From Octopus sinensis (lineage: Eukaryota): a stretch of 64,000 nucleotides of DNA. The stretch is from assembly GCF_006345805.1 (NCBI RefSeq), contig NC_042999.1, positions 46,438,001-46,502,000 on the forward strand, read 5' to 3'. Within the stretch, counting starts at the first letter, position 1. Every line of letters begins with the position of its first letter. The notes below the pieces were generated by a model, which made no database searches, was not told the DNA's origin, and worked only from the letters and a program-made list of their open reading frames with translations. Both the position numbers and the translations under genes were made by a program. Shown piece by piece: positions 1 to 64,000 of this stretch.

Positions 1-183
1 TGCAGTACTTATTTACAGTTGAGCAGACAGGACTATTTCAATGTTGTATCGTGACCATTTCAATGTTATATCGTATTAACTATTGATCGCTCGGACGTTT
101 CCTTGCTATTGTTTGCATTCGAACAACTACACTTTATTTCGGATATTTTTTAACCAAAAAAAAAAAATATTGTTTCGTTTCAG

Positions 184-237
184 TTGATGTTTGATGAAAT
201 ACTTAGTAGCTTCGAATCTGGAGATTTTGTTTCTCAA
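184..237 (+). CDS. INTU: Inturned exon (first in window): LMFDEILSSFESGDFVSQ
   Basis: Acceptor ttgtttcgtttcAG at 182-183 and donor GTaagt at 238. 54 nt, phase 0/0. Resembles the vertebrate INTU segment recalled as MELDMALSDLEAADF (from memory, needs BLAST). Confidence 0.75.
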
Positions 238-2602
238 GTAAGTAGCATATTGATTGATTTTGACTTGTCGAAATGATTTCAGATTCACAGGGATTGGGAA
301 AATAGAAATTATGTTTTTATGAATTTTCAGCAATAAAAATAAAACAGTAAAATGTTCTGAATTTATACTTCTTGAACAAATCTAAACATAGGAACTTGTT
401 TTGATGATCATATATTTTAGTCTCACTTTGTTTTCCAAAATAGAAACCTTGCAAACTGTTTGTAGATTCTGTACTAAGCAATATAAACAATATTCCAGTT
501 TATTTTCTCTCTTCTTTAGAAGTTTATTAACTGATTTTCTGGCGGCTGTAATCTGTAATCAACGTAACATAGGCCCACAAATTACTCATCCTAATAATGT
601 TTCCTAATTCGGAAATATTACCTATAGAATAACCCATTAAAGTATATCAAAAGATAAATATTTATTCATCTTAAATTCGACGCCTCTGTCTATCTAGTGA
701 GACCGTGGATCGACATCTGAAGGTTTCCTATAGAAGGTGCAGATCTTGGCAAAATTCTAATGAAAAACTATTAGATGCCTCTGGATTAAAGTATCCTCTT
801 TCTACGCCGCAGTTGTCGCACAAGGGATTGGCGAAGTTCGGTATAGCCTGGCAGCAGCGTTGTCGTTAGAGTTATTATCAAAACGTAAAGAGCCAGAACA
901 GTTACCGCATCAGACCGATGCACTAGCAAATTTGACAGTTTTTCAGCCACTAGAGTAGTATTGTATTTATCAACCCCGAAGAAAATGAAACGCAAATTTG
1001 ACCGCGATGGTACTTGAAGTAAGTGTATAAAATCCGGACTACGACAATGCATTCTTTCCTATGCTTTAACAATTCAAACTTCTCACTAAATACTTGTTTG
1101 ATAAATAAAGGAGTAGATTGGTGGAATTGTTAGGATTTCAGATGTAATGCTTTTCCTTTTGCGTCGTCCCCGCTCTGTGAGTTCTGAATTCAAATACTAC
1201 CGAAGTCTACTTGGCCTTTAAGTCTTATAAAGTCCAAATCAATTACTGCTGTCGATTTTTCTTCTATTCTCACTCACTTTCCCCTCCCCCCCTCTCTCGC
1301 TCTTTCTTTCATACACACTCTTTCCCGCTGAAAGAAATTGGAGGTGATCAGATTAGAATAATGTGCCGAACTAGGTTTAAATAGTCAAATACGATGTCAT
1401 GACCACATGCTTCCCTACGCCTCCATCAGAATTTACCGAGGACCATCACTTTACCTTTGTGATAAACTGAATTAATTGCATAATTTTGGATTCCCAGGTG
1501 TACTCATCAGCTGTTAATGAACCTTATTGACTTCACGTAGTATAAAAATGGAATTCTGGCCTTCATGCCTTTCCAAAAGAATGACACTGACTAAATGAAA
1601 TAAGTAATAACTGCGATTACACCAATAATATGTTGATGAATAATTAGTCATATATTTATATACTCATAAAAACATTTTCGTTGTTTTTCTTTGTTATCTT
1701 CTCACACATTTACAACGTAAATTGAGACATAGGCAAGATTGAAATTAATTTATATGCGTCTAGTATTTTAGCATATATTTAAGGCAATTCAGCCTAGTGC
1801 AGTGGTCATCTCTTAAGTGTTACTTTTGTTGTATTTAGAACAGTTCTAAATGTTCTAAGAAATGTAGCTTTTCGGGAGAGTGACAATATCAAAATAAAGT
1901 CTTACAAGCTTATTCTCCCCTCTCTCCCCACTCTCTCTATTCCTTCTCTTTCAAAATATTTACTCGTCCACATAATATGACGATTTCAACACTAATGTCT
2001 TGAAGTAAATCTTGGCGTTTAAAACTGCGTTATCGTTCTACAAGAATAAATAGACACAGCTGGAATGAACATTAAATCATTTTGAATGGAAAAAAGGAAA
2101 ACAGTATTCTCGTGATAGCTTCTCCTACATATTGTGAAAGATACATTTGTATCAAAAAGAAATAGGAAAGGGGAAAGTGTTTCATTAGATTTTATTCTTA
2201 CGTCTGAATGTAAAACGGGACGGAATCTCTCTGTAATTGTATACCTTCTTTAATTGGCCTCACAGTGATGTGAAAATCGAGACAAATCACTATCATGGAG
2301 GTGAGAATGTATCGCAATGAAGAAAAAAAGAAGATGTTTGTTTTCTATTATTTAGAATCACGAATTCTTGGAAACTTTTGCTCAATATTTTTATTTCCTC
2401 CTATCAACGGTTCAGTATTCCTAAGAGTGATGATAAGAGAAAAAATACTCTTTTACATTCTATAACTTTTTATCACCGACATTTTCATTTAGAACACAAT
2501 ATACAGAAACAATTTAATGCAACTGAATTATAAAGAGTTTCATAAAACTTTCTTGCCTAACACGACTTGAAATAATTATTAAAATATTTTCTTCATTTCC
2601 AG

Positions 2603-2662
2603 CAAGATCTAATCTCTTCCAGACGACAGTTTTGTATAACTGGATCTTGTTTAATATTCAAG
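2603..2662 (+). CDS. INTU: Inturned exon: QDLISSRRQFCITGSCLIFK
   Basis: cttcatttccAG acceptor and GTaaaa donor. 60 nt, phase 0/0. Matches the recalled INTU motif RRLYTILGSSLFYK, which precedes GYLICSHL. Confidence 0.85.
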
Positions 2663-3274
2663 GTAAAACTTGTCATTTTTTATTGTCGTCTTATTATTTA
2701 ATTATATACGGTACATATTAACAGTGTGTGATGTAGTTGAAGCAGCTTGGAAAATAAATTATTATGTCATATGTTTTGATAGTTTGGACAGTGTCTACCA
2801 ATATAGCTTTAAAGCAATCGTACATACCAAGGCATATTTGGGTAATCACCTTTGTAGTTTCTCAGTCGCTTCAAATAACCTTCTCAGACATTTAAAGTGA
2901 TATTTTAATTTAAACATGTTTGTTGTCAGTGACCGTTACTTTTAAAATATTAAATTTTGTATCTAACAGATTTAAGGTGAAAAAAAAATAAACAAAACAA
3001 AGCAAAACAGATATGCATATTTGTAGCATTTACTAAATCAAGAATAATGACATTTATTCTAGAAAATGACATTTATGATGACCTTTCTTCCGGAAAATGT
3101 CCGAATTTTAACTGCTGTTAGAATTCGTAGAGTAAAATAGTTTTATAAAACTTCCAGATTATGAAGATAACAGTACAACTGAGAAATATTAACTGCTTCA
3201 AACGATCTATAAAGAGCCAACTTAATTAACTTAATTGGTAACACAATTCAACAAAGACGAATAACGGGTACACA

Positions 3275-3693
3275 GGCTCAGGAGTGACTGAGTGGTAAGT
3301 AGCTTGCTTACCAACCACATGCTTCCGGGTTCAGTCCCACTGCGTGGCACCTTGAGCAAGTGTCTTCTACTATATCTCCGGGCCGACCAAAGCCTTGTGA
3401 GTCGATTTGGTAGACGGAAACTGAAAGAAGCCCGTCGTATATATGTATATGTATATATATATGTGTGTGTGTTTGTGTGTCTGTGTTTGTCCCCCCAACA
3501 TCACTTGACAACCGATGCCGGTGTGTTTGCGTCCCCGTAACTTAGCGGTTCATCAAAAGAGACCGATAGAATAAGTACTAGGCTTACAAAGAATAAGTGC
3601 CGGGAGTCGATTTCCTTGACTAAAGGCGGTGCTCCAGCATGACCGCAGTCAAATATCTGAAACAAGTAAAAGTAAAAGTAAAAGAAAAGAAAG
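3275..3693 (+). mobile_element. tRNA-derived SINE family A (full length)
   Basis: A/B-box-like head (GAGTGGTAAG; GGTTCAGTCC), CORE-like ccttgagcaagtgtctt, internal TA/TG microsatellite, tail ggcggtgctccagcatgaccgc followed by (AAAGT/AAAAG)n. Confidence 0.85.
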
Positions 3694-4477
3694 GTATTTT
3701 TTATTCACTTAGAAATTTAATTTAATTTTTGTTTATTCTTCATGGATTATGTATTATTGTTATTATTACACTGGATATTAATGTCAAAACCAAACGTTTA
3801 CTTTATAACTTCGGGATACTCCATAATATACGAGTTCCAATAATTGAAGAAGCTACTATGTGGTCTGTAGGCATGCTTGAAATAGCAATCACATCATAAC
3901 GTCTTAAAATGGAAAGACGAATCTCATAAAGAAATGGGTTACTCTAGGTTTTTGGTTATAGTTCAGCATGATCAGTACTTATCTGGGGGTAAACGACAAT
4001 ATCAGCGTATCAGTACATGCTCCCCAGGAGCCTTTAGCAAAGTATACCGTTGGAGACGTCTTCAGTTCTTTTCCCTGCAACGTTTTTGCCTGGAGACATT
4101 ACCCGGCTGGTATTTAAGCTGAGCACCAGAAACATCAATTTCAACAATTTATTGAACTTGTAGAAATCACACGCCCTGTTTCTGCTCCCTTTCATTTATA
4201 CATTCGTCACCAATGCTGTAAATTATGGACCTGATTTGATTGATAGTGTACGATATTTTCATTTGATTATCATTCATGCTAACCAAAATAATCATAAACA
4301 AAACTTACATAGTAAGAGATATTAGGGCAACTTATTTTTGTAGTTTCTTACCTCACTCATTTCTAATAACTTTCTATGATATCTAATGTGATTATTTAAT
4401 TTAAGATAAATTGTCATTGACCATTAGTTTTAAAGTATCACTCAGTCACGATGTTTAGAGTCTTCTACGCTAACGCA

Positions 4478-4630
4478 CATGGCCTAGTGTTTAGAGTGTT
4501 CAGATCACAGTCGTAAGGTTGTAGCTTCGATTCCTAGACCAGTAGCATTTTGTGTTCTCCAGAAACGCGCTTTTCACGTTGTTCCATTCTACTCAGCTGA
4601 AGATGAATACTAGCCGAATGCTGGTATTCA
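4478..4630 (+). mobile_element. tRNA-derived SINE family C (CORE-like); second copy at ~47328-47510
   Basis: tggcctagtg.ttagagtgtt...ttcgattcc...tgtgttct...tttcacgtt shared between the two copies. Confidence 0.6.
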
Positions 4631-5978
4631 GTCCTCGAGCTGCCATATCCTGAATGTTTTAAAAATTCAAAGAGTAGGAGTTCCGAGTAGGTGTCTGTGT
4701 CTGTCCGCAACTACATAGATACCTAAGCTAATAAATGAAATCTTGATATATGCTAGTAACTCATCTTTGCTTGTGAATGACGACTAAGTTACTTAGTGTT
4801 TCTATAGCAATACCCATTTATATAGTAAAGGGTCATCAGCATTTTGAGAGATAATTTCTTCGGGCACTGGCTTCACGCCTGGCCGATGACACGATGTTAA
4901 ACTATGATCTCGCAGCTGGTACGAGGTTTCAGCACCTCCCTTCTCCGCTCTTTTTGCTCGGTGGCTAATAACATTTCTTCATTAACTTAGATTGTCTAAG
5001 ATAAAGGTGCAGGCGTGGCTGTGTTGTTAAGACGCTGGCTTTGCAGTCACATGGTTTCGTTTATAGTTCCCCTGGGCTGCTCGCTGGGAAAGTCTTTTGT
5101 GCTATAACACCGGGCCATGTGAATGAATTTGAGAGAGAAAAATATTTGGTAGCCCGTCGTATTATACATAGAATTAAGGATAAAATCATGTTAAAGATTT
5201 TATCTGGTGGTCAGCTAGAAATAAAAACCTCATCAGTAATTTATATATACCAAAATTTATCATTCATCTACGGGATTAGTTGAATAAGGCCGCAATTTAC
5301 TCACACGCAGCATCTTTCAGAGCTTGTCGCTAATTCAGTTCTTAACCAAATGGAAAACTGTTAACATTTTTCGAAGAGGACGACTGGTCCCTAGCTACAT
5401 TTTGGCATAAAGAAATTTAGATTTGGTCTAGTAGAAAAAAATTTGCATCAAAATTTGTAGCATCGTTATAGGAAAGTAATTAACCCCAACAATCAAGTTT
5501 AAATCTAAATAACTTTAAGAGCAAAATATATTTATCTTAGTTTCAATGATAGAAGAAAGCATTAAAAATTTCATAATTTTGTTGCCATGCAAAAAAATGT
5601 ATATAAAAGATTTGTGAGGTAAAATATCATGAAAAAAATATAAGTAAGGTAAAAAATTGGATTTAAGTATAATTAACTTTTTTTATTAAAAAAAAACTAT
5701 ATTCCAATTAAGCTTAAATGATAGGGCTCAATTCGAGGAATTTCATAGTATCAATCTCATGCAATGAAGTTTTAAAAGAAAAATGTTATGAGTGTTTGTT
5801 TCTCAAATTTGAGGGTGATAATGTAGTTCTATACGTTTTTATGAATATAGTTCTAGGGGACTTTTAATATATGTTACCGGCATCATTGAGATAAGGAAAC
5901 AATTATCAACGAAACTGCTAACTGACACATTTGATACATCATTAATTAACATACTAGCATAGCCTGGAAAAAACATGG

Positions 5979-6804
5979 ATTACATGGAAAAATGCGAGCA
6001 AGAAAAATAATGTTCTTAAGATTATAAATCTGGAAAAGTTCAGGACAAGTTATTACATCTTTGACAAGTAATAAATCTTGGAAAAGTTCAGGACAAGTTA
6101 TTAAATCTGGTAAAGTACAGAACAATAAAGATTTTACTTAAAATATTGCAGCTAAGGATAAAATTTGAATATCGAAAATTATTTGATTTTAATTTACAAA
6201 GTAACATCATAATTAAAAAAGGTACCATGATTTTGTTAAAATACTGACACACTAGAATACTTAAGAAATGAGAGCCAGAAGTACCAATATAGCTAAAGCG
6301 TTATGCAAATTAGAACAGTATATATATATATATGGTAGGTAAATTCATTATGTAAAAAATAGGTAGATTTTACCGTAATATATATCTAATTTTTGTATTA
6401 TTCTATATATTGTACTAATTACGTACTATAATATTTTTTATAACCTATTTTCAAATTTCTAATTATTAATTGATAATTAAAAAACTGAATAATTATAAAG
6501 TGCAAAAAATATTTTGAGTTATTTAAAATTTTTTTAATAGAAATAACAAGTAATAACAAATAGAAGTAATAACTTGTAATAATTTTTTTAGTTTTAATAA
6601 AAGCTAATATTTTCTAAATCTAAACATTTTATTTGAAATTGTATCCCTGGCTGCAATATTTTGAGTAAAAACTTTCCTGTTCTGTACTTTACCAGACGTA
6701 ACAACTTGTCCTGAACTTTTCCAAGTGTAATAACTTGTCCTGTACTTTTCCAGATTTATAATCTTAAGAATATTATTTCTCTTGCTCGTATTTTTCCATG
6801 TAAT
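5979..6804. mobile_element. Fold-back element with ~200-bp imperfect inverted arms containing tandem subrepeats
   Basis: attacatggaaaaatgcgagcaag...ctggaaaagttcaggacaagttatta is mirrored at ~6605-6804. Confidence 0.65.
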
Positions 6805-6829
6805 AATTCTATACATATATATATATTAA

Positions 6830-7077
6830 GGGGATCAGGAAAAACCTTCACCGATATGCTAAAAGATAAATGCCAATGGCACTAAAAAAACTACCGTAAA
6901 TCTTTTTCATTGCTTTCAGCTCCAAATTGGTTGCAATACACAATTAACTGTGCAGTACTATTTATCATTTTTCAATTACCCGCTTACAACCTGTGCTGTG
7001 GGAGATTTACAGTGTTATTTTTTAGTGCTATTGGTATTTATCTTTTAGCGTGTCGGTGAAAGTTTTTCTTAATCGCT
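6830..7077. mobile_element. MITE with TTAA TSD and purine termini (Kolobok-like)
   Basis: TTAA at 6826-6829 and 7078-7081; ~80-bp imperfect TIRs. Confidence 0.65.
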
Positions 7078-7109
7078 TTAATATAATTATATATATAGTT
7101 ACGTATTTT

Positions 7110-7185
<76 letters not shown>

Positions 7186-7327
7186 ATATATATATATATA
7201 TATATCTGTAAATGTAATATGTGACAATTATTATAATTGTCATATATTACATTTACAGATAAATTCCTCTATTTACATAATATCGAAGTCTCTTTCTTTC
7301 TTTTATTGTCTTTTTATCAATATATAT

Positions 7328-7504
7328 ATGTCACTGACAACCGCCGTTGCTTTGTTTAAGTCCCCGTAACTCAGCGGTTCACAAAAAGATATCGATAGAA
7401 GAAGAAAATATTAAAAAATAAATACTGAGGCACTTTATTCGACTAAATCCTTTAAAGCGGTGTCCTAGCATGGCCGTATCTAATTATTTGCAGTAACTGA
7501 AACA
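7328..7504 (+). mobile_element. SINE family A, 3' half, ending just upstream of the exon acceptor at 7521
   Basis: ccccgtaactcagcggttc...gcggtgtcctagcatggccg...actgaaaca. Other partial A copies at ~5020-5150, 8572-8735, 13850-14060 and 14770-14900. Confidence 0.7.
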
Positions 7505-7522
7505 ATTTTTTGCTTTCCATAG

Positions 7523-7744
7523 GGCCATGTAATATGCAGTCACTTGGAAACATCGGATTTGCTTGACGCTTGGCTCCTATGCCAAAGCCTTGGATTGGTG
7601 TCTTTCAGCCAGGAACATAATTTCAGCGAATTAATTGTTTGGCATGAAGTTTTCTTATCGCGTCTTCAAAACGCTAATGAAATGCTGTTGCCTGCAGGAT
7701 ACAATCGGAAACCAGAGAAATGTTTTATTTTCATTGTTGGGCAG
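7523..7744 (+). CDS. INTU: Inturned exon, Longin domain 2: GHVICSHLETSDLLDAWLLC...ELIVWHEVF...KCFIFIVGQ
   Basis: ttgctttccatAG acceptor and GTatgt donor. 222 nt open, phase 0/0. Close to recalled INTU [20 protein letters not shown]...QLIIWREVF...RYFLLVVG. Confidence 0.92.
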
Positions 7745-8078
7745 GTATGTATAAAGCCATCTTCTTTTCGCATTGATTAAATATACAACTATATTTCATC
7801 AGCTTTAAATCTATTTAAACGAATCTATTTATCTCAAAATAAATAAATAGACAAATAGACAAATAAATAAATAAATAAATATAATCCTATCTGCTACAGG
7901 GTACAATGCCTGTAATTTTGTGGGTAGAGGCATAGTCGATTAAATTAACCCAACTAGTACTTATTTTATCGACCCCTAAAGGATGAAAGGCACAGTAGAC
8001 TTCAGCTGAATTTGAAATCAGATGAAATACAACTAATCATTCCGTCCGGCTTGCAAACAATTTTGCTTGCTCGCCGCC

Positions 8079-8119
<41 letters not shown>

Positions 8120-8550
8120 CCTTTCTACTAAAGGCACAAGGCCTAACATTTTTGGGGGAGAGGACTAGTCGATTACGTCTAGTGCTTAACTAGTACTTAA
8201 TTTATCGACCTCGAAAGGATAAAAGGCGAAGTCGGCAGTCGTGGAATTTGAACTAAGAACGTAAGGACAGACGAAATACCTATTTCTTTATTACCCACAA
8301 GGGGCTACACACAGAGGGGACAAACAAGGACAGACATAGGTATTAAGTCGATTACATCGACCCCAGTGCGTAACTGGTACTTTATTTATCGACCCCGAGA
8401 GGATGAAAGGCAAAGTCGACCCCGGCGGAAATTGAACTCAGAACGTAACGACAGACGAAATACCGCTAAGTATTTCGTCCGGCGCGCTAACGTTTCTGCC
8501 AGCTCGCCGCTAAGCATTCTGCCCGACATGCTAACGATTTTGCCAACTCA
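8120..8550 (-). mobile_element. SINE family B: young X-tailed copy (8281-8508) nested in an older copy (8120-8280 plus 8509-8550)
   Basis: The host reads ...aatgcttagc | ggtatttcg... and is split exactly by a near-consensus copy ending aataaagaaata. The host carries a different tail, ending in (ATT)n. Confidence 0.8.
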
Positions 8551-8738
8551 GAATCTTAAGTTGTTCTTAATAAGGCACAGGGGTGGCTATGTGGTAGGAA
8601 GTTTGTTTTCTAACAAAATGGCTCGGGTTCAGTCCTATTGTGTAGCTTCTTGTGCAAGTGTCTTTCACTTTAAGTTCCAGCAAACCTTTGTGAGAGGATT
8701 TGTTTGAAAGAAACTGAAAGAAGATCGTCGTATATATA

Positions 8739-8804
<66 letters not shown>

Positions 8805-9169
8805 CTAGCAGTATCGCTCGGGTTTGTTTCGACCCGCTGGAATTGGAATTTTTGAAAAGTAAAAATTTTGCATTATGTAGCTTGTTATTCTGTTCAAGTG
8901 AACATTTTTCTGGTTGAAATACACCGAAAAGTGGCGACACAGCAGTGAAAAAATCGTAAAAATTATGGAATTTCATAGAAAAAATCACCTTTTTGATGTA
9001 AATAATTTTATCTTCTTGAATTTTATCTTCTACGGAAGAAAGAGCAACCCTTCTGCTATCATACTCTCAATTTTGGTCAACTTGCGCCGCAGGGTCTCGG
9101 AGGAGATAGTGTTAGTTGAAGGCTACCAAACCTGCCGCACACTGACAACTTCAGCTTTATATAGAGAGA
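8805..9169 (-). mobile_element. Non-autonomous Helitron sharing the family-1 3' end with a different interior
   Basis: a|ctagcagtatcgctcgggtttg at the left; TCTCTCTATATAAAG-type 5' end at the right. Confidence 0.72.
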
Positions 9170-9331
9170 TAACACACACACATTAATACACATACATACA
9201 CACACAGACATGTATGTATGTATGGATGTATGTATATATGTACATCTGTACACTTCTTGCCATATTTTTATCTTTCACTTCCTACACACACACACACACA
9301 CAGACACACTCACACACACACAGACACACAC

Positions 9332-9391
<60 letters not shown>

Positions 9392-10917
9392 CCTTAGCTT
9401 ACAATTTCTTTCAACAATTGACAACTGATGTACGCTCGCAAATTAATACTACCAAAACTTAGCGACAGAAAGTAAATTAAAAACCAATTGACCTTTTCTG
9501 TTGAGTTATGATGGCAATTCGACCGTCTGATTTCCTTAAATCCGTCTCTTTTCTTCAACTGAACTTACTTCATATCGTTTCTTAAAGTCCTTTGTGAAAT
9601 GTAGGAGTGTTTTGTTTTGTTCTTTCTCGAGAAACTTTTGTTTCCTCAACACTAAAAACTAACGGGAAGTAGACAACAGCCCCAGTACAATTGGTGTAAT
9701 AGTGTAACTCATAATGTGAGCGGCTATATGTGTTACGAACACGTATGCTCTAGCTTGGTCTTGGCCATAATAGTTTTCACGCTGTGTTAAAAGAGAATGG
9801 ATGCCCTATGTAGGCAAGAGGGGAATGAAGCATGGGTAAGTAAATATGGGTAATTTATAAGATATAGAACAATAGCATCTACTCACCATACGTCAGTTAA
9901 TTGTTGGTGTGTGTTTGCAAATGTGTTCGAATGAGAAAGTGAATTGTGTTTGGCGCCTTTTTTACTAATAACAAACACACACGTGTGTATGTGTTTGAGT
10001 GTTTGTATGTAGTTGTTTGAAACGTTTGTGTTTGTCACTGTCATATATGTATATGTTTGCGTGTCTATGTGTGTGTGAAGAGTAAATCGTTATGTATTTA
10101 TTTTGTTCTGTTTCCTTTTTCTTTTGAGGAGTGGTTTGCAAAGAGAAAGTAGATGTATATGTTTGCGTGTCTATGTGTGTTTGTGAGGAGTAAATCGTTA
10201 TGTATTCATTTTTTCTCTGTTTCCTCTCTGTATTGTTTTTGAGTAGTGGTTTAAGGTACACTTGCAAAGAGAAAGTAGGAGAAAGTGTGGTAATAGAAGG
10301 AGTAAAGCATTTGAAATGAGAGAGGCAAATCGTAAAATATTGAGTTTTATCGAATTTTTGCTTAACTGGGGGTCAAATTGAAAGAAATTTATTCGCCATG
10401 ACCCAATGGAATCTACTTCGAAAAATCATAGGTAAATTCCAATTGAAGAAATTCTATATATGTGTGTGAGGAGTAAATCGTTATGTATTAATTTTTTTTC
10501 TGTTTGCTCTCTTTGTTTTTTTTGAGGAGTGGTTTGCAAAGGGAAAGTAGATGTATGTGTTTGCGTGTGTATGTGTGTGTGTGAGTAGTAAATCGTTATG
10601 TATTTATTTTTTCTCTGTTTCCTCTCTGTATTTTTTTTGAGTAGTGGTTTAAGGTACACTTGCAAAGAGAAAGTAGGAGAAAGTGTGGTAATAGAAGGAG
10701 TAAAGCAGTTGAACTGAGAGAGGCAAATCGTAAAATATTGAGTTTTATCGAATTTTTGCTTAATTGGGAGTCAAATTGAAAGAAATTTATTTGCCATGAC
10801 CCAATGGAATCTACTTCGAAAAATCATAGGTAAATTCCAATTGAAGAAATTCTATATTGTACAATTGTATTAAAAACAAACATAGTCACAGACAGAAAAT
10901 CTGCCTTTTATAGTATA
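9170..10917 (-). mobile_element. Probable Helitron family 2 with internal minisatellites; partial relatives at ~12640-12916 and ~14290-14750
   Basis: Shared 5' end (TC)TCTTATTATAAAAGGCAGATTTT. Internal tandem duplication of ~370 bp and ~120-bp subrepeats. The 3' CTAG end was not identified. Confidence 0.55.
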
Positions 10918-11554
10918 CTAGCAGTATCGCCCGGCGTTGCTCGGGTTTGTAAGGGAAATAACTATATAAGCATTTTTAGAGAGTTATAGCCCCAAAATAG
11001 CAAAAAATGCATTAAAAATGGAAAAAATATGATGGTAAATTTTTTTTTAAATCGTTGACTCATCGTAGACATTTTTAGAGAGTTACTTCCCTTATATAAT
11101 AGCGAAAAAATGCATTAAAATGGAATAAAAAATGATGTTAAATTATTTTTAAAATCGTAGACTCATGTAGACGCTTTCTTAGCCATTTCTGTTTTGGTGT
11201 CTTCAAGCCATGAAGTCGTTGTTCTAAAAGAACGCTGGTCTCCTTGACAACGCATTACGACGTTGATTTCCTTACACTCTCTCCCCACAGGTGCAGGTGT
11301 GAGCGTGGACGCCAACTCCGCCGCCATCGACACACGAAAAATTATGCATTAAAATGGAATAAAAAATGATGTTAAATTATTTTTAAAATCGTAGACTCAT
11401 CGTAGACGCGCGCTAATACCCAGACGGGCTCGATATGAATCACGACTATAAGCTACCCGAATTTGGTTAAACTGCACCGCAAAATGTGGGAGTAGTTAGG
11501 AATCTAAATCGAAGGGGACAGACACTCACACAACTACAGTTTTATATATATAGA
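10918..11554 (-). mobile_element. Non-autonomous Helitron, family 1
   Basis: Same termini and much of the interior of 34211-34723, in reverse orientation. Confidence 0.85.
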
Positions 11555-11589
11555 TATACATAGCGCAGTAGTGGTGAGATGTGACAGCA

Positions 11590-12005
11590 AAGAAAAACAT
11601 ACATTCACTCTCTGCATGCAATTAGACTCGGAAAGTTCGTGAGGAACCCATTGACCCAATTTGCTGACTTTTCCGATAGCACACAGGTCTCAATGAATGG
11701 TTGAATGACCAAATCCAAGCTTCTCTGCTAGTTCCTCAACAGTTACGATGAGATTTTGTTCCACCAGGGTTTTCAAGATGTCCTTGTCGAGTTCTACAGA
11801 TCTTTCAGGATGAGGCTCGTCTTCTAGGCTGTTCCAATATAGCTTTGAAAAAAATAGCTGTTAAAATCGAAATGCACTCTTCAAAACTTGCACTATGAAT
11901 AAGGACAAGATAAAATTACTACCTGCTTTTATAGCAAGTTAATATAAGTAGTTTATCCCATTCCCCTCTGACTTTTAGTTCAAGCTGTTGAAAAAACCTC
12001 ATTAT
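11590..12005 (-). mobile_element. mariner transposase remnant (N-terminal)
   Basis: EDEPHPER...VEELAEKLGFGHSTIH..IGKVSKLGQWVPHEL, containing the mariner WVPHEL motif. Confidence 0.8.
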
Positions 12006-12937
12006 TATATATATACATACATACATCATACATACATACATATACACACACACTCTCTCTCTCACACACATGCACATATTTATATTCTGTTATTCTTTTA
12101 TATGTTTCAGCCTTGAGGTTGTGGCCATGCTGGATCATGTGTGTGTGTGTGTGTGTCTATCTGTCTGTCTGTCTGTATGTCTATATGTATATGTATGTGT
12201 GTGAACAATAATATTTTCAACAGATGTGTTGCAAATGTATCTGATTGTTCTCAAGCTTCAATACTGTGTGTGTGTGTATGTGTGTGTGTGTGTATGTATG
12301 TATATGTATGTATGTATATGTATGTATGTATGTATGTGTGTATGTATGTATGTGTGTGTGTATGTATGTATATGTGTGTGTATGTGTGTGTGTGTGCATG
12401 TATGTATGTATGTATGTATGTATGTATGTATGTATGTATGTATGTATGTAGTATGTATGTATGAGTGTATGTTACTTATTACTAACACAAGCCACTACGG
12501 TTATTTAATGTAAAGTCTTCCTCAAATCACTCTCTCTGGCTATTTACTCTCTTCCAAGAACATTTTCACACTCACTCTTATGTGTTAGCTTCCCATACAT
12601 TTTACTCATGTATCTATCAGCGTGATAGAGAGAAACAATATTACATCTAGTTTCACTTTATTCGTTGCACACTGTGTGTGTGCGTTTGCGTGTGCTGTAA
12701 ACCAGACTAAGAAAAGCATTTGACACACACACCAGAATGTGAGTTTTCTGTAAATTTTGCTTAATTGGAGTTTAAATTTTAAAAACTGGACCTGGCATGA
12801 CGCGATGCATTGTACTCTTAAAAATGCTAGGTAAATTGTATTGAAGAAATCCTATATTGTAGATTTGTATAACTCCCAAAGGGAGGCAGATAAAATCTGC
12901 CTTTTATAATAAGAGATTGATATATATATATATAATA

Positions 12938-13327
12938 CTAGCAGTATCGCCCGGCGTTGCTCGGGTTTGTAAGGGAAATAATTATATAAGCATTTTTAGA
13001 GATGTAAAGTATAATAGCCATCTCAATATGGCTAACCACAAAGGGGAGGGGTGTTACTGTAGCTTTTTACGTTCTGAGATTTAATAATAAATTTTAGAGA
13101 GTTACTTCCCTTATATATGTCAAAAATGGATTAAAAATGGAAAAATTGATGGTAAATTTTTTTTTAAATCGTAGACTCATCGTAGACGCGCGCTAATACC
13201 CAGACGGACTCGATATGAATCACGACTATAAGATACCCGGTTTTGGTTAAACTGCACCGCAAAATGTGGGTATAGTTAGGAATCTAAATCGTAGGAGACA
13301 CACACACCTCACTTTTATATATAAAGA
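12938..13327 (-). mobile_element. Non-autonomous Helitron, family 1 variant
   Basis: Same CTAG and hairpin end and TC start; different middle segment. Confidence 0.82.
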
Positions 13328-13328
13328 T

Positions 13329-13744
13329 TTCCTCTATTTACATAATATTGAGGTCTCTTTCTTTCTTTGTTATCTTACTGTTTTTACCAATATACATATA
13401 TATATATATAAATATATATATAGTTACAGAGATGTACTTGCATAGCAAGTGACTTGATCTGAGATCGTGTGCTGGAACGAAAACAGTTGCAGCGTTGAAG
13501 GTGTTTATAAGCCTTTTAAGAAACACACAAAACCGTTAGATTCACTTCAACATTTAAATTAAATTTGTCAAAATATTTTCGTCGCTTTGAGACCGCGACC
13601 TGTTAGCACGATATTTTTGTCAGTGAACAGGTCGCGGTCTCAAAGCGACGAAAATATTTTTGGCAAATTAAATTTAAATTTGAAGTAAATGTAACGGTTT
13701 TTGTGTGTTTCTTAAATGGCTTACAAACACCTTCCACGCTGCAA
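13329..13744. mobile_element. Fold-back repeat, probably Penelope pLTR-derived
   Basis: Inverted arms at 13487-13604 and 13626-13744 with a 21-nt spacer. The terminus ttcctctatttacataatat.ga.gtctctttc recurs at ~7263-7325. Confidence 0.55.
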
Positions 13745-13762
13745 TATATATATACACACATA

Positions 13763-13798
<36 letters not shown>

Positions 13799-16700
13799 TG
13801 TATGTATGTATGTGTGTATATGTGTATGCATGTATGTGTGTGTGTGCGTGTCTGTGCTTGTGATTGTCCTCCACCACTGCTTGACAACGAATGTTGGTTT
13901 GTTTACATCCCTGTCACCTAGTGGTTTGACAAAGGAAACAGATAGAATAAGTACAATGCTTACAAAACTAAAACTGGAGTTGATTCATTAAACTACAATT
14001 CTTCAAGGCATTGCCCCAGCATGGCCACAGAGCAATGGCTGGAAAAAGCAGAAGAATAAAAGAATTGAGGGGGACCTCTACATGGTAGCTAGACCTGGTA
14101 GAAATAGCAGCAAAATTTCCCCCAAATCACACCTTACTGTCTTATCTATGTATATATGTATGTATGAGCCTATGAGGGAGACCCCTACATGGCAGCTAGA
14201 CATGGTAGAAATAGCAGCCAAATCTCCCTCAAATCACACCTTACTGTCTTATCTTTCTGCTACTTGGATATAGGTGTTTAATTCGTCTAAAAAAAACTTT
14301 CCTGTCACACACTCACGCACCCGCACACACACACCAGCACCGTCACACAACACACGCGCACATACACACACACTCACACACACGCACGTTAGCTTACAAT
14401 TTTATTTATATATTTGCGTGTGTATGTGTGGAAAGAAGAAGTGGGAGCAGAGTGAAAGAATCACTCACTACAGTAGTGAATTAGTTTCATTTTATTCGTT
14501 GCCCACTGTGTGTGTGCGTTTGCGTGTGGTGTAAACCAGACTAAGAAAAGCATTTGACACCACACCAGAATGTGAGTTTTCTGTAAATTTTGCTTAATTG
14601 GAGTTTAAATTTAAAAAACTGGACCTGGCATGACGCGATGCATTGTACTCTCAAAACTGCTAGGTAAATTGTAATTGAAGAAATCCTATATTGTAGATTT
14701 GTATAACTCCCAAAGGGAGGCAGATAAAATCTGCCTTTTATAATAAGAGATATATATGCGAGGTTCATTTGCATCTGTTGTTGTCCACCGTTACTATTTG
14801 ACAACCGACACTGCTTTGATTACGTTCCCGTTACTCAGCAGCTTGGCAAAGAGGCCAATAGAATAAGTACAAGACTTAGCAAAAATAAGTACCGGTTGGA
14901 CTCAGGAACATTATATTGTTGGATATAATGTCAGGCTAATATTTTTGTCGGTATTTATGATATGACAACTTCAGGATCGAAATTTTAAGTACAACCTTCA
15001 GCCTGCAGAATGCTTCTATTATAACAATTACTACATGAAGTATTTCTAAAATTTTTAATTAAAAAAATACTAAAAAACCCATTGTTCATTGGTTGAACAT
15101 AATTTTTGTTGCAATGTCGTCCTTCTTTTTATAAGTCACAGATAGAATATATTCGTAAAATTTGCTTTTTAATTTGTAAAGACTGAATAGATCCAGCTGC
15201 GTGAAAAAAAATTGTCCTTACAAATCAAATGCTGGTGTTATCCATTGAATAATTCGTCTCCAAACGATTTCATGTGAAAAGCGCAATTGCAATCTTGAAT
15301 GATTTACAAGAACAGTTTCTATTTCTAACTGATACTCCAAAGGCTAGTCGTAAGTTCTAGTATATAAATTATAAGCAAATGGATATTAGAACAAGACATG
15401 CTTAATGTTTCAATTCCTAGCAGCACAATTGCTAATATAAGTATAAAGCCAAAGGATACCATATTTTCATATGCATAATTATGATTAGAATGATAATCAA
15501 ACTCTTAAATTCTACGTTTTGGCTTTTTGCACTAAGTTGTGTCCATTTTCTTGCTGTATGCTATTTTTGAAGTTTCATTTCTTTGTCTTGCCTGGAATGT
15601 TTTATATTTCTATAGTAATTTCTCATTGTCAGTGGTATTATTCATCTTTATCACATTCTTTTACTCTTTTAATACCTCACTGTTCCTCATTTTTAGCAAT
15701 CTTATTTTTATATCTTGTTCTGATATTTTTTATTTTCACGTTCACTTATTACTCTCTTTTTCATCGTCACACGATGTTTCTCTTCCAGTATATTTCTTAC
15801 ATATTTATTAATGTTTATGCAAAAGAGAGCATCGTAGTAGCCGTTATCAGTTTGATCATTATATCATACAGTTATGGTTATTCACATAAACACCCGATCA
15901 CTTAGGTTCATCATTAGCAGTTGAGCGCTTTTGGGAGCAATAATATTCTCATCATATTATCATGAAGCTGAATTGCTACATTGTATGATTTACTAACGGT
16001 AAAAAAACTCAACATTACCGGTGCGTATTGTATCTCTAGTCTTGAATGTTTAATATTTTCTGTATTGCGTTTCTAAAAATATATAAATGAAAACTCCAAT
16101 ATGCGTAGAGGACTTAATACCTTTACCGTCAAAAAGTGATAAAGATGTACACAGACAGTTGTTGTCCTCCATAATTGTTTTTAAATGCAATCTATTCAAG
16201 AAATAAGTGAATTATTCATTGATTTTAATAAAGTAGTTTACCTTTTATTTAGAATTTAGAAGGTCTATTTGCGAATAGTACCTAGATTAATACTTTCAGC
16301 ATTCACGAATGACAACGTTCTATCCTCGGTCCTCAACCGAGGTCCATATGGCCTCTACGGGTCCATATAAGATTTTGGGGGTCCATGCAACAAAATGGTA
16401 AATTGGGGATTGACAATAATATTTTAAGGGCCACTGAAAAAAATTTGTCGTATATGTATGTATTGGTATGCATTTAAAAAAACAGCTAGGCTTCTTTCTC
16501 TAACATTTTACATTGTCTAATCTACACAAGTGAATGCGTAATGAACATAGAATGATTTTGAAAGAAATATCTATAAAATTAGTTTTTACACATAGAATGG
16601 TTATGGGGGTCCACCAGAATAAAATAATAATCAAAGGGATCCATAAACAATAAAAAAAATGGCTGAGGTTTAAAATTTGAAAGGCGGAAATAATTTGGTT

Positions 16701-17899
16701 GTTTCAGGATAGTTTCGGTTTAAAAGATGAGCGGTTGGTGTATAGGGAGAGAGGAAACGGGAAAGGAAGAGAGACATTCGGAACAAAGAGAGAAAAGATA
16801 GAGAGAGAGAGAGAGAGAAGTACAATAAAAATGATTTAATCACAAATAGAAAGAAAGGGAGAAAGGAGTATGGGAAATTGGGCGAAAAAGAAAGATAGGG
16901 TAGAGAGAAACGAAGAGGGGGAGAGAGAGAGAAACGTAAACAGAAACGAATGGAGAGAGAGAGATGAAGAGTAGGAAAGAGAGAAGAGAAGGGGAGAGAG
17001 AGACGAAGAGAGAGAGAGAGAGATTGAAAAAACCTGAAAGTCATTTAAAATTAAGCATAAATTGCGTGTTCGACGTCACACTTAATCACGCAAGCTATTT
17101 ATATACAGGGGGCAATACAAGATATTTCATAACATAGCCCTCCTGCCCACCCCCTAAAAAAATTGTCTTTTTCTAATGCTTTTCTTGATTTAAATACTAA
17201 TTCCTAGTTCAATAAAGCTTCGTGATAGATAGAATACCTCTGCCTAGTTTTATTAGTAGAAAAGATATGGATAGTTTCAATGAAACTAATTTATCTTCAA
17301 TTCAGAATTTTGATGGCTTCCTGAAGGGTACGGTGACAGCTACTGTCATCAGCTAACATTGGTAAATATTTCTTCTGTAAAATGTGGTCTGTACAGAATC
17401 GGAAAGGCGGAAAGTGTTCGGATGTTTCCAGACTGTTACGCCCCTTAAACGTTGAATGGTTGACACATAAGTGTGTGTATACGAGAAAGATGGGTAGACA
17501 GATGGGTAGATAAAGTGGAAGTTAGAAAGAAAACAGGGCTAAGCAGATGAACGAGAGATAAATAGTTAAATATACACACACATACACACACATATATAAA
17601 GAGAAAGAGAGAGAGAGAGAGAGAGAAGGGGAGACAGAGGCTGTGCTTTAGAATGAGTTACAAGAATATTGATAAAATGTCTGAATGATTGGAAGAGAGA
17701 GAGAGAGAGAGAAGGAAAGGAAAATAAAGCGAACAATGTTGAAAACTATCTCCCTCACGTTTCAAGTTACACACACGTACAGCACAGCGAAGTTCAATGC
17801 TTTACGTAGTATATACTTACACATCACACACATATATTTGTATGTGGACATGTGCATACACACACACACATTCTTTTACATACACCTTTCCCCCGTCTG

Positions 17900-17902
17900 T
17901 CT

Positions 17903-17935
<33 letters not shown>

Positions 17936-17948
17936 TATTATATATATA

Positions 17949-17980
<32 letters not shown>

Positions 17981-18041
17981 GTATATATATGTATGTATAT
18001 ATATATGTATATATATGTTTGTGTATATATGTGTATGTATG

Positions 18042-18073
<32 letters not shown>

Positions 18074-18074
18074 C

Positions 18075-18119
<45 letters not shown>

Positions 18120-18128
18120 CATACATAT

Positions 18129-18173
<45 letters not shown>

Positions 18174-18219
18174 TATATATATATAATATATATATATTGT
18201 ATATAAATGTAAATATGTG

Positions 18220-18251
<32 letters not shown>

Positions 18252-18270
18252 ATATAATATATATATTATA
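17900..18270. repeat. Compound (TA)n/(TATG)n/(TACA)n microsatellite; similar tracts at ~7100-7200, 12136-12470, 30770-30960, 36920-37290, 52480-52790, 53520-53910
   Basis: Direct reading. Confidence 0.95.
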
Positions 18271-18811
18271 AATTCTAAAGACCTGACAGCATATTCTCAC
18301 TTCTGAATGAAGACATTTCGTAAACATATTTACTAATTCTAACTTTAAAAAAAAATATTAGTTTTTTCAAGAAGTTTATTTTTTTTTTTTACTGAGAGTG
18401 CTCCTACTGTTAGCAAACACTACGATAACATTTATCATCTAGACTTCAACATGATAACAGCATAATCTAGTAATATCAATGCTCTTTTATCAAATAGGCT
18501 CTCCTACAAATGAAATTAAAGATTTATATAACAAAAGGAATACTGCGCAACTGAGTCCTATATCTTATATCACAATATCTTGTTTTAGTTTAAATAGATT
18601 TTTTTTTTTTAATGAAAATATTTCGGTTTAAATCTTGTCACGCACGCGAACTCTTTGAAAAACATATGGAAACTTACGACTCGCATACATGATTATTTAT
18701 GCACACAAGCAGAGACAGTGAGCTCCTGGAAGTTTAAGAATATACAACACACATGCGTGCGCACGCACACACACATCTGCCTATCTATTTCTCTCTTTGT
18801 CTGTCAAACAG

Positions 18812-18842
<31 letters not shown>

Positions 18843-18843
<1 letters not shown>

Positions 18844-21800
18844 AGAAGTTTTCTTGGGAACGTCTCGTCCTTTACTCTTAGTGGGGGATTGGAATGCTAC
18901 CTTGGACACGCATGTAGACTACGTGGGTAGAGATAGGAATAGACGGGGATGCAAATGCCTCAGAGACCTGCTCAGACGCTTTCAACTGTCTGACAGGTTT
19001 CGACTAGACCACCCGAATGCGCCAACGTGGACATGGAGCAACCGCATCGGGTCGTCGAGATCGTATCTAGATAGGATACTGTGTAGGACAGTAGATAGAG
19101 ATAGCATAGGATGTCCACAATTCCACATAGTCAGCTACACGGATCACAAACTTGTGACATGTACGCTAGACTTAGGTAAGACACTTAGGCAGGGTCCCGA
19201 TACTGGAAACTAAACGCGTCTTTCCCATCGAGACAAGTTTTCAGAGACCGGATTAGCACACTAGTAAGAGGGCTTTGACGGGAGCCATCATCAACAACAA
19301 ATGGTGGTTTGCCCTCAAGAGAGCAGTAAAAGCAGAAGCGATTAGGTACAGCAAAGCACTAGCCATAGATAGAAATAGAGTAAGGGTGAGCTAGTTAAGA
19401 AGCTAGAAGAGGCAATTAGAAGCGGCATCGCGCATCCGACGTTTTGGCGGCGAGGTTGGCCCTCGACCAACACTTCAACGCCAAACACGAAGGATGTGCT
19501 GTCAGAGCTAGGATGCGTGCTCTAAGGAACGAAGGTGTTGGAGCCGCGAGAGAGGCCCGGGTGGCAGAGGCGCAACAGGGCAACAAAGCCACCATTCGGT
19601 CACTGGTAGATGAACAGGGGCGCGAATTGCTCGAGCCAAGTAAAATGTGTGAGGCCTTTCAGCAGCATTTTGCCCGACTGTTCGGAACGAGTGGAGGGCA
19701 AGAACGTAGGGTGGACTTCAGTGCCTACCTACTACCTACCCCACCACGACTCTCGACAAGAAAGGCAGGGTGCTGCGAAGGTGCCATCACGGCGGCGGAA
19801 GTGCGGGAAGCGATGGCAGAATGCTCGAGGGACAAATCACCGGGTTTGGATGGTCTACCCTACGAGCTTTACAATTGTATGCCAGACTTGTTTGGAGATC
19901 TCTTGGCGGCGGTGTACTGCAACTGGCAGCAAAACGGGAGCATTCCTGGTTTTGTGAGCCGAGGAGCCGTAACACTGCTGAAGAAAGATCTAAACAAGGG
20001 AAATGTAATAGATAACTTTAGGCCCATCACTCTGCTTAATGCAGACTTGAAAATTTTGGCCAAGGTGCTAGCCAAGAGGTTGGCGCTTGTCATCGAGAAA
20101 CTGGTCGACAAGGCGCAAACATGCGCCGTGCCAGGCCGGACCATCCATGACAACCTCCATCTGATGCGCTACATCATAGACAGGGTAGTTAACGAACCTG
20201 GCATGGGTGGGGCCCTGATCAACTTGGATCAATCAAAAGCCTTTGATAGGGTAGACCATCGATACTTGGAGGCAGTCCTGAGAGCGGCTGGTTTCGGTCC
20301 CGTCTTCCGCGGCTGGATAGCTGCCTTGTACAGAGGCATCCGTTCGGTAATTCGCGTAAATGGACATCTATCGAGACCTTTCGACATTGCACGTTCGGTC
20401 CGTCAGGGATGCCCCCTCTCGGCGCTTCTATACGTATTGACTCTTGAGCCACTACTGCGGAAGCTGGCGACTCTAAGGGGCATCCCGCGAGAATTGGGAT
20501 GCGGGACGAGCGTGTCTGCATACGCGGACGACGTCACCGTCATAGTGTCTAGCCACGAGCACACATCGAGCTGGTCGGCGAGACACTGAAAACTACGAAG
20601 CGGTGACAGGAGCGAAAATCAACCGGGAAAGTCAGTGGGCTTGCGACTAGGCACCTGGAGAAGCAAGCCCATGCCGTCCACCAGCGCCTCCGTCGTGGGA
20701 CGCTGGACCGACGGCCCGGTTGAGTTGCTCAGGGTCTGGTTTGGTCCGGACCTCCAAGTGGAGAAGAACTGGAACGAGATAACGAGTAGGGTGGTCACTC
20801 TCGCCCGGCAATGGGCCGAGAGGAAACTGTCCCTAAAAGGTCGAGCGGAGGTGGCGAACACGTACATCGCGTCCGTCATCTACTACCGCCTGACCGTCGT
20901 ACCTTGTCCCGACCCTACCATCACCAAACTACAACGCATCCTCTTTCGCTTCTTGTGGAAAGGATGCGTCCCGATGGTCAGGCGATCCATTTGCTGTCAA
21001 CACCCGTTAAAGGAGGGCTGGGCATGCCGTGGTTGATGATGCGCAGACACGCGCTGAGACTGCGACATCTCTGGCTCTATGTAGACGACGGTGAACAGGT
21101 GTGGTCGCCGTTTGTAAGGCACGCTTTCCCGCAGCTCGTCTCCATGACCGAACTGCAGTCGTGGATCAAAAGAGGTGAGGAAGGGCGAATGGCACCGCGA
21201 GTGTCGCGTTGCTCTCAAGCAACTCTGCCGTCCTGGGTCGACCTTAAGTGACTTCAACACAACCAAGCATTCTATAGGGGTTTAGTGGAGGGGAGGTACG
21301 ACGACGAGCTCGGGGCGAACCTGGACGTCGACGAGAGTACCTGACCCGCCTGTTCGGGACGACTTTCGGGCCAGGGCCCATGGACAATTTCCAGAGATCC
21401 CTGGCCTGGCAGTGCTACCGAGAAGCGCTACCCGTTCGGGATAAGCTCTACAGACACGGCTCGAGAAACACGGGGCCGACCTGCCCGAGATGCGGTCAGA
21501 GCGACGAAACCGTTCTGCACGCACTCGTTCAGTGTCCAACAATTTCCGACCTGTGGGCTTATGTCGAACAACTGCTGTCACGTGTGGACGAGTCGGTTTA
21601 TCAGCTGAGTCTATCGTCAATATTGTCACGCCTCCTTCCTTCAAACGGGAAGGAAGAGCTATTTTCATCATCCTTGTGGCTATGGCGAAAGAATGTATCT
21701 GGTGGACGCGTCTGAAAGGATTGGAGACAAACACTTTCCTCTCTGGTCAATCTCTCATCAACTTCTTCAAGTACCACTTGAAAAGGAAAGTGAGAGTAGA

Positions 21801-22292
21801 GAGGCAAGTTTTGTCTAGCGAATGTTTAAAAAAAGATGGGTGAATGTAGCAAGAATGGGACGTATGAATGACGAAGCACCTTGAGCTAGTCCTATGAACC
21901 CAGAAATCGAAAACAGAGAGTTGCTTATTTGCAAAAAAAAAAAAAAAAAAAAAAAAATATAAAATGTGACTTCATTGACCGAGGTTACCGTGGTCTTTTC
22001 CGCAGGCTTTTCTTTCCACGGGTAAACCTCACCTGTCCTCCCCTTTACACTTCATATTGACATTTCTGTGATAACGATCCCTATTGATCATTTTTTTTTC
22101 CTCTCCCCCCCCTTTTTTTTTTTAACCCCCCTTATTTTTGTCCTCTTTCTCTCCTTTTACGATCCCTTTTGATCGAACCTCCCCCTTCCTTTTTTTTTTT
22201 TTTTTTTTTTTTTTAATACCTTCAAAAGAAAAGCTCTACTACCTGTAATTTGTTCTATCTGTGTGCAGCCCTGTGTGGCTAATAAAGAAACA
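18843..22292 (+). mobile_element. Tx1/L1-clade non-LTR retrotransposon, copy 1 (5'-truncated inside the APE endonuclease)
   Basis: EN motifs LLLVGDWN, YLDRIL, TDHKLV. RT motifs KSPGLDG, NFRPITLLNAD, LDQSKAFDRV, VRQGCPLS, YADD. C-terminal CPRC...H...C knuckle. The 3' UTR has A/T/C tracts and ends AATAAAGAAACA. Several 1-nt frameshifts. (TATC)n on both sides. Confidence 0.93.
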
Positions 22293-22382
22293 TATCTATC
22301 TATCTATCTATCTATCTAGCTATCTATCTATCTATATATCTATCTATCTATCTATCCATCCATCCATCTATCTATCTATCTC

Positions 22383-22454
<72 letters not shown>

Positions 22455-22926
22455 CCTGTTTCTTTACTACCCACAAGGGGCAAAACACAGAGAGGACAAA
22501 CAAAGACCGACAAACAGATTAAGTCGATTTATTTGACCTCTTGCGTAACTGGTACTTAATTAATCGACCCCGAAAGGATGAAAGGCAAAGTCGACCTCGG
22601 CGGAATTTGAACTCAGAACGTAACGGCAGACGAAATACGGCTACGCATTTCGCCCGGCGTGCTAACGTTTCTGCCAGCTCGCCGCCTTACCTCCCTACAA
22701 ACCTACCTACCAACCTACCTACCTACCTACCTACCTACCTACCTACCTACCTACCTTCCTATCTACCTACCTACCTACCTACCTACCTACCTACCTAACT
22801 TCCTACCTACCTACCTACCTACCTACCTCCCTACTACCTACCTACTTACCTACCTATCTATCTATCTACCGCTGATGTCAGAAGTATTTTATAAACTTTC
22901 CAGAGAATGTAAAGTATACATCAAAC

Positions 22927-23002
<76 letters not shown>

Positions 23003-23487
23003 CCTGTTTCTTTACTACCCACAAGGGGCAAAACACAGAGAGGACAAACAAAGACCGACAAACAGATTAAGTCGATTATATTGACCTCAGTGCGTAACTG
23101 GTACTTAATTAATCGACCCCGAAAGGATGAAAGGCAAAGTCGACCTCGGCGGAATTTGAACTCAGAACGTAACGGCAGACGAAATACGGCTACGCATTTC
23201 GCCCGGCGTGCTAACGTTTCTGCCAGCTCGCCGCCTTACCTCCCTACAAACCTACCTACCTACCTACCTACCTACCTACCTACCTACCTACCTACCTTCC
23301 TATCTACCTACCTACCTACCTACCTACCTACCTACCTACCTAACTTCCTACCTACCTACCTACCTACCTACCTCCCTACTACCTACCTACTTACCTACCT
23401 ATCTATCTATCTACCGCTGATGTCAGAAGTATTTTATAAACTTTCCAGAGAATGTAAAGTATACATCAAACTCTATCTATCTATCTC

Positions 23488-23539
<52 letters not shown>

Positions 23540-24048
23540 CCTGTTTCTTTACTACCCACAAGGGGCAAAACACAGAGAGGACAAACAAAGACCGACAAAC
23601 AGATTAAGTCGATTATATTGACCTCAGTGCGTAACTGGTACTTAATTAATCGACCCCGAAAGGATGAAAGGCAAAGTCGACCTCGGCGGAATTTGAACTC
23701 AGAACGTAACGGCAGACGAAATACGGCTACGCATTTCGCCCGGCGTGCTAACGTTTCCGCCAGCTCGCCGCCTTACCTCCCTACAAACCTACCTACCAAC
23801 CTACCTACCTACCTACCTACCTACCTACCTACCTACCTACCTACCTGCCTACCTACCTACCTACCTACCTTCCTATCTACCTACCTACCTACCTACCTAC
23901 CTACCTAACTTCCTACCTACCTACCTACCTACCTACCTCCCTACTACCTACCTACTTACCTACCTATCTACCTACCTATCTATCTATCTACCGCTGATGT
24001 CAGAAGTATTTTATAAACTTTCCAGAGAATGTAAAGTATACATCAAAC

Positions 24049-24087
<39 letters not shown>
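22293..24087. repeat. Three tandem ~540-bp units: (TATC)n + SINE-B(-) + (CCTA)n + ~60-bp unique spacer
   Basis: SINE copies at ~22457-22687, 23005-23236 and 23542-23773. The spacer ccgctgatgtcagaag...catcaaactc is repeated three times. Periods are 548 and 537 nt. Confidence 0.9.
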
Positions 24088-24088
<1 letters not shown>

Positions 24089-26961
24089 CCGACGTTTTGG
24101 CGGCGAGGTTGGCCCTCGACCAACACTTCAACGCCAAACACGAAGGATGTGCTGTCAGAGCTAGGATGCGTGCTCTAAGGAACGAGGTGTTGGAGCCGCG
24201 AGAGAGGCCCGGGTGGCAGGGCGCAACAGGGCAACAAAGCCACCATTCGGTCACTGGTAGATGAACAGGGGCGCGAATTGCTCGAGCCAAGTAAAATGTG
24301 TGAGGCCTTTCAGCAGCATTTTGCCCGACTGTTCGGAACGAGTGGAGGGCAAGAACGTAGGGTGGACTTCAGTGCCTACCTACATAGCCTACCACGACTC
24401 TCGACAAGAAAGGCAGGGTGCTGCGAAGGTGCCATCACGGCGGCGGAAGTGCGGGAAGCGATGGCAGAATGCTCGAGGGACAAATCACCGGGTTTGGATG
24501 GTCTACCCTACGAGCTTTACAATTGTATGCCAGACTTGTTTGGAGATCTCTTGGCGGCGGTGTACTGCAACTGGCAGCAAAACGGGAGCATTCCTGGTTT
24601 TGTGAGCCGAGGAGCCGTAACACTGCTGGAAGAAAGATCTAAACAAGGGAAATGTAATAGATAACTTTAGGCCCATCACTCTGCTTAATGCAGACTTGAA
24701 AATTTTGGCCAAGGTGCTAGCCAAGAGGTTGGCTTGTCATCGAGAAACTGGTCGACAAGGCGCAAACATGCGCCGTGCCAGGCCGGACCATCCATGACAA
24801 CCTCCATCTGATGCGCTACATCATAGACAGGGTAGTTAAAGAACCTGGCATGGGTGGGGCCCTGATCAACTTGGATCAATCGAAAGCCTTTGATAGGGTA
24901 GACCATCGATACTTGGAGGCAGTCCTGAGAGCGGCTGGTTTCGGTCCCGTCTTCCGCGGCTGGATAGCTGCCTTGTACAGAGGCATCCGTTCGGTAATTC
25001 GCGTAAATGGACATCTATCAAGACCTTTCGACATTGCACGTTCGGTCCGTCAGGGATGCCCCCTCTCGGCGCTTCTATACGTATTGACTCTTGAGCCACT
25101 ACTGCGGAAGCTGGCGACTCTAAGGGGCATCCCGCGAGAATTGGGATGCGGGACGAGCGTGTCTGCATACGCGGACGACGTCACCGTCATAGTGTCTAGC
25201 CACGAGCACATCGAGCGGGTCGGCGAGACACTGAAAAACTACGAAGCGGTGACAGGAGCGAAAATCAACCGGAAAAAGTCAGTGGGCTTGCGACTAGGCA
25301 CCTGGAGAAGCAAGCCCATGCCGTCCACCAGCGCCTCCGTCGTGGGACGCTGGACCGACGGCCGGTTGAGTTGCTCGGGGTCTTGTTGGTCCGGACCTCC
25401 AAGTGGAGAAGAACTGGAACGAGATAACGAGTAGGGTGGTCACTCTCGCCCGGCAATGGGCCGAGAGGAAACTGTCCCTAAAAGGTCGAGCGGAGGTGGC
25501 GAACACGTACATCGCGTCCGTCATCTACTACCGCCTGACCGTCGTACCTTGTCCCGACCCTACCATCACCAAACTACAACGCATCCTCTTTCGCTTCTTG
25601 TGGAAAGGATGCGTCCCGATGGTCAGGCGATCCATTTGCTGTCAACACCCGTTAAAAGGAGGGCTGGGCATGCCGTGGTTGATGATGCGCAGACACGCGC
25701 TGAGACTGCGACATCTCTGGCTCTATGTAGACGACGGTGAACAGGTGTGGTCGCCGTTTGTGAGGCACGCTTTCCCGCAGCTCGTCTCCATGACCGAATT
25801 GCAGTCGTGGATCAAAAAGAGGCCGAGGAAGGGCGAATGGCACCGCGAGTGTCGCGTTGCTCTCAAGCAACTCTGCCGTCCTGGGTCGACCTTAAGTGAC
25901 TTCAACACAACCAAAGCATTCTATAGGGGTTTAGTGGAGGGGAGGTACGACGACGAGCTCGGGGCGAACCTGGACGTCGACGAGGAGTACCTGACCCGCC
26001 TGTTCGGGACGACTTTCGGGCCAGGGCCCATGGACAACTTCCAGAGATCGCTGGCCTGGCAGTGCTACCGAGAAGCGCTACCCGTTCGGGATAAGCTCTA
26101 CAGACACGGCTCGAGAAACACGGGGCCGACCTGCCCGAGATGCGGTCAGAGCGACGAAACCGTTCTGCACGCACTCGTTCAGTGTCCAACAATTTCCGAC
26201 CTGTGGGCTTATGTCGAACAACTGCTGTCACGTGGGGACGAGTCGGTTTATCAGCTGAGTCTATCGTCAATATTGTCACGCCTCCTTCCTTCAAACGGGA
26301 AGGAAGAGCTATTTTCATCATCCTTGTGGCTATGGCGAAAGAATGTATCTGGTGGACGCGTCTGAAAGGATTGGAGACAAACACTTTCCTCTCTGGTCAA
26401 TCTCTCATCAACTTCTTCAAGTACCACTTGAAAAGGAAAGTGAGAGTAGAGAGGCAAGTTTTGTCTAGCGAATGTTTTAAAAAAAGATGGGTGAATGTAG
26501 CAAGAATGGCACGTATGAATGACGAAGCCACCTTGAGCATAGTCCTATGAACCCAGAAATCGAAAACAGAGAGTTGCTTATTTGCAAAAAAAAAAAAAAA
26601 AAAAGAAATATAAAATGTGACTTCATGACCGAGGTTACCGTGGTCTTTTCCGTAGGCTTTTCTTTCCACGGGTAAACCTCACCTGTCCTCCCCTTTACAC
26701 TTCATATTGACATTTCTGTGATAACGATCCCTATTGATCAATTTTTTTTTCCTCTCCCCCTTTTTTTTTTTTTTAACCCCCCTTTTTTTTGTCCTCTTTC
26801 TCTCCTTTTACGATCCCTTTTGATCGAAACTCCCCCTTCCTTTTTTTTTTTTATTTTTTTATTTTTATTTTTTAATTTTTTTTTTTAAACCTTCAAAAGA
26901 AAAGCTCTACCTTGTAATTTGTTCTATCTGTGTGCAGCCCTGTGTGGCTAATAAAGAAACA
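24088..26961 (+). mobile_element. Tx1/L1-clade non-LTR retrotransposon, copy 2 (more deeply 5'-truncated)
   Basis: Near-identical to copy 1 from copy-1 position ~19435 to the same 3' end. Same RT and knuckle motifs. (TATC)n on both sides. Confidence 0.93.
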
Positions 26962-27032
26962 TATCTATCTATCTATCTAAATATCTATCTATTTCCTATC
27001 TGTCTATCTGTCTGTCTGTTTGTCCGTCTGTA

Positions 27033-27090
<58 letters not shown>

Positions 27091-27133
27091 CTTGTCTGTC
27101 TGTATATCTGTCTATCTATATATGTTTATATGC

Positions 27134-27179
<46 letters not shown>

Positions 27180-27852
27180 TTATATCTATATATGTATGCA
27201 TGTATATGTGTGTGTGTGTGTACACAAATAGATGAATGTTTATATAATTATTGTCATCTACCCGACTGCAATTATAACCGCTTTCTCGTTGTAATCATAT
27301 AACTTGTGATAGGTTTGAAGGCATAAATGCATTGATCGATCCGATGTGTCTAACTATTCTTTTGTTTGGGATTCTTTTTTGACAAATGCAGCACATAATT
27401 TTGTTACGAATCTCACTAGTATCATCTCTGCCTTTGCGCATTTGTAAAAAAATCGTTTTGCGTCTGGGTTAGCAGTGTACCCATAGGAGTGTTGGAGCTG
27501 TGTGCATATAAGCATCTCATGTGGTTTTTCTGTTAAGGAACATTTCATGGCTTTTGAAACGTGTCTAAATCTATTGCATAAGTGTGTAATTCGCGTGTGA
27601 AATTCCGCTTGGCCGTCTGCCGTATAGAAGATCTGTACTCAACAACTTTTGGGTATTATATCCCTCTATTTTGAAGTGAAAAATCTATTTTTATGAAACT
27701 GCAAGCTCTTCTTCCTAGTTAAAGAATGTCGTTCGCCATTATTCAGCCCAAGACATTCTCGGAGAGGTGATTTCGACGGACTTAATATTGTCTTTTGTGG
27801 CGTTGTGTAATACATTTTCTTGCATATTCTGAAAAAGCTTACCGTGTTGTAA

Positions 27853-28358
27853 TTATCCCTACCGAGGAAGGAGGTTATGTTTTCATCGCCGTTATTTTGC
27901 CCGTCTGTCCGTCTGTGTGCAAAATAACTCAAAATGTTGTGAACGGTAGTCGATGAAACTTGCAGAAGACGTTGGTAACAATGCAAGGAACAGATGATGA
28001 AATTTCGGTAGTGATCCGGAAATGTTTATGGATTCTTGAAGGATTTTTAATTTGTTATATTTACTTTACATGAAGTATTACAATGTTACGTTCTTTGATT
28101 ATCTCCCTTGAAAACGTGCATGGTTTTCACGTAACCTATGGTGGTGTTACTGTTTCCAAAGTTTTATTTTCGTTTCTCTATTAGTAATTTTACTCGCCTA
28201 ACTATCTTACTAGAAACTGATGGATAAAGAGATCAAACAACATAAACAAACGGCAGCGAAACAGTTCAGAAATTAAATGACACTAACATATTCAAGGGTT
28301 GCTAAAAGCAGCAGCAGAGGAGGAGGTAGTGGTAACAGCAACTGATGCTTGACCCTTG

Positions 28359-28365
<7 letters not shown>
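27853..28365 (+). mobile_element. Helentron/HINE-like non-autonomous element
   Basis: Starts ttatccctaccgaggaaggaggttatgttttc followed by (TGTCCG)-type repeats. Short inverted match tatccct/agggata at the ends. Confidence 0.45.
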
Positions 28366-28395
<30 letters not shown>

Positions 28396-28596
28396 TATTC
28401 ATATATACATTTATTCATACATATATATGTATACGTAAGCAATTTGGTACCGTTGATTTGTAGTCATATATCTCAAAATCGTTACTCCGAAAATCTTCAG
28501 ATTCCGAACAGTTATATGGTCCTATAGTTAGAAATATTACTGAAGTAATAATTCATAAGAAAATAAAAGAAAACTTTGACGTGATCGTTGCCAGAG

Positions 28597-28986
28597 CAGC
28601 TAACTTGCTTCCATGCCGGTGGCACGTAAAAAGCACCATTCGAGCGTGATCGTTACCAGCGTCGTCTTACTGGCACCTGTGCTGGTGGCGCGGGAAAAAC
28701 ATTCGAGTGAGGTCGTTGCCAGTGCCGCTAGACTGGCTCCTGTGCAGGTGGAACGTAAAAAAACACTATTTGAGTGTGGCCGTTGCCAGTACCACTTGAC
28801 TGGCCCTCGTGCCGGTGGCACGTAAAAACACCCACTACACTCTCGGAGTGGTTGGTGTTCGGAAGAACATCCAGCTGCCAGATCAGATTGGAGCCTGGTG
28901 CAGCCATCTGGTTCGCCAGTCCTCAGTCAAATTGTCCAATCCATGCTAGCATGGAAAGCGGACGTTAAACGATGATGATGATGATG
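28597..28986 (+). mobile_element. SINE family D, 3' part, with ~65-70-bp internal tandem units and (GAT)n tail
   Basis: Repeated ccggtggcacgtaaaaa..cattcgag..gttgccag units. Tail ccatgctagcatggaaagcggacgttaaacgatgatgatg. Confidence 0.7.
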
Positions 28987-29299
28987 TTGCTCTTCGATAG
29001 TAGCTGAACATGGTTCAAGAGATCCCACACAGGTGAATATTTCGATGAATGCCTGTGCTCATTTGATAGCGTTTGTATGCCTATTGATTCATACACCTTA
29101 GGTCATCTTATGAGTCAATTTAAGTCAATTAATTGAATTATTTATCTTGACGAAGGTCTTGCTGTACTGAAAATGATAACAGGCAAACACATGTGATCCT
29201 TTTGTTTAGCATTTGTTGCTTTGGTAATTGCTAGGACTAAAAGTCGCCATATCAACCAATATTTTCGTAAGTAACCCTTTAGATGTTGTCCTGAATCTT

Positions 29300-30050
29300 A
29301 GCTGTGGTTTAATGAAAATATGTAAAGAACCAACTACAACATATTCTACATCTATATATGATTAGACAACCTGTCCATGGTGTTTAGTAATTTGGGGATA
29401 TCAAACCTGTCTACACAAAAATATATTTTGTTGGGACTGTCTCCTGTTACATTGAGGCATTATAATGGGTCAAAGAGTACGATAATGTTTATTTGAAACA
29501 ACAATACTACCTGCTTTAGACACCCCTATAGAAAGAATTTAACATTTTGCTTTTTACAACATCTTCTCCCTTGACGTAGACACCACCAGATAAACTCATT
29601 CTAAACTTATTAGATAGCCTTCTTAAACACAAACAGACGCTTGTTCACCAGGCATGCACAAGCGCAACCACATTGTACCTCAAAAGTGAAAAATCTCATA
29701 TTACACAGACCCACAATCGCACAAGAGTTTAGCTTTACTTGCATTTGCTCCACGAAAAGTTCCTGCAGTACCAAAGCTCTTATCTGCCAAATAGATGTCT
29801 AATAATACTCTGTTTCTATTTGGTAGATGGGTAATTTCCAATTAAGAACTCAGCATGATATTGTATTCCAGAATGACCAAAGGAAAATTTAAGTCAAGAT
29901 ACTATAATCACGTACCCAACTTCAGGAACATCGAAGTACAACACTCAACAGCTCTATTTAAAATTAAAACTAAAACTATGTAGCAATGCTATCAAAACTG
30001 CAATTTATACACTACCGAGTAAAATGTTAATACTAAAAAATCCGAGGTAA
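29300..30050 (+). mobile_element. Highly decayed Penelope-like remnant
   Basis: From 29873 the frame reads MTKGKFKSRYYNHVPNFRN...STAL, resembling the PLE GIY-YIG segment FK.RY.NH..SF....ST.LS. Boundaries are approximate. Confidence 0.5.
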
Positions 30051-30770
30051 TTGGATGTTTATCTGGACTACAAATTAGAAATGCTAAGAAAATGCAAAGA
30101 TGTACGCGAATTCATATCGTTTCTCTTTACATTTGCTTCAGTAAGGCTATTTAGTAAGATAGGAGTGAATGAGAGTGGAGGAGGAAATCTTCTCATTTAC
30201 ACACATAGAATACATAACTTTTATTACATAAGACCCAGTTAATAGCCTGTTATGTCTTACGCAGATCATTTATCTCAATGAGACAGAAGGACCTTCGACT
30301 AAAGAGAGCTGACAATTTCATCTGAACTTTCTGTCATATTATCTGTTTTAACATCATGAGAAATCATTCAAAGTCAACGAGTATAAGCCTTTGGGAGATA
30401 ATTTTGCCACAATATATAACCAAAGTTGTTATGAATTACACCATCAACTATGACTTAACAAGTGAGGTCAAAAAATAAATACCGACAGTTTATAAATATA
30501 TGAAAATACATGGTAACCCGTTATATTTACGTAGGCTTACATTAAAGTTGAAAGACCTCTGTATTCTCCCGAGTATTCAGTCATCAGCAAACAGAATTGT
30601 TTTTTCGCTCTCAATGAATGAATTATAATATTTTAGAAAAGTTATATTGATGAAAAGAATTGCTACATTTCCTTGCAAATTAACTTATAATAACAGAAGC
30701 AGTTTCTAGTGAAGATGCTTTCATTTCTATTGTAAACGCATAAACACACAGAGACTCATACATAAACATA

Positions 30771-30828
<58 letters not shown>

Positions 30829-30863
30829 ATAATATATATATATATGTATATATATATATACAT

Positions 30864-30919
<56 letters not shown>

Positions 30920-31949
30920 CATATATATTGATGTATGTACATACATACATACACATATATCTCGAAAAAAAAATATGAAGATTGATTTCTTGGGTGCTTA
31001 ATGTCGTGTCTGTCTTATAAATATTATTTATGAGACAAGAAGTTTTACAGTTATCATAAAGCTGTCAGAATCGTTCTTGTTCCTGCTACTTACTAGTTTT
31101 CATTATCTTTCTGATTAAACCTCAGATTACTGTTAAAGGTCATTCAGACAAGGAACAATACTAACATTTATGAAAGTAAATGTAATGTTAAAATGTTTGT
31201 GTCTCTCTAAAAGTGATTAGCATATAAAATCAGATGAAATATCTTACTTGTAATGAAATGAAACTAACGAAAACAGAAATGCGTACTGGATTCTCCAGAG
31301 TGGCAAGTCTACAGCAATTGTAGAGAAAGATGTGTAAGACAAAATAAAAGAACCTGTTATGTGAAATTGTAAAATAAGAATACAGATCACAAACGAATAT
31401 CCAGCGGATTTAAGATAATATGTTTTTGCAATTAAAAGAAACTGAATCGGCGAGCAATAATTATATGCATAGTAATATGGTAAACTTGAATGAAATCTGC
31501 AAAGGGTTATGTAATAAATTTTAAGTAACATTTGAATAAGAATCTTTGAGAGTATAATGTTAAAAATAATTCACAGCATGGTTGTTATACGAATTCAAAA
31601 GCGAACAGTTTTCATCATCATAACTGGGTCAAATGTTTGAAATGAGAATTGAGAAGCAATAATGATATAAAATAATATTAAATATGTGTGAAATATGTAA
31701 GAAAAAAACTATGCATTCCATAATAGATGTGAATATAATCAACGAAAAAACATGTATAAAAGACAGTGTTCAAGATCATCGATTATGTCAAATGTGTGGC
31801 CGCCAGAAATTCTGTATAATATACAAATATTTATAACAAAGTGAGAGCATCTTACAGTGGAGCCATGACAAACTTGTTTCTTTTAATTGACCCTGCCACC
31901 ACAGAACCCAGGTACCAGTCATATCAATGAAACACCACCACACTACATA

Positions 31950-32500
31950 TTACAAAGCAAGAGTGGCACTCAGGTAGAGATCTCATGGCTACTTTAAATG
32001 CTAGACTTCATTATCACTAGGGATCTATCTCAGCGAAAGCACGTCATTAGCACAACGAGAACCACATACAAAAGACTGCCTCTTCTTTTCATGGCCAGAC
32101 AATATTTCAAATCTTAGCATTTGCTGACCCTCTACAAGGCTCACGCTGAAATGTTGTTCCCACATCTGGGACCGTGTTGTTCCTACGCTCAAGGATATCC
32201 CGGAGCTGCATCCTGGGAGCTGTCTCTCTACTAAGTGGAACTCAATCATCCTGAACATGGCCCAGCCTCAGACCTACAGGCCTGTTTCCTCTCTTCGATT
32301 ATTTTCTCTCTACTACTGTAGCCTCTGTTCCTCGGACCTGGTCTCGTACCTCCACCACTCAGGTACTCCACCCCACTTGTATTTCCACCTTGTATTTGGT
32401 ACATGTAACTACCTTAACACTGCTGTAATCACTATGTTCAAGCCTCTCTTCCCAGAATACTGGCCATCTGGTATCTATGGAAATATCTCTATGCTGAGTA
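31950..32500 (+). mobile_element. Decayed CR1-group LINE 3' remnant
   Basis: VSSLRLFSLYYCSLCSSDLVS resembles the LINE C-terminal motif VSSL.LFY.YY.G.CS.EL. Confidence 0.5.
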
Positions 32501-32529
32501 AAAAGCCTATTTAAAGACATCAAATATGA

Positions 32530-33311
32530 ACGCACATATGCAAGAAGGAATCCAATACTTTTCAAAAGCAATGATGCTAAAAGCCTAAACTGGTCTACAC
32601 TTAAGTAAAAGAAAGGAAAATTTTGGTTATCAATAATATAGTCGAACGAAAGTAAATTCTGCCAATTTTCCAATTCATTGTGCAAAAAATTGAAACACGG
32701 GAACCAGATTGTTTGCAAGCAACATTTAAATATAGAAGAGATGAAGTTATCGTATGAGGAACTGTTTGAGTAATAAGCAAATAAGAGTTAACTTTTTATG
32801 CAAAACATCTAAATGTCAAAAATTTGAGAAAAATATTTGAAAAAATAAAATCTACTATGCATCTATTCCAATGTAAGATCTGGTAAACAAAACACTTTTC
32901 AAGAATCTGGAATTCTCTTCAGAGCAAGCAAGATATGACAAAAAACTAAGAAGCAAATTAGAGAAAAAAATCTAAGAAGCAAATCTCTGAAATGGGTTTC
33001 TCAAAGCCCTTTCTTAATGAATACATTATAGGAACATCCTGATAGAAAATGTGCAAGCAAGGTCGAAAATGAAATCAATTACTGAGCTCAAGGAAACATT
33101 GACCGAAGAGTGGAGAAACGCAGATTACTCACTCCTTGATAATTTAATAAAATCCGTAGCTAAGAGGGAGAACATCGTGATATTGACTGGAAAAGGACCC
33201 CCAAAATACTGAGACAAATGTACATTCATCTTTCAAATATTTCAGGAAGTCCTTGCAAGTTTAATTGCAATATTAATTATACTGGCTATATACACTTATT
33301 GTAGGACACTG
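32530..33311 (+). mobile_element. Tc1-like transposase remnant with right terminus
   Basis: SNESKFC (cf. SDESKF), C-terminal ELKETLTEEWRN..LDNLIKS...KY*, terminus cactg|TA. Confidence 0.7.
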
Positions 33312-33793
33312 TATATTTTAAAATCTGACACGTATTTCAGCATGATTTGCTTAAAAGATGGATCTCTTATTCATAAGTGATATACAGAATAGCATTTACT
33401 GAAAAGCCATGCTGAAGTGACCACAAATCAAAATATTTTCCTCAGATAATTCAAGCACATGTCATTCAACCTTAGGCACACCACACACTAGCTGATTCTT
33501 AACATCGTGTCTAAATCAGTGTTGTTATCACCGCCATAGCAAAGCTGGAATAGAAGAGCAAACATGCAGACATTCTCTCTCTTTACCTTCTCAGAATATT
33601 CAAATGGTTACAAAATCATACACATCATATATACACCTTAATACTAGCAATTCTCCTTCAAATATTGATTTTGCTCTGACTGCTTGCGTAACTTTCTAGC
33701 GTAAACTTTTATTGTTAAATACTGAAAAAAGAAACAAAACGAACAACTAATCTCATATTTCCTGTTTTCTTCACGATATTTTCTTTCTTTTAG

Positions 33794-33942
33794 AAACAAT
33801 CTCTAATATGCTGCATATTTGAAAGTAAAAATAGTCAAGAAAAAGCTGCCCCTTTATTGCCCGACCTGCCTCTGGTAAACCAAGCTAAAACAGCCCTTCA
33901 GCAGATGGAAAATGTAAATTTATTTAAATCCTGTGATTCCAG
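33794..33942 (+). CDS. INTU: Inturned exon: KQSLICCIFESK...PDLPLVNQAKTALQQME...
   Basis: ttctttcttttAG acceptor and GTaaat donor. 149 nt, phase 0/2. Continues the previous exon as in recalled KHYMLCVLLE...PDCVYVDQVKTTLHQL. Confidence 0.9.
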
Positions 33943-34210
33943 GTAAATATATTGAATATGATATATATTCTAATTTACGCTTTTCATTCATTTAATTTTC
34001 TCTTGCGCATGCTACATATTTAACAACCTAATTTCTTTGCTTCATTTTATCATGTTAATTCTATATTTCCGCACAAACTGCCAGTTAAACCTGTAACAGT
34101 AAGAGCTGACTTGAGGCAATAAAACTTTAATTTCACAGCTCTAAAGAATGATATCAAGACGATTAAGGACTGATATTTTGTATTGTCAGCAAAGGAGTTT
34201 CCTAGAAAAA

Positions 34211-34723
34211 TCTATATATATAAAACTGTAGTTGTGTGAGTGTCTGTCCCCTTCGATTTAGATTCCTAACTACTCCCACATTTTGCGGTGCAGTTTAACC
34301 AAATTCGGGTATCTTATAGTCGCGATTCATATCAAGCCCGTCTGGGTATTAGCGCGCGTCTACGATGAGTCTACGATATTAAAAATAATTTAACATAATT
34401 TTTTATTCCATTTTAATGCATAATTTTTCGTGTGTCGATGGCGGCGGAGTTGGCGTCCACGCTCACATCTGCACCTGTTTGCTTCTCCCCCTTCTTCCCT
34501 CCCTCGTGAAGCTGTGGGGAAGGGAGTGTAATGAAATCAACGTCGTAAAGCGTTGTCAAGGAGACCAGTGTTCTTTTAGAGCAACGACTTCATGGCTTGA
34601 AGACACCAAAACAGAAATGGCTAAGAAAGCCCGAATTGGCATCTATAAGGGAAGTAACTCTCTAAAAATGCTTATATAGTTATTTCCCTTACAAACCCGA
34701 GCAACGCCAGGCGATACTGCTAG
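34211..34723 (+). mobile_element. Complete non-autonomous Helitron (family 1)
   Basis: A|TC 5' end, CTAG|T 3' end, GC-rich subterminal hairpin cccgagcaacgccagg, no TSD. Confidence 0.88.
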
Positions 34724-35025
34724 TACTAAATAAATCATACACATGTAAATAAATACAATAGGATTATTTTATAGTCTGTGTGTTCAGTAACTAAATTAGC
34801 AGATACAGATATGTGTTTAATTCACAAACGGACTGAAGATACCTAGAAGATTTCATTGTTAAGCCCTCAGAACTCTGTTTCATGGAAGTCATAATAAGAA
34901 TTCAGCTTGGTACCAGACATTTCATATTCTTCAAATTATTTTCCATCACACATACATAGTGCAACTGATAAAGTTTTCCTCGTTAGTTCATAATTGTACG
35001 GCAAAAGGATTTCAAAAACGTTTAT

Positions 35026-35825
35026 ATACGTTCACTGATGGATAAGCATCCGGACTGTTGGCATAATCACGAAGCTAAAACATGCAGAGTGACGCCGCTC
35101 GGCACAGATCCATCTTGAACTCTGCTGTGCATGCGCACTAAGTTTTAACATTCTATCTCGCTTATGCTGTTAACAACAATGCTTGGAAGGAACGTGTGTA
35201 GCGTGTGATCGTTGCATTGACCAAGACAGAGAAAATGAAGCAAAGAATCTGCATCAAATTTTGCCAAAAGATACCGGCTCAGAGGCCTACGCAAAGTTTT
35301 CAAAAACTTTTCATCGTTCTCGACACAATCAAGATCTTGTGCAACTGAAACCCGAGTGTCTTCTTACACAGCTGAAAGCAGTTTTAGCACAAACTTGGCA
35401 GACACGTGTCTCATACACGAATCTTCAGTGATAATGGACTGAACTGAACCGTAATTAATCTGTACATCATCTGATAACTCATGGATGGTGATTCGACGAT
35501 TTCTCCTCACAGCTGCACGCACATCTGCAACGTTTTTCTCTGTTCTGCTGGTTGCGGCTTTCCCAGAACGTTCATCAATATCAACATTTTTTCGGCCATC
35601 TTGAAAATGTCTGAACCACTCATACACTCAAGTGTCGCTCATACACTCCTCTCCATACGCTTTCTGCTACTTTGTGTAGACCGCTGAGCAGGTATCGCCA
35701 TGCCAACTTTCTCTGTCGTTGCCAATGCAACGATCACTCGCTACACACGTTCCTTCCAAGCAGTGTTTTAAACAACGGAAGTAAAACTTGGTGCGCATGC
35801 ACAACAGAGTAGAGTCCAAGATCAA
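35026..35825. mobile_element. Two convergent mariner 5' fragments
   Basis: The + strand gives MKQRICIKFC at ~35235. The - strand gives ORF 35364-35627 (DERSG...RRITIHEL...SAKFVLKLL). The shared leader is present at both outer ends. Confidence 0.75.
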
Positions 35826-35963
35826 AATTGTAAAAATAAAAAAAAAATACAATAATAAAAGACGGGAAAACCAGACCATATTCTAACTTTATTCAACTTA
35901 TATATATATATATATTATATATATATATATATATTATATATATATATATATATAATATATATA

Positions 35964-35999
<36 letters not shown>

Positions 36000-36002
<3 letters not shown>

Positions 36003-36439
36003 TTTGAATAAAGTTAAAATATGGTCTGGTTTTTCCCGTTGTTTATTATTGTATTTTTAAAAAAGTATTTACAATTTTGAAGTGTGTTGAAGACTAAAAA
36101 TATATTTTGTAATGTTCATAAAGTTCAATGTTTTGAAATACAGTTAGAATGTTGGTCAAAACAGTTTTCCAAAAGATCAGCTTGTTGGAGCCTTTTAAGA
36201 GGTATAAAAAGGGAAAAGTCAGTCATTTTACTACACTTCTCAAGAACACAACTGTCAGTTAAATGCATTTTGAAATCTGATGATTACTACGAATGCTTGG
36301 AAACGCTAATTGAACTTTATGAATATCATAAAATATTTTTTTTCATATTTAACACACTTCAAAATTGTAAATTTTTTTAAAAAATACAATAATAAAATAC
36401 GTCAAAACCAAATCATGTTTTAACTGATATATCCAACTG
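36000..36439. mobile_element. Tc1/mariner-type MITE with ~90-bp imperfect TIRs; orphan TIR at ~35825-35900
   Basis: cagtttgaataaagtt...ttgaagtgtgtt versus aacacacttcaa...caactg; TA-rich flanks. Confidence 0.7.
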
Positions 36440-36474
36440 AAATATTATTCTATACATATTTACACAAATTCGTA

Positions 36475-36555
<81 letters not shown>

Positions 36556-36916
36556 TTGTGTGTGTGTGTGTGTGTAAATTAATAACTATCAGGAGAACAG
36601 AGATTTACATAAACAGGTTTTATTATACAGTTAAACACATCATTCTTTGTCAGTGCCTACACGTTTCCCCGTTGCAAGCTGGTGAGCATTCCAAATTCTG
36701 AATATTGGTGTACCACACTCTGTATAGTAAATTCAACTAAATGGAGTTCATCTACATTCACTGAACTTAGCCAGCATTGTAAAAGAAGTTTTAGAATTAT
36801 AAAATTATAAACAAAATAAAAATCTATAAATATTTAATAAATGATAAACATAAATAAAGTGATTTTGTAAAAAATGGTCCGATGACAGTGAAATAGATAG
36901 TTAACTGTGGAACACC

Positions 36917-36956
<40 letters not shown>

Positions 36957-37115
36957 TTACATATATGTGCATATATATAGAGATACATATACATACATAC
37001 TTATAGACACACACACACACACATATATATATACATATACTTACACAAATATGTGTACATTTATATACATATATATATACATATATACATACATGTATAT
37101 ATATATGTACACATA

Positions 37116-37166
<51 letters not shown>

Positions 37167-37229
37167 GTAAGTATATGTATATATATATATGTGTGTGTGT
37201 GTGTGTCTATAAGTATGTATGTATATGTA

Positions 37230-37286
<57 letters not shown>

Positions 37287-37495
37287 GTACATATATGTAC
37301 ACTCACCGACATCTCTCTCTCTCTCTCTCTATTTTTCTTCACACGTTTATTACTGTTCATATTTGTACGCTTGTCCATTTTCCGGAAATCTTTCTTCAGC
37401 AACACTTTTCGTTTCGTGTGTGCTCGTGTTCCACTTACTCCATTCTCTTCTTCTATGATGTCTTACATGTCTTCAAACTTGATTAATCTTCTATT

Positions 37496-37578
37496 ATTCC
37501 TGATGAAGGGGACATGTGCATGTGAATCTAAATGATTCATACCTACTGACTACTGGAGTCCAGAAACAGCCGTCGAAT
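37496..37578 (+). ncRNA. Decayed hammerhead-like motif in a probable Penelope pLTR remnant
   Basis: ATTC-CTGATGA ... GGAC/GTCC ... GAAAC-AGCC-GTC-GAAT. Confidence 0.45.
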
Positions 37579-37972
37579 TGCTTCATATTGACGTTATAAC
37601 TCTCTATAAAACATTTTCTTCGGAACTCCTCTAAACTTTTAAATCCATAATTAGGATTTCCTACTACTAGCGATGCATTTTATATCTTTTAATCTTTATT
37701 TTGACGTCTTTTAACTTTAAATTTAAATTTACTATGATTTTTTAATCGATATAGTAACCTTTATTTATTTACCCTTTCCATGTACATTTTTACCTCACAT
37801 AACTCTTATTTCTTTTTAAATAATATATTAATATGTTCCTTGTCTTGCTATAATTCTATGTTATATCTATGTATGTATTTATGCATTTATTATGTTGATG
37901 TATATCATAAATATATTATGATTATCTAAATTTTTGTTTCTTCTTATATCAAGTTACATAATATATATATAT

Positions 37973-38058
37973 ATTTCGAGACGCATAAATTATAATAGTT
38001 ATATATATGTTTCGAGACGCATAAATTATAATAGTTATATATATGTTTCGAGACGCAT
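37973..38058. repeat. 36-bp tandem repeat (two full units plus a partial one)
   Basis: tttcgagacgcataaattataatagttatatatatg repeated. Confidence 0.85.
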
Positions 38059-38142
38059 AGTTATCGACAATTTTTTTGTTTCGGCATATTTGGCATTAGA
38101 ATTTTTCTTCTGCCCTTATCTTGTAAATTATATATAATATAT

Positions 38143-38174
<32 letters not shown>

Positions 38175-38241
38175 ATATATATTTATTTTATAGAAGGAGC
38201 TTCTACAGGACTAGAACTGTTTCATTCAAATGAAATCATCA

Positions 38242-38292
38242 GGCTTCCTGATGATTTCATTTGAATGAAACAGTTCTAGTCCTGTAGAAGCT
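38242..38292 (+). ncRNA. Type I hammerhead ribozyme motif inside a perfect hairpin (Penelope pLTR-like)
   Basis: Stem I GGCTTC/GAAGCT, core CTGATGA, stem II TTC/GAA, GAAA, stem III ACAG/CTGT, cleavage triplet GTA at 38284-38286. Confidence 0.75.
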
Positions 38293-38389
38293 CCTTCTAT
38301 AAAATAAATTAATTTACTCTGCTATGTATTGAGTACCTTATTTACTGTGGTTAACCCCGACTCAACCCGGGACCTACATATATATATAT

Positions 38390-38423
<34 letters not shown>

Positions 38424-38602
38424 ATACATACATTGCTGTGTTTGTGTGTGTGCATACTTATATGTATGAGTGTGCATGCTTATATGTTTGAGTTTTGAAA
38501 TGTGTGTGTACATATATAAATATTATTTCAATATCAATATAATACTGATTAATCGCATTGTAAAATAATAATCTGTACCCAAAACATCTAATGTGTTTTT
38601 AG

Positions 38603-38733
38603 GTTGCGTTCTACCAAAGATTCTCTTCTTGGTGATCCTGATGTATTCCTTGTGTATTTGGAAAGTTCTAAGGTAGCAAAGATGGAAAATACTGGACATT
38701 TTGTGCTACAAAGTTCTCATACTAGTTTGGGTG
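38603..38733 (+). CDS. INTU: Inturned exon (linker): (R)LRSTKDSLLGDPDVFLVYLESS...HTSLG
   Basis: gtgtttttAG acceptor and GTaagt donor. 131 nt open; phase 2/1 fits both neighbouring exons. Confidence 0.85.
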
Positions 38734-38851
38734 GTAAGTACTCTTACTGTTTCATTGGCTACGTCGTTACGCTTTGACCATACAGCAACACCACTTCCAT
38801 CGGTTTATATTATCGTTTCGTTTCTAACACTTATTTTCTTCTATATATTTT

Positions 38852-39082
38852 AAGGCGGCGAGCTGGCAGAATCGTTAGCATGCCGGGCGAAATGCTTAGC
38901 GGTATTTCGATTGCTGTTACGTTCTGAGTTCAAATTCCGCTGCGGTCGACTTTGCCTTTCATCCTTTCGAGGTCGATAAATTAAGTACCAGTTACGCACT
39001 TGGGTCGATGTAATCGACTTAATACCTTTGTCTGTCCTTGTTTGTTCCCTCTATGTTTAGCCCTCTATGGGCAATAAAAAAA
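38852..39082 (+). mobile_element. SINE family B copy with X tail
   Basis: aaggcggcgagctggcagaatcg...gagttcaaattcc...agccc..tatgggcaataaa. Confidence 0.85.
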
Positions 39083-39225
39083 GTTATTTTATTGGTTTCC
39101 ATTTCTTTGCTATTTAGTATACATTAAATAAATACATCACCAACAATTCCTACATATATATTCAAGGAATTTTCGCCTTTTCCGTTGGTCAAATTCCTCT
39201 TACGAAGAATTGGTTTACCTGAGAT

Positions 39226-39508
39226 CATGGGCCCGAGAACAGGGAGTGCAGGGGTTCGAGTGCACCCTATAAAATTTTTGTGGCGTGCAGAATCAAAATT
39301 TGCACCCCTACTTACTTTTCTCAGGTTTAGAAAAAGGTGAACAGACAGTGATCTGTAAAAAGTAGCTCGAAGTTAGATTTCTTCTAAAAAAACAAAAACA
39401 AAAAAAAACAAAGAAAAAATAAATAAATAAAGGCAGTAAGATCTTGTTTGTAAAATTTTTTGGACCTGGGTTTGGACCCGCCAAGCAAATTTCGTTCCTG
39501 AGCCAGTG
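39226..39508. mobile_element. hAT-type MITE
   Basis: 8-bp TSD CCTGAGAT at 39218-39225 and 39509-39516. Imperfect TIRs CATGGGCCCGAGAAC / CACTGGCTCAGGAAC. Confidence 0.8.
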
Positions 39509-40151
39509 CCTGAGATAGTTCTTGACTGTTGAGTCGAAAACTATCTGTTTATGATGCCAACCTCTTACCCAGTAACAAATGATTTATAAAGAAAATACAA
39601 TGATTAAATGAGATACGATGGTTGAGATGTTGGGTGTCTTAGGGAATGATATTTCTAATACAGCGAATGAATGGTTTGAGATTTCACTGGTTAGAGACAA
39701 AATAACATGTATCGAACACCATAGTGTAGAGTCAGAGCAATCTGCTCTGTGAGAGCGCAATATGAAGGTTGGTTTCCATACGTAACTATTCCAGCGGCAA
39801 GAAATATCAATCGATTTCCCCTAAAAATGATATATATAATCTAAAATATGAAGTCCTATTCCAATAAAAGATTCTATAGTCCCGATTAGAACACATTTGG
39901 CTATATATCTATGGTGTTGGTCTACTAACAACTACAAGAAAAACTAAGGGGTTTTTAGCTTTTAAAAGGTGATACTTCGGACGTCTTTTGAACGAAAAAA
40001 AGAGAATAACTCAGTCTAAATACATCGAGAAACATTTGACTCAAACGTGAGGTAGAGTTTATCAGGATGTATGACCTTAGAAATATGTACATCTTTTATA
40101 TCACATGTACGAATCATTTTGATAAGGCAGTTGTTGGTATAAAGAGATGAA

Positions 40152-40610
40152 CGGCGGCGAGCTGGCAGAAACGTTAGCACGCCGGGCGAAATGCGGCGGC
40201 GAGCTGGCAGAAACGTTAGCACGTCCGGCGAAATGCTTAGCGGTATTTCGGCTGCCGTTACGTTGTGAGTTCAAATTCCGCCGAGGTCGACTTTGCCTTT
40301 CATCCTTTCTGGGTCGATAAAATTTAAGTACCAGTTACGCACTGGGGTCGATATAATCGACTTAATACCTATGTCTGTCCTTGTTTGTCCCCTCTGTGTT
40401 TAGCCCCTTGTGGGTAATAAAGAAATAGGTATTTCGACTGCGTTACGTTGTGAGTTCAAATTCCGCCTCGGTCGACTTTGCCTTTCATCCTTTCGGGGTC
40501 GATAAATTAAGTACCAGTTACGCACTGGGGTCGATGTAATCGACTTAATACCTATGTCTGTCCTTGTTTGTCCGCTCTGTGTTTAGCCCCTTGTGGGTAA
40601 TAAAGAAATA
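40152..40610 (+). mobile_element. SINE family B nested pair with 16-bp target-site duplication
   Basis: Direct repeat ggtataaagagatgaa at 40136-40151 and 40611-40626. Inside: host head 40152-40194, full copy ~40195-40427, host remainder resuming at ggtatttcg (40428). Confidence 0.85.
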
Positions 40611-40822
40611 GGTATAAAGAGATGAATACCGTTAAAATAAACATCAGAGTTCAATGTCCAGTGATTTTGACCTTAAAAATGTATCGGTATGAAACGCACT
40701 GACAGATCGTGTACCTGTTATTGGTTTGTTTGTTCATAATAATTTTGTATCTAGTTTTAAGAGGTTCATATATCATAGATTTATTCCTTCAATGATAATC
40801 CTCATTTACCATATACTTTATA

Positions 40823-41725
40823 CTAGCAAACGTACCCGGTAATTCCCGGGAAAGCGGGGCTTATCCCTTGGTTCCATTCTCATAATTGTTTCACTAATCC
40901 AATAACAACAATACAAAGTATGTAGCCCTTAAAACGGATTTTGTGTATTTACAGAGAATTCCGAGCTGTCTTATACAGGATCTTGTTTTTAGGAATTCCC
41001 AATAAGCTATCAATACCCAAACTGTGAAGTCAGTTATGTAAAACATATGAAATTAGTTACCCGATAATAAGAATTCAAATAAAGGGCTTTAATGCGTTCT
41101 CAGAGTATACAGAACTTAGGAGGAAATACTAATAATGTATGTATACTAAAATCGTGAATCATGTTACGTAATAACAGGCTAATCAGATATGAGATAATAA
41201 CAATTCAAAGTAAATAACTCTGAAAATGGCTTTTGTGCCTTCCCAAAGAATATTACCCTCAGCGGCACTAGTTTTGGTATATTCGTGAATAAGTCACTAA
41301 CCGAAAGAAGTGGATCTATTGTTTAGGAAAATACTATTTACTTGTTTAAGGCGTGTACTGGATAAACTGCGAAAATAACTCTAACAGTTCAAATACTAAG
41401 AAATAAGCATACTGAATTTGATTTATACCAAATGATTTAAGAAAATGAATGGGTTATTTCCCTTGGCTATATATAAGAACCCCTCGAAGGGGCGAATGGG
41501 TTATTTCCCTTGGCTGTTAAAAGAAATTATATTAGATATATAAGGATCCCTTCCAGAGGTTCGATTATCGACTTTTTTTAACAATCTGAGTATGCCATGA
41601 GGCTTCCAGACATGAGTTCTACTCACGTGTCAAGTTTCATCAAAATCGATAAAACGATGTAGGAAGAGTTAGCTTGCAACTTCACAAACACACCCACAGA
41701 CAGAATTTCCCACATATGTAGCAGA
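40823..41725 (-). mobile_element. Non-autonomous Helitron, family 3
   Basis: a|ctag with hairpin cccggtaattcccggg at the left; A|TCTGCTACATATG start at the right. Confidence 0.75.
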
Positions 41726-41858
41726 TTTACTATGTTTTTCCTTATCAATTATGTAGTTTTTGTTTAAATTTAATCAACATTTTCAATCGAGGTGTTTTGT
41801 TAATTCAATAAGCTTGCCTTTAAATGATTACTTTGATAAATTATATTTTACTTTTTAG

Positions 41859-41971
41859 GTTCTGAAGACCATGTTCGCAATGATGGAAAATATCCAGAAA
41901 TGTCTACTCCTCTAGGAAGTCAGATGTCAGTCAATTCCAACGATTCTTTAGCAAGTGGCACTAACGACAAG
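41859..41971 (+). CDS. INTU: Inturned exon (Ser-rich linker): (G)SEDHVRNDGKYPEMSTPLGSQMSVNSNDSLASGTNDK
   Basis: tttactttttAG acceptor and GTaagt donor. 113 nt open; phase 1/0 fits the neighbours. Confidence 0.85.
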
Positions 41972-44900
41972 GTAAGTTATGGATGAACAGTTTTATCGTT
42001 CTAGTAAACAAAATAGTCGCTCATGTAATTTTAATCCTTAAAACTTCTAGAATATTATACTGGATAATCCATCTAAGCTTTGTAATTATGAACTGCCTAA
42101 CTTCATATGTCACTAGAGGAATATGTCTTTCGCTTGTTATTTTGATGACCTCTCAGTGAAGACTATCAATAATCTGTATACTATAATATCAGCTATATTT
42201 GTAATAGTGACCAAGTAAAATAGCCATCAGCGGTGGGTGCATGCTCTTGATCGATATAGCATGGAATATGTTGCTGCATATAAGCTGTCATAGACCCACA
42301 TACCTCTGTGCATATTGAAAATCAGATTGCGAGACAATTGACTAACTTTGCTTTGCAGTTGGGTACATGGGCACGTTCTGTAGCAACCTAAGAACAGTGG
42401 AACGTAACACTGCAAAGCAAACGTAACACTTATCAGTTATGCAGTTATAACACTGCTAAAAGAATTTGAGTTTTTCTCTCATTAGAGTGTATCCCATTGT
42501 TAATTTTCGCCGGAAACCAAATGATTAACAACAAAAAAAGAACATGTGTAATTCCGTGTAATATAGCAGTGTAAAATTGAATAGATGCTAAGAGTAGAAC
42601 AAGTGTCCCATTTTGTATAGCTCTTGCTACAGTTATACAAGATTTAAGTCTATATAAGTTTATGTTTCAATACTACAACCCATTTCAGTTAGTCAGTATT
42701 TCTAAATTAACACTAAACTGTTTGCTGTATTACATGAAAAACTTGTGTTTAACCCCTCCAGGATGTAGAAACATTTCTGAACAATTCTATTGATTTCTGG
42801 TTTGCTGAATCTTTCATTCTTTATTTCCTGACAAGGATAGTCTCCCGTTTTATAGAGAAACTATGATTAAATGCGATACGGTGGTTAAGATGACGGGTGT
42901 CGTAGGGAATGAATTCTGGAGGTAAATAATTAACTTTTCTGTAGAAACTACATTACTTTCAATAGGATGCAATGTTTGAAATAAACAAGTTCTTAATCGA
43001 CTTTTAGAGACAAAAAGTTAACTTCCACGTAAAAATAAGAGTATTAAAATGCCTGATGGTTGCGATTTTCATGATTTTAGATGTTACACCACCCATTATG
43101 CACTTTGTTGTCTAAAGGTTGATGTCATATAGTTTTCATTACTATAGAGTGACATTAGAGGTAGTAAACTTGTAGACAGATTTAAATTTATCTTACCATC
43201 TCTTATATTTAAATAGAGTGTCGATCGCTTTTGCAAAGCTGTAATTTGTATCAAATTAAGTTTATTTTATTCATTGGGGAATATTTAACGAAAAAGCGAT
43301 TTCTAACAGATGTTTATTTTTCTTCACTGCTCTCACATTCTCATGAAGATTTGCGTGTTTTGAACACCATACAAATGAAATTCTCCCTTAGCTGTTTTTA
43401 TCTACAACACTTGCTCCTGTTATTAATTCCCACCGGAAACCAGATAATTAACATAAAAAAGAACATGTGTAATTCCGTGTAATATAGCGGTGTCAAATAG
43501 AATAGGTGCTAAGAGTAGAACAAGTGTCACATTTTGTATAGCTCTTACTACAGTTTCAAGCTTTAAGTCGATATAAGTTTATGCTTCAATTCTACAACCC
43601 ATTCCTGTCAGTCAGTATTTCTAAATTAACACGAAACTGTTTGCTCTATTACATCAAAAACTTGTGTTTAGCTCCTTCTGGATGCAGAAACAATTCTGAA
43701 CAATTCTATTGATTTCTGGTTTGCTGCACTTTTCATTCTTTATTTCCTGACAAGGATAGCCTCCCGTACTGTTTTCCCAATATCTAAACATTTTGAAGAT
43801 TACAAATCTGTGTTCTTGATACGATGAAAATGAATATATTTACCAGTTTCGCCATGAACTCGTAACTCATATGTCATTTTATAAATATTCCCTATGTCAG
43901 AAGCATATATATTCTTGTTTGTCACTATTTTCTGTCTTCAAAAAACACTATTACTTAACTATGCTCTATTCTTGTTGGTTTCTTTATCTTATTTTATCGT
44001 TGTTTTTCATTTTATTTTCTCTTATTTATTTGGTCTCAATATAAAGATTTCCTTTCCACCTGCTTCTCTTTGCTTAAACATTTCCCCTTATTTTCTGTTC
44101 CTCATTTCATTGCTACACCTTGTGTTCAGTGTTGTATAGCAAGTTTCATTTATAGTCACCGTATATTAAAGGATTTTGACTCACGTTTTAGCTTAGCATC
44201 GCTTCATTAGTCTTCATTGACGAAGAAAATAGAAACATTTGTATATCGAAGTAAAGCGAAATAACCAGACAAACTGAGATTTTATATTTCTTTTGCCTTG
44301 CTATACATTCGAACTTGTACCACCTCTGCAAGTATTATGATGTAACGAAACATTTTTACGTAAGAATAGAATATATGGTTGTATATATATATATGATTAC
44401 GAAAAAGGATACGACTCGTATTTCGTTATATTCATATGAATTTATAAATAAATATTTATACAATTCTGTGTGCATGTTATAAAGCATCGTTCATAAAATA
44501 ACCACAAAACTTTCAGATGGCTACCGAGTATCGTGCTCTCAATCACCCTATGTTAAAGATATAAATATATAAAACATTTAGTATAAACTCAAGTAATACG
44601 TTTATGAATTGCTAAATTTAGCCTTGTTATTTGAAATATGATGTGTGTGTTACTTTATTTGGTATGTTTAGCATATCATTGCATGTAAAATTTTGTTTTC
44701 AATTCACTCGTGTAAATATGACAACACTTCCCAGCACATATGGAAAAAGGTTTCTTGTCATCTGCATCATCCAATATTTGTCTAATGTACACACCAACTT
44801 CTCGTTTTCTTTATATTTAAACACCACTTCAATGTCTTCTGCTAAACGAAATTTGTTAGCATTACACTCGTCGTTCTAAAAATCGTAACGACGTTCCACA

Positions 44901-46237
44901 AATGTTCTCAGATCTTATTGTTCCTATCCGTATTCTTTTACTAATACACATACAAAAAATACCAAAAAAAAAAAAAGAAACAAAAAGCGAAAACAAAAAC
45001 GCTTCCTTCTTGGAAGTATATATTATATGATTTATGTACAGGGGCAAATATCATTATCAGTAAGAATACCCTCTTGTCAAACTGAAAATTAACTACTAAG
45101 TCATTTTAATTTATTTTTGATCTTAACTCCCGAAAACAGCAACTACAAAATCATTTAAAAACATTACTATCATTGAGTTTTGATATCGGTGCAGTGATAT
45201 AAATTTATTATAACGACTTAGCAACTTTTCCATTACTTTATTCTATTGACTCCCTTAAGAATGAAAACGAAATTCAACTCCAGTATGATTTGAACTCAGT
45301 GCTTAAGGCGTTGTAACTAACTAAATGGCAAACTGTTCTAGTCAGCAATTTCTTATAATTCTACGAAAATCTATTTAAGGAATAAATTAACTACAATAAG
45401 TAAAATAGGAAATTGAAGGTGCCAGTTTAGTAAGCGATCTATTTGGGCATTTACGCATTAACGTGCAGAATAATCCTAATCGTAATCTAGAACTCTAGCC
45501 CTAACCCTAACCTTAAAAACCTAAACATCATACTAAGCCCTAACATAATCCTAACCCTAAAATGTTAGCCTAATCTGACCTAGATAAGTTCATTTCACAG
45601 AGTAGACTATGGATATTACAGAAGGCTGCAAGCTTAAGTAGGAGGAAACTAAAATACCTCATCACCCTCAGAGTCGAATTACAGTAATAGCTGCATGGTA
45701 TATTAGTAATAATATTGTCTAGAATAAAGAGGCTAATTTTCATCTGCATGACGCTAGCTTCAGGTTATAAATGGTATAATAATTACCTATAGTCACATCA
45801 GATAAACTGTCACTATGACAGCTAGAGAATCTGAAACATGCTAATTAGTGATAAAGTGATAAACCACATGTGTTTCGGTTTGATTCATAACCATTGATGA
45901 ATAATTTATTCCGTTAGAAAGCGTATATCCGAAATGGTGATGGTTGCAATAAGATGTTAATGATTCAAACACTGATATTTGTACAAATATCACCAACATT
46001 AAATTTGATATTTCTCTATCCGGGTTTTAATGACCCCCCCCCCAAAAAAAAACCCCCTCAAAAAACAAACTAACAGTAATATATTGGATCAATGAAAACT
46101 ATTTCTATCAGAAAATAATATAGGTGAAGGTGTGATAATATTCTCAATTAATTAAATCTAGAAAATACAGGACAAGTGGAAGCCTAAAAAAATTGGAATG
46201 GGAAAAAAGTGTTTTGTTACTTTCAAATGTAACAGTA

Positions 46238-47220
46238 CGAGGGGTGTTCATTAAAGATTTCCTATGACACAATTCCCGAGTACTCGGATGAAGGAAATTT
46301 GGCATAATTATTAGTACTTTTTTGCATAACCATCACCAATGGTGACACGCTTCTCCCATCCCTTTACGCTGCCATGAAAACCTCGTCTGTAGGAGTCGGT
46401 AGGTTGCGTCTGGAGCCAAGACTTTACCTCGGAAATAAGTTCATCATTCGAAAAGTGCTTTCCCTTCAAAAAAGACTTCATGGCTAGAAAGAGGTGGAAA
46501 GCATATGGTATGGTGCGAGGTCGAGAAAGTAAGAGGAATGAGGAAAGATTTCATATATAGCCGCAGAAGTGTTCTTCCATCTAGGCAACATGTGCAGTGT
46601 CAAATGCAGCGTTGTCTTGGAAGAGGTGGACTCCTTTGGTCAGCATGCCACGCCTCTCTGTTTTGATGGTGTCCCGTAATTCCTGTAGCAGAGGAGCATA
46701 ATATGCCCCGTTAATTGTGGAGCCCTTTGCTAGAAAATCCATCATCACTACTCTGTGTTGGTCCCAAAAGACTGTAAGCATCACCTTGCCTGCTGAAGGT
46801 TGGACACAGGCCTTCTTTGGAGGTGGTGTGTTATCATGCTTCGATTGGACTTTAGTCTCAGAATCATAGTGATGGGCCCATATTTAATCCTGTGTGATAA
46901 GTTTGCCAAAAAATTCCTCCTCGTTTTCTCGGCTCATTACCAAAAGAGTCTGAGAGCAATTGACTCGTTCCTGCTTCTGAAAAGTTGTGAGCACCAGGGA
47001 ATACATAGCACAGACAATTTCTGCATGTGCAAATGGTCGTGAATGATTTTTTCAACGGACCCTACATTTATCTTCAATTCTGGTTTCTAGTTGCCGAATA
47101 GATATGCGGCAGTTCTCCAAAATGGCGGCTTCCACTTTATGGATGATGTCGTCATCAATGGCAGAATGTGGTCGTTCAAGAATAGCACGTAGCTGACCTG
47201 ATATCTAGGCTTTCAAATAC
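46238..47220 (-). mobile_element. mariner (DD34D) transposase remnant with 3' TIR
   Basis: TA|CGAGGGGTGTTCA terminus; MLTVFWD, QDNA and a decayed YSPDLAP followed by FHLF..MKSFLKGKHF. Confidence 0.85.
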
Positions 47221-49479
47221 ATGTGCTTATCATGAGAAGAAGAACAATTAGGATAAATTCGAACTTGCTTAGTAATGTTGATAGAATACTACTGTCTATC
47301 CTACATCAGCTCGGAAGAATAGGAGATAAGTAGTTTGGTAGTTAGGGTGTTGCACTCACGATCGCGAGATTATGTGTTCGATTCCCGGACCGGGCAGTGT
47401 GTTGAGTTCTTGAATAAAACACTTCATTTCACGTAGCTCTGCGATAACTTCGACATGTGACGTGTGGCCTACTGTGCACCTGTGCAGTTAATATGGATTT
47501 GATGGAGAGAGAGAGAGAGTTAATTACTTTTCTAGATGTTGTAAATTTACTTTGCAATATTCCTAAGCTTCCGCTAACTTTTGTTTTGTACTTTTTTTGT
47601 ACTTCAATGAATAAAGAATAATATCGAGAGATGGTATTTACCCATACTTTAATGTGGATGTTCTATTAGGACAAGCTATACTGCGGTAGATACCATGAAA
47701 GAAACTCTCATATTCGCTTTTGGTTTAAAATGCACTTTTGTTTATCTCCCCTATTTATCTCTTATCTTCTCGCTTGCAATATCAACAAGAGTGTATTTTG
47801 CACGAAAACCAACATGATAGTTTTCCTCCTAGTATCTGCTGCAGTATAGTTTGTCCTAATAAAACATCCACGATTAAATATTACCACTAGGTATCAACAC
47901 TGCCTTTGTCGCTAACATATAAATAATGATATCACTTTCTGTGTTCTCATGTTTCCTAATGTGACAAAACTAAAAACTATAAATAAAAACGCACATTTAA
48001 GCAGGGGCTTAGAAATATTGCAAGTGAATTAATTTGTTAAGGTTCATATTATAATAAAAATGTAAATTCTAAAAGTTGACTAAAGGTAAATAATAAAAAA
48101 ATGCCAGTGAGAAACCCGGGATGAAGGAAAAAAATTCCAATAAAACAGCTGCAGCTGACTTGAATGACGCCACTCAGAAAGCAGTACAATAAATATTAGT
48201 CGAGCAGTTTGAGGCAGAATAAGTTTTGATTATATTTATCTTCTAGAGAAATACTTTGAGCATACCGCAAATCATGGATAATCGCTAGATGAGCTTGACG
48301 ATCCCATGACGAACCACGCCCCAGGTGGCCAGTTAGAGCATACCACAAGTCTTCACAACGATCAAGCCCCGGATGCTCTTGGCGCTACCATGAATAACCA
48401 AGTATCAGATGGCCATCTTGGTTGGACGTCGGTACTTGCGGTCTCTTTAGCCTAGTTTTTTGCTGCTGTTGCCGCATTCATACATGTTGGTTAGCAGGGG
48501 AAAGATAGAAAAATGAGAAGAGCAGCAAATATTTATGTAAAAATTTTTTAAATTTAGCAAACAGAAACAAAAAAAAATGTTTATAAAAGGTATACAATTT
48601 AAAACAAAAACATTTTTGAATTGATTTATTACATTGGTGTTCATATGCAAATAATCATTTTAAAAATCATTTAAATAAAATAATAAATGTACTTTCATAT
48701 AATACATTTGGCAATGATAAATTTAGTTTAATTAATTTATCAAATTTTGATATATTTCCATATCATTTTGAGTATTATTTAGTTATTTGTAATTTTGAAT
48801 AATTAATTATACTTGAATAAATAATTATTTCATTGTGATGTAAATTAAAATTTTGGTTTAAACGAAAACATGTCTAAACATTTCGGGACTAGCGCTTCCT
48901 ATGGGACATTAAATAATATTTTTCGAAATATATTCCACGGAAGTCGACTTTGCTTTTCATCCTTTCGGGGTCGATAAATTAAGTACCAGTTGCGTACTGG
49001 GGTTGATCTAATCGACTGGCCCTTTCCCCAAAATTTAGAGTAGAAAAGAAAAAAAAAGAAAGAATATTTTTCTAAATATATATTTAAAACTTTATTTGCC
49101 ACCATTTTGGTTTTGATATTGTTTATTTCGCCTCTGTTTCATATAAAATATATAACATAAATTCAAATTTACAAACGGAATACAACCTAAAAGACAGATT
49201 GATAATAATTATAAATACATGCTTAAATAAATAATAAAGCGAGAAAACTTCGCCCTCCATGTGGTTTGAACTCACAATAGCAGCATACACCTCGACTTGC
49301 GAAAAAATTAAAGGAAGTGCTGTCGATAGGTACTGCGCGGAAACCGATTGTGTGCTACCGGGAAATTCACATTATAAAATTTAATTTGAATAATATCTAT
49401 AAACACACACAAACATGCTGTTTCTTTATTACCCACGAGGGGCTACACAGAGGGGACACTACAAACATGCATGCATGCT

Positions 49480-50071
49480 TACTTTGCTTGTGACGACCAA
49501 TCAAAGGAGATGACAGCGTCGTTCCTGGACATTCATCATCCTCTACCTCCAGCACATTGTTTTTTATGAGAGCAGATACGAAATAGGCAGATCATGTGGC
49601 AATGACGACACTACAAGGGACCCCAAACAACAGCCTCAGGGGGTTGATGTCGATGTCTCCTCTCTTCATGCGGTCTTTGTGTTCGGATTCGATGCACTCT
49701 ATTCCAGCATCTCACACGGATTTCTATGCCTTCCGATTAACAGCTATGGGCTCCAAGCGATTAAGAGGGTCACCGCTTAAAATGGGAAAGCACTTGAGAT
49801 GATCCTGAAAACGAAGTGTCGGATGTCTATGAGTCCTACCTCGAGTCGCTGAAGAAGCTATCTTTGGGAACCGCTTACCCGACATCAGAATCACACGGCC
49901 AATATAGCGAGGAAAACGACGAAGGACGCAGGTATCAATGCTGTAGATCTCAACACTCAGGAGGATTTCGATATGAGGCACCTTGTCCGACCACGAGAGA
50001 CCGAGGATACTTTGGAACGATATGATATGGAACGCTTCTAGTTGTCTGATCTGGTGCCAATAAAAGCCCTT

Positions 50072-50072
<1 letters not shown>
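49480..50072 (-). mobile_element. RTE-clade LINE 3' remnant
   Basis: HQIRQLEAFHI..FQSILGLSW.DKVPH.EIL...GR...RFQD pattern typical of the RTE post-RT region. Confidence 0.75.
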
Positions 50073-50103
<31 letters not shown>

Positions 50104-51200
50104 TGTATGTATGTATGTATGTATGTATGTATGTATGTATGTATGTATGTATGTGTGTCCACACACACGCCAATGTATATTACAAACATGCACACACATA
50201 TAGATCTTTAGTAATCAACCACAAGTGATGACATTTTTTTGTTTTGTTCTATTAATTTAATTTCGTTCAATATTATAGAATTATACAAAATATTTTCTAA
50301 AAATAAGAAATATTGTAGATTAAAGATGAATTTGTACCTTACACTAACTTAAATTTCATTACATTTTGTTCCATAAGCTTTTGTTACTGCAGTAATTCTG
50401 GCGAAGTTTACAGAGTTATATTTCTATCTTGTATTAAGGAGTAAGTGAAACAAAAATAATGAAGAAATAAGAAGCTACAGTACTAAGAAGTTACATCTAT
50501 GCAGTCATTGCTTTCCCATTTTGATCGTAACTATTTCATACCCAACAAATTCTCTAGAATATTTCGAAATGGAGTGAAGTACTGTTCCTTAGCTACGGGA
50601 TTTAGAAGTGATCTCGAAAAAGTCAATGTTGACATTAAAGATATTATTCATTCGCTGCCGTAGGGAAATTATCTCTTTGCATATAAACGTTAACCTCATA
50701 TCAAGTGACACTGCAGCAAAACAATAGTTACAGAATTCTGAAAAGCGTTTTACCTGGAGATTACACATAGAAAAAGATACAGGCTGCAGGCTGGTTTCAA
50801 GAGTTTTTCATAGCTATTTGAAATTATGTTCCGCACCAGTATTTATCAGACATACCGAAAGGTTAGATATTTTTTAGTGTTTAGTTTGACTGGATGGAAA
50901 AAAATATACATAACCATGTCGGACAATTAACATTTATTGTGTGCATTTTTGTAGCTCTGTGTCTTTAGGCAAGACTGCTAATGGTTTTTCGCTTGAGGTA
51001 TAATGACTTATGTAGGACTCCAGTTTATTCACTTCCTATAATCAATAGGAATTAACCTCCATCACATATACTCACCTAAACGATTTTTAAGTCAGCAATC
51101 ATGTCCTGAATCACAAATCCGAATTGAACTAACATTTCATACGCCCGATTTTTGTTTTCTAACATTTTATTCTTTAATATGTTCTTTTTCGTAATTGTAG

Positions 51201-51301
51201 GGAAGATTTATCTCTTTTAATGGAATATTTGATATGTCTTTCTTGAACCAGTCTTTGGGAAGTGGTTCAAAGGCTCAAGTAACTCAAGGAATTGATATTA
51301 G
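51201..51301 (+). CDS. INTU: Inturned exon: GRFISFNGIFDMSFLNQSLGSGSKAQVTQGIDI
   Basis: ttttcgtaattgtAG acceptor and GTaagt donor. 101 nt; only the phase-0 frame is open; ends in phase 2. Confidence 0.85.
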
Positions 51302-51860
51302 GTAAGTTGATTTTCATTATTTTGATTTATTGATTCTGAACGGATTTTTACGCCCATAAAAAAGGAGAAACAACAGTTTTCGTTTCATAGAAAGCCATAT
51401 TAGAAGAATATACTTGAGATTTAAAACTATATATGATGTATGCTAGCTTGTGTAATAAAAATAGAGATCTGTAGAGCAAGAAGATCGTTGGAAGGTGAAT
51501 TTGCAACGTGATTTCGATTTTTCATTGAACCTATCACAGTACACTATGTAGGTGTTGATGTGGAAAAAATAAGATAATCATAAAACCTATCTCTATTCTT
51601 TAAACAGTAGACCCGTGTTTTTCTCTGGCGTGCGCAAATATGGAAATAACAAATTACAACAAACTTCTTTTTTGAAAGATATACATATGACGTATTCCTA
51701 ATGTAAAGAAAAAAAAGAAAAAAGACAGCAAGGCCACAATAAGAATATCCTTGATCATAGGTCTGCACAATAAAAAATGTCCTGGGATAGAAAAACAATA
51801 CAATACAGTAACATCTGCAGTAGAAACTATTAACTTCGTTTCATTTTTGTATCAATTCAG

Positions 51861-52041
51861 GAAAGTTAAAGAAGTAAACAATGTCCTGTTCCACTATATG
51901 TGCATTGACAAACTGCAAGGTATATATGTGGATTCAGACAGACAATATAACCGAAGTACGCTCAGCAAACAGATTCTGGACAACTTCAACCGCTGCTCTC
52001 TGCAAATACATGCTATTTTTGAGAAGTCGAAAAAGAAAGCG
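51861..52041 (+). CDS. INTU: Inturned exon, start of Longin domain 3: (R)KVKEVNNVLFHYMCIDKLQGIYV...ILDNFNRCSLQIHAIF
   Basis: atcaattcAG acceptor and GTaaga donor. 181 nt, phase 2/0. Matches recalled INTU NTLFHYVALETVQGIFI...LIKNFHQCCLSIRAVF. No downstream exon was found in the window. Confidence 0.92.
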
Positions 52042-52480
52042 GTAAGATATTTTTCTATTTTCAGTGTTCTGTCTTTATTCATATTCTCATTTAAGTGAAC
52101 ATCGTAAGGGAAGTACATTCATGCATGCACGCATCTATATACACATACTTACGCGCACATATTTATGCATATACCCTTATATAAACTAATATGTGTAAGA
52201 AAATCTTTGCAAGGGATATTTATATAATATCCCTTCATGTATGTATGTATGTATGTATGTATGTATGTATGTATGTATGTATGTATGTATGTATGTATGT
52301 ATGTTCACACACACGCACATGTATATTACAAATATGCACACACATATAGATCTTTAGCGATCGCTCACAAGTGATGACATTGTCTTTATTTTGTTCTATT
52401 AATTTGATTTCGTTCAATATAGTAGAATTATACAAAATATTTTCTAAAAATAAGAAATATTGTAGATTAAAGATATATAT

Positions 52481-52516
<36 letters not shown>

Positions 52517-52572
52517 GAGAAGAGCAGCAAATATCTATGTAAAAAATATATATCATTGATATAAAGATATAT

Positions 52573-52614
<42 letters not shown>

Positions 52615-52636
52615 TATATATATATATAAATATATA

Positions 52637-52674
<38 letters not shown>

Positions 52675-52793
52675 TATATATATATATATATATGTATGTA
52701 TATATATATATATGTATATATATATGTATATATATATGTACATATATATATATGCATATATATATGTACATATATATATATGTACGTATATGC

Positions 52794-53520
52794 ATATTGC
52801 TAATCTGGTGATAAAATGCAGACGGCTAGGTGGATGGATTCTCCAAACTTTCAGAACAAGAGAGAAGGAGACACTGATGGTCCTATGGAAAACATTTGTC
52901 CTCAGCCGCTTGGACTACTGCTCCCAACTTTGGTCACCACACAATATAAAACAAACAGCAGAACTCGAAGCAACTCAGAGAAGCTACACAAAGAAAATCG
53001 TCTCAATGCAAAATGTCAGCTACTGGGAAAGACTGAAGGTATTAAACCTCTTCTCCCTGGAGCGGAGGCGGGAGAGATATGCAGTGATATACATCTGGAA
53101 AATCCTGGAGGGTCTTGTCCCAAACTTTGGCATTCAAAGTTACTCCAACCGCAGAACGGGGCGCCGCTGCGTGGTGCCAAGGATTCCAACATCACCATCA
53201 AAATACAGGTCCAGATACTGCAACAGCTTGGGTTTCAGAGGACCACAGCTCTTTAACATCCTCCCTAAATGCCTGAGAGACTTACACGGTGTGGATGTGG
53301 GTTTCTTTAAAACTAAACTGGATCTCTTCTTGTTGGGAGTCCCAGATGAACCTACCTCACGACAGGAGACACGGATGCGGGCAGCAGCATCGAACTCCCT
53401 TGTTGATCAAGTGCCACGTATCAGAGGTGGATTCACAAACTAGTGTAGCTCATTCAGCGGTGGTGCCCCAGCATGGCCGCGGCCTTCGGGCTAAAACATT
53501 TTTAAGGATTTAAGGATTTA
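52794..53520 (+). mobile_element. CR1-group LINE 3' end with uninterrupted ORF tail
   Basis: Open frame to the stop at 53443 ([10 protein letters not shown]...[27 protein letters not shown]). Short 3' UTR with (TAAGGATT) tail, inside TA-rich microsatellite. Confidence 0.85.
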
Positions 53521-53766
53521 TATGTACATATATATATATATGTACGTGTATACATATATATGTACGTGTATACATATATATGTACGTGTATACACATATA
53601 TGTATTTGTATAAATATGTATATATATATATTTATATGTATGTATGTATATATATATATAAATATATATATATGTATATATGTATGAATATATATGTATG
53701 TATATATATGTATGAATATATATGTATGAATATATATGTATGTATATATATGTATGAATATATATG

Positions 53767-53803
<37 letters not shown>

Positions 53804-53937
53804 GTATGAATATATATGTATGAATATATATGCTTGTATATATAGATGTATGTATATATATAAGTATGTATATATATATATACATATGTATATATATGTA
53901 TATATATATATGGGTGTGTGTGATTGTGTAAAGAAGA

Positions 53938-55476
53938 ATATATTAATAAAAGGAATTCCAACCTTGTCTGATTTTCACGTTTTATTTACAATCTTATAAT
54001 GATATATTATAAGATAAAATATTATAATAGATAAAATAAAATAAAATAGTAGAATGTTAAATGTTCATTCTGATTGAACTAGTACTTTCATGCATTAAAT
54101 TCTGCAATCTTCGGGTTCATGTAGTTGTGGTGACAGTCATGCTTCACAATTTTTGACTGTAGCAAGATGATTGATTCTGTGCTATAAATACAGCTGGGTA
54201 GGCTCCAGAGTGCTAGGTTTTGCAAACTGTATTCTGACCAATCAGTGTGTAGTATCACTCAATTACTTAAGCTGATTGGTTGGTTGAGCTGATTAGTTTA
54301 GGCGTCACGCTTTGTTGGACATGTCAAGAGTCCTGTATCTTGACCCTGGCCGAAGCAGCAATTGTTGGGTTATTTTTAGAAATGTTGTAAATAGCCTTTG
54401 TTAGAGATTTTTATATTTTTATATTTCAATTGTCATCATCATCATTGTCAGCACCTTAATTATTGTTGCTAGTGGTGATGGTGGTGGCAATAGAACTTTT
54501 AACCCTAAATAAGATAATTTTTCTGCTATCTTCATCTTGATCACCTTTAGTATTGTTGTTGTTGTTAGTGGTCATGGTCGTAGCAGTAGAAGTAGTACCT
54601 CTAAGTATTATTATTATTGCTTATTTAGCTTGGGTTCGAATTTATCAATAAAATTCTTTTCTCTGATTTTCCTCTCGATTTCACTTGGGCTGTGTAATTT
54701 GTAGAACGGAAATATTATATACATTTTCCGGCCACATGTTGCTAGGTGGTTACTCAAAGGTATCTGACGGACCTCTGGGTCTCTAATCTGTTGCCGGTGT
54801 ACACGTGAGCGTTCTGATAGTGTGTTTCCCGTTTGACCTACATATATTTCTTCACAATTTGGGCATTTGATGCAGTAAATTAAATTTCTGCTTTTGCAGT
54901 TCATATTCGCGTTTGTGAATATTTTCCCGGTTTTTGTGTTTATATATTGGCCGGTATGTATGAATTGGCATGTGCCACATCGGCTATCATTGCATTTAGA
55001 TACAGTGAATGTTTGGTCTTTGTTGCTAAGGTCAAATTTTGCCTTTGTTAGTAATGTTTTCAAGTTTTTAGGCTGTCTTTTACTAAACAATCCCGCTACA
55101 AATCAGAGATGAAATATCCAAACTAACGACCGGCAATATAGCAGAAAAAATGCGAGAACTATGGACCAGAGATTGGTCAGAATACAGTTTGCAAAACCTA
55201 GCACTCTGGAGCCTACCCAGCTGTATTTATAGCACAGAATCAATCATCTTGCTACAGTCAAAAATTGTGAAGCATGACTGTCACCACAACTACATGAACC
55301 CGAAGATTGCAGAATTTAATGCATGAAAGTACTAGTTCAATCAGAATGAACATTTAACATTCTACTATTTTATTTTATTTTATTCTATTATAATATTTAT
55401 CTTATAATATATCATTATAAGATTGTAAATTAAACGTGAAAATCTGACAAGGTTGGAATTCCTTTTATTAATATAT
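53938..55476 (-). mobile_element. Penelope-like element: 5'-truncated GIY-YIG end with inverted pseudo-LTRs
   Basis: ORF 54614-55090 (LIYCIKC..CEEIYVGQTG..L.ER..VH) is a GIY-YIG endonuclease. 306-bp inverted repeats at 53938-54243 and 55171-55476 differ at only a few positions. Confidence 0.9.
55295..55339 (+). ncRNA. Minimal type I hammerhead-like motif in the Penelope pLTR (mirror copy at 54075-54119 on -)
   Basis: Stem I TGAAC/GTTCA, variant core CCGAAGA, stem II TGCA/TGCA, GAA, palindromic helix III AGTACT, CTA cleavage triplet. Confidence 0.6.
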
Positions 55477-56246
55477 GTATATATATATGTATATATATTT
55501 GTATATATATGTATGTACACATGTAGGTGTATAGATACATATATACAATGTATCTATCTGGAGGCGCTGTTCTGTTATGACCACAAACGATTGAGTCTAG
55601 CCAGTTAAAGTGCATGTATTAATAATGCGTTTCATGTTTTCTGTGCTACAGTTGTTCACATCTGAAAATTAGAAATTTTAGCGAGATAGCCTCATTCATT
55701 CTTTGTTTTGCTATGTTATGCACTTTTAAACAATTGATTATCGCATGAAGATTTTAACACGCACTGGAAAATCTAATAACAGATGTACATGTTAAAAGTA
55801 ATGAGATGAGTAAGTACTACTGCTGTGAAACAATGGCAGCAAAATGAATAGCTCGCGGGAAATAGGAGGCGAATTACAATATTTGGTGAAAAATGTAACC
55901 AGAAGTGTTTGATGTAAAAGTGCTGCAATTAATTCTGATTTAACACACCAGAGCCTGATATATGTATGAAATGGGAATTGGTACATTAGGAGGTATAAGA
56001 ACTTATTCAAATCCAGCGCTGACTACTCAGTGTATTCGATGTGATACATCTCTAGTGTTCTTACTAATGGAACTTGTTTTCATGGCATATGGAAATTTGG
56101 CGGAATTCTTGAAACATAACATATAACCCTTCATAACTTTTTTTTTTGTGGAACTTTTGGAAAATCTTATCGAATTTATATTCTACACAGGGAATTCACA
56201 ACACTATTCTTTTCTATCTTTTATTCGTTTACTTGTATCAATCATT

Positions 56247-56595
56247 TGACTACGGCCATTCTGGAGCACTGCCTTTAGTCGAGCAAATCGACCCCAGGAT
56301 TTATTCTTTGTAAGCCTGGTACTTATTCTGTCGGTCCTTTTTGCCGAACCGCTAAGTTACGGGGACGTAAACACACCAGCATCGGTTGTCAAGCGATGTT
56401 GGGGGGACAAACGCAGACACACAAACATATACACACACATACATACATATGTATATACGACGGGCTTCTTTCAGTTTCCGCCTACCAAATCCACTCACAA
56501 GGCTTTGGTCGGCCCGAGGCTATAGTAGAAAACACCTACCCAAGGTGCTACGCAGTGGGACTGAACCTAAAACCATGTGGTTGATATGCAAGCTA
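56247..56595 (-). mobile_element. SINE family A copy
   Basis: Reverse complement of 3275-3660 along its length. Confidence 0.85.
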
Positions 56596-57351
56596 TATAT
56601 ATATTTTTTAATTTTCGAAATTTTTTGTAAAAGGATTTTTGCTTTTCAAATTTTCGATCTTTTTTAAAAATCACAGTTTAAAATACGGTTAGTCCGAAGT
56701 TGTGGCTTAAATCCTAAGAATAGACCATTAAATTTGTTTACGGGGAGAAAGATGTCGAACAATATCAGTAAACCAGACAAGTGATTAAACAAGATGGGTA
56801 TGAGATAGTCAGGAGATTTGCTAAAAATAACAGCTAAATAGCTCTTAAATCCCGCAGAAATTTGTTTTTATTTTGGTTTTTGCATAATCATCAATTCCCG
56901 TGTGTAGAATGCAAATCCGCCAAAAATTTTTTAAATTAAAAAAAAAAATGGTATGAGGGGTTATATAGAATACATAAAGCAGAATTCTGCTGGACATTTA
57001 TACTGCAAATAGTTGTGTGATAGTTAAGCGAGAAACAAATATAATTCACACGAGGAAAAAAAGTATTGAACTGTTTATTTTTGACTTAAAAGATTAAAGT
57101 TTTGTTAAAAAGAAATCAAAAATAATTCTTCTTAATTTTGAGGAGAGGAGAAGGTTGCTTACATCGACCCCAGTACTCGATCGGTACTTATTTTGTCGAC
57201 CCCGAAATGATTGAGAGGCAAAGAAATCTCATCAGAATTTGACCTAAGAATAGAAAAAGACAGACACAAATAAACCTAAACACTTTTTTCGGCGTGGTAA
57301 TGATTCTGCCTGCTTACCGAGTTCAAAGAAATAAATATAATTACTCAAAAG

Positions 57352-57580
57352 ACGGCGAGCTGGCACAAACGTTAGCACGCAAGGTGAAATGTGTAGCGGT
57401 ATTGCGTCTGGCATTACATTCTGAGTTCAAATTCCGCCGAGGTCAACTTTGCCTTTCATCCTTTCGGGGTCGATAAATTAAGTACCAATTACGCACTGGG
57501 GTCGATGTAATCGACTTAATCCGTTTGTCTGTGCTTGTTTGTCCCCTCTGTGTTTAGCCCCTTGTGGGTAGTAAAGAAAT
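57352..57580 (+). mobile_element. SINE family B copy with X tail (further B copies at ~57160-57310 -, 57640-57995 -, 48940-49040 +, 7880-8080 -)
   Basis: Same head, body and tail motifs as the other B copies. Confidence 0.8.
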
Positions 57581-58364
57581 AGAAATATATATAATGGCTC
57601 AAACTTTTGGCAGAAAGCCAGCAATTTTAGCGGTAGGGTTAAAGACGAGAACATCAATCCTACGGTTCAACTGATACTTACTTTATCGACCCCGAAAGGA
57701 TAAAAAGCGAATACAACCTTGGGTGTATTTGAACTCAGAATGTGAAGAAAGAAAAATACACGGAAGCATTTTTTTTGCTTGTCGTGCAAACGATACTTAT
57801 TTCTTTATTGCAGGAGAGACAAAGGAATTAAACCGATTATATCGACCCCAGTGCGTAACTGGTACTTATTCAATCGATCCCGAAAGGATGAAAGGGAAAG
57901 TCGACCTCGGCAGAATTTGAACTCAGAACGTTATGGCAGACGAAATACTGCTAAGCATTTCGCCTGGCGTGCAAACGATTCTGCCAGCTCGCTGACTTAA
58001 AGAAGTGAAATATGATGAAAATATTTGCTCCTTACTAAATAGATTTTGAACAGTAAAGACAAAGTTCAGACATATTATTTATAAGAAATCTGTTTGAACT
58101 GAGACCACTCATCTAGTATGATTAACTGATGTAAGTAAATGATTAATACATTATTTCTTACGGTCAGTTATATTCTGAGTTGTGATCGCATCGAGGTCAA
58201 TTTCGTTTTTCGTTGTTTTAAGTTCAATAAAATTAAGTACCGGTTAAGTCTTGAGGTCGTTATAATTAATAGGAACTATTCATTAAATTTCAGGCCTTTT
58301 GCCTATATTAGAAATGATTATTATCAAGAGTTGCTAAAATATTTTGCAATATGCTAGGGAATAA

Positions 58365-58745
58365 AGCGGCGAGCTGGCAGAATCGTTAGCACGCCGGGCG
58401 AAATGCCTAGCGGTATTTCATTTGCCGCTACGTTCTGAGTTCAAATTCCGCCGAGGTCGACTTTGCCTTTCATCCTTTCGGGGTTGATTAAACACTGTGG
58501 TCGATATAATCCAGTTAATCAGTTTGTTTGTCCTTGTTTGTCCTCTCTGTGTTTAGCCCCTTGTGGGTAGTAAAGAAATAGGTATTTTGTCTGTCTTTAT
58601 GTTCTGAGGTCAAATTCCGCCGAGGTCAACTGTGCCTTTCATTCTTTCAGGGTCGATAAATTAAGTTCTAGTTGCATACTGGGGTCAATCTAATGGGCTG
58701 GATCCGTCCCCCAAAATTTCGGGCCGTGTACATATAGTAGAAAAG
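58365..58745 (+). mobile_element. SINE family B: X-tailed copy (58365-58580) followed by the remainder of an older copy starting ggtattttg
   Basis: Junction taaagaaata|ggtattttgtctg at 58580/58581. Possible decayed host head at ~58328-58364. Additional decayed B copies at ~58150-58320, 58760-58940 and 59085-59280. Confidence 0.75.
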
Positions 58746-59439
58746 AATATTTTTGGGATGAATTGTAGAATGGTCTGAACATTGGTCAACATGCCTTGCG
58801 GTATTTGCTGCTGCTCTATACATTCTGAGTTTAAATCGCCGAGGCCAATTTTGTTTTCCTTCCTTTCGGGGCCGACAAAATAAAGAAGTCCCAGTCAAAT
58901 ACTGCGAACAATGGTATCGATTAAACCTCTTCCCTTAAATTTCAAGTCTTGTTCTTTTATCAGAAATTACTTAGAACATTGGAGGCTCTAGAGCTTTAAG
59001 AGTGCTTTTAAGTACTGGAGTGGATGTTATCAATTAATCACATCCCTTGAAAATTGCTGGCCTTGGAACATAATAAGAAACAATTGTAAGTATGGTGGAC
59101 TGGCAGAATCGTTTGTACATCGGGTAAAATGCTTTCTGGCATATTTCTTCAGGCTCTTAGCATTCTGAGTACAAAGCTCACCGGGGTGGACTTTGCTTTT
59201 CGGGTCGATAAAATAAGGTACCAATCAAATACTACGCCAAATGGCATCGGCAACCGCTCTCCCTCAAAACTACTAGCCTTCTGTGTAAAACAGAAACCAT
59301 TATTATGGTTCCTGATTCAGGCACAAAGCCAGCAATTTTGAGAGAAGAAAATTAGGTGATTCCTTCGATTCCAGTACTTGGCATGTACAGTATTTCATCA
59401 ACAGCGAATGGATGAAATGTATTTTACAACTACCTTGGG

Positions 59440-60950
59440 TCAAGTCATGCTTTGTCTGTACTGGTAGAAGCTATTTAGAAGTTTGTCAGATGGACTTTTC
59501 TAATTCAGAGGCTGAATTGCTTTCTTTTGAGAAGCATAGCTGGGTGTATAATTTTCCATTTCTTTAGTTTTGACATTTACGATTGTTTCCTCTGTTGTTT
59601 CCGATTCCGTCCTTAGTAAACGCTTGTGCACAGTCTGTGACTCTTTAAAATATCATAACCACAATGCTTCAGTTTTTGAATTCACTATATTGAAATCTAG
59701 CCAGATTATGCTCCCTCGCTGTTCACAATTTTCTCTGTTAGGACTACATTCATTTTTACCTAGTTATTGATAAAGCTGTTTTGGATGAAGTCGAACTGTT
59801 TCTTTTTTTTTTTCATTAAATGTCCGTCTTTTAATTTTTCACTCCGACGAATTCTTTGTAAGTGTACGAGAATCTTTCATATCAGAAAATCTTAGAATTC
59901 AGATGTTTTGTTTTTATTATACCAAATTTCTGCTGTATTTGCACATACTTTCTGCAGTTGTGTTCTTTCAATATCTATTTCACTATATATTCAGATCACT
60001 TTTATGGTCTCTCAGTTTCTGTGTACTTGTTTCCATTTTGCTTGCTGGTGCTTTGATATTTGTATATAAGCAGATCTGTTATTTATATTATTTTATTTAA
60101 CCAGGTACTATCGGCGTTTGTGTTTGCTTTTGCTAAGCCTGTGACAGTCCACATTTGCCATTCTAATGATTGCTGCTATTTCATCATTATTTTATACTTG
60201 GGAGTTAACTTCGTTTCTCTTGTATATAATTTCCACTACTATAACGTCTTAATGCAAGACGTTCCTCATATTCTGGTTCATACATATATTTTGTGTTCTG
60301 TTTTTAGCGGCTAGTACAAAGTTGTGGATCTAGAGGTTGGATTTGTGCTTTCGTATTTTTTAATTTTATCCTTATCTTTTGTTTATTACCTTCTCAGCAT
60401 TTATAGCTTGCGTCGATACGTTATTTGCGTTTTCGATCTATCTTCTCAGTTTTTAAGTGTTCTATTTCGATTTCAGATATTTGTTTCGTTTTTGAGAATG
60501 TGTCTTCTTAAGTTATTCGTTTGTTAGAGACCATTATAAGTTTTAGGCCAGGGATACTTTCTCTTCAAATTTTTCCAAGAATATTATCGCGGTTTCGTTT
60601 TCTTCTTTCGTAGACTGAAGTTTTGAAATATGTACTTAGAAAAGTATCCTTTTCTGGTTAGTTTGAGAAACTAGAGAGAAAACATACCCCAAAATGTCCT
60701 TTTATACAGGTTATCATTTTCTCCTGGCACCAATATTCCGCTTTTGATACTACGCCAGGTACTTCAATGAGAATGCCCTTGTGCGTTTCTGGAAAAAAAA
60801 CCCAGCAAATACAAACCAAATAATTATACCAAGTAGTACTGAAAATGTTTTCCAAATATTACAAAGATATCCTTTAATACGTTTGCTATTTTTCCCTAGA
60901 AATTTCTTTTATTACTTAAACCGTAGTAACTACCATTTCTCTCATACTCT
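59440..60950 (-). mobile_element. Highly decayed non-LTR retrotransposon (R4/Dong-like pre-RT region)
   Basis: Broken frames give LQRIRRSEK, KQLYQ*LG, PNRENCEQ..IW and N*KSPSD (cf. NWKAPGPD). Boundaries are approximate. Confidence 0.4.
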
Positions 60951-60954
60951 CATG

Positions 60955-61080
60955 TTCTTCTTCTTCTTCTTCTTCTTCTTCTTCTTCTTCTTCTTCTTCT
61001 TCTTCTTCTTCTTCTTCTTCTTCTTCTTCTGCTTCTTCTTCTTCTTCTTCTATTTTTCTTTTTCTTTTTCTTCTTCTTTT
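60955..61080. repeat. (TTC)n microsatellite
   Basis: Direct reading; source of the poly-F and poly-R pseudo-ORFs. Confidence 0.97.
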
Positions 61081-61139
61081 CTTTGATACTCATGATAGAG
61101 CGAGTTATTGACCCCTGATTAAATACAAGGGATGAAATA

Positions 61140-61480
61140 GGGTACCCCCGAAGGATCTCTGGTGTAACGTTTGTCGACGAGGAGATCAATAACTCTTCCA
61201 GCTGCTAGGCATTGACAGATCACAGTTCCGGCATTACGGACATGTGATTAGAATGACACAGGAAAAAAATCACAAGGCGGATCCTTCAAGCCATGCTAAA
61301 CGGTAGGTAACCTAAGAGTAGACCATGAAGGAGATAGGTGGATGATATCCATTGTCTTATTTGGGAAACCAATCGTAAAGTCCAATGACAGTTGCTTCTG
61401 ATATAACCCAAAGGAGGAAGTGCCTGAGGATTGTACCCCCACGGTCTCCCTGTTATAGTTGGCTGAGAAGATAGATATAT
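61140..61480 (+). mobile_element. Decayed RTE-like LINE 3' remnant
   Basis: QFRHYGHVIRM...TRRILQA...G..PKSRP matches QLRW.GHV.RM...G.RPRGRP. Confidence 0.6.
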
Positions 61481-62101
61481 AGATGCTTTTGTTTTGTCGT
61501 GTTCGTCAGGTGTGTATATATATATATGAATATAAAAATATAAAAGGAGCAAAAATACCGAAGATTAAGTATACACCACGTGACAAAATTATGAGTTGAA
61601 AATATGTGGGAAACATATATAAAAAGTGGAAGAGAAATGCCTTCGTTTCATATAGTTTAATATCTATTCATAAAGAAATTTTTAAAAATATATACATATA
61701 TATCCAACCGGTTTTCGCTATCTAAATTAGCTTTTGAAGGGACATTGTGAAGTAATCAACTCTTGTGACAAAGGGGTTTCGCCATTTTAGATGAAATGGT
61801 GAAACCCTTTTGTCACAAGAATTTTTATATATGCTTTCCACATATTTTCAACCTATATATATATGTATATGTATATGTATATATATATATGTATTTATAT
61901 ATATGTATATGATCTTCATTTACGCGATTTCATGCAACTTAAGCTTCAAAATATCTGTGCAAGCGTCACATAAATAATATCAGTAATATAAGTATTACTT
62001 ACACTTACTGGGGTTTTCCATTTCATCGCTGATTTTGTTTTTCCAAAATACTTATGGCATTGGCAGAACTGCATATTTGAAAAATACACTTATATATATA
62101 T

Positions 62102-62139
<38 letters not shown>

Positions 62140-62158
62140 AGTTCAGCAGATTTTGATT

Positions 62159-62220
<62 letters not shown>

Positions 62221-62745
62221 GTGTGTGTGTGTATGTATGTATGTATCTTAAAATTCAAATAGTGTCATATCTAATGATTTAAAATAATGGGTAGGTACAC
62301 TTAGAGATCGATGTTGATTTACTGCGTAAAACTACAATTCGTACCGTAACTAAATGCATGGATATTATAGCTGCATAATGACGACTGACTATAGGATATT
62401 TTTCAATTGAGCAGGTACATGCATAATAAGATAAAATTATAAACAAACAAAACAACTGGTATCAAGTTAGATTATTATATGTATAACTTAAAAAATGTTA
62501 GTTGAGTTGTTATTTGAGAAGAGATAATAAGAATGGAGGAAGTAATACGGTGTGCTGAAAGTATTTTACAGCTGTTTCAAGTACTGGTGTACAGATGGTG
62601 CATTTTGTGTAAAATATGTGTGTTAGCTATCCATATAGCAGCGGTCTATTATATAATCTTAGTGACAATGAGCTATAGCAATGCTTCGAATTGCTCTTTT
62701 CCTAATTATTAATGCAAATTCTAGGATATATATATATATATATAT

Positions 62746-62787
<42 letters not shown>

Positions 62788-63173
62788 GTCAAAATGAAAT
62801 TTTCACTTGCAACTGTATTTTTAGAAAAACACCCAATGAAGATGTATTGAAAAGGCCCTTTACAATTTCAGACTTAACTAACTGACCACTTTAGGGACCA
62901 AGTTGACTGACATCACCCATTTCTCTTCTTTTTGTCTTCTACAAACTTGTGTGTTTTCAGAGACGGGTGTAAAATGTATGTGGCTTAGGATTAGTTTAGA
63001 AGCATAGCTACTTGTTCGACGCTCTCAGGTCACTTGACAAAGATCTAGTAGCCATCAGCAAGGCCAGAACTTACGAATCTTATATATTCGCACCCATTTT
63101 CAACAACTCTGAGATATTCTCATCGAGTGGTCAGTGAGAATGGGGAGACAAGTTAGCAGTGTTATTCCGGAAA

Positions 63174-63433
63174 TCTTTATATCTTATGGTACGAGAAAAT
63201 TTTCCTGGGTCACGCGATCAGTCGAGAGCCCTAGACATAAGCGGCAACGACAACAGTGCTTCTGATCAAAGGCCTGTTTTTGTTGGACAGTTGTTTATTG
63301 CGTTTTGATAGAAAATGTAGTTCAAAAATTGTTTTTTAATGTAAGCGTGCCCAAACAAGTCGAATGCTTACACAGAGCAGGTTTTACAGCCACATCATGC
63401 AAACCAATCGGGTGAAACCGGGTTTAGCTGCTA

Positions 63434-63434
<1 letters not shown>
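63174..63434 (+). mobile_element. Short non-autonomous Helitron-like element
   Basis: A|TC start; GC-rich cgggtgaaaccggg followed by CTAG|T. Confidence 0.55.
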
Positions 63435-63501
<67 letters not shown>

Positions 63502-64000
63502 TATATATGTTTGTATATATGTGTGTGTATGTGTGTGCGAGTGTGTGGCATTGTAAAACTAAATTGGATTCGATCCTTCGTGGAAGTAGTTTTACAATCC
63601 TACTTCATCAACGTTTTCCATAGAGCAGAAGCAGAACGAACGACTTCTAATATATGCAGAAGAAAGAAATGGTTTTTCATAAAAATATATTTTTTCGTTG
63701 CATGCTTAATTCCAAAATTCCCATCGAGTTTTTCAGTGAAGAAAAAGTCTTAATAATTTTATATTAGTTGCGAAAATTCACCAAAAATCAATTGAATCAT
63801 ATTTTGAAACGACAAAATAAAATTGACGGAACGAATATTTCGTTTTAATATTTTCGCTTTCCACAAAGTCTGTTTCTATGCGGATTAAATATTAATATAA
63901 ACCCAAAAGCTAACCAGCTATCTGTGTCAATTTTGTTTTGTTGAATGAGATATATTCATCGTTACATACACAAATTCGATACTATGAAAGCTGATTGCTT

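What the first reader, a model, noticed from the sequence alone, without database searches (positions are those of the whole stretch)
8120..8550. Self-targeting SINE: young copies insert at GGTA, repeatedly at the same site inside their own family
Seen: at 8120-8550 (-) an older SINE-B is split exactly at aatgcttagc|ggtatttcg by a younger copy. At 40152-40610 the same site is split again (head duplicated, 5 nt lost) in a different host type. At 58580/58581 a copy again abuts ggtattttg, with a possible decayed head upstream. Outside SINEs, the 3' junction is also GGTA at 40610/40611 (the 16-bp TSD begins GGTA) and at 22457 (GGTA on both sides). Exceptions: 39082, 57580 and 49420. Known: Tx1-group endonucleases can be sequence-specific (Kibi, Koshi, Keno). 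Inference: this SINE borrows a GGTA-cutting Tx1 endonuclease, and its own head contains the target, so older copies act as landing pads for new ones.
Basis: partly seen in the sequence, partly recalled or inferred. Interest (0 to 1): 0.8.

Follow-up and report, generated by a model that had tools for sequence, protein, structure and literature searches.

The report
SINE that inserts into SINE heads
A short retrotransposon in this cephalopod (probably octopus) sequence prefers to land just before the bases GGTA, and because its own front end contains that site, new copies have landed at exactly the same base inside older copies at least three times; the pattern is real and tidy, but it is a variant of behaviour already known for Alu and for Tx1-driven SINEs.

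Summary
A tail-less SINE of about 231 nt ("SINE-A", ending ..GTGGGTARTAAAGAAAYA) has nine independent insertions in the window. Three sit at the same base of another SINE's head (..CTTAGC^GGTATTTCG, model position 47/48). They are in the host's orientation, in three different hosts, and have three different 5' junctions. Two more have GGTA at the 3' junction: one is inside a 16-bp TSD and one is in a (GGTA)n array. Counting one extra copy from a metagenome contig, 5 of 10 junctions are GGTA against a background of 0.0026 (P about 3e-11). Most exceptions are near-cognate (GTTAT, AGTAT, AATAT).

The SINE tail matches an L1/Tx1-like LINE (APE, RT and zf-RVT domains). That LINE has two copies here and two in Argonauta hians, all abutting (TATC)n, so it comes from a target-specific lineage.

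"Borrows a GGTA-cutting Tx1 endonuclease" is not shown. The only LINE seen with this tail targets (TATC)n, Tx1 placement was not testable, and no genome-wide test was possible.

Precedents exist: the Alu self-insertion hotspot, and SINEU sharing a target with Tx1-Mar. I rate this a new variant of a known kind, of moderate interest.

The parts
8509..8549 (-). Head (model positions about 7-47) of the older host SINE with an (ATT)n tail. It ends ..aatgcttagc at the insertion point.
8281..8508 (-). Inserted SINE-A copy, complete from GGCGAGC.. to ..GTGGGTAATAAAGAAATA. It is 4.8% diverged from the consensus. There is no TSD and no target loss.
8100..8280 (-). Body and (ATT)n tail of the same host SINE. 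It starts GGTATTTCG.
40136..40151 (+). 5' copy of the 16-bp target-site duplication GGTATAAAGAGATGAA that flanks the outer SINE-A. The 3' copy is at 40611-40626. This shows that GGTA belonged to the target and not to the element.
40153..40194 (+). Head of the outer (host) SINE-A. It ends ..gaaatgc; the next 5 host bases (ttagc) are missing.
40195..40427 (+). Inner SINE-A copy, full length and 3.0% diverged.
40428..40610 (+). Body of the outer SINE-A, starting GGTATTTCG. It is 2.7% diverged and 95% identical to the inner body.
58325..58367 (+). Decayed head of an old host SINE, ending ..aataaagc.
58368..58580 (+). Inserted SINE-A copy, 8.8% diverged, with a 17-nt internal deletion.
58581..58756 (+). 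Body of the old host SINE, starting GGTATTTTG.
22457..22686 (-). SINE-A inserted in a (GGTA)n array, with 3' junction AAACA|GGTA(GATA)n. It was later triplicated together with its flanks; the other two copies are at 23005-23235 and 23542-23771.
38854..39082 (+). SINE-A copy at a non-GGTA site. The flank is GTTATTTTA, or TATTTTA, because the junction is ambiguous.
57352..57581 (+). SINE-A copy at a non-GGTA site with a TSD of about 23 bp (57327-57350 and 57582-57604). The target reads AAA|GAAATA, which is identical to the element's own last 9 nt.
57798..57994 (-). SINE-A copy with an internal deletion. Its 3' end abuts AGTATCG.., which is position 15 of another SINE (57635-57797).
49419..49460 (-). 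A 42-nt fragment consisting only of the tail (..GTGGGTAATAAAGAAACA), with TSD GCATGTTTGT at 49461-49470 and 49409-49418. It is at a non-GGTA site.
18844..22292 (+). 5'-truncated L1/Tx1-like LINE (C-terminal part of the APE domain, RT, zinc-binding domain). It ends ..GTGGCTAATAAAGAAACA, the same tail type as the SINE, and has (CTAT)7 on its 5' side and (TATC)40 on its 3' side.
24088..26961 (+). Second copy of the same LINE, 96.6% identical to the first, with a different 5' truncation point. It is also flanked on both sides by (TATC)n.

Best explanation
SINE-A is a non-autonomous retrotransposon without an A-tail. It is copied by target-primed reverse transcription, using the proteins of an L1/Tx1-like LINE that recognises the shared 3' tail (..GTGG[G/C]TARTAAAGAAAYA).

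The first (bottom-strand) nick falls preferentially after 5'-(A)TACC-3', which on the element's strand is immediately 5' of GGTA(T). The best site is an extended sequence found in the head of this SINE and its sister families, GC^GGTATTT(C/T)G at position 47/48, between the A-box-like and B-box-like promoter motifs. Every SINE head that keeps GGTAT is therefore a landing pad.

A new copy enters in the host's orientation. The 3' junction is invariant. The 5' junction varies: flush at 8508, 5 nt lost at 40195. The host's promoter halves are pushed 231 nt apart.

Shown: the junction anatomy, the non-random GGTA, the independence of the three nested events, the shared tail, and the domain content and (TATC)n association of the LINE.

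Inferred: that the specificity lies in the endonuclease of an as yet unseen LINE subfamily, and that splitting the promoter inactivates the host copy.
For: - Five of 10 independent 3' junctions are GGTA, against a background of 0.0026 (P = 3e-11).
- In the 16-bp TSD case, GGTA lies inside the duplicated target.
- The five exceptions match GGTAT at 15 of 25 positions. Only 55 of 200,000 random draws do as well.
- Three nested insertions share the 3' junction but have different hosts (two old (ATT)n-tailed copies and one SINE-A) and different 5' junctions.
- Of 10 heads that still read GGTAT at the site, 3 are occupied. Of 7 heads mutated there, 0 are occupied.
- The tail is shared with a LINE that has Exo_endo_phos, RVT_1 and zf-RVT domains. 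The LINE's RT is closest to human L1 ORF2p (E = 2e-30, versus 1e-19 for R2).
- That LINE lineage is target-associated in two octopod genomes. All 4 copies abut (TATC)n, and both window copies have it on both sides despite different truncation points.
- The Tx1 clade is known for target specificity, and for SINEs that share a Tx1 target, including sequential insertions at one site and 16-bp TSDs (PMC4494074).
Against: - No LINE with a GGTA target was found. The LINE carrying the related tail (34 of 42 nt identical) sits in (TATC)n, and the two nick contexts (GATA^ versus TACC^) are not alike.
- The sample is one 64-kb window plus one foreign contig, giving 10 junctions.
- Nested insertions show no TSD, while non-nested ones have TSDs of 10-23 bp. 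A single simple cleavage rule does not explain this.
- GGTAT alone does not account for the excess in SINE heads (P = 0.006).
- Tx1 clade membership was not tested.
Confidence: 0.6

Rival explanations
1. Homing guided by the RNA's 3' flank rather than by the endonuclease. SINE-A has no terminator of its own, so transcripts run into the flank. A master copy sitting in a SINE head makes RNA ending ..AAAUA-GGUAUUU(CG..). That extension pairs with the nicked bottom strand of other GGTATTT sites and positions reverse transcription exactly at the element's end. The same LINE protein would send LINE RNA, made from masters sitting in (TATC)n, to (TATC)n.
For: - The LINE and the SINE share a tail but have different, internally consistent 3' flanks: (TATC)n in 4 of 4 LINE copies and GGTA in 5 of 10 SINE junctions.
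- Similarity of targets to the head site extends past GGTA (GGTATTT three times, GGTAT, GTTATTTTA).
- The excess in heads goes beyond what GGTAT explains.
- The element ends only 6 nt after AATAAA and contains no T4 run. The first TTTT is about 60 nt into the host body.
- Annealing of read-through 3' flank to the target raises R2 retrotransposition efficiency (PMC6530143).
Against: - A nick must still be made at the right base, so some enzyme specificity is needed.
- The (GGTA)n and TSD cases share only 4-5 nt with the head site.
- No transcript data are available.
- The length of flank carried by the RNA is unknown.
Confidence: 0.2
2. The dimers are composite elements that arose once or a few times and were then copied as units, so the repeated site reflects ancestry and not repeated targeting.
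For: At 40153-40610 the inner and outer copies are equally diverged (3.0% vs 2.7%). They share a private substitution (cgttGtgag). The 16-bp TSD flanks the whole composite.
Against: - The three dimers have different host families, different host ages (hosts at 70-80% identity versus 95%) and different 5' junctions (flush; 5 nt lost). At least three founding events at the same base are still required.
- GGTA also marks two non-nested insertions.
Confidence: 0.07
3. The site in the SINE head is a fragile or structured spot that captures cDNA without a sequence-specific nick. For example, it lies in the loop of the CGAAAT..ATTTCG inverted repeat, or it breaks during transcription.
For: - Nested insertions lack TSDs (0 bp, or a 5-nt loss), as endonuclease-independent insertions do.
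- The site lies between 6-nt inverted repeats (read directly from the sequence).
Against: - The 3' ends are complete and the junction is precise to the base in all three cases.
- The same GGTA appears at two sites that have no such context.
- This idea does not explain the near-cognate exceptions.
Confidence: 0.05
4. Template switching of the reverse transcriptase from one SINE RNA to another created the chimeras in a single integration event.
For: The pair 57798-57994 / 57635-57797 (a full copy followed by a SINE that starts at position 15, with no separate head upstream) could be such a chimera.
Against: For the three head-site cases the host head is present upstream. That would need two precise switches, out and back, each time.
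Confidence: 0.03

Closest known systems
SINEU SINEs and Tx1-Mar LINEs of crocodilians (Kojima 2015, PMC4494074)
   Same: - SINEs with a strong target preference for a defined place in another repeat family, attributed to a target-specific Tx1-type LINE.
- Tandem or sequential insertions at one site.
- About 16-bp TSDs, with TSD, target truncation and flush junctions all seen.
   Different: - In SINEU the target is a Mariner DNA transposon, and the LINE demonstrably shares that target. Here the target lies in the SINE's own head, and the only LINE seen with the related tail sits in (TATC)n.
- SINEU have poly(A) tails; SINE-A has none.
- SINEU heads derive from snRNA; the SINE-A head has a tRNA-like box layout.
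Alu self-insertion hotspot in the human genome (Levy, Schwartz and Ast 2010, PMC2836564)
   Same: A SINE family whose copies carry a single predominant position at which further copies of the same family insert, so old copies act as landing pads.
   Different: The Alu hotspot is explained by a sub-optimal A/T-rich L1 endonuclease site together with poly(A)/poly(T) annealing at the internal A-rich linker. Here the site is GC^GGTAT, the element has no A-tail, and the nested insertions show no TSD.
Microsatellite-specific Tx1-clade LINEs (Kibi (TC)n, Koshi (TTC)n, crocodilian Tx1 in (TTCC)n/(TTTC)n; cited in PMC4494074)
   Same: The LINE at 18844-22292 and 24088-26961, and its Argonauta relatives, have APE + RT + C-terminal zinc-binding domains and are embedded in one specific tetranucleotide repeat.
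   Different: The repeat unit is (TATC)n, which I did not find among the targets named in that paper. Clade placement was not tested.
R2/R1 read-through-assisted target-primed reverse transcription (PMC6530143)
   Same: A precise 3' junction without an A-tail. Downstream target sequence carried on the RNA may assist positioning.
   Different: R2 uses a restriction-like endonuclease and a unique rDNA site. Nothing here shows that the flank is carried on the RNA.

Membership tests
SINE mobilised by a 'stringent' LINE partner (shared 3' tail) | The 3' end is homologous to the 3' end of a LINE in the same genome. | tested here: met
   The last ~42 nt of SINE-A match the ends of the LINE copies at 22249-22291 and 26911-26960 (83% identity). 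Eleven tail matches were found against 0.29 expected.
SINE mobilised by a 'stringent' LINE partner (shared 3' tail) | Head derived from a small RNA gene, with an internal pol III promoter. | tested here: inconclusive
   A B-box-like GAGTTCAAATTCC and an A-box-like TGGCAGAA are visible in the sequence. ARAGORN found no tRNA, and Rfam gave no tRNA match even at E <= 10.
SINE mobilised by a 'stringent' LINE partner (shared 3' tail) | Insertions flanked by target-site duplications. | tested here: met
   TSDs of 16 bp (40136/40611), about 23 bp (57327/57582) and 10 bp (49461/49409). The nested copies have none.
Tx1 clade of non-LTR retrotransposons (for the partner LINE) | APE endonuclease + reverse transcriptase + C-terminal zinc-binding domain. 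| tested here: met
   Exo_endo_phos, RVT_1 and zf-RVT in the window copies and in both Argonauta copies.
Tx1 clade of non-LTR retrotransposons (for the partner LINE) | RT domain groups with Tx1 reference elements in a phylogeny (RTClass1-type test). | not testable with these tools
   No Tx1 reference sequences were obtainable. The nearest solved structure is human L1 ORF2p (E = 2e-30, versus 1e-19 for R2). L1-like LINEs listed for molluscs and octopus are L1-Tx1 (PMC10294476, PMC13282606).
Tx1 clade of non-LTR retrotransposons (for the partner LINE) | Target-sequence preference (common in the clade but not universal). | tested here: met
   All 4 copies in two species are followed by (TATC)n. 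Both window copies also have it at differently truncated 5' ends.
Target-specific SINE that shares its target with its LINE (SINEU/Tx1-Mar type) | Non-random target of the SINE. | tested here: met
   GGTA at 5 of 10 junctions (P = 3e-11). The same head position was used three times.
Target-specific SINE that shares its target with its LINE (SINEU/Tx1-Mar type) | The partner LINE shows the same target. | tested here: not met
   The LINE copies with the related tail are in (TATC)n, not at GGTA or in SINE heads. A closer subfamily may exist elsewhere in the genome.
Alu-type self-insertion hotspot | One predominant position within the family's own sequence receives new copies of the family. | tested here: met
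   Three events at model position 47/48. One of them is SINE-A inside SINE-A.
Alu-type self-insertion hotspot | Hotspot explained by an A/T-rich L1 endonuclease site plus poly(A) annealing. | tested here: not met
   The site is GC^GGTAT, the element has no A-tail, and the nested copies have no TSD.

The most novel reading that the evidence does not exclude
Target choice is inherited from where the master copy sits rather than being hard-wired in the enzyme. Read-through RNA carries the master's 3' flank, which guides the nicked target to pair with it. One LINE protein then sends LINE RNA (masters in (TATC)n) to (TATC)n and SINE RNA (masters nested in SINE heads) to GGTATTT sites. A SINE that once lands in a sister's head would lock its descendants onto SINE heads. 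The family would then consume its own potential masters, because each hit splits a host promoter.
Probability: 0.15. Interest if true: 0.8.

Novelty: new variant of a known kind. Interest (0 to 1): 0.5.

Why it matters
SINEs make up about a tenth of octopus genomes (11.6% in O. vulgaris, PMC13282606), yet their insertion rules are essentially undescribed.

- A SINE with a G/C-containing target that lies within its own promoter region would explain the dense SINE nests seen here.
- It would act as a "safe-harbour" strategy, because insertions land in junk rather than in genes.
- It would give built-in self-limitation, because each nested hit separates the host's A and B boxes.
- The mismatch between the SINE's target (GGTA) and the target of the LINE with the related tail ((TATC)n) offers a natural test. 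It asks whether specificity in L1/Tx1-type elements lies in the endonuclease or in RNA-target pairing.
- A short, defined, strand-specific site with a base-precise 3' junction is also of practical interest for work on retrotransposon-based targeted insertion.

Tried and rejected
- **Metagenome scan for the tail.** A scan of metagenome contigs for GTGGSTARTAAAGAAAYA returned 120 loci. None contained the SINE; all were chance matches.
- **Protein search with the SINE's open reverse frame.** It found a single 543-bp contig, which yielded one extra junction (AATAT).
- **Exact-motif scans.** Scans of viral contigs and of bacterial/archaeal genome contigs found nothing.
- **Argonauta hians.** The locus fetched through the LINE protein has the LINE but no SINE-A.
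- **Origin of the head.** ARAGORN and Rfam did not identify a tRNA origin.
- **3' hairpin.** A small hairpin is predicted in the SINE, LINE and fragment tails, but it is no better than in shuffled sequence (z = -0.2 to -1.3). I do not claim it.
- **Literature.** Full-text sequence search found no paper containing the SINE sequence. Searches for octopus SINE target sites turned up nothing on this behaviour. The Tx1L endonuclease paper is not held.
- **Tandem duplication for 40153-40610 (rejected).** The order head-head-body-body would need two separate duplications.
- **GGTA as part of the element (rejected).** GGTA lies inside the 16-bp TSD and inside the host consensus.
- **The target at 40136 as an old tail fragment.** I considered that it is a decayed copy of the family's own tail (16 of 19 matches). 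The match is only marginal (3.3% of random windows).

Full report
**What the window is.** The sequence is AT-rich (about 35% GC) and dense in tRNA-like SINEs, LINE fragments and microsatellites. The closest named relative of its LINE reverse transcriptase is from the octopod Argonauta hians (56% amino-acid identity), followed by cuttlefish. It is therefore cephalopod DNA, very probably from an octopod. No assembly of the species itself could be reached. A metagenome scan gave only chance matches. A protein search with the SINE's open reverse frame found one 543-bp contig. Viral and prokaryotic collections had nothing. All quantitative statements therefore rest on this window plus that one extra copy.

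**The element.** I call it SINE-A. It is about 231 nt, starts GGCGGCGAGCTGGCAG, has a B-box-like GAGTTCAAATTCC at about position 73-85, and ends ..CCCCTTGTGGGTARTAAAGAAAYA with no A-tail or repeat tail. ARAGORN and Rfam do not recognise the head as a tRNA. Older sister families share positions 1-166 but carry other tails, for example (ATT)n. A profile search finds nine independent SINE-A insertions in the window. One of them is present three times because a ~540-bp unit containing it was later triplicated.

**Checking the observation.** On the minus strand at 8100-8549 the sequence reads host head ..gcagaatgcttagc | SINE-A (8508-8281) ..gtgggtaataaagaaata | ggtatttcgtctg.. host body, then an (ATT)n tail. 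When the two host parts are joined they align to the family model with no gap and no duplication at the site.

At 40136-40626 the order is TSD, one extra c, head (1-42), a full copy, body (48-231), TSD. Five host bases are lost at the 5' junction, and the 16-bp TSD GGTATAAAGAGATGAA lies on both sides. Tandem Repeats Finder reports the two bodies as a 183-nt repeat at 95% identity. However, head-head-body-body cannot come from one tandem duplication; it is the signature of a nested insertion.

At 58325-58756 a third SINE-A copy abuts GGTATTTTG of an old body. The 43 nt upstream align to the old-type head better than 99.7% of shuffles and 99% of random window segments.

The three 3' junctions are identical (AAATA|GGTATTT). 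The hosts and the 5' junctions differ. These are therefore at least three separate events at one phosphodiester bond, always in the host's orientation.

**Is GGTA more than chance?** GGTA occurs at 0.0026 of oriented positions outside the GGTA microsatellite. The ten independent 3' flanks are:
- GGTATTTCG (twice)
- GGTATTTTG
- GGTATAAAG (inside the TSD, so part of the target)
- GGTAGATAG (in a (GGTA)n array)
- GTTATTTTA
- GAAATATAT
- AGTATCGTT
- GCATGTTTG
- AATATATTA (contig L121)

Five or more GGTA in ten has P = 3e-11. Collapsing the nested cases to one gives P = 1e-6. The five exceptions still match GGTAT at 15 of 25 positions, which 55 of 200,000 random draws reach. The preference is therefore real and degenerate, as endonuclease preferences usually are.

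Two of the exception junctions are ambiguous by one or two bases (39082, 57581). At 57581 the target reads AAA|GAAATA, identical to the element's last nine bases, which suggests that microhomology can substitute for the motif.

**Is the SINE head special beyond GGTA?** The window holds 86 GGTAT sites, about 10 of them at the head position. Seventeen sites read GGTATTT, and about half of those are in heads. If only GGTAT mattered, three of four GGTAT insertions falling in heads would have P = 0.006. So either the preferred site is longer (GGTATTT or more) or something else favours heads. Of ten heads that keep GGTAT, three are occupied. Of seven heads mutated at the site (GCCGTAT, GTTGTAT, GCAGTAT and others), none is occupied. 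The nested insertions have no TSD (flush; 5 nt lost), whereas the non-nested ones have TSDs of 16, about 23 and 10 bp. I cannot explain this difference with one cleavage rule. It would fit a fully cognate site in the head, where both strands are cut at defined places, and half-sites elsewhere.

**The partner LINE.** Tail-only matches led to two LINE copies, at 18844-22292 and 24088-26961 on the plus strand. They are 96.6% identical, truncated at different 5' points, and end ..CTGTGTGGCTAATAAAGAAACA. They encode the C-terminal part of an APE endonuclease, RVT_1 and zf-RVT. The RT matches human L1 ORF2p at E = 2e-30 and R2 proteins at about 1e-19. Both copies have (TATC)n on both sides.

In Argonauta hians, two copies of the same lineage are only 67-70% identical to each other and have the same domain set. 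They end GTGGCTAATAAAGAAA(CA) and are again followed by (TATC)n. This LINE lineage is therefore tied to (TATC)n across octopods.

This is what the Tx1 clade is known for: microsatellites, snRNA genes and specific transposons as targets (PMC4494074). Surveys of molluscs and of O. vulgaris list L1-Tx1 as the L1-like LINE group present, with 13 recently active families in O. vulgaris (PMC10294476, PMC13282606). Direct placement in a tree was not possible, so "Tx1" remains a well-motivated inference.

The LINE seen here does not insert at GGTA. Its nick context (..GATA^ on the primer strand) differs from the SINE's (..ATACC^). There are two ways out.

(a) A sister LINE subfamily carrying the SINE's exact tail (GGGTAAT rather than GGCTAAT) has an endonuclease that prefers TACC^. 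Relatives within Tx1 often differ in target. I give this about 0.6.

(b) The enzyme is less selective, and the RNA's read-through 3' flank selects the target by pairing. The element has no terminator, and the first T4 run downstream of the 8281 copy lies about 60 nt into the host. Flank pairing is known to boost R2 insertion (PMC6530143). I give this about 0.2.

Option (b) would neatly explain why elements with the same tail have different but internally consistent flanks. It has no direct support here.

**Rivals for the nested structures.**
- Composite-master amplification cannot explain three different hosts and junctions. It could apply to the 40153-40610 dimer, whose halves are equally diverged (3.0% and 2.7%), share a private substitution and are enclosed by one TSD.
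- Template switching would need two exact jumps in each of the three cases, so I reject it for them. It may explain the pair at 57635-57994.
- Capture at a fragile or structured site fits the missing TSDs. It does not fit GGTA at unrelated sites.

**Comparison with what is known.** Two precedents lower the novelty. Human Alu elements have a single predominant hotspot for insertion of other Alus, about 19,000 cases, explained by an L1 endonuclease site next to the A-rich linker (PMC2836564). Crocodilian SINEU elements share a precise target in a Mariner transposon with Tx1-Mar LINEs, with sequential insertions at one site and 16-bp TSDs (PMC4494074).

What is new here:
- the target lies inside the SINE's own promoter region;
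- the site is G/C-containing and the element has no tail;
- the nested junctions are flush;
- the LINE with the related tail has a different target.

My literature searches found no description of this in cephalopods.

**Verdict.** This is a new variant of a known kind, with interest 0.5. The decisive work is a genome-wide flank logo, site-occupancy counts, junction clustering, empty-site alleles, identification of the exact partner LINE, and nicking and donor-flank assays.

Noticed in passing
window 22293-24090: A ~540-bp unit is present three times in tandem. It consists of (TATC)n, the reverse-complemented SINE-A, (TACC)n and a 60-bp unique stretch. It lies between the two LINE copies, so one SINE insertion is counted three times by any naive census.
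   Followed up: partly
window 18844-22292 and 24088-26961; L122 about 9650-12786 and about 13970-18858: An L1/Tx1-like LINE lineage abuts (TATC)n in all 4 copies across two octopod genomes, and the 18-nt 3' end is conserved. I did not see (TATC)n among the Tx1 targets named in PMC4494074.
   Followed up: partly
L122 12808-12965 and 18917-19074: In Argonauta hians the 158 bp following the (TATC)n run are 98.7% identical behind two LINE copies that are only 67-70% identical to each other. This suggests a repeated target element or local conversion. The stretch begins AGTATTTAC, which resembles the SINE's GGTATTT site.
   Followed up: no
window 40136-40630: The 16-bp TSD target reads GGTA-N12-TACC, an inverted repeat with the second nick just before TACC. 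With its upstream bases it also resembles the family's own tail (TTGTTGGT-ATAAAGAGAT versus TTGTGGGTAATAAAGAAAT, 16 of 19). This is marginal: 3.3% of random windows score as well.
   Followed up: partly
window 8281-8511, 40190-40200, 58365-58370 versus 40136/40611, 57327/57582, 49409/49461: Nested insertions have no target-site duplication (flush, or 5 nt lost), while insertions outside SINE heads have TSDs of 10-23 bp. This is unexplained.
   Followed up: partly
window 57320-57360 and 57575-57605: The target of the non-GGTA insertion at 57352-57581 contains AAAGAAATA, identical to the SINE's last 9 nt, straddling the nick. Microhomology with the RNA's 3' end is a possible alternative entry route.
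   Followed up: no
window 57150-59420: A 2.3-kb nest made almost entirely of SINEs of at least three tail types in both orientations. It includes tandem old-type copies in which a head follows directly on the previous copy's (ATT)n tail (also seen at 8078-8100).
   Followed up: partly
window 57635-57994 (-): A SINE-A copy with an internal deletion is joined directly to another SINE that starts at its position 15 (AGTATCG), with no separate host head upstream. This could be a nested insertion resolved through head homology or a template-switch chimera.
   Followed up: no
window 54614-55090 (-): An ORF with a GIY-YIG nuclease domain (E = 3e-7), as found at the C-terminus of Penelope-like retroelements.
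   Followed up: no
window 8440-8475 (-), and every SINE-A head: The insertion site lies in the 10-nt spacer of a 6-nt inverted repeat, CGAAAT-GCTTAGC^GGT-ATTTCG. After insertion, the junction GAAATA-GG-TATTTC is itself palindromic.
   Followed up: no
window 28581-28831; 17903-18270; 52473-52781; 53519-53912; 12267-12472: Other tandem arrays: a 67/130-bp minisatellite, long (TA)n tracts, and (TGTA)n.
   Followed up: no
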